NCBI GenBank assembly: GCA_964016885.1
Contig: OZ024753.1
Coordinates: forward strand, 19,592,001-19,656,000
Direction: 5' to 3'
Source of the DNA: Eledone cirrhosa
Lineage: Eukaryota
DNA: 64,000 bases
The notes below the pieces were generated by a model. The model saw nothing but the letters and a program-made list of their open reading frames with translations, was not told the DNA's origin and made no database searches. Shown piece after piece: positions 1-64,000 of the stretch. The position numbers were made by a program, and so were the translations under genes. Position 1 is the first letter of the stretch. Each line of letters begins with the position of its first letter.

Positions 1-202
1 CGTGGTATAATCAGCTATACTAGCCATCCCATACTCCCGGTGCTAGAAATAACAGCCGTTTATATGGGATTAAAAATTATTCTACGGTTAAGGAGCAATA
101 ATATTATATTATATTTAGAGTTTAAACTTAAAGTCATTTACAATTAATCAGCTCAAAGAAAGAAGCATTTCCGAGCAGTGAAATACAAGTTAATATATAT
201 TA

Positions 203-382
203 ATTGTTTCTACTTTAGGCACAAGGCCAGCAATTACCCAGTGCATTACTGGTACTTTATTTTATCTACCCGTAAGGATGAAAGGCAAAGTCAACCTCGG
301 CGGGATTTGAACTCAGATCGTAAAGGGACGTAACTATGCTGGAAAGCATGGCGTCCGACCCTCTACCAATACTGCCAATCCA
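203..382 (-). mobile_element. tRNA-derived SINE family A
   Basis: A-box TGGCAGTATTGG, B-box GAGTTCAAATCC, body tttgcctttcatccttacgggt...aaagtaccagt. Confidence 0.85.
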
Positions 383-1698
383 CATATTAATATATGATAA
401 ACACATACGTGTTTGTATTGTAAGAGACACAATTAGCTAGAATGAAATAAACTAATTAAAATGAATACAATTTGTCTGTCTCGATATAAGTCAATAAAGA
501 CAAGCTTATATTGGCAAAAGCCGTGCTTCCTGGACAAATTTAAATTTCAAAATCCAAACCTGCTCCGTAGATGAATTTGAACTTCGAAACCTAATTTTTA
601 ATCCGATATAAACGGCTGTTATTTCTAGCACCGGGACTATGGGATGGCTCGTATAGCTGATTATACCACGTGTGAATCAGTCCTGCAAAATTTTTGGAGG
701 CGAAATGTACTAATTTTACTGGATTCCTGTTGATAAGCACAGAAGATTTGAATATTTCACTTTGTATATTTCAATTTTTTTATATTTCAATTTTTATACC
801 ATCGTTGCAAAACATATTTAGGTTTCGAAGTTCAAATTCATGTTTTCTTTCCCTCTATATTTCCTTCTTCCCCCCATCTCTTCCTAGTCCCTCCACCCCA
901 GAACTCCTTCCCTGTCTTATTTTCACCTTTTCGCCTACCTCGATGCAGCCCATCGGTCCTCTGTTGCCTCAGTACCCCCACCCTCCAAATTTTAAGATAG
1001 AATTGGCCGATTACGCTTTTTAATGCAGATGTGTTAGACCCCAGTAAATTGTTTTATTTCTGGTTGCTGCTCCATTTCTGTGGTTTCTAAGTTTCTTAGT
1101 GTTACTTTTGTATTAGTATTTTGTATTAGTATTTTGAATTAATATCTTGTATTAGTATTTTTGTAGTAGTATTTTAGTATTTTTGTTCTCAACTTATTAA
1201 CCTGTCATTGTAAGATAGCATTGGCTGATTACTAACTATTTATAACAGTGGTGTTAGACCCCTGTAGAGCCGGCTTCATAAAATTCTTTCACTACAATCT
1301 CGTATTTAGTATTTTTCTCCACCTATTAATCTTTTCTATAGCTTAGCAATACCAATGAGAGATTTGTTGATTGTGGAAATGGAGTAGTAACCAGAAATTG
1401 TTCTTTTAATATATTTATTTCCTTATTTTTATAATGTTTTTTTTTACTCCCTTTCGATTTACCTATCCTTTCAACTCCCCCCTCCCCTTCTCCGGTACAC
1501 TTTTTTCGACTTTCTATTCATTATCCTTAGAATCTGGTGTATAGATTTCACTTTCAACGCTTGATTGAGTTTCCCCCACTCCCTCTTTCTTCAACCGGCA
1601 AGTTGAGCCACCCCTACCTCCAACCAAATGCAACACATTTTTACAAGACATTTTTGACCAGTCCTTTTGAGAATTACTATCTTCCCATATAAGGAATT

Positions 1699-1794
1699 AC
1701 CCCCTGAGAAGTTCGGCTATTTATTTAACAGGCTAAATATTCTTATTTAGTCCAGAATTAGCCGTCGAAACGGCTTGAGCTCTGCCGTCGGGGT
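1699..1794 (+). ncRNA. Hammerhead-like motif with a full stem III (core CTGAGAA)
   Basis: acccc CTGAGAA gttcggcta...tagccgtc GAAA cggc-ttgagctct-gccg TC ggggt. Confidence 0.65.
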
Positions 1795-1804
1795 CATACG
1801 TGTT

Positions 1805-1869
<65 letters not shown>

Positions 1870-2030
1870 GTATATATATATCCTCTTTGACGCTACATTT
1901 CTCTAGATGCTAATTAGTTACATAACAATTCACAAATATATATATATATACACTATTTCTATGGCACAATGCCCCCAATTGAATTCCATCCTAATTCCAC
2001 AAATCTTTCACATTCTCTTTCTGAATTTAT

Positions 2031-2105
<75 letters not shown>

Positions 2106-2267
2106 ATCAAATGATGGTTAAATGAGTTCCATGTATTTTATTATGCGCATAATATATATATATATATATTTATAATATATATATAAATAAATAAAAACAA
2201 AATATATATATATATAAATATAATATATATAAATAATATATATATATATGTATATATATAATATATA

Positions 2268-2304
<37 letters not shown>

Positions 2305-2336
2305 ATATATATAAATAAAAAAATATATATATAATA

Positions 2337-3483
2337 CTAGCATTAAAGCCTGGCGTTGCTCGGGGTTACCAAAGTTACCAAAGTTAGGTTGCACCACCCA
2401 TTTTATGGCAGCACTTTTTGTCTGCCCGGCACTGGGTGAAGGAATTGCAGACCTGCACTGGACTGCCGAAGCAGGAGCTGCGCCAGCACTGACAATTGTA
2501 GTTTCGCCTATGGATATTATCTGTCTGCAAAGAAGTGTGAAATTTATTGTTTCACAGTACTTGCGCAACACGCGCGTAGACGATGCCAGCCGAACAACAG
2601 AGCTGCGATGGAATTGTTCTGCATGGTTGTCTAATGTGTGTTTTCTAAATTTAAGACAGTAGGGAGGGGTGTGATATGGGGGAGAGTTAGTTGCTGTTTC
2701 TATCAGGTTTAGTGACCACATAGAGGATATTATTGTGTATAGTAAATGAACTGATAATTCTTTCTTCCTCGTTCGTTGATAGATGTTTTAAAAAAGATTT
2801 ATCGCTATTTTGTTTGTTGTTGAATAAATTTATCTGTTGCTTTTGAATATGGGCGAGAGTTAGCTGCTATTTCTAGCAGGTTTAGTAACCTCATAGAGGA
2901 TATGTTTTCTAAATTTATGACAATAGGGAGTGGTGTGATATGGGGGAGAGTTAGCTGCTGTTTCTAGCAGGTTTAGTGACCTCATAGAGGATATTATTGA
3001 GTATAGTAAATGAACTGATACTTCTTTCTTCCACGTTCGTTGATAGATGTTTTAAAAAAGATTTATCGCTATTTTTTTTGTTGTTGAATAAATTTATCTG
3101 CTGCTTTTGAATAATTGCTGTTTCGTATGAAATGTAATAAGTTCTCTATGTCATTGAAGTAAATAAATATTTGACCGTTTGATACTCAAAAACAAACGTT
3201 CTCTCTCTCCCCCTCCCTCGACTCTCTCTCTCTCTCTCTCTTAAAGTTTAAGGGGAGTAGAGAGAGGTATTCAGATTCTATTAGAGGTGTAAAGTTTTAT
3301 GAATTTAGTTTTATCGATTATTTGCGTAATTATCGGAGAGTGTGAATGAAATAAAGAATCGTTGATCTAAGTCAGAGCATTTTCAACATTCCTACAGAAA
3401 TTGAGTTCAATCGGTTTGAAATTGTGCAAATGTATAAACATGGAACATGCACACACACACAACAACAATCTGCCTTTTATAGA
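2337..3483 (-). mobile_element. Non-autonomous Helitron-like element
   Basis: On - strand A|TCTATAAAAGGCAG ... cccgagcaacgccagg hairpin + CTAG|T; internal ~210-bp duplication (2638-2848 vs 2902-3112). Confidence 0.7.
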
Positions 3484-3629
3484 TAATGAAATATAAATAC
3501 AGTATATATATATATATATAATATATATAAATAAAATATATTATTCTTATCGAGCCCTCTTTCGATTTTAGTCTTCAAATTTTATCATTATGACCATATA
3601 TATTATATATATATATATTTTATTTATAC

Positions 3630-3720
<91 letters not shown>

Positions 3721-3897
3721 TAAATAATATATTTATATATACATATATAATATATATAGTAATAAAAATAAATTTAAAGACTAAAATACGAAGAGGGCTC
3801 GAAATAGATAAATATATATCAGATATATATTTCAGAAGATCCCGTTAAGGGTGAAAGCACCGATTCTTTACTTAAACTTTAATCTGTTATTTTAATA

Positions 3898-3918
3898 AAT
3901 ATATATATATATATATAA

Positions 3919-3963
<45 letters not shown>

Positions 3964-4383
3964 TATATAATATGTATATATATATTATATATAAATATAT
4001 ATATATAATATATATATAATATATATATATAATATATATATATAAAATATATATATATATAATATATATATATAATATATATATATATATAATATAAATA
4101 ATATATATATATAATATATATATAATTTATACATATATAATATATATATGTATACATATAATTTATATATATAATATATATATAATATATATATATATAT
4201 ATTATATATATATATTATATCTGAACATTAATCAGTGTATACTGATTAATGTTCGGAGCCATCCTCAGCATTCTCGTGTAGCACCAATCCACCATCTGAT
4301 ATATATTAATATAATATATATAATATAATATATATATATAATATATATAATTATAACATATATGGATATATATAATATATATA

Positions 4384-4437
<54 letters not shown>

Positions 4438-4787
4438 TATATAATATATATATATATAATATAAATAATATATATATATAGTATATATATAATTTATACA
4501 TATATAATATATATATGTATACATATAATTTATATATATAATATATATATAATATATATATATAATATATATAAATATAATATATATATATAAATATAAT
4601 ATATATATATAAATATTATATATATATATAAATATAGTATATATATATAAATATAATATATATATATAAATATAGTATATATATATAAATATAATATATA
4701 TATATAAATATAATATATATATATATATAAATAGAGTATATATATATAAATATAATATATATATATAAATATAATATATATTATATA

Positions 4788-4827
<40 letters not shown>

Positions 4828-5136
4828 TAAATATAATATATATAAATATAATATATAAATATATAATATATATAAATATAATATATATATATATATATAA
4901 TATATATAAATATAATATACATAAATATAATATATATATATATATATATAATATATATAAATATAATATATATAAATATATAATATATATAAATATAAAT
5001 ATAATATATATATATAATATATATAAATATAATATATATATATATTATATATAAATATAATATATATAATTATAATATATATAAATATAATATATATAAA
5101 TATAATTTATATAAATATAATATATATAAATATAAT

Positions 5137-5168
<32 letters not shown>

Positions 5169-5698
5169 ATATATATATATATATAATATATATATATATA
5201 ATACATATAAATATAATATATATATATATAATATCTATCTATCTATCTATCTAAGGCGGGTAAAATTCCCGAGATCCATGGACGAGTTCTCTCCAGCGGT
5301 CTCTGTCCCTCATTATCGCTGCCATATCCTGCATCTCCAACAAACCAGTGTCTGTCCTTAGGGCATCAACATATGTTAACCTTGGTCTTCCTCTTCTAGT
5401 GTGTCCATGTAGGGGCTCCCAAAGGAGCACTGAGTGCAATGTAAACTCTGGATGTCGGTGAGCATGTCCAGCTAACATCAATCACCTCTGTGTCACTTTT
5501 GAGCTGACTTTTAGGATGCTCCCATACAGCTCTGAGTTTTTCATCCTCAGTGTATACTGATTAATGTTCAGAGCCATCCTCAGCATTCTCGTGTAGCACC
5601 CATCCACCATCTGATATATATTAATATAATATATATAATATAATATATATATATAATATATATAATTATAACATATATAGATATATATAAGATATATA

Positions 5699-5784
<86 letters not shown>

Positions 5785-5925
5785 TATATATAATATATAT
5801 AAATATAATATATATATAAATATAATATATATATAATATATATAAATATAATATATATTTATAATATATATAATATATATATATGTAATTTATATAAATA
5901 ATATATATATATATATAATATTTAT
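3898..5925. repeat. Degenerate (TA)n/AT-rich tracts with embedded LINE fragments
   Basis: Direct reading. Similar tracts at 1807-2335, 11270-11530, 18894-19080, 31640-31935 and 38930-41680. Confidence 0.95.
5251..5612 (-). mobile_element. RTE-like LINE 3' fragment
   Basis: DGGWVLHENAEDG / YTRMLRMAL region, then AGHAHRHPE..LLWEP.HG..RRGRPRLTYVD..RDRW; (ATAG) tail. Confidence 0.75.
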
Positions 5926-6033
5926 ATGCAGTTCCTTAGAGAAATAACAACCCAACCAGGAACTGGGCATATCGGAATATTGACATATTTAAACACATCA
6001 ACATGTGTACCCGTCTCTACCACACCAATTCGG

Positions 6034-6088
6034 ACTGCCTGAAGACGTCACCGCCAAAGATGACTGTCACCGAAATATATTTACCAGT
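6034..6088 (+). ncRNA. Type-I hammerhead ribozyme (degenerate, same family as 24208)
   Basis: actgc CTGAAGA cgtca...tgac...c GAAA tatatt TA ccagt AATAAA. Downstream ttgacttgtt is shared with the 24208 copy. Confidence 0.65.
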
Positions 6089-6639
6089 AATAAACGAAGC
6101 CAAATTTTAAATATTTGACTTGTTAATTTTATTTTACATTACTCCGGAGTAACCAAACCCACCTGCGCACTTTGTCGAGTCCTCCAATCTGCATGCTGAG
6201 GTGTCCGTAAACAACCATCATATACTCAATATATAAATATATATATGTATATATCCAAAATGTAAATTAAATTAAGGGTGTCATATCAGAGAAACATGCG
6301 CCATATCAACTGTAAAGTATGCTCTAAGATTCCAATGAATAGATCCGAGCATTTTATATCAACTAGAAATTGATTGACATATATCTATATCTCAAATAAA
6401 CATATGAAACAATCACAGGGGATAATCTGTAAAAGTGTATAAGCACACACAGCTATGTGGGTAACTAATTAGAGTTTAACTAGAACTTTAAAAATAGATA
6501 CCTTATAAATTGATTAATCTTCCGTGTGTTTGTATTAAATGCAACACCTGCTAATAGTTAGTCACAGATTTGAATTTGATGTGTACACACAGATATTTAA
6601 GTCTTTTTCCTTGTTGAGTATTGGACCAGAAATACTTAT

Positions 6640-8389
6640 AGTAATCTCTTCGACATAACTATTGGCTCTAGTGATTCTGCCAAAATTACCGATATTGTGG
6701 GCCTTTTTCATCTATTTAACATTACTTCAACTTTTCCCAACCTTAAAAGTGGTTTAAATCGTGATTACTGTCTTCTTCTATCCACTAATCTTAGCCTATC
6801 AGAAATTGAAAGAAATAAAAAACTTATTAGAACTTTCCTCAAAGACTATTATAATCTCACTATTACATTTGAAAACACCAGTAAAATAGTCAATTTCCTA
6901 GATATAATTATGGACCTATCTACCAACCTTACCATAAACCTAACCACAACTTGCATTACATACACTCACAATCTAATCACCCTAGATATATCCTTAAAAA
7001 CGTAGTATATAATATCTCATTCAGAATCTCTCACATTTCATCAAATCATGATGTATTCGATAAAAACGCACCCTTTTATAATGAAGTTTTAGCTAGAAGT
7101 AGCCATAAGAACAAATTAGTCTATATACCTTGCACCAATAATATTTCAAACATACAACCTAATATTACCAACAAACACCAAATGAAAAATCTACACCTAA
7201 ATGCCACTCATACTACACCTAAAAACACCAACCCAAAACTTAATTTCTCTACCTCTTCTCACATAAAAGATAATGACTTTCAAAAAACCATTCACCCTAA
7301 TACTCTAACATATGTCAACAACATAACTAACAAAATTCCTAGTAATCAGACTAAAACATCAATTAATCTAACTAAACCTATATATAATAAAATCACTAAT
7401 AGTAACTCTTTCAGTAAACCTCCCGATACATGATATAAATATAAGAAACAATGTCGGAATCATAATAGACGGGTTACTTGGTATAATGCTCCATTTAATC
7501 TACAGATTAAAGACTATATCCCTAAATAATGATTTGCTATCCTAGAGAAAAATTTCCCACCAAACCATAAATACCATCACATTTTAAATAGATCTACTGT
7601 CAAATGTTTCTACTCCACTACCAAGAATATACAACAGAATATAAGTGCTTACAACTCATATAAGTGTAAAAAAAAACAACCATAAATATACCAGCAACAC
7701 ATCAAACCAACCATAATAATACTAAAATAAACCAAAACAATCCACCTTCTTCTTCTAATAGGTCCGGCAAACTCCACACCAGTCTTGACTAATAATCTCA
7801 AATACAAACAGAACTCTACTAGCTCCACATCCCCTAAACTATCGCCCGCCAGCAACCTGTATAACCATACTAATCTAATGAAAACCATACATTAAGGAAA
7901 ATAGTAACACTAATACCACTATAGCTAACACAATTAAATCTCCTGATACAATATTTACGAATGGCTGCGACTGTAGAATCAAAAGAAATTGCCCATTAAA
8001 GGGAAATTGTCTTATTAATAACATAGTCCATAAATGTGTAATTAGGACTAAGGACTCCACTCAATCCTATATAGGAGCTATGTCTAACCAATTTAAAGTA
8101 AGATTTAATACCCACAAACAGTTTTAAAAATGCCACATTAGCTAATACAACCTCCTTGGCAGAAGGAATTAATAATTATAGAAAGACGGATATTGATTAC
8201 AATATGACCTGGAGCGTGCTCAAAAGGGCCACTCCTTATCAAAATAGCAGATATGAGTGTAGGTTATGATCCAAAAAACTATTTGAAATCATGAAATCTA
8301 ATGATATCCTATTAAATAACCGACAAGAGTTATTTATATCAAGCAATCATAGAATTAGAAAAACCTTCAAATATTATAAACTTAATTAA
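6640..8389 (+). pseudogene. Decayed Naiad-type PLE (RT C-terminal half + GIY-YIG)
   Basis: Fragments IGSSDSAKITDIVGLF, VNFLDI, SNHP, WYNAPF, CDCRIKRNCPLKGNC, SYIG and CRL* are collinear with the 14.3-kb element but broken by stops and frameshifts. Confidence 0.85.
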
Positions 8390-8559
8390 TATATACCTCA
8401 CTCTTATATTTTACAATTCATTATGATTAATTTGTAAACATTTTTTTTTATTTTAGTTAACCTATAATTAGATATTTACTACAAAGAATTTCATAATTGT
8501 ATTTCGCTCTTGCAGCTCATTTAACTAAAGTTATCTTTAACCTCACTACTTCTTTTAAC

Positions 8560-9150
8560 AGGTGAGGTTTATTTACATAATGAAAAAAATCGAAGATTCC
8601 TACACGAGTGAAAGTATAAGGAAAAAAAATGAAATTGAAAATGCAACTGGAGTCTTTTTTTTATAAAAATATATATTTATTTGGTTCTTTACCGGTTTCG
8701 CAGTCCTTTTGCTTTTCAAAAATAGAATTGAGATGGAGGTTTTGTGGTTTTACTCGCATCTGGTTGGGGTTCGAATGTTACTTCTTTTTTATATGGAAAA
8801 AAGTGGCTGGAAATGCTAGATTTTTAGAAATGTATTTTGGTTGGTTAATGAATGTCATGTGAATAAGTATATTAAATTTCGCGCCAGTTCGCGTTACAAG
8901 TTCTTATTATATTTGCCTTCAAAAAAAGGGGGGCTCAGATTGTTTTTTCATATATGAGTGAAATTTGGTTGGTTGATGCAGTCACGTGAATAAGCACATC
9001 AGCTTTCGCGCCAGTTTATGTTTGATTTTGTTTTTACTTAAAAAATGTGGCTCACGAAGGCTTTCTTTATAAATGTAATTTGATTGGTTATAAATGAAAT
9101 TGGTTATAAATGAAATTATGACTGTCACGTACATTAAATTTCACGCCCGT
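8560..9150 (-). mobile_element. pLTR-like cassette with a U3-A8 hammerhead variant (8686-8724)
   Basis: Reverse complement aligns with 62950-63282. Motif TTGAAAA gca..tgc GAAA ccgg TA. Confidence 0.6.
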
Positions 9151-9363
9151 ATTTGGGAATTTTTTTTGTAGTCATATAGAGAATGTTGTGCCAAACAAAA
9201 GATAATGTTCAAGAAAAACGGGATGGAGTGAATTGTCTGGTTCACTGAGTATGGTTGATGTCCTGCGGTGTCAAAATTCTGACTTTCTATTGAAATAAAG
9301 AGATATACATATCTCTAATTTCTTTATTTCAATAGAAAGTCTTTTTTTCTTATATATATATAT

Positions 9364-9755
9364 AATTGTTTCTACGTTTTGGCACACTGCCAGCAATTAC
9401 CCAGTGCATTACTGGTACTTTATTTTATCGACCCCGTAAGGATGAAAGGCAAAGTTAACCTCGGCGGGATTTGAACTCAGAATGGCAAGGGCCGTAACTC
9501 TATGCGTCAAAGCATGGCGTCCGACCCTCTAGCGATACTGCCAATCCATCGCCATTATATATATATATATAGGGCGGTGGATTGGCAGTATCGGTAGAGG
9601 GTCGGACGCCATGCTTTCCAGCATAGTTACGTCCCTTTACGATCTGAGTTCAAATCCCGCCGAGGTTGAATTTGCCTTTCATCATTACGGGGTTGATAAC
9701 ATAAAGTACCAGTAATGCACTGGGTAATTGCTGGCCTTGTGGCTAAAGTAGAAAC

Positions 9756-9806
<51 letters not shown>

Positions 9807-9997
9807 GGGCGGTGGATTGGCAGTATCGGTAGAAGGTCGGACGCCATGCTTTGCAGCAAAGAGTTACGGCCTTTTATGGTCTGAGTTAAAATTCCGCCGA
9901 GGTTAACTTTGCCTTTCATCCTTACGAGGTCGATAAAATAAAGTACCAGTAATGCATTGGGATAATTGTCGACCTTGTGCCAAAAGTAGAAATAATT
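9364..9997. mobile_element. Three SINE-A copies: 9364-9554 (-), 9571-9759 (+), 9806-9997 (+), separated by (TA)n
   Basis: Same ~190-bp consensus with A and B boxes. Confidence 0.9.
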
Positions 9998-10522
9998 ATA
10001 TATATATATATATAAAACGAGGAAAATGCGAAGTATGTATATATATATATATACCAAGAAAGATTGAAGGAGAGAGAGTGAGAGAGAGAGAGATGTACGT
10101 GTAGGAATGTCTTTGTGATTGCGTGCGATGACCTCATGTTTTAGAGATTACAGACGATACAAAAGACATGGTCATTGTGAACATAAATGCCATGCAATAT
10201 AGAGTGCAGCGAAATTACCATAACTACTATTGTGTCTATTGTAGAGCGATTAATGTACAACTGTTTTGACTGAGACATGACATTGTCAGACATTATAGTA
10301 AATATGGCTTACTTTGTTAGATATATACCGTCAATTTACATCTATTTCATAGAATATCACCTTTATTTCAATAGAAGGTCGTTTCACTTTCATCAGTTGA
10401 TTAACATATAGTTATGTTCATGAAATATGTTACAGGCCAAAAGAGAGAATAAATAAATTTATTCCACCCTGCAATACCAGCTTCACATCACAATAGCGGA
10501 TATAATTTACTGATATTAACTT

Positions 10523-10629
10523 AAATCCTGTCGAGGTTAACTTTGCCTTTCATCCTTACGGGCTCGATAAAATAAAGTACCAGTAATGCACTGGAAATTT
10601 CTGGCCTTGTGCCAAAAGTAAAAACAATT
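10523..10629 (+). mobile_element. SINE-A 3' fragment
   Basis: gaggttaactttgcctttcatcc...gtaaaaacaatt. Confidence 0.8.
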
Positions 10630-10912
10630 AACTACAACTAAAGAAAAGCAAACCCACACCTTGAGAGTACACAACACACTAACACACACACACAAGTATA
10701 TATATATATATATATGTGTGGGTGTGTGTGTGTGTATATTCGCGAGTTGTGTCTATATATATATGATAACACCCAGATCACCTTGACCGACCTGTCTGTC
10801 AGGCGTCCATTCGGCACCGCTGGCCACAGCACGTCGCGTTGTTTTAGCGTATATATATATATATATATACATATATATACATATATATACATATATATGT
10901 GTGCATATATAT

Positions 10913-10974
<62 letters not shown>

Positions 10975-11014
10975 TATTAACAAATGGAAACTATATTTAT
11001 AAAACCATATTTAT

Positions 11015-11074
11015 TTCATTATACATATTTCAAGGGCCACCAATGCAAATTATGGTGGGCTTTCATCAGATAAA
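11015..11074 (-). ncRNA. Type-I hammerhead ribozyme
   Basis: tttat CTGATGA aagcccacca...tggtggccctt GAAA tatgta TA atgaa. Confidence 0.75.
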
Positions 11075-11265
11075 ATATAATATAGGTTAGCTTTATAAAT
11101 AAATATTGACATACCCTGAAAAAATCACACCATTCTGGCTGCAATCTCCGGGAGATTTGTTAATATATTGCATATTTACTCAAATAATCTTTTGAGTGCT
11201 TTATATCAGTTCCAAAATTAATTTGCTTGTTGTATCCCAACAAATTAAATATAAACTCTACACAC

Positions 11266-11361
<96 letters not shown>

Positions 11362-11362
11362 G

Positions 11363-11399
<37 letters not shown>

Positions 11400-11412
11400 G
11401 TAAATATATATG

Positions 11413-11456
<44 letters not shown>

Positions 11457-11465
11457 TATAATTAA

Positions 11466-11527
<62 letters not shown>

Positions 11528-11661
11528 TTATTAAAATAACAGATTAAAGTTAAACCAAAGAATCGGTGTTTTCACCCTTTGCTCTACGGTTCTTATATAC
11601 TTGATATATACTTATCCTTATCGAGCCCTCTTTGGATTTTAGTCTTGAAATTTATTATTAT

Positions 11662-11720
<59 letters not shown>

Positions 11721-11908
11721 AACCAGTAAGACCCCGACAGCTGAGCTCAAGCCGTTTCGACGGCTAATTCTGGTCCAGAATTAGCCGTCGAAACGGCTTG
11801 AGCTCAGCTGTCGGGGTCTTACTGGTTCCTATTACCCACTCTACTACCTCAAGTATTGAGTACTTTGGTGCGTTATGGTCCACCTGGTTCCTTACCACAT
11901 TTCCTTCG

Positions 11909-11941
<33 letters not shown>

Positions 11942-12117
11942 GAGGTGATATTTAATTTGTTGGGATACAACAAGAAAATTAATTTTGTAACTGATATAAA
12001 GCAATCAAAAAATTATTGGAGTAGAATAATATATACAATATATTAACAAATCTCCCGGAGGTTGCAACCAGAATGGTGTGATATATATATATGTATGTAT
12101 GTATATATATATATATA

Positions 12118-13290
<1,173 letters not shown>

Positions 13291-13291
13291 T

Positions 13292-13342
<51 letters not shown>

Positions 13343-13442
13343 CTACTCAACCACACGCCTTCACTATATATGTCTATGTCAATATATATATATATATATA
13401 TATAGACATAGACATATATAGTGAAGGCGTGTGGCTGAGTAG

Positions 13443-13490
<48 letters not shown>

Positions 13491-14047
13491 CAGGAAAGAA
13501 GGTTTACATGGTTTGCTATACAAAAAAGTTTTTAATCACATAGCTTACATTTGTTTCACTGAACTGGTATGTCTAGAGATCGCTATTCGCTTAATTTTGC
13601 GTTACTCGATCGCCAATACAGAATTATAACCAGTCAGATCTTCGGAGCATGCGAGAGTGAAGAAAATACACAGGCAAGAAAAGAAAAGAAAATACAGGCT
13701 ACTATATGAAGTAGTAATGGCATTCAATTAGAACAATAACAACAATTACAACAATGCTATCAATAAATTATTTAAGGAGACCCTGACATTACTTAGGTGG
13801 GGGGTATATAATGTATCTAATGTTACGGCGTGTAAAACTAGCTGTCATAAGGCACAATGAAGCGTTGGCATGTACAAAGTATCGTAGTGTATATCAATTT
13901 TAAATTATAAAGATAAGCTAGTTTTTACAGTCTTTCTCTTCATCTTCAACAGTATACATGAGTGGGACCACTGTCAAAGCTAAATAGTTGTTGAGTTAAT
14001 ACAGAGGTTAACGAATTAATATACGTATATATTTACGCACACACACA

Positions 14048-14110
<63 letters not shown>

Positions 14111-14343
14111 ACACACATATATATATATATATACACATATATACACATGCATGTGTACATAGACACATACATACACATCAATATACACTCGTACAAAAAT
14201 ATACATACATGCAAAGAGATAAGCGTGCTAATTGTAATTATGACAAAAAGAAGGTAAAGTAACATTGTAGTAGTGAAAGGAGAAAAACTAGGATTTAGGA
14301 TCAAATGATGGCAGCAGCTGAGAAGGAGTAAGATTGTTGGTAG

Positions 14344-16631
14344 ATCCGCAGGGTCCGATGGAAAGCTTACCATTTCGATAAGGGACCGAATACCAACGTA
14401 AGGGAATTTTCCAAGGAGAATTACGGGTTTAAATCCTGCAAAAACCCGCCAAACAACCCCGCACTCGATGCCTTCGAGCTAGACCTTATGAACATGATAA
14501 GTGAAACTAAATTTAAAAAAAGAACAAATCACAACAAATTGCAAAATGACTTAAATACATTACTTAAAAAACTAAAAGACACTAACGGTATCATAGTAAA
14601 AGCAGACAAAACATCAAACGTATACTCTATGGACATTAACACATACAATAACTTTATTCAGCGTGAACTACATAAAAAATATAAAAAACAAATGAATCTA
14701 CACTCACCAGCATTAACATGGAGGGCCTCAAGATAGTTAATAAACTCGGAATTTCAGATAGGACCGAACCGCTAACCCCGTGCAACCCTACATTTAACCT
14801 GAAGTATCACAAAAATAACTTTGAAACTAATCCCACCATTAGATTAATATGCCCATCCAAGTCAGACATAGGTAAAATTAGCAAGAACATTCTAGATAGG
14901 GTAATCGCACAAATAAAGGGTAAACTAGAAATCAATTTATGGGGCAACACTAACGAGGCAATTAAATGGTTCAATAAAATACAAAATAGGGAGACGTGTA
15001 ACTTCATACAATTTGATATAGACGACTATTATGCATCCATATCCCCAGCTACCCTAGATAAGGCGCTTATATTTGCCCAAAATAACTCTGATCTTACCCA
15101 TGATGAAATTGAAATAATAATAGCGGCTAGAAGGACTATCATAAAATTTGAAAATAACTACTGGGTAAGAAAGGATAGAATAAATAGCTTCGATATAACA
15201 ATGGGATCAAATGATTCTGCGCAAATCACAGATATCGTGGGGCTATTCATAGCACACAACCTACATAAGGAATTCAGTAACCTCCAAGGAGGAATTTATA
15301 GGGACGACACGTTACTTATAGCTAGGAACCTAAACAACCAGAGCATGGAAAGACTAAGGAAAAATATTAGAATATTCTTCAAAAAACTAGGCCTAAGTAT
15401 TACCTACGAACTAAACCATAAGAAGGTAAATTTTCTAGATGTAACTCTAAATCTAAATACTGGACTAATAGAACCTTTCCACAAAAATAATGAAAATCTT
15501 GCCTACATTAGTTACAACTCAAATCACCCCAAATCCATAATTAAATCCATAGCACGTAGTATATCCCTCCGAATATCCCGCTTATCCTCAAACCTAGAAA
15601 TCTTTAACGAGCATGCTGACTATTATAATGCAGCATTAAGTAGGGCCGGTCATAAAGATAAACTACAGTATATAGTGAATAAGGACAACATAAACAATCC
15701 TAGTAATTACTACTCCAACCGCTCACATAATAATAGGAATAGCTTGACTAGACATAGGGTTAGACATGTAACAACTGGAGTAAACGGCCAAAACACTAAA
15801 AACGTAAACCCAAGAAACAATGGAAGAAACAGACAAAGAAAATACCTATGGTTCAACCCAATATTCAACTCCTCTATAAAAACTAGACTGCCCTCTACAT
15901 TCTTTAAACTAATAGATAAACACTTCCCTATCTCGCATAGATATCACAAAATACTCAATAGATCTACTATCAAACTCTCATTCTCAACAGCAGCTAACAT
16001 AGAATCACACATACGCAAGATCAACCACAGAAATACCTCTAGTAAATCAATTGCACCTATACATAAGCACAAACTCATCACAACATCACAACCACAAGCG
16101 CATACAAACGCGCAGCAGCAAAACCCCATTGGGCATATATCACAACCCACTTATAACAGAGTACTAAACAGGAATGTAAAAGCTGCACAAAATAGCGCCT
16201 CAAACTGTAACTGTCACCTCCCAGATAGGTGCCCATTGGCGAACAGATGTCTCGATTCGAGCCTGGTGTACATGTGCACTGTCATCTCGGGTAACTCCAC
16301 CTGGAATTACATAGGATCCACCGCGGGTTCTTTTAAGAAAAGATGGTATGTGCACAGGCACTCAATGAAAAACCGTGCACTTATGGGTTCCACAACCCTC
16401 GCCAAAAAAATATGGGAATTGAAGGACAGCAACACTAACTACAGTATCAACTGGTCGAAGTTGTCGGCTTCTAAAACCTATAGTACAGGGATGTCCCATT
16501 GCGGGCTATGTGATCTTGAGCTATTGTATAACCTTAGAAATGTTAAAAGGCTACTTAACAATAAGTTACAAAGATCTATCTTCTGCAGACATAGAATAGC
16601 CACTAAATTCATAAGATTCAAACCTCCGTAA
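14344..16631 (+). CDS. Penelope-like (Naiad-type) reverse transcriptase + GIY-YIG endonuclease, 5'-truncated, one frameshift near 14685
   Basis: Frame from 14344 reads RRVRWKAY..YGFKS..FELDL..VKADKT (ORF 14488-14736), then shifts in an A-run into ORF 14718-16631. That ORF has FDIDDYY, TMGS, GIYRDD, VNFLDV, SNHP, a CNC-x5-C-x5-C linker, LVY...YIG and C-terminal CGLC/CRH. Confidence 0.93.
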
Positions 16632-16959
16632 ATCGAACCAACATAACATAGCTTTAAATTAGGATACCAACTACCCACAGAAATATATTGATTAAGTATA
16701 CTATATACTTCACAAGTCTATACCACACAATTGTCTGTAAGTACCTCATCTACCAACAATCTTACTCCTTCTCAGCTGCTGCCATCATTTGATCCTAAAT
16801 CCTAGTTTTTCTCATTTCACTACTACAATGTTACTTTACCTTCTTTTTGCCATAATTACAATTAGCACGCTTATCTCTTTGCATGTATGTATATTTTTGT
16901 ACGAGTGTATATTGATGTGTATGTATGTGTCTATGTACACGTGCATGTGTATATATGTG

Positions 16960-17072
<113 letters not shown>

Positions 17073-17454
17073 GTAAATATATGCGTATATTAATTCGTTA
17101 ACCTCTGTATTAACTCAACAACTATTTAGCTTTGACAGTGGTCCCACTCATTTATACTGTTGAAGATGAAGAGAAAGACTGTAAAAACTAGCTTATCTTT
17201 ATAATTTAAAATTGATATACACTACGATACTTTGTACATGCCAACGCTTCATTTTGCCTTATGACAGCTAGTTTTACACGCCGTAACATTAGATACATTA
17301 TATACCCCCCACCTAAGTAATGTCAGGGTCTCCTTAAATAATTTATTGATAGCATTGTTGTAATTGTTGTTATTGTTCTGATTGAATGCCATTACTACTT
17401 CATATAGTAGCCTGTATTTTCTTTTCTTTTCTTGCCTGTGTATTTTCTTCATTC

Positions 17455-17573
17455 TCTCATGCTCCGAAGATCTGACTGGTTATAATTCTGTATTGGCGAT
17501 CGAGTAACGCAAAATTAAGCGAATACCGATCTCTAGACATACCAGTTCAGTGAAACAAATGTAAGCTATGAGA
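17455..17573 (+). ncRNA. Variant hammerhead (core CCGAAGA, branched stem II) in the Naiad pLTR; inverted copy 13536-13654
   Basis: tctcat-gct CCGAAGA t-ctgactggt...accagttcag-t GAAA caaatg TA agc-t-atgaga. Confidence 0.6.
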
Positions 17574-17791
17574 TTAAAAACTTTTTTGTATAGCAAACCA
17601 TGTAAACCTTCTTTCCTGATTTATTATTACTCCAAGTGTTTACAACATAGGAATTACGGCATACCCGCAGCATCACTATGAAAACGCCTTGTTGAGTCAA
17701 ACCAAGCCAAGCGTTAATATCATCCATTACCTGGAATACCATAACTGGACTTCACCTAAGTGGACTGCATTTAACTATTATTTGTTAATCC

Positions 17792-17823
<32 letters not shown>

Positions 17824-17888
17824 TTCGTTTCTGAATCTGTTTAGAAACATGACCCTCCCAAAGTATAACAATATATATATATATATAT

Positions 17889-17945
17889 AAATGTAAGTAT
17901 GTATGTATACGTACATACATATATGTATACAGACGTACAGTAGCA

Positions 17946-17999
<54 letters not shown>

Positions 18000-18447
18000 T
18001 ACACATATGCATACAGGTACACATACATATATGCACGCATCAGTTTAGCCGACGTTTATTTTAACGCCTGCTTTGTTCGTTTGTTTGTCAACAAACCGAA
18101 CAGCCTGAATTTATGCCATACGGTGTGAAGGCAACCACGTCACCTTTTTGCTCAACACTGACACAGGAACGATGTACTAGTTTCAAGCTTGTTAGCTATC
18201 ATCAGCACCGTTTACCCATCTGCCAGATAGTTGAACTTTCGAATGTATATACTTTCCTTATGAAAATTAACGGCTGAGCAGCCTAATTTGCATATTGAGT
18301 GAGTTAAATCGGTCAGGCATACCGAAAACGATAAGTTGAACAAAAATGAAAACGAAATTTCATTTCTCACTCTTAGTATGGCACTTACTTAAATGTAAGT
18401 ATGTATGTATACGTACATACATATATGTATACAGACGTACAGTAGCA

Positions 18448-18521
<74 letters not shown>

Positions 18522-18739
18522 TACACATATGCATACAGGTACACATACATATATGCACGCATCAGTTTAGCCGACGTTTATTATAACGCCTGCTTTGTTC
18601 GTTTGTTTGTCAACACCGTATGGCATAAATTCAGGCTGTTCGATTTGTTGACAAACAAACGAACAAAGCAGGCGTTATAATAAACGTCGGCTAAACTGAT
18701 GCGTGCATATATGTATGTGCACCTGTATGCATATGTGTA

Positions 18740-18780
<41 letters not shown>

Positions 18781-18893
18781 GCTGCTGTACGTCTGTATAC
18801 ATATATGTATGTACGTATACATACATACTTACATTTAAGTAAGTGCCATACTAAGAGTGAGAAATGAAATTTCGTTTTCATTTTTTTTCAACT
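17889..18893 (-). mobile_element. Non-coding hammerhead-bearing ~500-bp unit in partial tandem with an inverted segment (retrozyme/pLTR-like)
   Basis: AAATGTAAGTATG recurs at 17889 and 18391, and 18613-18893 is the inverted copy. Hammerhead at 18170-18210 on the - strand. Confidence 0.75.
18170..18210 (-). ncRNA. Minimal type-I hammerhead ribozyme
   Basis: Identical to the 38103-38143 motif, on the - strand. Confidence 0.9.
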
Positions 18894-18906
18894 TATATAT
18901 ATATAC

Positions 18907-19081
<175 letters not shown>

Positions 19082-19290
19082 GTGAAGGCGTGTGGCTGAG
19101 TAGTTAGGGAATTAGATTCGCAATCTTGAGATTCTGAGTTCGATTCCTGGACCGGGCGATGCGTTATATCCTTGAGAAAGACACTTTATTACACGTTGCT
19201 CCTTCTACTTCTACCTGGAGTTGCCACCGATAGATAGTACTAGCAACTGGAAAGACCAACGGAAACATTGTTTCCTAAGTCCTATTTGAC
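19082..19290 (+). mobile_element. tRNA-derived SINE family B
   Basis: A-box TGGCTGAGTAG, B-box GAGTTCGATTCC, then tccttgagaaagacacttt. Second copy at 50131-50325. Confidence 0.8.
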
Positions 19291-20513
19291 GAAAGTCGAT
19301 CGATCCTTTATATATACACGTTATAAACAACTAAACGCGAATTAAGTAAACTTGTTGTTTATACAGACAGCCACAGATAATACAGCATCGCTGGAATCAG
19401 TTTTTCTTCCCTCAATTATATTTCAGAATTTATAGACTCGCTAAATCCATCAACGTTTACCTGACTTGTAATTATAGAGGACAGTTTAACCACCTGAAAA
19501 ACCTAAACGATTATCTTTTCGTATTTATACACAGTCAGTATTTTAAATAGATTTAAACGAACAAATAAACATCTAAGCGATTAGTGTATTAGGTTTTATT
19601 GAATTTCACAAAGTTTTGTTTAAAGGGAAAGATGTTATTCGGACGTCTAGACGATGGTAAAATGGCGGAATGTTTGATTAATAAGCGTGATATTGACGTA
19701 GGTACGATTCAGAAAAATTAATGTGAAATAAAGATAAATGAACATGAATGATCTTTGACGGTTGTTTACAAAAGCTACTGGAACATAGACACGACCGAAG
19801 CAGCATATGTGGTCAGAGACAAAACTTTTATTCGTGTTTCAATATAAAATAGATATCCTGATATTCATTATTTTATTCAAATTAGACGAATCTTTCCCAT
19901 GTGTTGACAACCTTAGGAATTCTGTTTAATTAGATATGAAATTGTCGTGTAAAACAGTCAGAAATGTTCTGTTCTTCGTATATTGAGGGGAAAGTATTTG
20001 GAGTTTTCATTAATTGGTCGTTAGAGGTGCACAACCTATGGTCGTTAGATGTGCACACCCTATAGTCGGAAGAAGCGCAGAGCCTATAGTCGGAGGTAGT
20101 TCACAGCCTGTGGTTGTATGAAGCCTATGTATATTTCAGTACCCCGTCCTACACAGATATGTTAGCACGATGTAGTTTTATTCTGCAAGGAAATCAACGT
20201 AGGTACAATCAAGTCTGAAAGAAACACATATATTTAGTACAGAATTTGTGACAGACAAAGGAATACGGACAACCGAGAGAGTTGACAATTGTATAACTGT
20301 AATCGTAACTTGTTTATAAATATGTTTTACACTCAGCCAGAAAATCTTGTAGATAAACCACGACGTCTGTGAGTTTATCGGCACAGTGTTTGTATTTGAC
20401 CAGTGAACGCGGCTTGGAGAAATTACGTTACCAGATTACAATAAAGTCCTGGGAAATCTTAATTGTCTTTCTGTGTAATATTTGCCCTCTGGTTAATAAC
20501 TCTCCAAATCTCA

Positions 20514-21138
20514 TCTATATAATACTAATAGTCTGTTATTGCTTGCTTATCTGTAACGTAATACAGCCAAAATGGCGCATAATGGGAAAATATTTTAAAA
20601 GGAAGTTGACGCTGAAATGGGAATACAACTGAAATAAAACAAGTTTCGCGTAAATCGAAACACGGGTTCGCGAAATATGGGGTTTTTCCGGGTACCTTCA
20701 TAAATAGAGAGAGGGAGAAAGATAGAGAGAAAGGGAAAATAGAGAGAAAGAGATAGTGGTTGTGAGAGAGTAAATTGAAAGAGAGACATAGAGAGAGGAG
20801 AAAGGAAAGAGATTGTAAAAGAGTGAGCTGGTGGTGGTGGTGTATATATATATATAATATATATGAGTGTGTGCATATATGAGTGTGTATGTGTGTGTGT
20901 GTCTATGACCGGTGTATATAGATCACAGACACCTACATACACACACACACACACACATATATATATATGTATAGAAACACACATTCATATATATATATAT
21001 ATGGGCCTTCCAGTTTCATTTCACATTATATACATGTCTGTGTATATTCTAATTATTTAAAAATTATTTTTAAGTGAACATGATTTTAAAAAAACTATTT
21101 TGATGTGACCGTGACCCAACGGGCCACGGGTGGTCTAG
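20514..21138 (+). mobile_element. Non-autonomous Helitron
   Basis: A|TCTATATAATACTAA start; ccgtgaccc-aac-gggccacgg hairpin, then CTAG|T. Confidence 0.75.
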
Positions 21139-21719
21139 TCTCATCTAAAACCTGCAGTAATTCACTTTTCAAGAAAAGACACCATCCTGCGACAGATAAT
21201 AAATTTGTTCAATTCTTTTTTGGTCTCCAGGTTATTTAAGATATTGATTCTATTCGGTGCTGAGAAACAAGTCTATAAATCTCAGGACATTCGTCTCTTC
21301 AGTCTTTTGATGTTTCGACCTAAGGGAATATAGTCTCGTATGACAATCTTGGTTAATATTCTGTAGAAACCATAGGTCTTAATGTGTGTTGTTAGATCGT
21401 TAATGTGTTTTTGGCACGTAGTATGAGCACCAGTCATAATTCAGTTTGATATATTGTATGAGCATGTGACCTTCCCTGGGAGTGACCTTTATATCAATAT
21501 ATACAAATAATAGTCAGTTATACTCAGTTAAAAGACCGAACCTTAACACAGGTATACATTCGTAATTATCTATGGAGCAGATTTTCATGTGCGGGGTGTG
21601 GAATATTTAAAAACTTCAGTATATAATTACTAAGCAAAATCGCGGAGGTTGTTTAATCTGTTAAACTCCAGAGATACCTCATTACAATCCTTCATTTCTT
21701 GAGGTTACTGTTTCCTATA

Positions 21720-22132
21720 CGAGGGCTGGCTGAAGGTTCATAGGCTGACCAAAAACAATTAATGCTAGAGCTGTGAAATCTTGAATGCATTAATATCAAC
21801 ACTTCTTATTAGGAACTGCATTACTTTTTCCTAGGGAATATGTTGAAAATATACATCATTTGGTCTTTCCATGAGAGTATCTTAGTCACCCACGTACATG
21901 GATTGATTTACAGTCTGTCTCTATGGTGATTGTTCGTAAGAAGGTACAAGTTCAAATCCTGCCGAGGTTAGCTTTGCCTTTCATCCTTACGGGGTCGATA
22001 AAATAAAGTACCCGTAATGCACTGGGATAATTGCTGGCCTTGTGTCAACAATAGAACAATGATTAAAAAGAGTAGAAATTAATGCACGTAATTTTTCAGA
22101 GCTCAGCCTATGGACGTTTCATCCAACTCTCG
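21720..22132. mobile_element. Mariner-type MITE with TA target duplication, interrupted by a SINE fragment (21948-22060)
   Basis: TA|CGAGGGCTGGCTGAAGGTTCATAGGCTGA matches the reverse complement of the right end, TA|CGAGAGTTGGATGAAACGTCCATAGGCTGA. Confidence 0.75.
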
Positions 22133-22225
22133 TAATGTATATTGGTCAGGTGAACCAAGTGCTAATGACGTCAGTAGTGAGGTTAAATGCTGATGTATAT
22201 AATTGTTGCACACACATTACACTTT

Positions 22226-23331
22226 GAAGATAACACCGTTGTTATATAAAGACGGTAATATGGAAGATAACACCGTTGTTATATAAAGACGGTGACATGG
22301 AAGATAACACTATTCTTATATAAAGACGGTGACATGGAAGATAACACTATTCTTATATAAAGACGGTAACATGGAAGATAACACCGTTGTTATATAAAGA
22401 CGGTGACATGGAAGATAACACTATTCTTATATAGAGAGGGTAACATGGAAGATAACACCGTTGTTATATAAAGACGGTGACATGGAAGATAACACTATTC
22501 TTATATAAAGACGGTAATATGGAAGATAACACTATTCTTATATAAAGACGGTAACATGGAAGATAACACCGTTGTTATATAAAGACGGTGAGATGGAAGA
22601 TAACACCGTTGTTATATAAAGACGGTAAAATGGAAGATAACACCGTTGTTATATAAAGACGGTGACATGGAAGATAACACCGTGTTATATAAAGACGGTA
22701 ATATGGAAGATAACACCGTTCTTATATAAAGACGGTAACATGGAAGATAACACCGTTGTTATATAAAGACGGTGACATGGAAGATAACACCGTTGTTATA
22801 TAAAGACGGTGACATGGAAGATAACACCGTTCTTATATAAAGACGGTGACATGGAAGATAACACCGTTGTTATATAAAGACGGTGACATGGAAGATAACA
22901 CCGTTGCTATATAAAGACGGTAAAATGGAAGATAACACCATTGTTATATAAAGACGGTGACATGGAAGATAACACCGTTGTTATATAACGACGGTAATAT
23001 GGAAGATAACACCGTTGTTATATAAAGACGGTGACATGGAAGATAACACCGTTGTTATATAAAGACGGTAATATGGAAGATAACACCGTTCTTATATAAA
23101 GACGGTAACATGGAAGATAACACCGTTCTTATATAAAGACGGTAACATGGAAGATAACACCGTTGTTATATAAAGACGGTGACATGGAAGATAACACCGT
23201 TGTTATATAAAGACGGTAACATGGAAGATAACACCGTTCTTATATAAAGACGGTAACATGGAAGATAACACCGTTGTTATATAAAGACGGTGACATGGAA
23301 GATAACACCGTTGCTATATAAATACGGTGAC
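22226..23331. repeat. 37-bp minisatellite, ~30 copies
   Basis: Unit GGAAGATAACACCGTTGTTATATAAAGACGGTGACAT, head-to-tail. Confidence 0.95.
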
Positions 23332-24207
23332 AGTGATATTTATGATTCTTAAAACTCTATCTTATGTTAGCCATATCGAAGAATATGCATAGAAATATTA
23401 TATTAAATATAGCGTGTCGTGGCTGGACATTTATATGTTGTATATAATGTGTCAACAGTTGTTCACTATCTATGTATACTTCTACACCCTTTTCAAACAC
23501 CCACTTTATACTTGGATTTGGGGGCATCTGTGGTTTACATATATATAAGCACTTGTACGTACATATATGTATATACACACCTGTATGGATTTGTGTGTGT
23601 AGAGGTGTGTGTGCACCTGAGGGGGTAGGTGTGAGTGTATGTACAAGTCAACCAAAATAAGTCTTTTTATTTCTAAAATTTCTAAACTTTCTAAGTATTT
23701 GACTCTAACCATAATTTTCAGTATTACCACCACACATTAATTCCTTAATTTATATGTGTGGATGTGTGTGCGTGTCTGTCGGGATGGGTGTGAGTGTATG
23801 TGCAAGTCAACCAACATAAGCCTTGTTATATGTAAATTTTCTAGTATTCTATTCTAACCATAATTTTCAGTAGCACCACTCCACATAAATACCTCAATTT
23901 GAGAATGACCTGTAGTATCGAATTTCATACTATAAAACTCAATTGAATATATATCTGACCAGGAATACTTTTTGTGAAAATCAGTCATAAGGAACTATTG
24001 TCATCGTGCCTGACGGTTTGAACTTTACAACACCACCTGCCTCTTTGAGGTCAAATACCAACCCTACTAACATCTACAAACTGACCAATGAGAATTAAGA
24101 CTATTCCTGCTGACAACATTAAATTATTCCTAACAAGCTCATATGACCCAAGGCTCTGATACCATCAACACCATAAGCACAGAGCTGGCATATCTAAGAA
24201 CTGACTA

Positions 24208-24263
24208 ACTGCCTGATGAGGTCATAGCCATTCAATGGCTATCGTCGAAATATATATAGCAGT
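24208..24263 (+). ncRNA. Type-I hammerhead ribozyme
   Basis: actgc CTGATGA ggtc-atagccatt-c-aatggctat-cgtc GAAA tatata TA gcagt, followed by AATAAA. Confidence 0.85.
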
Positions 24264-24302
24264 AAATAAAGGATTATGAGTTCATGCAATTGACTTGTTT
24301 CG

Positions 24303-24339
<37 letters not shown>

Positions 24340-24450
24340 TAAATCATGTCCTTAGAATTATTAGATAAAATATATACTTTTTCCTCTTCTAATTAGCATA
24401 ATTAACCAAATAAAAAATCAATTAGACCATAACTTTATGTATATGTAAAC

Positions 24451-24544
<94 letters not shown>

Positions 24545-24655
24545 TAAATCATGTCCTTAGAATTATTAGATAAAATATATACTATTTCCTCTTCTAATTA
24601 GCATAATTAACCATATAAAAAATCAATTAGACCATAACTTTATGTATATGTAAAC

Positions 24656-24698
<43 letters not shown>

Positions 24699-24978
24699 CA
24701 TGTGTGTGTGTGTGTGTGTGTGTGTCGGATGGTAGCTAAGATGGTTCCATAGGCGGTATTCCGGTTGAGCACTCTATGCTCTTACAGAGCAGAGTATGAT
24801 AGAATAGAAAACGAAAAAACAGAGATGCATCTGAACTCAATTTATTAGACGTGTCAGTCGAACCTGCGGGTCCAGAATGAGACAGATCCACACAATGATC
24901 GCGTCTCGAGCTGTCCGCCGGCGAAACAATTGTAACACACAATAAATTAAGTTCAGATGCAACACGGATTTTTCGTTT

Positions 24979-25031
<53 letters not shown>

Positions 25032-25318
25032 AGAAAAAAAACACTCAGTGTTGCGACGAATGGAATTTATTGGACATATTACAATCGTTTCTCTGGCGAC
25101 CAGCTCGAGGCACGATCGATTTGATGACCGAAGCTGACTCACGATTAAATCGATCGTGCCTCGAGCTGGTCGCCAGAGAAACGATTGTAATATGTCCAAT
25201 AAATTCCATTCGTCGCAACACTGATTCTTTTTTTTTCTGTGATATCATACTCTGCTCTATGAAAGCATCGAGTGTTCATACGGCCTGCCTCATACGGAGG
25301 CTTTAAGCATCCAACAAC

Positions 25319-25389
<71 letters not shown>

Positions 25390-25545
25390 GTCATAATAAT
25401 AGATTTGAGGACTAAAATCCAAAGAGGGCTCGATAAGGATAAATATATAAAAAATATATAAGAACCGTAGAGCAAATATTTATAACAGATTAAAGTTTAA
25501 AGGTGAAAGCAGCGATTCTTTGCTTAAACTTTAATCTGTTATTTA

Positions 25546-25611
<66 letters not shown>

Positions 25612-26281
25612 GTGTGGGGGGGGGGTGTCTATGTGTCTTTGAAAGAGCACTCATGAAAGGTGATAGTAGATTCAATCCCGGACGATGTCCGGTCGGAGCA
25701 TGTCCGTAGTATCTGAGGAAAATCTATTCTTTCTCGTGCTGTGTTCACAGCAATCACCCGATTATTTGAGGGGCTTGTAGGGTATTTGTAGGTATGCTGC
25801 TCGACTCAAGCTGCACATGGGATGTATAAGGAGCTATATCAAGACTATACAAGCATACATACGTACACATTTAATTACATACATATAAACATGATGCCTG
25901 CAACTCGATTTCGAGTAATGCAATCGCTTTATATTTAAGCATGAGTATCACGGACGTGGCTATTTACTCCTGGTAGGAACATGCCTATGGTCATCAATAC
26001 CAGGCATTGTAATAAATGTCACATATCAACCGATGCCTGTACTTGAAGCTTTTTTAAGTGAAGAAGGGCTTTGCACGGGGCCAATTCCACTCTCTGAACT
26101 TCGTATGCATTTACATCGGTTTAATCACCGACGACCCGAATATGCACCGGTTGTACTGGATTACATGTTACCAGTAACGCTGACGAGCGTCCTGGCACGC
26201 ATACATACATACATACATACATACATACATACATACATACATACATACATACATACATACATACATGCATATATACATACA

Positions 26282-27150
26282 TCCTATTCAATGTTCAAAC
26301 AAGATGAAAGAATTGACCAATTTACAGAAACAGTTGTGCATGGATACTTGAGACGTAAAACACAGACCATAGAGGGGATAAACCACTCAAAAGCCTGGCA
26401 TGGAGTTCCGACAAGTTTATGACATCACACCTTGGGGGATATCTCTATGCGATACCAGAACAAGAACTCCCTACCAAATATCTGCTGCACAAAAGAGGAG
26501 GGACATCAGCTGACAATAAATGTAGGCTATGTAAAACAAAGATCGAGGATGTAAGCCGCATTGTTGCCGGCTGCGAAAGAATGTCATCTCGCTACTACCT
26601 CCCCATGAGACACGATGGGATAGCTAGAACCATCTGGAACGCACTTCGGAAAACAAAATTAACAACAAACGAGGAAGAATATATTGAGACAGGTGGCACT
26701 AAGGAATACTAGTGGAACATGAAAATAAAAACTGCCACCAAATTAAATCACAACCGGCCTGATATTGTTGTTTTTGGACCACATATTGAAAACGTGTTCT
26801 GTTGTGGAGATCAGCTGCCCACTTGATGTAAACGTTGTCAGAAAAATACAGGAGAAGGAGGACATCTACGGGCCATTGATGAGGAGTTTAAAAATCCAGT
26901 ATCCAAGATACACCTTTAGCTTCTTACCCATCAATATTGGAACTACAGGTTATATACCGACCCGCTTGGACCAAAGTATGACTGAACTTGGATTTGCGGG
27001 CAAAAAGCGCAGGCCCTAATCCATAGTCTACAAATGGCTGCGATAGCTGGCACCTTCAACATTTGAAAAACATTCTTGCGATTCAATGGATGACAATTTC
27101 TTTCCTTTTACAACTTTGCCACCAAATATAGACTCGAAATTAAGAGAAAC
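26282..27150 (+). mobile_element. 3' fragment of a related R4/Dong-like RLE LINE
   Basis: AIPEQEL, CRLC..IVAGC, RYYLPMRHD, HNRPDI, VVEISCP. Starts after (TACA)n. Confidence 0.85.
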
Positions 27151-27872
27151 ATATAAACATGCATACATACATCGTGGCCCCCAACTCATTTTCGAGTACG
27201 GCCACTACTTTATATCCATGTAGGAGAACCCCTATCGATGCGCTGAACAAGTGTGACGTTTTAGTCTAGCCAGCGCCTTGAAAACTCTGGTACAAACAAT
27301 AAACTTGTGACAATTATTGACACATAGTGCTGGGCCCATGGTACCATGTGACGACAAGTGCAGAGAGATTTCCAGATATAAACCAATGCCTGTGCTGTGA
27401 CGCCTTTATAGTAAGCAAAGGCACTGCACAAAGCCAGTGCCACTCTCTTAACCAAGATTATATTTACCAAAAAGAAGAACAAGTCAACATCATTGGATAC
27501 CATCAGAGTTGCAGGTGTTATATCAGAGTTTTCCTTCTCCTAGAATTCTGCCTTGACAAAGGCTAAGGGGTCATCTCTCCCGGTGACTTTGGATGGCCAT
27601 TGACGCTTAAGAGCTCCTTTACCCTTTGACAGGTTTTGTTTTTAGTCCTGCAGGATGTCCAAAGTCACCCTCCTCACCAAGTAACGTTGGTGGGGTTGCC
27701 TGTTTCGTCGCCAACGACCGGACCATGAGACAGGTTGTACTGGGATACATGTTACCAGTAGCACCTACATACATACATGCCTACATACATACATGCCTAC
27801 ATACATACATACATACATACATACATACATACATACATACATACATACATACATACATTCCTACATACATAC

Positions 27873-30473
27873 AAAGAACTATTGCTCCTACACTACAACA
27901 AAAATATACGAAATAAGTGAGGGTACCCTTCAGATTGTGATAGGAAATCTACAAGATAAGAAAACACCAGGAAGAGACATGATTGTCGGCTACTGGTACA
28001 ACATACTGATATTCTATCGGAGGTATCTTACTGACCTCTACCTACAAGTTCTTAAGGGAGATACGCTTATACCAGAATGGTTGATATTAGCACAAACATT
28101 ACTGTTCCCCAAGAACAAAGACAACCACTTGGCAAAAAACTACCATCCATTGCATGCCAGAACCTGATGTATAAGATGTATACAGCCTGCCTGAACCTAT
28201 TCCTCCAAGATCACTGTAAAAATAATAACATCATCACAGATGAACAAGCAGCTGGAAAGAAAGGGGTTTGGGGATGTGCTGAACAACTCCTAATCAACAA
28301 AACTGCGATGTCAGAGGTGCGACAACTTAGGAGGAATATGGCCACAGTCTGGCTGGACTACAGGAAAGCTTTCGATTCTGTTCCCCACTCTTGGATGATA
28401 GAGGCACTCCAACTTGCTAAAGTCCCAGACATTATTGTCAGAGCCATAAAGAGGCTGTCTCCTTCTTGGGCTATTATCCTAAGGTTAAAGACAGAGAGGG
28501 ACGACTCAATTTTCACTGATAAAATAAAATATTGCAGCGGTATATTTCACGGGGACAGTCTCTCTGTTATATTATTAATCTTGTCATTAAACCCCTTGTC
28601 CTTTCTGCTCAAGAAATGTGAGGTATACATCATTGACTCACAGGAGGACAGAAATACGAACCTAACCCATAACTTCTTAGTGGACGATCTGAAACTCTAT
28701 GCCAAAAACATGGATGGGATGAAGAAAGATCTTGACCTGGTTACAACGTTCTCAAAGGACATAGGAATGGAGTTTGGTCAAGATAAATGCTCATACATGA
28801 CTGTAAAGCGGGGAAAAACAACAACCCAGTCCAGCAACATTGTCATCAATGGTCTAACTGTTTCACCGATATCTGATGAGGACTGCTACAAATACATGGG
28901 GATAGATGAGAACATATCCTATAATGGTATCTGTAATAAAGAACGCGTAACCAGGGAATACTACACCAGATTAAGAAAGATCTGGTCATCGGAACTCTCT
29001 GCGCAAAACAAAACAGTGGCTCACAATGTGTTTGCTGTCCCTGTCCTAACACTAACTTTGGAATACTCAATTAGACGATAGTGGAAATCCGAGCCGTTGA
29101 TGTTGGAACTCGACAAATACTGAACAACACTGGAAACTTCCACATCAATAGTGACATAGACCGCCTTTACTTGAAACGTAAGCAGGGAGGCAGAGGCCTA
29201 ACATCAGTCCAGACAGGATTTGAATGTCGCATCATATCTCTCCGACAACATATAGGAACCTCGAAGCGTAGGAGCCCGTTTCTCGGGTAAGTCTATCTGC
29301 ATGAAACAGATGAGATCATGAGAGTTGTGAAGGAACTCCTCGAAATAATCCTGTGTGATAATCCTGTGTGATAATCAAAAGCTCACACCCAGGGAAGTCG
29401 CTCAGCAGTATCGCAGTGAATCCATGGATGAAAAACTGCATACTTATCAGCAAAAAGTCAAGCATGGACGTGTTGCCAGGAAGCCCCAGTGTGAGGGTAA
29501 TATAGATAAGGAAAGTAGTCTATCTTGGACCAACAACCGCTATATTGGCTCCCACTTTGAAGGATACGCTTTTGTAATCCAAGAACAGGAGATTAACACG
29601 AAATCCCTGAATTACAAAATATATATTGATGCAGGCAAAACACCTAGATGTGATAACAAGTGCAGCCTCTGCAGAACTAACATACAGGATATCACCCATG
29701 TCTACAGCAGCTGTCCAAAGATATCATCGCGGTACTATCTACTTATGAGGCATCATGTAGTGGCGAAAACACTGTACAATGCAGTTTGTAAAAAAAGATA
29801 GCCCCGATAATAAACACATTAAAAGCTACAGCAATGTGGTAGACATCCATGTACATAATATGAAAGAGTACTGGTGGAATGTTCCAGTAAAAACACCAGT
29901 AAAATGCAGGCATAACAGACCAGATATTATGATATAGGACGAGGATAAGAAAGCATGCACAGTAGTGGAAATTAGCTGCCCAGCAGATGCCAATATAAAA
30001 TCAAAGATTAGCGAAAAGGAGTATATTTATGCAGAACTTTTGAGAAATCAGCAGATACTCCACCCTGATTACACCTTCAGATTTATACCTGTGATTATTG
30101 GCTCATGTTAGTAACTGCCTCAATACAAATCTTGAGAAGCTAGTCTTCACAGGAACGGTAAGAACACAACTAGTTAGGAAATTACAATTACAATCCATTA
30201 ATAGAACAGTAAAATTATGTAAAACATTCCAAAATCTTTGCATCTAATAACTGCATATACACATGTACAGATGCAATGTATATACACATGCACATATTCA
30301 ACTAAAACATCCCCATCCACACATACAATAACATCCATATTTGCACATGCATGCATACATACATATCTACCTAGTTGATGTGTAAATTCCAATGAGAGAA
30401 TCTCGTGTCTATGTTAGAAACCGACTCTCTCTCTATTGGTAAAACATTTGTGAAATTATAAAACCAGAAGAAC
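27873..30473 (+). mobile_element. R4/Dong-like RLE non-LTR retrotransposon, 5'-truncated, frameshifted
   Basis: RT motifs KTPGRD, WLDYRKAFDSVPH, GIFHGDSLS, FLVDDLKLY, YKYMG and GGRGL; CCHC knuckle CSLC..H..SSC; RH, HNRPDI and VVEISCP. Bounded by (TACA)n. Confidence 0.9.
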
Positions 30474-30477
30474 ATAT

Positions 30478-31013
30478 ATACATACATACAAACATGCTTA
30501 CATACATACCTACATACATACATGCTTACAGACATGCATACACACATGCATACATACATACATACATACATACATACATACATACATACATACATACATA
30601 CATGCATGCATGCATGCATGCATGCATGCATGCATGCATGCATGCATGCATGCATGCATGCATACATACATACATACATACATACATACATACATACATA
30701 CATACATACATACATACATACATACATACATACATACATACATACATACATACATACATACATACATACATACATACATACATACATACATACATACATA
30801 CATACATACATACATACATACATACATACATACATACATACATACATACATACATACATACATACATACATACATACATACATACATACATACATACATA
30901 CATACATACATACATACATACATACATACATACATACATACATACATACATACATACATACATACATACATACATACATACATACATACATACATACATA
31001 CATACATACATAC
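30478..31013. repeat. (TACA)n with an internal (TGCA)n block
   Basis: Direct reading. Confidence 0.97.
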
Positions 31014-31023
31014 GGTATCTAAA

Positions 31024-31210
31024 TAATTGTTTCTACTTTTGACACAAGGCCAACAATTATCCCAGTGTATTGCCGGTACTTTTTTTTATCAAACCCGTAA
31101 GGATGAAACGCAAAGTTAAGCTCGGCGGGATTTGAACTCAGACCATAAAGGACCGTAGCTCTTTGCTGCAAAGTATGGCGTCCGACCCTCTACCGATACT
31201 GCCAATCCAC
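31024..31210 (-). mobile_element. SINE-A (with a partial + strand head at 31530-31610)
   Basis: Full consensus on the - strand. Confidence 0.85.
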
Positions 31211-31657
31211 CTAAATAATATTAACGAATTTTAGCCTGACTGAGTCTGACAACATTCCTGCAAATTAACTGAAATATTGTATATCATTAATTTAATTAGT
31301 TAAAGCATCCTTCATTCTAGTAGAGAATTAATTGGAGTACACTTGACACCATGTTACGGCCGTTTCTAACGAGTTATTTGTGGTTGTGGCAGTATATTTA
31401 ATGAAGTCATTGTTATATCTCTAGTGAAAATCATTAGCATTCATGAAATAATAATATAACCTGATGCTCATCAAATCAGAATGCCACTTATAAACATTCT
31501 GTTGTTATAATTGTTTAGCTCCCAAGGCGCACTGGTGGGTAGAGCGTCGGACAACATGCTTTGCAGTATAGAGTTACGTCACTTTAAGTTCTGATTTCAA
31601 ACCCCACCGATAATGAGATTAAATAGTGTAATCATGCACACACTCTCATACATACAT

Positions 31658-31857
<200 letters not shown>

Positions 31858-31874
31858 ATAAATATATTTATAAC

Positions 31875-31939
<65 letters not shown>

Positions 31940-32457
31940 TGTTATATTTGGGGAGGGTCATATTTGCGTAATATTGCCAGAATTAATAACAGAACACACT
32001 CACTGTTTGGTTGGTTTTCGCTTCTCGCTGTCTTTTATATATATATATCTGCGATCTAACTTACTCGGTCCTCAATGTTGCCATTGACTGACCGGCGGTC
32101 AAAAATAATACAGATACAATATAGACAAACACATATATATATAGTTTACATAAATCTTTCGTTGCACATCTGCAACATCGTCAGTGGTGTTATATTCATT
32201 GTTCCTCCTGTTGTGTTGTATGTCTACGCCATTTTTTTTTGTTCAGTCTGTCTATATATTTATTTATTTATTTGCTTGTTTGTTTATCTTATTTTATTTT
32301 GTCTTCTTTGCGCATGCGTTTGCGTGTGTGTATAGTGTTATGTGTGATGTGTGACTAGTGTGTATAGTGTTGTGTCTGCTGGGTGACTAGTGTGTGTTTA
32401 TGTGCTTGTGTATGTATTTATTTATCTTATTTTATTTAATTTAATTTACTTATTTAT

Positions 32458-34785
32458 TTATACTTCTCTTAGGTCAGTGTTGTTTGTTTGGGTGTTGTTG
32501 TTGTTCCACTCATTCTTTCTGTTTAGCTTTGGTCTTCTAATTTCTATTTCACTGGCCTCTCTGATTTGCCTATCTGCTGGGTCATTCCTATGTTTAGATA
32601 TTATTCTAATTTCTATGTTGTCTATGTTACCGTCATGATGTTGTCTAGCATGTTCGTATAGTACTGACCCGTTTTTTCGTCCTTTTAGTTCCCCCCAGTG
32701 TTGGTCTATCCTTTCACCTATGCTACGAGCTGTCTCACCTATGTATGTTGTTGTCGTGTTTCTGCAAGTACCCTCTGTACATCTTATGCTATAGACTACG
32801 TTTCTAGTTTTACAGTTTATCCGGGGGTTCACCTTACATATGATACATTTCCTATTGGTACAGTGGGTTTTCTTAAAAGGGTAGGTTTTGCTGATCAGGG
32901 ATTTTATGGTGGTTCCTGGCTTTTCTACCACCTTTATTTTTAAGTGGGTCTTTCTCAGGGCCTTTCTACACTGGTTAGCCAATTTCCCTCCAGGGGTGGC
33001 GTCCACAAACATGACACTCTGATATCTCTGGTTGTCGTACCATGATGTGGCCTTCCCTATCTTATGTCTAGCCCTATCTAAGCTATTCCATGATTTGCTC
33101 CTGTATAGTGGGCAAATTCCTTTCATGTCCAGTTCTATGAGGGTCTTATACTTTTCCATGGCTCCTTCGTATACTCTGACTCTGTCTCTTTGGTTGTAGC
33201 CAGAGAACTGCATGCGGTTGATGAAGTGTTGGATGTGTCCTTCCATTTCTGTTGGGTCGCACATGCTGGACACATTCTTCATCACTCGTACCAAATCTGC
33301 GATCAGAATATTAAACTTAGCACTACTGGACATTGCTGAGTTTTTGAGTATCAGGTATTTGGAGGCCATGGGTTTAGCATAGTGTGAGTGGAGAATTTGG
33401 GCTCTCTCGTCTATAGTGTTAATCCAGAGTTCTGTGTCTAATACAGGTAGTCTATTGTTAGGGTGTTTGGAAGGGAAGTCTATAGTTACAGTTATACTCT
33501 GGTGTATGGAATTAGCTATCTGCTGGATGCTTTCCATCGTGCTACGTTCTAAATCAAACTTGTTAGTGCTCTCTAGTGGGGGTGTTCTTATAACTATATT
33601 GATATCGTCTACATAACGAGAGTACATGATGAGGTCTATGGAGCTTTCATTAAGGAGATCTTTAAGTCTCCTTTCCCACCATACCATGAAAAGGTTGGCA
33701 ACATCGCCAGCTATGCTGACGCCGATGGCTGCTCCCTCATTTTGGGTGTAGATTTTCTCATTGAACTTAAATATGTGGCCCTTTAGGGTAGTTTTGATAC
33801 TAGCCCCTATTGCATGTGCGACCATTTTTCTTACCTGATCAGTGTTTTGGGGGGTCCGTATAGCTTTGGTCCACCCAATCCACCTTCCTATGGGAGTCTT
33901 TTTAGCCATTGAGGTTATGGTGGGGGGTCTACCTCTTATAGGTCTACTAGGGCAGAAACATCTAAGGTCATGGCTGTCTAGGTAGTCAGTGTCGTAGGTA
34001 AGTCTAAGTAGGAGGCCCAGTTCGTCTGTGTCGACGTCGCAGAACTCCACCTCACTCTCAATGATCATCTCCACACATCTTTTCACAGCAAAATCAATGT
34101 TAATGGATGGGTACAGTGACACCACATCCATGCTGCCTATTATGCAGTTGGATAGGCTCCTGTTTTTGTTGCACTCACTGATTCTGCTGAGGAGGTCCTC
34201 TGTACTTTCACATACATCTGGGGACATCTTGATTATGGGGCGTATAACCATTGAGAGGAAGTAGGAGATCCTGTAGTTGCTAGCTATATTAGCTCCGCAT
34301 ACAGGTCTTGTTGGTGGTCCTATTGTCGGGTCGTCGACTGTCTTGTGGTCTTTGCGGAGCCCATACAAGGGTGGTATGCCATTGTTAGACGCCTGGAAGT
34401 TGTTGGCAGTGCGTCTGCTTGGCTTTAGGATGTCAGTCCACATCATCATGTGAGCGTTGAGGATTTTTTCTCTCCCATCGTGTGTTAGTTGTGCAACTTC
34501 GCTCGTGTTGGTGATGTGGGGTTGCATTGCCTCGATGTAGTTCGGCATGCTATCTATTGACATCCTACCAGACTTATCTGTGGGTAGACACACTACCTCA
34601 CCATCCCTTGTGCGCTGCTTGAGGCTAACCAAGCCTTCTACAGGTTTTATCCCAAGTTGTTGGGCCTCTGGTCTGCTCTGTCTCATAGTGTACCTGTCTA
34701 CTACTTGTCTAATCTTATTTCTAGCTATGGTGAACTGTGCCTCCGTCTCGTCATCTATTTGTTGTGGTATGCAAACTCTTTTATT
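32458..34785 (-). CDS. Mirror copy of the same 5'-truncated PLE RT-EN ORF
   Basis: Translation matches the + strand copy beyond the junction. Confidence 0.93.
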   Translation of the reverse strand, partial: NKRVCIPQQIDDETEAQFTIARNKIRQVVDRYTMRQSRPEAQQLGIKPVEGLVSLKQRTRDGEVVCLPTDKSGRMSIDSMPNYIEAMQPHITNTSEVAQLTHDGREKILNAHMMMWTDILKPSRRTANNFQASNNGIPPLYGLRKDHKTVDDPTIGPPTRPVCGANIASNYRISYFLSMVIRPIIKMSPDVCESTEDLLSRISECNKNRSLSNCIIGSMDVVSLYPSINIDFAVKRCVEMIIESEVEFCDVDTDELGLLLRLTYDTDYLDSHDLRCFCPSRPIRGRPPTITSMAKKTPIGRWIGWTKAIRTPQNTDQVRKMVAHAIGASIKTTLKGHIFKFNEKIYTQNEGAAIGVSIAGDVANLFMVWWERRLKDLLNESSIDLIMYSRYVDDINIVIRTPPLESTNKFDLERSTMESIQQIANSIHQSITVTIDFPSKHPNNRLPVLDTELWINTIDERAQILHSHYAKPMASKYLILKNSAMSSSAKFNILIADLVRVMKNVSSMCDPTEMEGHIQHFINRMQFSGYNQRDRVRVYEGAMEKYKTLIELDMKGICPLYRSKSWNSLDRARHKIGKATSWYDNQRYQSVMFVDATPGGKLANQCRKALRKTHLKIKVVEKPGTTIKSLISKTYPFKKTHCTNRKCIICKVNPRINCKTRNVVYSIRCTEGTCRNTTTTYIGETARSIGERIDQHWGELKGRKNGSVLYEHARQHHDGNIDNIEIRIISKHRNDPADRQIREASEIEIRRPKLNRKNEWNNNNTQTNNTDLREV

Positions 34786-34807
34786 TGTTGTGGTATGCAA
34801 ACTCTTT

Positions 34808-37135
34808 AATAAAAGAGTTTGCATACCACAACAAATAGATGACGAGACGGAGGCACAGTTCACCATAGCTAGAAATAAGATTAGACAAGTAGTAGACAGG
34901 TACACTATGAGACAGAGCAGACCAGAGGCCCAACAACTTGGGATAAAACCTGTAGAAGGCTTGGTTAGCCTCAAGCAGCGCACAAGGGATGGTGAGGTAG
35001 TGTGTCTACCCACAGATAAGTCTGGTAGGATGTCAATAGATAGCATGCCGAACTACATCGAGGCAATGCAACCCCACATCACCAACACGAGCGAAGTTGC
35101 ACAACTAACACACGATGGGAGAGAAAAAATCCTCAACGCTCACATGATGATGTGGACTGACATCCTAAAGCCAAGCAGACGCACTGCCAACAACTTCCAG
35201 GCGTCTAACAATGGCATACCACCCTTGTATGGGCTCCGCAAAGACCACAAGACAGTCGACGACCCGACAATAGGACCACCAACAAGACCTGTATGCGGAG
35301 CTAATATAGCTAGCAACTACAGGATCTCCTACTTCCTCTCAATGGTTATACGCCCCATAATCAAGATGTCCCCAGATGTATGTGAAAGTACAGAGGACCT
35401 CCTCAGCAGAATCAGTGAGTGCAACAAAAACAGGAGCCTATCCAACTGCATAATAGGCAGCATGGATGTGGTGTCACTGTACCCATCCATTAACATTGAT
35501 TTTGCTGTGAAAAGATGTGTGGAGATGATCATTGAGAGTGAGGTGGAGTTCTGCGACGTCGACACAGACGAACTGGGCCTCCTACTTAGACTTACCTACG
35601 ACACTGACTACCTAGACAGCCATGACCTTAGATGTTTCTGCCCTAGTAGACCTATAAGAGGTAGACCCCCCACCATAACCTCAATGGCTAAAAAGACTCC
35701 CATAGGAAGGTGGATTGGGTGGACCAAAGCTATACGGACCCCCCAAAACACTGATCAGGTAAGAAAAATGGTCGCACATGCAATAGGGGCTAGTATCAAA
35801 ACTACCCTAAAGGGCCACATATTTAAGTTCAATGAGAAAATCTACACCCAAAATGAGGGAGCAGCCATCGGCGTCAGCATAGCTGGCGATGTTGCCAACC
35901 TTTTCATGGTATGGTGGGAAAGGAGACTTAAAGATCTCCTTAATGAAAGCTCCATAGACCTCATCATGTACTCTCGTTATGTAGACGATATCAATATAGT
36001 TATAAGAACACCCCCACTAGAGAGCACTAACAAGTTTGATTTAGAACGTAGCACGATGGAAAGCATCCAGCAGATAGCTAATTCCATACACCAGAGTATA
36101 ACTGTAACTATAGACTTCCCTTCCAAACACCCTAACAATAGACTACCTGTATTAGACACAGAACTCTGGATTAACACTATAGACGAGAGAGCCCAAATTC
36201 TCCACTCACACTATGCTAAACCCATGGCCTCCAAATACCTGATACTCAAAAACTCAGCAATGTCCAGTAGTGCTAAGTTTAATATTCTGATCGCAGATTT
36301 GGTACGAGTGATGAAGAATGTGTCCAGCATGTGCGACCCAACAGAAATGGAAGGACACATCCAACACTTCATCAACCGCATGCAGTTCTCTGGCTACAAC
36401 CAAAGAGACAGAGTCAGAGTATACGAAGGAGCCATGGAAAAGTATAAGACCCTCATAGAACTGGACATGAAAGGAATTTGCCCACTATACAGGAGCAAAT
36501 CATGGAATAGCTTAGATAGGGCTAGACATAAGATAGGGAAGGCCACATCATGGTACGACAACCAGAGATATCAGAGTGTCATGTTTGTGGACGCCACCCC
36601 TGGAGGGAAATTGGCTAACCAGTGTAGAAAGGCCCTGAGAAAGACCCACTTAAAAATAAAGGTGGTAGAAAAGCCAGGAACCACCATAAAATCCCTGATC
36701 AGCAAAACCTACCCTTTTAAGAAAACCCACTGTACCAATAGGAAATGTATCATATGTAAGGTGAACCCCCGGATAAACTGTAAAACTAGAAACGTAGTCT
36801 ATAGCATAAGATGTACAGAGGGTACTTGCAGAAACACGACAACAACATACATAGGTGAGACAGCTCGTAGCATAGGTGAAAGGATAGACCAACACTGGGG
36901 GGAACTAAAAGGACGAAAAAACGGGTCAGTACTATACGAACATGCTAGACAACATCATGACGGTAACATAGACAACATAGAAATTAGAATAATATCTAAA
37001 CATAGGAATGACCCAGCAGATAGGCAAATCAGAGAGGCCAGTGAAATAGAAATTAGAAGACCAAAGCTAAACAGAAAGAATGAGTGGAACAACAACAACA
37101 CCCAAACAAACAACACTGACCTAAGAGAAGTATAA
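34808..37135 (+). CDS. Penelope-like RT + GIY-YIG endonuclease, 5'-truncated, uninterrupted frame (first Met 34907)
   Basis: Motifs PTDKSG, LYGLRKDHK, RPVC, SMDVVSLYPSI, GAAIG, YSRYVDD, PVLD, a Cys linker CTNRKCIIC and VVY...YIGET. Confidence 0.93.
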   Translation, partial: NKRVCIPQQIDDETEAQFTIARNKIRQVVDRYTMRQSRPEAQQLGIKPVEGLVSLKQRTRDGEVVCLPTDKSGRMSIDSMPNYIEAMQPHITNTSEVAQLTHDGREKILNAHMMMWTDILKPSRRTANNFQASNNGIPPLYGLRKDHKTVDDPTIGPPTRPVCGANIASNYRISYFLSMVIRPIIKMSPDVCESTEDLLSRISECNKNRSLSNCIIGSMDVVSLYPSINIDFAVKRCVEMIIESEVEFCDVDTDELGLLLRLTYDTDYLDSHDLRCFCPSRPIRGRPPTITSMAKKTPIGRWIGWTKAIRTPQNTDQVRKMVAHAIGASIKTTLKGHIFKFNEKIYTQNEGAAIGVSIAGDVANLFMVWWERRLKDLLNESSIDLIMYSRYVDDINIVIRTPPLESTNKFDLERSTMESIQQIANSIHQSITVTIDFPSKHPNNRLPVLDTELWINTIDERAQILHSHYAKPMASKYLILKNSAMSSSAKFNILIADLVRVMKNVSSMCDPTEMEGHIQHFINRMQFSGYNQRDRVRVYEGAMEKYKTLIELDMKGICPLYRSKSWNSLDRARHKIGKATSWYDNQRYQSVMFVDATPGGKLANQCRKALRKTHLKIKVVEKPGTTIKSLISKTYPFKKTHCTNRKCIICKVNPRINCKTRNVVYSIRCTEGTCRNTTTTYIGETARSIGERIDQHWGELKGRKNGSVLYEHARQHHDGNIDNIEIRIISKHRNDPADRQIREASEIEIRRPKLNRKNEWNNNNTQTNNTDLREV

Positions 37136-37404
37136 ATAAATAAGTAAATTAAATTAAATAAAATAAGATAAATAAATACATACACAAGCACATAAACACA
37201 CACTAGTCACCCAGCAGACACAACACTATACACACTAGTCACACATCACACATAACACTATACACACACGCAAACGCATGCGCAAAGAAGACAAAATAAA
37301 ATAAGATAAACAAACAAGCAAATAAATAAATAAATATATAGACAGACTGAACAAAAAAAAATGGCGTAGACATACAACACAACAGGAGGAACAATGAATA
37401 TAAC

Positions 37405-37445
37405 ACCACTGACGATGTTGCAGATGTGCAACGAAAGATTTATGT
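37405..37445 (+). ncRNA. Hammerhead-like motif in the PLE 3' pLTR (mirror 32148-32188 on -)
   Basis: cca CTGACGA t-gttgca-gatg-tgcaac GAAA gatt TA tg; stem I is short. Confidence 0.7.
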
Positions 37446-37759
37446 AAACTATATATATATGTGTTTGTCTATATTGTATCTGTATTATTTTTGACCGCCG
37501 GTCAGTCAATGGCAACATTGAGGACCGAGTAAGTTAGATCGCAGATATATATATATAAAAGACAGCGAGAAGCGAAAACCAACCAAACAGTGAGTGTGTT
37601 CTGTTATTAATTCTGGCAATATTACGCAAATATGACCCTCCCCAAATATAACAATATCTGTTTCGACACACGATTTCATATAAAAAACCTCGCAAAACTA
37701 ATTCATCGCCGCTATATATATATAAATATATATATATATATAGTTATAAATATATTTAT

Positions 37760-37841
<82 letters not shown>

Positions 37842-37909
37842 ATATATATATATATATATCGATATATATATATATATATATCTATATATATATATATATA
37901 TTTATATAT

Positions 37910-38002
<93 letters not shown>

Positions 38003-38004
38003 TA

Positions 38005-38440
38005 CTTGACTCACTCGATATGCAAATTAGACTGCTCAGCCGTTAATTTTCATAAGAAAAGTATATACTTTCGAACGTTCAACTATCTGGCAGAAGGGTA
38101 TACGGTGCTGATGATAGCTAACAAGCTTGAAACTAGTACATCGTTCCTGTGTCAGTGTTGAACAAAAAGGTGACGTGGTTGCCTTAACACCGTACGGCAT
38201 AAAAATTCAGGCTGTTCAGTTTGTTTACAAACGAACGAAGCGGCGTTATAATATGCGTCCGCTAAACTGATGCGTGCATATATGTATGTGTACCTGTATG
38301 TATATATATATATATATATGCATGCTACTGTACGTCTGTATACATATATGTATGTACGTATACACACATACTTACATTTAAGTAAGTGCCGTACTAAGAG
38401 TGAGAAATGAAATTTCGTTTTCATTTTATTTCAACTTATA
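38005..38440 (+). mobile_element. Second, slightly diverged copy of the ~500-bp hammerhead unit (different permutation) in (TA)n
   Basis: Reverse complement of about 18305-17890, continuing into 18390-18335. Hammerhead at 38103-38143. Confidence 0.8.
38103..38143 (+). ncRNA. Minimal type-I hammerhead ribozyme
   Basis: cggtg CTGATGA tagct-aaca-agctt GAAA ctag TA catcg; stem I, stem II and a palindromic stem III are all present. Confidence 0.9.
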
Positions 38441-38445
38441 TATAT

Positions 38446-38503
<58 letters not shown>

Positions 38504-38774
38504 GAAAAGTGTAATTTTCTACACAAAACGAAGGTTATAGAGCAAATTGAGGTTGGTAATGGATACATGGAATATATAAGAGGCAGAATACTTTTTTGTG
38601 AAAAAACATATAATTTTATAAGGTAAGGAAATAATAAAGGGTATAAAAAATGACCGGTTTCGATGGGTCTGCAAAAGCCATCTTTTCAAATGTTGATTAA
38701 CATTAAGAAAAATTAATAATACGAAGAGTTAAAATTTTAACTCTTCGTATTATTAATTTTTCATAATATTAATC

Positions 38775-38822
38775 AACATTTGAAAAGATGGCTTTTGCAG
38801 ACCCATCGAAACCGGTCATTTT
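38775..38822 (+). ncRNA. Variant hammerhead, U3-A8 core (mirror about 38647-38694 on -)
   Basis: aacat TTGAAAA gatgg-cttttgcagac-ccatc GAAA ccgg TC atttt. Confidence 0.55.
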
Positions 38823-38967
38823 TTATACCCTTTATTATTTCCTTACCTTATAAAATTATATGTTTTTTCACAAAAAAGTAGTCTGTCTCTTATATATTCC
38901 ATGTGCCATTACCAACCTCAATTTTCTCTATATATATTTATATATATATATATAAATATATTTATAA

Positions 38968-39142
<175 letters not shown>

Positions 39143-39350
39143 TAAACAAATAATGAATAAACAATGAAACAGTTCCTTATATTAAACAAAAAAAGTTCAT
39201 TATTTAACGATCGTTTCTAGGATATATATGTGTTAGAATTGGCATGCATATTCAACAGATCTATGTACAAAATTATACAAAATTATACAAACTATCAAGA
39301 TTAAATATACATACCAACACATATATACGCCGTCTTCAGAAATAATCATG

Positions 39351-39498
39351 ATTATTTCTGAAGACGGCGTATATATGTGTTGGTATGTATATTTAATCTT
39401 GATAGTTTGTATAATTTTGTATAATTTTGTACATAGATCTGTTGAATATGCATGCCAATTCTAACACATATATATCCTAGAAACGATCGTTAAATAAT
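39351..39498 (+). ncRNA. Hammerhead with ~115-nt extended stem II (mirror copy 39199-39346 on -)
   Basis: attattt CTGAAGA cggcg-tatatatgtgttgg...ctaacacatatata-tccta GAAA cgatcg TT aaataat. Confidence 0.7.
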
Positions 39499-39694
39499 GA
39501 ACTTTTTTTGTTTAATATAAGGAACTGTTTCATTGTTTATTCATTATTTGTTTAATATTTTATCTTGACTCTGTATACCGTTTATCTTTCACCGAAAGTG
39601 ATTTTTCATTACATCTCTTCTTTCCATGATATCCGGAATACATTGAGTTCTTCATACGGATTGGACACTACCGTAAACTCTTGGTAGATTTATC

Positions 39695-39761
<67 letters not shown>

Positions 39762-39846
39762 ATATATATATATATATATTATATATTTATATATATATAT
39801 ATATATATAATTATATATATAAATATATATATTTATATATATATAT

Positions 39847-39956
<110 letters not shown>

Positions 39957-39957
39957 T

Positions 39958-40052
<95 letters not shown>

Positions 40053-40085
40053 ATATTTATGTATATATATTTATATTTATATATA

Positions 40086-40179
<94 letters not shown>

Positions 40180-40608
40180 AAAGTTTTATTTAAGATTGTT
40201 GGGTTACAACGAGTAAATATTTTATAACTGATATAAAAGCACTCAACTGTTTCTGGAGTAGGTTTACGATGATTTATGTGTCGGCTAGTTTAACTGTATC
40301 CCTTCCCTCACATATACGTTGATCATCTGTCCAAAAGCTGCCTACTATGTTTTTTCACTTCATCAATGTATTTCTCTCTCCCATATCTCCTTGTCTCTCT
40401 ATCTCGCTCTGTTGTTTTTCTTTATATACATCTCTTCACCTTCTTCTTCTTTTTTATTTACATACATCTCTTCATCTTCTTCTTCTCATCTTCGTTTTTC
40501 TTTCTATATAACTCTCATAACAGTTTCACTACCAAATCAACTTTTTAAATGGAAGTTGCATTATTTATAAGGTATGTCAAAATTATTTATAAAACAGCTT
40601 ATGTATTG

Positions 40609-40674
40609 TATTTTGTCTGAGGAAGGCATACCATATTTTTAATATGATATACCTGAAATATATATAACGAAATA
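40609..40674 (+). ncRNA. Type-I hammerhead ribozyme (family of 11015)
   Basis: tattttgt CTGAGGA agg...catatt..aatatg...cct GAAA tatata TA acgaaata, with an 8-bp stem I. The downstream sequence matches the 10975-11015 copy. Confidence 0.75.
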
Positions 40675-40714
40675 ATTATGGTTTCATAAATATTGTTTCC
40701 ATTTGTTTAATATC

Positions 40715-40795
<81 letters not shown>

Positions 40796-40857
40796 TATAT
40801 ATATATACATTCATTAGATTAAGAGTGTTGCAAATTGTTACTATTATCATATTCATG

Positions 40858-40889
<32 letters not shown>

Positions 40890-40975
40890 TCTATTTCTAT
40901 ATATATTTATGTATATATATTTCTATTTCTATATATATTTATATATGTATATATATATTTATATATATATATATT

Positions 40976-41009
<34 letters not shown>

Positions 41010-41052
41010 CATTAGATTAAGAGTGTTGCAAATTGTTACTATTATCATATTC

Positions 41053-41203
<151 letters not shown>

Positions 41204-41281
41204 CATACATATATATATATATATACAAATATAATTTCAGCGAGATCGTATTTCGCGGTGGCCAAAACAGAACCAAACGCA

Positions 41282-41350
<69 letters not shown>

Positions 41351-41514
41351 GGAGGTGAGTTTTATTGGAGCACAATAAAGCAATGCAAATATCGGATAAG
41401 AAGCACTCAACAGTTTATTGGACTGGAGTATATATAAGAAGAAATAAAAATATGTTGTTTAGACACTACCTTGCTCACAAGTGTCTTTTTTAAGCCTCAT
41501 ATCATGTCTCCCTA

Positions 41515-41580
41515 TTTTATCTGATGAGAACGCAAATATCGTCCCTGGATGATATTTGTTTTTGAAACGCGTATAATAAA
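41515..41580 (+). ncRNA. Hammerhead-like motif (stem I imperfect)
   Basis: ttat CTGATGA gaacg-caaatatc...gatatttg-ttttt GAAA cgcg TA taataaa. Confidence 0.6.
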
Positions 41581-41616
41581 ATACATGGAACATCTTTAAC
41601 CATCTTTTAATTTCTT

Positions 41617-41707
<91 letters not shown>

Positions 41708-41876
41708 TGTGTTAGGATTTAGCTTCAGGCATAGCTGTATACAGATATGTATTAGCATTTCGTATTTCTAAAAAATACGGTTTGTTTTCAAGTAAACTTT
41801 TATAAAGCCATCGCTATGCAAATGAAACACCGGGGCTAACGCCCTCTGGTGGTGTCCAGCAGAAGCAAGGGCGACA

Positions 41877-41920
41877 ACCGTCGATGCATTTCGGACTTAA
41901 CTGGTCCTCATCAGGACGAT
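41877..41920 (-). ncRNA. Minimal type-I hammerhead ribozyme
   Basis: atcgtc CTGATGA ggac-cagttaa-gtcc GAAA tgca TC gacggt. A degenerate inverted half-copy lies at 41941-41964. Confidence 0.9.
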
Positions 41921-42917
41921 TCATCCTACACTTGCGACCACTGAGGATCAGTTAAGTCCAAAATAAATGCAAGTCGAAATCGAAAGAATGAACGCAATGT
42001 TGACTTTGGCGAGATTTCAACACAGAGAGCAGAGAGTTCGAAAGAATGTCACAAAGTGTTCAATCCGACGTTCTAATAACTCCGCCATTTTACCGCCTAA
42101 ATATATAAACACCAACCAGAGAATGATTAAATAATAAAGACGCAAATCAAATCAGAAATAATCCGAGTGTTTTGTAATAGCAGATATGACTCTATCAAAA
42201 CACACATGTATGTGTGTATGTTAATGTGCGGGTATGTAATATATAGATATGTGTATGTTAATGTGTGGGTATGTTAATATATATATATGTGCATGTGTGT
42301 ATATAAATATATATATGTACATATGTTAATGTGTATGTGTATAGGTTAATGTTATGTGTATGATGATGTGTATGTTAATTTTTCTGTATATCTTAATGTG
42401 TATATGTGTAAGTTAATATGTATATGTGTATATTTAATATAGATGCGTTTATGTTGGTGCGTATGTGTATATCTTAATATATATATGTGTGTATATTAAT
42501 GTGTATATTAATATATTTGCGTGTATGTATATGTGTATGTTAATATATATATATATGGGTATATTAATGTGTAACCGTGATGTTCATATGTATATGTGTA
42601 TGTTAATATGTATGTGTCTATGTTAATATACTTGTGTGTGTGTGTGTTTCTTAATATATATGAGTGTATGTAAACGTTATATGTTTATATATACGTGTGT
42701 ATGTCAATTTCAATATGTATGTATGTTAATATATTTGTGTGTAGGTTAATGTGTATGTTAATATATATGTGTGTATTATAATATATATGTGTATGTGTAT
42801 TTGCAGAAGGTTTTTTAAAATATTTGGTATTAATAATTTTATAGCATTTATTCACAAAGTAAACACATGATGTTTAAGAAGCAAGTGTGAAAATGACTTC
42901 AATTTACATAAAAGCTC

Positions 42918-45900
42918 ACTACTATCATGTCAAACTGACACAACTCTATACTATCATGTCAAACTAATACAACTCTATACTATCATGTCAAACTAACACA
43001 ACTCTATACTATCATGTCAAACGAACACAACTCGATAGTATCGTGTCAAACTAACACAATTCTATAATATCATGCCAAACTAACAGAACTCTATAGTATC
43101 ATGTCAAACTAACACAACTCTATACTATCATGTCAAATTAACACAACTCTATAGTATCATGTCAAATTAACACGACTTTATAGTATCATGTCAAACTAAC
43201 ACAACTTTATACTATCTTGCCAGACTAACAGAACTCTATAGTATCATGTCAAATTAACACAGCACTATATTAGCATGTCAAACTAACAGAACTCTGCACT
43301 CACATGTCAAAGTAACATGGCACTATATTATCATGTGACACTAACAGAAATCTACAGTATCATGACAAACTAACACAGCACTATATTATCATGTCAAACA
43401 AACAGAACTCTATAGTATCATATCAAACGAACACAGCACTATACTATCATGTCAAACTAACACAACTCTATACTATCATGTCAAACTAACAAAATTACTA
43501 ACATAACTCTATAGTATCATGTCAAACTAACACAAATCTATACTATCATGTCAAAATAATACAACTCTATACTATCATGTCCAACTAATAGAGCTTTCTA
43601 CTATCACGTCAAACCCAACACAACTCTATTCTATCATGTCAAACTAACACAATTCTCTACTATCATGTCAAACTAACACAACTCTATTCTATCATGGCAA
43701 ACTAACACAATTCTCTACTATCATGTGAAACTAACACAACTCTATACTATCATATCAAACTAGCACAGCTCTATACTATCATGTCAAACTAAGAGCGCTC
43801 TCTACTATCATGTAAAACTAACAAAACTCTATGCTATTATGTCAAACTAACAGAACTCTATAGTATCATGTCAAACTAACACAACTCTATACTTTCGTAT
43901 CAAACTAACACAACTCTAAACTATCATGTCAAAGTAACACAACTCTATACTATCATGTCAAACTAAACAGTTCTATACTATCATGTCAAACTAACACACA
44001 TCTATACTATCATGTCAAACTAACACAGGTCTATACTATCATATCAAACTAACACAACTCTATAGTATCATGTCAAACTAACACTACTCTATACTATCAT
44101 GTCAAACTAACACACCTCTATACTATCATGTGAAACTAACAGAGCTCTCCACTATCATGTCAAACTAACACAGGTCTATACTATCATATCAAACTAACAC
44201 TACTCTATACCATCATGTCAAACTAACACAACTCTATACTATCATGTGAAACTAACACAACTCTCTACTATCGTGTCAAACTAACACAGCTCTCTAGTAT
44301 CATGTCAAACTAACAAATCTCTATGATAACATGTCTAACTAACACTACTCTATTCTATCCTGTCAAACTAACACAGGTCTATACTCTAATGTCAAACTAA
44401 CTAAACTCTATACCATCATGTCAAACTAACACAGCTCCATACTATCATGTCAAACTAACACAGTTCTCTACTATTAAGTCAAACTAAGAAATCTCTGATA
44501 ACATGTCTAACTAACACAACTCTATGCTATTATGTCAAACTAAGACAGGTCTATAATAGAATGTCAAACTAACTAAACTCTATGCTATGATGTCAAACTA
44601 ACACAACTCTATACTATCATGTCAAACTAACACAACTCCCTACTATCATGTCGAACTAACTAAATGCTATGCGATCATGTCAAACTAACATAACTCTATA
44701 CTATTATGTCAAACTAACACAACTGTATATTATCATGTCAAACTAACACAACTCTATACTATCATGTCAAACTAACACAACTCCCTACTATCATGTCGAA
44801 CTAACTAGATTCTATGCGATCATGTCAAACTAACATAACTCTATTCTATTATGTCAAACTAACACAACTGTATATTATCATGTCAAACTAACACAACTCT
44901 ATACTATCATGTCAAACTAACACAACTCTATACTATCATGTCAAACTAACACAACTCTATACTATCATGTCAAACTGACACAGGTCTATACTATCATGTG
45001 AAACTAACAGAGCTCTCTACTACCATGTCAAACTAACACAACTCTATACTATCATGTCAAACTAACACAACTCTATACTATCTTGTCAAACGAACACAAC
45101 TCTATACCATCATGTCAAACTAACAAAACTCTATAGTATCATGTCATCTAGAGAATTCTATACTATCATGTCAAACTAACACAACTTTATACTATCCTGT
45201 CAAACTAACACGACTCTATAATATCATGTCAACTTAACAGAACTCTATACTATTATGTCAAACTAACAAACCTGTCTATTATCATGTCAAACTAACACAA
45301 CTCTATACTATCATGTCAAACTAACACAACTCTCTACTAACGTGTCAAACTAACAGATATATATACTATCATGTCAAACTAACACAACACTATACTGTCA
45401 TGCCAAACTAACACAACTCTATAGCATCATGTCAACTAGAGAACTCTATACTATCATGTCAAACTAACACTGGTCTATACCAGCATGTCAAACTAATAGA
45501 GCTCTCTACTATCACATCAAAGTAACACAACTCTATATTATCATGTCAAACTAACATAACTCTATAGTATCATGTTAACTAGAGAACTCTATACTATCAC
45601 GTCAAACTAACACAGGTCTATACTATCATCTCAAACTAACACATCTCTATGATAACATGTCTAACTAACACAACTCTATGCTATCATGTCAGGCTAAGAC
45701 AGCTCTATACTATCATGTCAAACTAACACAACTCTATACTATCATGTCAAACTAAAACAGGTCTATACTATCAGGTGAAACTAATAGAGTTCTCTACTAC
45801 CATGTCAAATAACACAACTCTATACTATCATATCAAACTAACACAACTCTATACTATCATGTCAAACTAACACTACTCTATACTATCATGTCAAAATAAC

Positions 45901-46575
45901 ACAACTGTATACTATCATGTGAAACTAACAGAGCTCTCCCCTATCATGTCAAACTAACACAACTCTATACTATCATGTCAAACTAACATAGCTCTCTACT
46001 ATCATGTCAAACTAACACAACTCTATACTATCATGTCAAACTAACACAACTCTATACTATCATGTCAAACTAACACAACTATCTACTATCGTGTCAAACT
46101 AACAGATCTCTATACTATCATGTCAAACTAACCCAACTCTATACTGTCTTGTCAAACTAACACAACTCTATACCATCATGTCAAACTAACACAACTCTAT
46201 AGTATCATGTCATCTAGAGAACTCTATACTATCATGTCAAACTAACACAACTTTATACTATCCTGTCAAACTAACACAACTCTATATTATCATGTCAAAC
46301 TAACACAACTCTATACTATCATGTCAAACTAACATAGCTCTCTACTATCATGTCAAACTAACACAACTCTATAGTATCATGTCATCTAGAGAACTCTATA
46401 CTATCATGTCAATCTAACAGAACTACTAACAGAACTCTATAGTTTCATGTCACACTAACATAGCTCTCTACTAACATGTCAATGTAACAGAACTCTAAAC
46501 TACCATACCAAACTAAGAGAACTCTATACTACCATATCAAACTAAGAGAACTCTATACTATCATGTCAAACTAAG
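42918..46575. repeat. 29-bp minisatellite, ~125 copies
   Basis: Unit ACTATCATGTCAAACTAACACAACTCTAT. Confidence 0.95.
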
Positions 46576-48289
46576 CAAATTACGTACTACTACACACTAT
46601 CTTGTTTATGACGTACAGTATACATGCATACAGTAATTTATTCCTATACGATTGCGTGAGCATCCATATAAATACATGTCTCTTATTTATTTCCAAATGT
46701 TTGCTAGAAATGCAAAACTATTTTAATAACTTTGTCATAATAAAAGGAAAGAAAATATGTTTCTGTCTGCAGAAATTTCTCCAAATACGACCAGCAATAT
46801 TGAATATTGCATGTTACTTTATTTATTTAATGATTTATTTGTAGATTTATTTCTACTTTATTTTTGTTTAATTTTCGAATTCGTCATTAAAGATTATATT
46901 TCCTTTTCTTTATTTTAAAAAACATCATGTGATTTTACATTAATTCGTGTTCGTCATCGACCAGACGCCATCTTCGTTAAAGACTTTAATGTTACTTGTT
47001 CTAATTAACACTCTCAGATTCTAGCGATAAATATTTAAGTCATCTGCAAACCGATCGCGGATAATGTTAAAAGAAAATACACTCCTCTACCATTTTTTGT
47101 GCCGAGGAGATATATGTGGCTCTGAATCCAGTCAGAATTAATTTTAAGTTCTTTATGACGTGATAGTGTGAGGATTGAAATTATCGTCACGTTTTTTTCC
47201 TGTGCTTCCATCTTGATCAAAGCATACAGATAGAACTGTAAAAGCATAAGTGGCGATTTGGCAAGAGTTGTTAGAACGTCAAAAAGACTGATTTGCCTTA
47301 TTCGTTCCAGCTCTCTTCTCTTTGAGTTCAAACCCCGTGGTCAACTTTGCCTTTCATCAATTCTAGGTCGATAAAAATAGTACTAGTCTAGTTTTGAAAT
47401 CGAGTTTTCCTTTATATATCTTTCTCACTTCCTCTCTCTCCCTTTCTAGCCTTCTCGTCGCACCGACGATTCCTTCTGGAGTTACGGTTTCCAAAAGAAA
47501 GAACAAACCATACATGATTTAAAACATTTGTGTTGCTAATGTTAATTATGCAGATTACAATAGATTATTCCAGAAGTTTAGGCAGGGAAGATTTACAAGT
47601 GGGATTGAAGTTTACTTTGCAATCATATAGTCACAGGTTCTATTTCTCTGCATGTTACCTTCAAGATTGAAATTATGTGCAACCAGGGTGAATTTACTAC
47701 ACATAATCTTGGAATTTTCGAAATATCAGATTGAGGTGCACTGAATCTGCCCGAGAATTACATTAAATTTACACGTGACTGTGGAATAAACACAGTTATA
47801 CATGTTAAATTAACGGGTGGTATATCGTTTGAAAATCGGAATGGTTATCGTTAAGACTAGCAGATTAACGATTATATAAATACAGCCTATTGTTTGGGAC
47901 ATTCGTGAGCTCAATGCCTCACTGTGGATGCGACTCATCGCCTGATAGAGCATTTGCTACATCTGTTGTACGTAAGATACTCTAAAACCGCGGTTATCTG
48001 TATAATAAAATCAAACATTTGATTGTTTGTCTTGAAACGCTGTTGCTATATCTTAACGGACTGTCGAGAAATAGGGGTTAAAGACTGGTATCTATCGTAA
48101 AACATTCCCCTAAAAATGTTTTCAATCTATTACCTCAAGTCAAGAAAAGTATTTTTTATTAAAATCTAATAATTAATGAATTATCAATCCTTCATTAACT
48201 TTAAAGTGTAGAGCACTTACGTGATAAAACGGGTCAGTTGTTGAAGAACGTTAGAAATACTCAGTAGTGGATTGCATGTGGTGGTTTGA

Positions 48290-48379
48290 TGGTGTGTAGT
48301 AGTGGTGGTAGTAATGGTGGTAGTAGTAGTGGTGGTAGTGGTAGTAGTGGTGGTAGTGGTAGTGGTGGTAGTAGTAGTG

Positions 48380-48423
<44 letters not shown>

Positions 48424-48426
48424 TGA

Positions 48427-48459
<33 letters not shown>

Positions 48460-48502
48460 AGTGATAGTGGTGGTGGTAGTAGTAGTGGTAGTAGTGGTGG
48501 TA

Positions 48503-48533
<31 letters not shown>

Positions 48534-48870
48534 CAGTAGTAGTAGTAGTAGTAGTGGTGGTAGTAGTGGTAGTGGTAGTTGTAGGAGTAGTAGTGGTGGT
48601 GGTATTGGTAGTAGTGGGAGCGGTAGTAGTAGTAATATTGGTAGTAGTGGTGGTGGTCGTGGCAGTAGTAGTAGTAATAGTAGTAGTGGTAGTGGTAGTA
48701 GTGGTAGTGGTAGTAGTTGTAGTAGTAGTAGTAGTGGTGGTGGTGGTCGTAGTAGGGGTGGTGATAGTAGTGGTGGTAGTAGTAGTGGTGGTAGTAATAG
48801 TAGTAGAAGTGGTAGTGCTAGCAGTAGAAGTAGTAGTAGTAGTGGTAGTGGTAGTAGCAGTAGATGGTAA
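48290..48870. repeat. (GTA/GTG)n trinucleotide tract
   Basis: Direct reading. Confidence 0.95.
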
Positions 48871-48959
48871 TTACACAGGTTAATGTAATTTAAAAAAGAA
48901 AGTATCAAACATTCCAATTTGGTATTTCCGTGTAGAGATCAATGGAATGGGGTGGTAGA

Positions 48960-50030
48960 GGTTAACATGTGGGAGGATGGGGGTTATGGGCTATACTTAG
49001 ACGGGTGAGGGGAGGGTAATAGTAACATATGGGTGCGGGTAAGAAGACGGGTGACAAGAGGGTAATTGACACATGTGGGATGGATTTGGGGTATACATAG
49101 ATGGGTGAGGGGAGGGTATGGATACATGTGGGAGGGGGATATGGAGTATACTTAGATGGGTGAGAGGAGGGTAATCGTAAAACGTGGGGGTGGGTTATGG
49201 GGTATACTTAGATGAGTAAGAGGAAGTTAATTGACACATGTGGTAGGGGTATGGGGTATAATTAGATGGGTGACAGGAGGTTATTTGACACATGTGGGAG
49301 GGATATGGGGTATACTTAGATGGGTGATGGGAGGGTACTGGTAACATGTCGGAGGGGGATAATTAGATGGGTGACAGGAGGGTAATTGACACATGTGGGA
49401 GGGATTTGGGGTATGCATAGATGGGTGACGCGAGGGTAATTGTAACATGTGGGAGGGATAGGGGTATACTTAGATGGGTGAGGGGAGGGTAATGATAACA
49501 TGTGGGATGGATTTGGGGTATACATAGATGGTGCGGGAGGGTATGGATACATGTGGGAGGGGGATATGGAGTATACTTAGATAGGTGAGAGGAAGGTATT
49601 CGTAAAACGTGGGGGTGGGTTATGGGGTATACTTAGATGAGTAAGAGGAAGTTAATTGACACATGTGGTAGGAGTATGGGGTATAATTAGATGGGTGGCA
49701 GGAGGTTATTTGACACATGTGGGAGGGATATGGGGAATACTTAGATGGGTGATGGGAGGGTACTGGTAACATGTCGGAGGGGGATAATTAGATGGGTGAC
49801 AGGAGGGTAATTGACACATGTGGGAGGGATTTGGGGTATGCATAGATGGGTGACGCGAGGGTAATGGTAACATGTGGAAGGGATATGGAGTATACTTAGA
49901 TGGGTGAGGGGAGAGTAATGATAACATGTGGGATGGATTTGGGGTATACATAGATGGTGACGGGAGGGTAATTGACACATATGGGAGGGATATGAGGTAT
50001 ACTATTATGGGTGAGGGGTGGGTATGGACG
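48960..50030. repeat. ~53-bp G-rich minisatellite with ~424-bp higher-order period
   Basis: Unit acatgtgggagggatttggggtatacttagatgggtga...; diagnostic variants recur at 49120/49544 and 49344/49769. Confidence 0.85.
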
Positions 50031-50130
50031 TATATGAAGTTAGTTGGTCTGTGTGGGGGAGAATAGTGAATCTAATGTAATGGGTGTGTAGAGAGAAAGG
50101 AATACATATGACACGACTATGGTGTGTGTA

Positions 50131-50325
50131 GTGAAGGGGTGTGGCTGAATGGTCAGAGAATTAGATTCGTGAGGTTTTCAGTTAGATTCATGGACCGAGT
50201 GATGCGTTATGTCCTTGAGCAAGACACTTTATTTCACGTTGCTCCTTCTACCTGGAGTTGCGACCGATAGATAGTATTAGCAATTGGGAAGACCAATGGA
50301 AACATTGTTTCCTCGGTCCGATTTG
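50131..50325 (+). mobile_element. SINE family B
   Basis: Aligns with 19082-19290. Confidence 0.8.
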
Positions 50326-50346
50326 TGTGTGTGTAAATGATAACGA

Positions 50347-51670
50347 ATGGGCCCTTTATGATCTGAGTTCAAATCCTGCCGAGGTTATCTTTGCCTTTCA
50401 TCCTTACGGAGTCGATAAAATAAAGTACCAGTCACGCACTGGGGTCGATTTAATCGACTTCCCCTCCCCCCAAATTGTTGGCCTTGTGCCTGCATAAGAA
50501 ACCATTATGGGTGTATGACTAGATGTCAATAATATATATGAGCAACAATGTTTAACGTGTGTGCATGTGCGAATATTGAGATGTTTTATGTTGCAGCTGG
50601 GTCATATGACAAGTTGTTATTATTCAACATGGTGCCCCCGGTAGATCAAACAAACATTGAGAGGTGTTTTACTTTTGACCATCATTTTAGGGCAAACCAC
50701 GAAGGATAACAAACGGAAATATGACTACTATAGTTTGCTGTTCCTGCAACCCTATAGATGGACAATCGATGGCTCTCATGGATACTGGGAGGATAAAAAC
50801 TAGATCTCGTTGTTCAATACATCTTGTTCTTTAGTTCCACAAGGACGATCGATTGGCATTGTCGGTAGATTGTCGGATAAAATACACCGTAACATATAGT
50901 TACGGCCCTTTACGTTCTGAGTTCAAATCCCACCAAGCTTACCTTTGCCTTTCATCTATACAGGGTCTATAAAGTAAAGTACCAGTAACGTACTGGGGTC
51001 TCTCCTTTCCCAACATTATTGGCCTTGTGCCTAACTCGGAAACCATTATTATCAAACGTAGAAGGACGGTTGAATGTCAATATCGGTAGAGTGTCAGACA
51101 ACAACTGATTACATCGGTAGAGTGTCAGACAACAACTGATTACATCGGTAGAGTGTCAGACAACAACTGATTACATCGGTAGAGTGTCAGCCAACAATTG
51201 ATTACATCGGTAGAGTGTCAGACAACAACTATCTACATCGGTAGAGTGTCAGACAACAACTGATTACATCGGTAGAGTGTCAGACAACAACTATCTACAT
51301 CGGTAGAGTGTCAGACAACAACTGATTACATCGGTAGAGTGTCAGACAACAACTATCTACATCGGTAGAGTGTCAGACAACAACTGATTACATCGGTAGA
51401 GTGTCAGACAACAACTATTTTCATCGGTAGAGTGTCAGACAACAACTGATTACATCGGTAGAGTGTCAGACAACAACTGATTACATCGGTAGAGTGTCAG
51501 ACAACAACTGATTACATCTCTTTACGTTCTCAGTTCAAATCCCATCGATCTTTGCTTTGTCTTTCATCCATACAAGGTCGATAGAATAAAGTACCTGTAA
51601 CACAATGGGGTTGATTTAATCTTCTTTTCCCTCCCCAAATTGTTGGCATTGCACCTATTCAGAAACCGCC
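50347..51670 (+). mobile_element. SINE-A cluster: 50347-50506, 50850-51050, 51063-51670
   Basis: B-box GAGTTCAAATCC and shared body in each copy. Confidence 0.8.
51082..51517 (+). repeat. 31-bp tandem repeat x14 inside a SINE head
   Basis: Unit ATCGGTAGAGTGTCAGACAACAACTGATTAC. Confidence 0.95.
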
Positions 51671-53030
51671 ATTTAGTCCATTAATACAAATCTTCTTCAC
51701 AACTGGATGCGGAGAATAAATTAATAACTTTATATTAACTTTTTGCTCTAATCTGAAATTATTCCCCAAATCAAAGCAAGGCAACGGCCAAGCTGTAACC
51801 TATTTCAACAGTATATCATCGTTCAGCGTTATTTAAAGCTTTGGGCTTAGTCAACATACCATACAAGCTGCTTAACCTATGCATGTAATTATCTAATTGA
51901 ATTCTGTTAGTTGAATTATGTGTCGAGGAGGCGTTTCGCTTGGTAATCTCCTGATGAAATTAGGCTATTTAGATAAAGACTTAAGTATGATTAACTTTAT
52001 CGTTTTAATTATCTCATATCAATCTGACAATTGCTAATCTTGAAAATTACATGACAACCATGTTCGAAATCTCCTGATATTGAGAAGCCAAGATGCCCGA
52101 TGGTAATGCTATACATTACTACGGTAAAACTAGTAGATGATAATATCTCACCAGGAAAGGCTGATGGATTGTCGAAATCGGTAGATCGTCGGATAAAGTA
52201 TAATTTTGGTATTTGACTTTCATCCTCCCAGGGCCGATAAAGTTATGTAACAAATTTGCCCTTTACCCAACATTTGATGGTCTTGTACCTAAATTCGAAA
52301 TCAGCATCTCCCTAAAAGTAGCAAAACTGTTTTTCAAATTCATCATTGTTCAAGATATGAGGGGCAGATTTAATGATGTGGTTACCACCTTAGCCGGTCA
52401 ATTAGATCCTTCAGCACGGAACCTTGAGCAATTGTCTTCAGTCATAGCTTCCAATCTATCAAACTCTTCTGGGTGATCTTTCAGAAAGAGAAGTATTTAG
52501 AACCATGTAGAAGGGAACTTTACTGGAAGACTATAAACAATACCTACATACCAATGTAACAACACTCAATTTTCTTTAGAGGCCTTTAGGGGGTTACACT
52601 AATTACACTTTTTTATGTCTGTGCATTTTTTCCTACACTATTCCAATCCGTCTGCTATTGATCCCGGCTGCTGTCATTTCTCCTCTGACGTAGTTGTTTC
52701 TATTTTACGTATAACTGAAAGAATTATGAGGCCATCTATCATTATACAACTAACTCTACTCCTATTAAAACTGACATAAATTATACTTGTAAATAGTGCC
52801 ATAAAGTTCTCGATTTGATAGAGTAGTTAGAGCGTAGGTTATTTCAGGGCCTCTGCGTTCTGAAACATTTTAAATACGAAAATGTCATACTAGATACGAG
52901 TTACGGATGTAGTTTTTGTTTGAGATAGAGATATTCTAAGCAAACATAATGGGGAACATATATAAGTATTTCCCTAGTGATATTGTCTTCTCCATCAGTA
53001 TATTATATTGTTAGCTACTGTGACGACTCC

Positions 53031-54075
53031 CTTAGTGTTAACAACTCACTTCTAACAGGTAACATCTATGCTAAGTGTCTGGCAAAGAGATGCAGGGAGA
53101 TTTTCGAGTCCAAGCTCACTGATGAACAGTGTGGTTTTCGCCACGAACGCAGCACAGCTGACCAAATATTCACGCTGGAGCAGGTATTCGAGAAATCCCG
53201 GGAGTATTGCCAAGAAGTATATTCTTGATGTGTCGACCTTGAGAAGGCTTATGACCGCTATCAGCGGGACCTGCTGTGGAAGGATGTGAAGGAGTATGGG
53301 ATTGAGGGTCAGCTTCTTGCTGCCCTGATGTCTTTATAGGAATGCCCGAATATTTGTGATCGGATAAATGGTGCTAAATCGAAACCATTCAATGTAGAAT
53401 TCAAACTCCTCCAAGGGTGTGTATTATCATCTCTCCTGTTCGTTATTTACATAAACAGGATTAACATGCGCAGCTGGGTGGGTATCATGACTGGTGCGTG
53501 TAAAATCAGTCGGCTGGAATTTGCAGATGAGATGGTGTTGCTCAACGCGACAGAAGGTGATCTTCGACTTGCACTTGATAGGTTTGATGCCAATTGCTGC
53601 ATGGCTGGAATGAAAATCAGTTCTATGAAAACTGTTTGCATGCTAACCCTTACCTATGGTCATGAATTTTAGGTAATGACCAAAAAAATACAATTGTGAA
53701 CACAAGCGGCCAAAATGGGTTTTCTCCAAAGTGTCTATTGAGATCAAAGAGTCACACCATGTAGAGTCACTACTCCGAATTGAGGGATCACAGCTCCGAT
53801 ATTATGGACAAGTGGTTAGAATGTCACAGGAAAGATGGCTGGTCAGATTTTACGGGCAAAGCCAACCGATAGGAGACCCAGGGGCAGACACCGAGTAAGA
53901 TGGTTCGAAAGCATCAATGAGCTTGGCTGATCTTGCTTGGGGATCCATCTGGGTCAGTTAGAGACGGTTGCTTTTGACAGGACCCGCTGGAAGGAGTGTT
54001 TAAGGACTCTGCCCCCACAACCCTCTCAGAAGTGGGCGAAGAAGAAGAAAAGGAAAAAGAAAAGGAAGAAGAAGC
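53031..54075 (+). mobile_element. Decayed RTE-clade LINE 3' portion with GAA-rich tail
   Basis: EQCGFR..RSTADQIF, VDLEKAYD, QGCVLSSLLF, LEFADE and RRPRGR..RW, with stops and frameshifts. Confidence 0.85.
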
Positions 54076-55418
54076 AGGAGGAGGGGGAAGGGTGCGAATG
54101 AGAAGGAGGGGGTAAGAAGAAGAAGACGAAGAAGAAGTAGGTCTCTTACACTTTCCTTGATAATTGAACAGCAGCTTTATGTTTCTTGTAAGTCATTCAG
54201 TCTAGCTGTGAGCATTTCGCTGAGTTGTCTGTAGCGTATAAGACAGCTGTCTAACAAACTGCAGTTATTATCCTGTTAGTGAGACACCATTGCCTCTTAA
54301 ATGACAAAAGCCACATCGCTATTAATAATGTTCAATTTCAGAATCTGGAAACGAATTACCGTCAATAGACACACGTCCAGCCCCACCAGGTGGATTATTG
54401 ACCTGATTTGGGAGACATGTAGTCTCTTGGTGGAATTCAAAAGTGTGTTGAGAGTTATAGATTGAACTAAGCTGCAGAATATTTATAACAAATTGTATCT
54501 GGTCATGTCATTGTGTCTGTAGCGAAACTGCCAAACAGCATAATAATAATCCCTCATCCACTTAACGTTAAGATAGCAGAACTTAACACCTGCACCTCGT
54601 GTCCCCTCCGAGGCATTTATATTGCTGCAGAAAATCCATAAGATTAATACTTTAGATGCAGCATAAAATTATTGATGTTAGAATGGCGCTGGGCTGGTTC
54701 CATTTAGAAACAATGTGGCGTTTGAACTGAAAATCTAAATAAAACATCAGATGCTTTTAAAAATCGTTAACGATAAAAGGGTTTAAAAGGAATTGCTTGG
54801 AGCAATGAATAGGAATTCAGCTGCAAATTAAAGAAGTTATGTGAAATAGAAAGTTTAGAAGATTGTAAATCTTATATTAGATTTAACCTGATGCCTTCCA
54901 AATCTAAGATAGATTGAAAAAAAAACGTAGTCCATGTAATAATAGGCTCTATATATGTATGAAGTAGCTACATTACCTGTTACATTACTTACAAAATTAA
55001 CATTCATTGCATGTAAAGCCACAGTCTTAAGGCGGGGGTTGACGTAGAACTCAGAAAAGGACAGGTATGTCTTTTACTTTCATTGAAATATTTTTAATCC
55101 AGGCGTTGCACAGAGAGAAAACTAAATGTAATAAAGTTTTGTTCCATACCACATTTATTTTATTTTATTTATTTTATCTATTTTATTTTATTTTATTTTA
55201 TTTTATTTATTTATTTATTTCATTTATTTTATTTTATTTTATTTTATTTTATTTATTTATTTATTTATTTTTATTTTTTTTTATTTTGCTACTTCGTGAA
55301 TTTAAGAAATAATAACCAGGGATGTATATCTATTACACATCTACGTGTTCCAGCCGATAGACTGAGGCCATGCTGGTGCACCCCCATGCCTGGTGTCCTG
55401 GTCTCTAGGACCACCTCT

Positions 55419-55579
55419 ACTCACCACATATCGGGACGGAGTTTGCTACCCACAGTTGTGAGCTTCACGCGCTGGAATGCTCTTCCAATGCGTCTCCCTC
55501 GCTATCACCCGGGGAAACTCCTTTTTTATACTGTTCCTCGGAACCGCGTGGTGGCCAGCGTGTGGGCTCCCATTTGCAT
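55419..55579 (-). promoter_or_regulatory. Candidate Pol II promoter and first exon: octamer, TATA box, ATG, splice donor
   Basis: On - strand: ATGCAAAT (55579-55572), TATAAAA (55530-55524), then ATGTG|GTGAGT (donor 55424-55419), in a locally GC-rich patch. Confidence 0.35.
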
Positions 55580-55696
55580 ATAATAGTGAGAGATAGGTAG
55601 AGATGAGAGAGACAGGGGAAGTGAGTGAAATAGAGAGAAGAACAACACAAACACGCACTTCATAAGGCAAAGATAGAAATAAAATTGACCGCATTA

Positions 55697-56271
55697 TCTA
55701 TCTCATAACTATAATAAAGAAAGGAGTGCGGTACTGCGTCCTGAGTATATTTTTTTTATCCCTTTAGGAAAATAAGTTGGATTACTTTGAATAAATAATG
55801 AATATTATATAATTTATCTACTAACTGTTGTAACTGTTGATTAAACATAAATATTCTTATATATAATGATTGCTTATTTTAAGATTCACTTCTTTTAGAA
55901 TTTTCAAATGTCAATACTTCCGGTTATGATATACGGATGCTATATCATAGATCGCTTATATAAACATTCATATATTTCCATCGTTATATCATAACGTTTA
56001 TATTTCTGTCGCTAATTTTCTCCTTTTTCGTTTTCATAACATTTCACCGTAATACCGTTTATATATAATATCGTCTTTTTTAAATGTATCATGGATTACT
56101 TTACTGATTACAGAAGAGAGTGTAACACAGTCTCTCTTCAATTTCTGTGAATATTGTCAATTACCATTTTATTTGATGTATCATATCTACATGCATGTAT
56201 ATTTGCATATACTATGCACATTACACAAGCTTGGAGAAAACCACCCAAAGGGTGGGGGTCGTTAATGCTAG
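55697..56271 (+). mobile_element. Non-autonomous Helitron
   Basis: A|TCTATCTCATAACTATAATAAAG start; ccaccc-aaa-gggtgg hairpin 12 nt before CTAG|T. Confidence 0.65.
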
Positions 56272-57691
56272 TCTATATAATATAAGGAATATAAGATGTA
56301 TCAATTAATAAATGTATTGGTAATTTCTCAAAAGTAATTAATTTCTATAAATAAGTATTTAGAATTCATGAAACTATAAAAGTGAGGAAAAAAGGGGGGT
56401 GGGGGGTGGCTGAGATTAAGAAGTAGCCAAAGAAAGAGGGAAGGGGAGAGAGCATATAATACATTCTGTAGCTTTATCTCTGGCCTTTCTCCGGGGTTAC
56501 GGCGGAGTTCCGCTGCGCCACCTGTCAGACGGGTGTGTGGTTCCTGTCTCTTTTCCCTCTCATTTTCTTTTGTTGCCTGATCCTTCTTTCTTTTTCTTAT
56601 TTTCAATTACTTTTCCCCACTACAATCTGGAAACAATATTTGTCGTTGGTTATTTAATGTATTCTAGATTCATTTATTCATGAAGATTAGAGCTTGAATT
56701 ATTTTAAACACACTATAGAAAAATGTTGTGATAGAAACTGCATCATGGCTGAAAATACAATTCTATGCAATTTAGCAATAAATGTGACTGGCGTATTTAA
56801 CATATTTTATTATCTTCAGAAAAGTTTAAATCTCTCGATGCCGCGTGGAGAGTAAAAGCTTTCACACATCTGATGTTCTCAGATAAATTATATGACGTAA
56901 GAGAAACCAATGGACGTCTAAATCCAGGAACGTCTCATTGCTTTCAGTATCTTTCTATCTTTCTATCTCCTCTAACTTCCACTCTCCTTCTATGAAAGAT
57001 TGATTGAATAGTGAACTTCCTAAGAAATTGTCATTTGATTTTCAGGAGTTAATACTGAGTAACATCACTGTGCAAGTAAGAAGTCTTACCGGATTATGGA
57101 TATCAACTTGAAATTAACTTCAGCAATCTCTCCGGGGGGCGTCCGGTCGGAATAAATATTATTGTTATGACTCTCTCTCTCTCTCTCTCTACAAATATAT
57201 CACTATCCTTCTCTCTAATGCTGTATCAATCTTTCTCTCTATCAGTCTCAATTTACTACTCACTCTCTCTCCCTCTCTCTCCATCTCCACACTCTCTCTC
57301 TCCCCCTCTCTTCCCCCCTCTATCTCTATCCCACTCTCTCTCCTTTTCTCTCTCCGCCAACCAAAGAAACATGTTTATCTGAATAATATGGCCGATCCCT
57401 TCCTTCATAACAGAGTAGATGTCAATTTCTGTCGGACCTTATGTCTTATCAAAACAAGACATTACACTACGTAGTACATTGTATAGTGAAGTCCTTGTCT
57501 TATTGTCTCAACAAAGTGTGAACTTATCATCTATTTATTTCCAGGTTTACATTTCAAGACCAACTATATGAATTCTAACAGTTGAAACAGAACCAATTCC
57601 AGGTAATTTATTTAACCAATCTTTATTCACATTTAAAAAAAAAAAACTTATTTATTTTTCTGTTTATGTGAATTAAACTCACATATATTTA

Positions 57692-58409
57692 CCGTATATG
57701 CCGGCGTACAAGTCGACATTTCGAGCCTAAAAATATATCTCCAAATCCAGGGGTCAACTTGTCCGCCGAATATAACTTTTCAACCTTTATTACTGAGGGG
57801 TAACAGTGCCTAACACTCGTTGTTCACCACTTACCATCACTCTAGCAGCCCACCACAGTTATTTCCTACTGAATCTCGTATCTGTTAAGTCTATTTAACG
57901 TAGTTTATAATAATATCCATGGCTTACCATAATTAACAGAGTAGGTTACCATAGGGTAGGTTACCATAGGGTAGGTTACCATAGGGTACATTTCCATAGG
58001 ACACATTTCCATAGGGTAGGTTACCATAGCGTAGGTTACCACGGTATGTTACCATAGGGTAGATTACCATAGTTTGGTTACCATCCGGTATGTTACCATA
58101 GGGTAGGTTACCACAGGGTAGACTACCATAGTTTGGTTACCATCCGTATGTTACCATAGGGTAGGTTACCATAAGGTAGGTTACCACAGGGTAGGTTACC
58201 ATAGGGTAGGATACCATAGGATAGGTTACCACAGGGTAGTTAATATAGGGTCGGTTACCATAGATTGGTTTACTCAGTGAGTTACAACTCACTTGCGACT
58301 GAAGTCTTTTAGAAGTATTTTAGCCTTTAGCACGCCACTAATCTTTTTGAATTATTTCTCCTGCAACTGCCTTATTTTTTGGGGTTGTCTTATCCGGTGA
58401 ATTTTACGG
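57692..58409. mobile_element. pogo/Tigger-like MITE remnant containing a 15-bp tandem array
   Basis: TA|CCGTATATGCCGGCGTACAAGTCGAC left end, internal inverted ggtcaacttgtccgccg, right end gtcttatccggtgaattttACGG. Confidence 0.5.
57940..58263. repeat. 15-bp tandem repeat
   Basis: Unit GTTACCATAGGGTAG. Confidence 0.9.
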
Positions 58410-58542
58410 TTACTCTGACGTTATATAGTTTATCTGAGAACATCAGATGTGTGAAAGCTTTTCATCTCCACGCGGCATCGAGAGATTTAAACTTTTCAGA
58501 AGATAATAAAATATGTTAAATACGCCAGTCACATTTATTGCA

Positions 58543-59088
58543 TAAAATAAAGTACCAGTAATGCACTGGATAATTGCTGGCCTGGTGCCAAAAGTAGAAA
58601 CAATTATATTTCTACTACAGTATCGGTAGAGGGTCGGGCCCCATGCTTTGACGCATAGAGTTACGGCCCTTGCCATTCTGAGTTCAAATCCCGCCGAGGT
58701 TAACTTTGCCTTTCACCCTTACGGGGTCGATAAAATAAAGTACCAGTAATGTACTGGTTATTGCTGGCCTTGTGCCAAAAAGTAGAAACAATTATATTTC
58801 TACTACACATTGTCAAGTTAGTTGTTTGTAAGTTTTTGAAATTAAATTTGTTTCGTTTATTTATAATTATGGTGTCTTTATTATTGAGGTAGAAATGGTG
58901 GTGGGTTGGTAGTATCGCTAGGTGGTCGGACGCCATGCGTTGCGGCATATAGTTACGGCCCTTTATGGTCTCAGTTCAAATCCCACCGAGGTTAATTTTG
59001 CCTTTCATCATTACGGGGTCGATAAAATAAAGTACCAGTAATGTACTGTGTAATTGCTTGCCTTGTGCCAAACGTATAAACAATTATT
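58543..59088 (+). mobile_element. SINE-A cluster: permuted tandem 58543-58806 and full copy 58897-59088
   Basis: A 3' half followed by a near-full copy, both ending caattatatttctactaca. Confidence 0.85.
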
Positions 59089-59287
59089 GAGGTAGAAATA
59101 CAAACATATTTCTATCGCACGCAACGATAAACGTAGCTGAGAGATGGGACTTGAAGGGCTGGGAATATAGAAGGGGCTGGGATGCTATAAAACAGACCAA
59201 TCGTAGCAACTTTACCGTCTTTAAGGGTCTTCACCTTATTTTATAATCTTATAGCATCTCTGCGCATGAGCACGTCTCCCTTTACCT

Positions 59288-62200
59288 GTGGTGGTGATGG
59301 TGTCGGGGGTGGAAGTCGTGTTTATGTTGGAGTGTTGTATAGTACATAATGGTGGTGGTGGTGTTGGTGGTGGTGGAGTGTTTTATAGTGCATGGCGGTG
59401 GTGTTGGTGGTGGTGGAGTGTTGTATAATGCATGGTGGTGGTGGTGGTGTTGGTGGTGGTGGAGTGTTGTATAGTGTGTGGTGGTGGTGGTGTGTTGTAT
59501 AGTGTGTGGTGGTGGTGGTGGTATATTGTATAGTGTGTGGTGGTGGTGGTGGAGTGTTGTATACTGCATGGTGGTGGTGTTGGAGTGCCAGTATAGTGTG
59601 TGGTGGTGGTGGCGGTGTGTTGCATAGTGTGTGGTGGTGATGGTGGAGTGTTGTATAGTGCATGGTGGTGGTGTTGGAGTGCTGTATAGTGTGTGGTGGT
59701 GGTGTTGGTGAGTATTATAGTGTGTGTGGTGGTGGTGGTGGTGTGTTGTGTAGTGTGTTGCGGTGGTGGCGTGTTGTATAGTGTGCGGTGGTGAAGGGGG
59801 TGTGTTGTATAGTGTGTGATATTGGTGGTGGTGTGTTGTATAGTGTGTGGTGGTGGTGGTGGTGTGTTGTATAATGTGTGGTGGTGGTGGCGGCGTGTTG
59901 TATAGTGTGTGGTGTTGGTGGTGGAGTGTTGTATAGTGTGTGGTGTTGGTGGTGGAGTGTTGTATAGTGTGTGGTGTTGGTGGTGGAGTGTTAAGTAGTG
60001 TGTTGTGGTGGTGGTATGTTGTATAGTGTGTGGTGGTGGTGGTGGTGGTGTGTTGTATAGTGTGTGGTGGTGGTAGTGGTGTGTTGTATAGTGTGTGGTG
60101 GTGGTGGTGGAGTGTTGTATAGTGTATGATGGTGGTGGTGGTGTGTTGTATAGTGTGTGGTGGTGGTGGTGGAGTGTTGTATAGGGTGTGGTGGTGGTGG
60201 TGGTGTGTTGTATAGTGTGTGGTGGTGGTGGTGGTGTGTTGTATAGTGTGTGGTGGTGGTGTGTTGTATAGTGTGTGGTGTCGGTGGTGGAGTGTTGTAT
60301 AGTGTGAGGTGTTGGTGGTGGAGAATTGTGTAGTGTGTCTGGTGGTGGTGGTGTGTTGTATAGTGTGTGGTGGTGGTGGCGGTGTGTTGTATAGTGTGTG
60401 GTGGTGGCAGTGTGTTGTATAGTGTGTGCGGTGGTGTTGGTGGTGGTGTGTTGTATAGTGTGTGGTGTTGGTGGTGGAGTGTTGTGTAGTGTGTGTTGGT
60501 GGTGGTGGTGTGTTGTATAGTGTGTGGTGGTGTTGTGTTGTATAGCATGTGATTGTGGTGGTGTATTGTATAGTGTGTTGTGGTGGTGGTTGTGGTGTGT
60601 TGTATAGTGTGTGGTGGTGGTGTTGGAGTGTTGTATAGTGTGTGCTGTTGGTGGTGGAGTGGTGTGTTGTATAGTGTGTGATGGTGGTGGTGGTGTGTTG
60701 CATAGTGTGTGGTGGTGGTGTGTTGTATAGTGTGTGGTGGTGGTGGTGGTATGTTGTATAGAGTGTGGTGGTGGTGGTGGTGTGTTGTATAGTGTGTGTT
60801 GTTGATGGTGAAGTGTTGTATAGTGTGTGGTGTTGGTGGTGGAGTATTGTGTAGTGTGTGGTGGTGGTGTGTTGTATTATGTGTGGTGGTGGTGGTGGTG
60901 GTGGTGTGTTGTATTATGTGTGGTGGTGGTGGTGGTGTGTTGTATAGTGTGTGGAGGTGTTGGTGTGTTGTATAGTGCGTGGTGGTCGTGTGTTGTATAG
61001 TGTGTGGTGGTAGTGGTGGTATATTGTATAGTGTGTGGTGGTGGTGGTGGTGGTGTGTTGTATAGTGTGTGGTGTTGGTGGTGGAGTGTTGTATAGTGTG
61101 TGGTGTTGGTGGTGGAGTGTTGTGCAGTCTGTGGTGGTGGTGGTGGTGTGTTGTATAGTGTGTGGTGGCGGTGGTGGTGGTGTGTTGTATAGTGTGTGGT
61201 GGTGGTGTGTTGTATAGTGTGTGGTGGTGGTGTGTTGTATAGGGTGTGGTGGTTGTGGTGTGTTGTATAGTGTGTGGTGGTGGTGGTGGTGGTGTGTTGT
61301 ATAGTGTGTGGTGGTGGTCGTGGTGGAGTGTTGTATAGTGTGTGGTGGTGATGGTGGTTGTGGAGTGTTGTATAGTGTGTGGTGGTGGTGGTAGTGGAGT
61401 GTTGTATAGTGTGTGGTGGTGATGGTGGTTGTGGAGTGTTGTATAGTGTATGGTGGTGGTGGTGGTGGTGGTGGAGTGTTGTATAGTGTGTGGTGGTGGT
61501 TGTGGTTGTGGTGTGTTGTATAATGCTGTATAGTGTGTGGTGGTGGTGGTGGTGGTGGTGGAGTGTCGAATAGTGTGTGGTGGTGATGGTGGTTCTGAAG
61601 TGTTGTATAGTGTGTGGTGGTGGTGGTGGGGGTTGTGGAGTGTTGTATAGTGTGTGGTGGTGGTGGGGGTTGTGGAGTGTTGTATAGTGTGTGGTGGTGG
61701 TGGTGGTTCTGGAGTGTTGTATAGTGTGTGGTGGTGGGGGTGGGGGTTGTGGAGTGTTGTATAGTATGTGGTGGTGGTGGTGGGGGTTGTGGAGTGTTGT
61801 ATAGTGTGTGGTGGTGGGGGTGGGGGTTGTGGAGTGTTGTATAGTATGTGGAGGTGGTGGTGGGGGTTGTGGAGTGTTGTATAGTGTGTGGTGGTGGCGG
61901 GGGTTGTGGAGTGTTGTATAGTGTGTGGTGGTGGTGGTGGTTCTGGAGTGTTGTATAGTGTGTGGTGGTGGGGGTGGGGGTTGTGGAGTGTTGTATAGTG
62001 TGTGGTGGTGGTGGTGGGGGTTGTGGAGTGTTGTATAGTGTGTGGTGGTGGTGGGGGTTGTGGAGTGTTGCATAGTGTGTGGTGGTGTTGGTTGTGGTGG
62101 AATGTTGAATAGTTTGTGGTGGTGGAGTTGGTGGTGGTGGAGTGTTGTATTGTAGGTGGTGGTGGTGGTGGTGGTGGTGGTGGTGGTGGTGGAGTGTTGT

Positions 62201-62551
62201 ATAGTGTGTGGTGGTGATGGTGGTGGAGGAGTGCTGTATAGTGTGTGGTGGTGGTGGTGGTTGTGGAGTGTTGTATAGTGTGTGGTGGTGGTGGTGGTGG
62301 TGGTGGTGGTGGTGGTGGTGGAGTGTTGTATAGTGTGTGGTGGTGATGGTGGTGGAGGAGTGCTGTATAGTGTGGGGTGGTAGTTGTGGTTGTGGTGTGT
62401 TGTATAGTGTCTGGTGGTGGTGGTGGTGGTGGTGGTGGTGGTGGTGGTGGTGGAGTGTTGTATAGTGTGGGGTGGTGGTTGTGGTTGTGGTGTGTTGTAT
62501 AGTGTGTGGTGGTGGTGGTAGTGGAGTGTTGTATAGTGTGTGGTGGTGGTG
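59288..62551. repeat. Compound minisatellite TGTTGTATAGTGTG(TGG)n
   Basis: Constant 14-nt core with a variable TGG run, about 100 units. Confidence 0.95.
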
Positions 62552-62571
62552 AACTACATCATATATATTAT

Positions 62572-62725
62572 ATTGGCAGTATCGGTATAAGGTCGGACAC
62601 CTTGCTTACGGCCCTTTATGATCTGAGGATTACTTTGCCTTTTATCTTGACAGAGTCGATAAAATAAAGTACCAGTAATACACTGGAGTTATTCCTAGCC
62701 CTGTGCCAAAAGTAGAAACAATTAT
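62572..62725 (+). mobile_element. SINE-A, internally deleted
   Basis: attggcagtatcggta ... gtagaaacaatt. Confidence 0.8.
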
Positions 62726-62949
62726 ATATATTATATATCGACAGATTTACAATAAATATCCTTTGTAGCATCCTATGGGACTGAAATCGAAAGCTTATGC
62801 ATGTTCACACACACACACACACATATATTATATATAAAAAAAAGCCTTCGTGAGCCCCTGTTTTCAAGTAAAAAGAAATTCAAACACTCATATATGAATA
62901 AACAACCTGTGACACCCCCCCCCCCCCCCTCTTATTTGAAGAACTATTG

Positions 62950-63282
62950 TAACGCGAACTGGCGCGAAATTTATTATAATTATTGACAAACCAATCAAAT
63001 TACTTCTCGAAAAACCTGGCATTTCGAGCCACTTTTTCCATATAAAACAAGTAACATTCAGAGACCACCCAGATGTGAGAAAAACCACAGACCCTCCATC
63101 TCAACTCACCTTTTCAAAAGCAGAAGAACTGCGAAACCGGTAAAGGAACCAAATAAATATATATATATTTTTTTTTTAAATAAGACTCCAGTTGCATTTT
63201 CGATTTCATCTCTTTTTCTTTATACTTTCACTCGTGTAGGACCCCTCGGTTATTTTTCAATTTTATAAAAAAAAACCTCACT
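62950..63282 (+). mobile_element. pLTR-like cassette related to 8560-8900; hammerhead-like motif 63109-63146
   Basis: cctt TTCAAAA gcag-aagaa-ctgc GAAA ccgg TA aagg; shared downstream gactccagttgcatttt...ctcgtgtagg. Confidence 0.6.
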
Positions 63283-63287
63283 TTCTA

Positions 63288-63289
<2 letters not shown>

Positions 63290-63329
<40 letters not shown>

Positions 63330-63882
63330 ACATATATACCTATATACGTACACACACACACACATAAATATATATGTGTGTGTGTATGTGTGTGTGTGTG
63401 TGTGTACATATATACCTATTTATCTACACACACACACACATATATATGTGTGTGTATGTGGTTGTGTGTGTACATATATACCTATATATGTACACCCAAA
63501 CCCATATGTGTGTGGGGATGTGTGTTTGTGTGTACATATATAACTATATATGTACACACACACACACATATATATATATGTGTCTGTGTGTGTGTGTGTG
63601 TGTACATATATACATATATATGTACACACATACACATATATGTGTGTGTGTACATATGTACCTATATATGTACACACACACATATGTATGTGTGTATGTG
63701 TGTGTGTGAATGTGTGTGTACATATGTACCTGTATATGTACACACACACACATATATGCGTGTGTATATGTGTGTGGGTGTGTGTTTGTGTGTACATATA
63801 TACCTATATATGTGCACACACACACACATATATGTGTATGGGTGTGTGTGTGTATGTGTGTACATATATACCTATATATACA
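63290..63882. repeat. Compound (TG)n/(CA)n/GTAC repeat
   Basis: Repeating gtacatatatacctatatatgtac-(AC)n-(AT)n-(GT)n. Confidence 0.9.
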
Positions 63883-64000
63883 TTAACAGCTGAAGAGACG
63901 GAGAGAAAGGTCTACGACAAACATTTGCGCTTTGTTCTATAACTAAATTAAGCCAAGATAATTCATTCAAGTATAACAAAAAATATCTTGAATAAAGAAA

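What the first reader, a model, noticed from the sequence alone, without database searches (positions are those of the whole stretch)
31936..37657. 5.7-kb palindrome of two apparently identical 2850-bp PLE arms with a template-switch scar
Seen: no differences were spotted between the arms and the translations match. The apex has a 26-bp tandem duplication (34756-34781 and 34782-34807), leaving a 22-nt spacer. Both strands keep an open frame through the apex, so antisense sequence supplies an in-frame start to a complete RT-EN core. Inference: a very recent insertion by fold-back second-strand synthesis. It could form a cruciform, a 2.8-kb dsRNA silencing trigger, or a still-functional enzyme source from Met 34907.
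Basis: partly seen in the sequence, partly recalled or inferred. Interest (0 to 1): 0.75.

Follow-up and report, generated by a model that had tools for sequence, protein, structure and literature searches.

The report
Head-to-head Penelope retroelement insertion
The 5.7-kb mirror-image stretch is real and consists of two cut-short copies of a very abundant Penelope-like jumping gene set head to head, a layout already described for this class; it was likely built from one RNA molecule, and it is probably not a working gene.

Summary
Observation confirmed: arms 31936-34785 and 34808-37657 match at all 2850 bases, with a 26-bp duplication at the apex. This is the published Penelope-like (PLE) layout: inverted 5'-truncated copy, one-sided tail, (TA)n target. 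The genome holds 2043 tailless and 1138 tailed ends of this family. Of 60 sampled insertions, 46 are head-to-head. Either arm can be the longer (20 versus 11 of 37), so fold-back alone cannot explain the family; both cut ends probably prime on one RNA. Symmetric apices are nevertheless in excess (5 of 37, 0.76 expected), their arms are more alike, and this apex sits on a native micro-hairpin, so snap-back probably closed this copy. The open frame through the apex is compatible with chance, and the arms lack residues 1-435 of a 1210-residue protein. No read evidence across the apex was obtained. The scan has noted this layout before (184 findings, at least 28 genomes). One extra: the reverse transcriptase carries a telomerase-sized insertion in its fingers together with a C-terminal nuclease, a combination I did not find described.

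The parts
31936..34785 (-). Tailless arm: 5'-truncated PLE copy, unit positions 4129 down to 1280, ending at the family's fixed tailless end
   Evidence: end motif found 2043 times in the genome
34756..34807 (.). 26-bp tandem duplication; the second copy is a templated re-copy of unit 1309-1284, entered through TATT (34782-34785) and left through CTTT (34804-34807); net filler 18 nt (34786-34803)
   Evidence: junction pattern occurs once in the genome
34804..34815 (+). Native micro-hairpin CTTT-AATA-AAAG of the element at which the forward arm begins; likely snap-back point
   Evidence: element sequence; fold
34804..37657 (+). Tailed arm: 5'-truncated PLE copy, unit positions 1276-4129
37658..37712 (+). 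55-nt tail, present on this side only; it is the start of the next tandem unit (codons 10-27 of the ORF)
   Evidence: tail-plus-TA end found 1138 times
34808..37135 (+). Truncated ORF, residues 436-1210 of the native protein (DKG-like motif, RT, thumb, zinc linker, GIY-YIG); first native Met at 34907 is residue 469
32458..34785 (-). Mirror copy of the truncated ORF
35465..35851 (+). RT motif A to motif B' interval of 128 residues, about 70 longer than in canonical PLEs (insertion in the fingers)
   Evidence: reference spacings counted from Fig. S1 of PMC8557442
36731..37085 (+). CX4CxxCX7C linker and GIY-YIG endonuclease with CCHH motif
   Evidence: I-TevI match Z 10.3, rmsd 2.1, 90 aligned
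37409..37436 (+). Hammerhead-like core (CTGACGA, stem II, GAAA) in the pseudo-LTR; stems I and III poorly formed; mirror at 32157-32184
   Evidence: no Rfam match
37632..37714 (+). Native ORF start (ATG at 37632) at the end of the pseudo-LTR, pointing out into the flank
31660..31935 (.). Left (TA)n target flank; an interrupted 34-mer at 31851-31884 is mirrored in the right flank
37713..38005 (.). Right (TA)n target flank; mirrored 34-mer at 37733-37766; about 30 nt ([TA]6 AA [TA]8) may be a direct target duplication
   Evidence: the duplication reading is inference

Best explanation
This is a single insertion of an abundant Penelope-like retroelement in a (TA)n array, made of two 5'-truncated copies set head to head with a tail on one side, likely built when both cut DNA ends primed copying of one RNA and one copy then likely snapped back on itself. 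Shown: the layout, the two fixed outer ends (unit positions 4129 and 4184), the truncation, the micro-hairpin and the 26-nt re-copy at the apex, and one template lineage for both arms. Inferred: (1) the GIY-YIG nuclease cuts both strands of the TA array; (2) one end primes at the tail end and the other 55 nt further in, as the anole PLE protein does in vitro (PMC11167929); (3) the tailed cDNA stops at unit 1276, its 3' AAAG pairs with its own CTTT, 26 nt are copied, the end slips back through AATA and copies on; (4) this new strand is complementary to the cDNA made at the other end, so the two anneal and close the gap. Most insertions of the family instead join the two cDNA ends by short microhomology and have unequal arms. 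The product is a dead-on-arrival copy, and the open frame through the apex is a by-product.
For: Fixed ends: 2043 and 1138 exact end motifs. 46 of 60 sampled tailed ends have an inverted partner at the junction, 39 of them starting at the tailless end. In 20 of 37 simple insertions the tailless arm is longer, so neither arm contains the other and both ends must have been primed (also L029 and L030). One template: both arms here carry an allele found at 8 of 3348 sites in the genome; both arms of L030 and of L029 share alleles found only 14 and 40 times (no denominator was run for these two). For snap-back closure: symmetric apices 5 of 37 against 0.76 by permutation, p 0.0007; arm-to-arm substitutions 1 of 6770 in young symmetric loci against 12 of 15648 and 23 of 12831 in young asymmetric ones; native hairpin at the apex. 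Templated fillers also occur at L019, L021 and L034. In vitro, a PLE protein cuts and extends both strands and starts at two sites that bound the tail.
Against: No read or contig spanning the apex was seen (none of the listed pieces spans it, and these runs may be other individuals), so the locus rests on the assembly. The low arm divergence of symmetric loci rests mostly on two loci (this one and L023) and could also come from younger age, arm-to-arm conversion or assembly polishing. A 4-bp hairpin is common by chance, and the other symmetric apices show no uniform native hairpin. Two cDNAs running off the same broken RNA end would give the same sequence. Steps 1-4 were not tested for this family.
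Confidence: 0.55

Rival explanations
1. Both cut ends copy the same RNA all the way to the same broken 5' end, and the two equal cDNAs are joined end to end through the 4-bp micro-palindrome with a templated filler; no snap-back occurs.
For: It explains both fixed ends, the shared rare allele and the excess of symmetric apices with one process. Junctions across the family show 1-6 nt microhomology or templated fillers.
Against: Two separate reverse-transcription passes should leave as many arm differences as in asymmetric loci. Symmetric loci have fewer: 1 of 6770 against 35 of 28479.
Confidence: 0.27
2. Pure one-end fold-back: one cDNA self-primes and copies itself back, with no second priming event; unequal arms elsewhere come from later deletions across the centre.
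For: Self-priming was proposed for such junctions in PMC3846280. Central deletion could shorten either arm. The arms here are identical.
Against: It gives no reason for the copy to stop 55 nt short at one fixed base in 2043 ends. Several insertions have a tailed part of under about 70 element bases beside a much longer tailless arm (L056, L067, L071, L093).
Confidence: 0.08
3. Assembly or library artefact (fold-back reads).
For: No read support was obtained. The flanks are also mirrored, the only such case among 34 loci.
Against: A folded read would also mirror the tail and both flanks fully. Instead the left arm ends at the family's canonical tailless base, and the flanks diverge after about 100 nt. 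Mirrored TA arrays occur in 2 of 90 arrays examined. Six other symmetric insertions with unrelated flanks exist.
Confidence: 0.06
4. The structure is kept for a function: an enzyme source from Met 34907 or from the antisense Met at 34547, or a dedicated hairpin-RNA silencing locus.
For: Both frames are open, the truncated protein folds with confidence (mean pLDDT 89.8), and read-through would give a 2.8-kb hairpin.
Against: The open frame is within chance. The N-terminal 435 residues are missing. The native start and pseudo-LTRs point outwards. Thousands of other inverted copies could give dsRNA equally well. With zero divergence there has been no time to show selection.
Confidence: 0.04

Closest known systems
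Canonical C-terminal EN+ Penelope-like insertions with an adjacent inverted 5'-truncated copy and one-sided tail (PMC8557442 Fig. 2 legend; Pen2a_Av in PMC3846280)
   Same: Partial tandems, inverted copy at the 5' side, tail at one end only, pseudo-LTR that includes the first codons of the ORF, palindrome at the inverted junction, AT-rich target, asparagine-rich insert in the ORF (residues 244-409, 50% Asn).
   Different: The tail is 55 nt rather than 30-40. The arms here are 2.85 kb and almost equal. The Asn-rich insert lies before the RT rather than between RT and thumb or EN.
PAc (Poseidon of Anolis carolinensis) in vitro mechanism, PMC11167929
   Same: Both strands cut and extended; two RT start sites bound the tail; AT-rich targets.
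   Different: That work did not reconstitute the inverted product. This family is of another lineage, and its chemistry was not tested.
Nematis clade PLEs
   Same: C-terminal GIY-YIG with CCHH and a short linker; the spacing CX4CxxCX7C equals that of Nematis_Cr and Nematis_C4 in Fig. S2.
   Different: Motif A to B' spacing is 128 against 60 in the C. remanei row of Fig. S1. No phylogeny with named references was built.
Naiad/Chlamys PLEs and telomerase RTs (insertion in fingers domain)
   Same: Long insertion at the same place, between RT3(A) and RT4(B'); spacing 128 against about 81 (Naiad-Amil), 119 (Chlamys-1_tObl), 115 (human TERT) and 149 (Tetrahymena TERT), counted by me from Fig. S1. 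TERTs are the top fold matches.
   Different: The nuclease is C-terminal, not N-terminal. Homology of the insertion to the TERT IFD was not shown.
LINE-1 twin priming (passages of 10.1101/2024.12.14.628481; otherwise recalled)
   Same: Both target ends prime on the RNA, and the pieces are joined inverted. Inverted duplication of flank by self-annealing is also reported for L1.
   Different: In L1 the two pieces cover different parts of the RNA (recalled). Here they overlap and both start at fixed sites.

Membership tests
EN+ Penelope-like element (C-terminal EN) | Single ORF with TERT-related RT | tested here: met
   1210-aa ORF in natural tandem units; RVT_1 E 1.6e-4, below Pfam's cut-off; top fold matches are TERTs, Z 15.4, rmsd 4.6, 293 aligned
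EN+ Penelope-like element (C-terminal EN) | C-terminal GIY-YIG endonuclease with CCHH motif | tested here: met
   NVVY..C-TEGT-C..YIGET..H..H read from the sequence; I-TevI match over model residues 660-759
EN+ Penelope-like element (C-terminal EN) | Partial tandems forming pseudo-LTRs; 5' truncation; inverted adjacent copy | tested here: met
   4126-4129-bp tandem units; 46 of 60 head-to-head
EN+ Penelope-like element (C-terminal EN) | Tail at one end only (30-40 bp as published) | tested here: met
   One-sided tail present, but 55 nt long
EN+ Penelope-like element (C-terminal EN) | Hammerhead ribozyme motif in the pseudo-LTR | tested here: inconclusive
   Core and stem II at 37409-37436; stems I and III poor, z about 0; no Rfam hit at E 5
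Nematis clade | Short CX2-5CxxC linker before the GIY-YIG domain | tested here: met
   CX4CxxCX7C, compared by eye with Fig. S2
Nematis clade | No insertion in fingers (A to B' about 60 aa) | tested here: not met
   128 here; 124-133 in 74 of 74 aligned sequences
Nematis clade | Monophyly with named Nematis RTs | not tested
   No named reference sequences were available as stored proteins
Neptune clade | Long zinc-finger linker (about 20-30 aa between CxxC and the next Cys) | tested here: not met
   7 residues here against the Neptune rows of Fig. S2
Naiad/Chlamys | N-terminal endonuclease | tested here: not met
   EN lies at residues 1077-1200 of 1210
Hydra clade | No CCHH; CxCX5C linker; DKT motif | tested here: not met
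   CCHH present, CX4CxxC linker, DKSG
TERT-type insertion in fingers domain | Same position and homologous fold | tested here: inconclusive
   Position and length match; fold searches report only whole ranges; the segment folded alone gave pLDDT 35

The most novel reading that the evidence does not exclude
The element belongs to a large unnamed PLE lineage that joins a C-terminal, Nematis-type nuclease to a reverse transcriptase with a telomerase-sized insertion in fingers, which canonical PLEs are said to lack. Its insertions record a two-route mechanism: both cut ends prime on one RNA, and closure is either by microhomology (unequal arms) or by snap-back (perfect palindromes, about one in seven), here at the tip of a pre-existing cruciform-prone TA palindrome.
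Probability: 0.3. Interest if true: 0.55.

Novelty: new member of a known kind. Interest (0 to 1): 0.3.

Why it matters
How PLEs make their inverted copies is stated as open in PMC8557442 and PMC11167929. A young family with over a thousand insertions gives countable predictions: two fixed ends, either arm longer, a symmetric subclass with nearly identical arms. These can be checked with the existing in vitro system. If the fingers insertion is a true IFD, it bears on the PLE-telomerase link and on clade definitions. The locus itself is one ordinary, probably dead insertion.

Tried and rejected
Reads: no RNA holder was listed for the apex kilobase. In one search, three contig sets matched the arms and continued from 34804 into the element's native upstream sequence; no listed piece spans the apex (418 pieces were not shown), and the raw-read run laid 0 reads, so this is no test. 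A closer look at reads over the apex was not obtained. Rfam found nothing in 37000-37800. The fingers segment folded alone was unusable. Pfam gave only weak RVT_1 and GIY-YIG hits for six homologues. A sequence look-up of earlier scan notes returned nothing. Five paper searches found no description of a C-terminal-EN PLE with an IFD-sized insertion and no named clade for this family; the library lacks most subscription papers (Arkhipova 2006 was not seen) and Repbase/Dfam were not searchable, so this is weak. Rejected: a DNA transposon with terminal inverted repeats (the arms are coding, truncated at the centre, and vary freely in length); the inverted flanks as a signature of symmetric insertions (absent in the other five symmetric loci that were testable); the first 19 loci as a fair sample (they were chosen for long arms, so frequencies come only from the 60-end sample); the six other carriers of the rare allele as a clear donor (four are 87-94% diverged copies, and two are the arms of L096).

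Full report
Observation. The two arms match at all 2850 positions, the spacer is 22 nt, and the 26-mer is duplicated as stated. Both strands carry an 864-codon open frame through the apex. The apex junction pattern occurs once in the 3.0-Gb assembly. The best named protein relative is an Octopus vulgaris protein at 68% identity, so the host is probably an octopus-type animal (inference).

The family. A search with the right arm gave 49 listed matches at 99-100% identity from 40 scored of 2442 candidates. Tandem arrays define a unit of 4126-4129 bp; I used one natural unit as a ruler. The native ORF starts inside the pseudo-LTR (ATG at window 37632), is 1210 aa long and has an Asn-rich insert at 244-409. 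The window's arms start at unit 1276 and 1280, which is residue 436; Met 34907 is residue 469. The 55 nt after 37657 are element sequence, the tail. Exact end motifs number 2043 for the tailless end and 1138 for the tailed end, each followed by TA repeats. An internal 26-mer occurs 3348 times.

Architecture across the family. First set: 18 loci plus the window, chosen for long arms and so biased. All 19 are head-to-head; 17 have the inverted arm starting at unit 4129, and the other two (L016/17 and L018) share one junction and may be one insertion. Junctions show 1-6 nt microhomology in 13, fillers of 1-2 nt in 2, and longer fillers in 4; L034's is 190 nt, mostly copied from its own flank. Second set: 60 of the first 62 tailed ends listed on contig 1 (two skipped as already held). 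Of these, 37 are simple head-to-head, 2 are head-to-head with tandems, 7 have another inverted partner, 13 have none at the junction by my rule and 1 ran off the stretch. Among the 37, the tailless arm is longer in 20, the tailed arm in 11, and 6 are within 20 nt, 5 of them within 10 nt. Permuting the end points gives 0.76 expected, p 0.0007. End points are BLAST coordinates.

Mechanism. When the tailless arm reaches further 5' and the tailed arm further 3', neither contains the other, so one cDNA folding back cannot make both. Priming from both cut ends at two fixed sites does, and matches the in vitro behaviour of the anole PLE protein, which cuts and extends both strands and starts at two sites that bound the tail (PMC11167929, parts 1-2 of 4 read). 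Both arms come from one template lineage: the allele at unit 3085 is in both arms here and at 8 of 3348 sites genome-wide. L030 and L029, where the tailless arm is the longer, also share rare alleles between arms, found 14 and 40 times. This shows the same donor at least; the same molecule is inferred.

The symmetric subclass needs something more. Young symmetric loci differ between arms at 1 of 6770 positions, against 12 of 15648 and 23 of 12831 in young asymmetric loci (33 loci with overlap of 150 nt or more). The forward arm here begins at a native CTTT-AATA-AAAG hairpin, and the filler is an exact re-copy of unit 1305-1284 bounded by 4-nt microhomologies. Snap-back of the tailed cDNA, followed by annealing to the cDNA primed at the other end, explains the ends, the apex and the identity together. 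Run-off of two cDNAs from one broken RNA gives the same sequence and is the main rival. Younger age, conversion or polishing could also lower arm divergence.

Flanks. An interrupted 34-mer occurs only twice in the genome, once on each side here and inverted. Of 34 testable loci this is the only one with an informative inverted flank match (85 nt); 8 have direct matches (printed before the script failed). Mirrored interrupted TA arrays occur in 2 of 90 arrays, so a pre-existing palindromic target with a duplication of about 30 bp is the simplest reading (inference). Inverted flank duplication during insertion is reported for L1 (10.1101/2024.12.14.628481, passages) and is not excluded.

Coding claim. 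Over 9900 apex and frame combinations, 34% have an upstream in-frame ATG and 6% an open run of 81 codons or more. The GxKF-like motif (LPPKF, residue 215) is lost. The native start points outward at both ends. Nothing supports an enzyme source, and no RNA data could be tested.

Protein. The model is confident (mean pLDDT 89.8); TERTs are the top matches and the C-terminal domain matches I-TevI. The linker spacing equals that of Nematis. The motif A to B' interval is 128 aa: 124-133 in all 74 aligned sequences. Among 150 cluster representatives, 50 had both motifs by my pattern; 49 measured 117-148 and one 539, and 19 of the 50 had a downstream linker and YxG motif. Canonical PLEs measure 57-60 in Fig. 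S1 of PMC8557442 by my count, and that paper says canonical PLEs lack the IFD. The homologues were selected by similarity to this protein, so the uniform length shows a lineage, not its position. Homology to the TERT IFD is untested.

Literature seen. PMC8557442: passages, sections 11 and 12, supplement parts 54 and 57 and term hits. PMC11167929: parts 1-2 of 4; its supplements were not read. PMC3846280: passages and Discussion. 10.64898/2026.07.22.740005 and 10.1101/2024.12.14.628481: passages only; their supplements are closed and the first may list relevant PLE families. PMC10294476: one passage, not useful.

Earlier scan notes. 184 findings in at least 28 genomes share these words, several reaching the two-end priming reading. 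Notes from this genome report ADAR-type marks suggesting both arms come from one RNA; I did not check those loci.

Verdict. A real, young, dead-on-arrival PLE insertion of a known layout at the long end of a symmetric subclass. Interest is modest and comes from the junction statistics and the fingers insertion, not from the locus.

Noticed in passing
window 13485-17624: A second PLE with inverted arms (93% alike) around a 648-codon ORF at 14685-16629 whose motifs resemble the Hydra clade rows of Fig. S7.
   Followed up: partly
window 9351-9772, 11716-11832, 18331-18896, 25025-25245, 38437-39034, about 39150-39546: Six short palindromes, most beside or within (TA)n, several with one-sided extensions; probably head-to-head stubs of other PLE or small repeat families. 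The one near 39150-39546 looks close to perfect.
   Followed up: no
window 6039, 24213, 38108 (+); 41914, 18205 (-): Further hammerhead-like cores (CTGANGA...GAAA) belonging to other repeats.
   Followed up: no
L034 4539-4728: A 190-nt junction filler, mostly copied from the insertion's own left flank and followed by a re-copy of the arm end; resembles templated end-joining.
   Followed up: partly
unit positions about 3804-3829 and 3986-4000: 5' truncation points of both arms cluster here in the 60-end sample; these could be transcription starts or RNA break points.
   Followed up: no
L018 and L016/L017; L037; L096: Inverted arms that themselves run through whole tandem units, implying multimeric RNA templates.
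   Followed up: no
window 28056-29801: A decayed LINE-type reverse transcriptase in pieces, RVT_1 E 1.4e-17.
   Followed up: no
window 22110-23444, 42795-46580, 59287-62551: Minisatellite arrays with periods of 37, 29 and about 31 bp.
   Followed up: no
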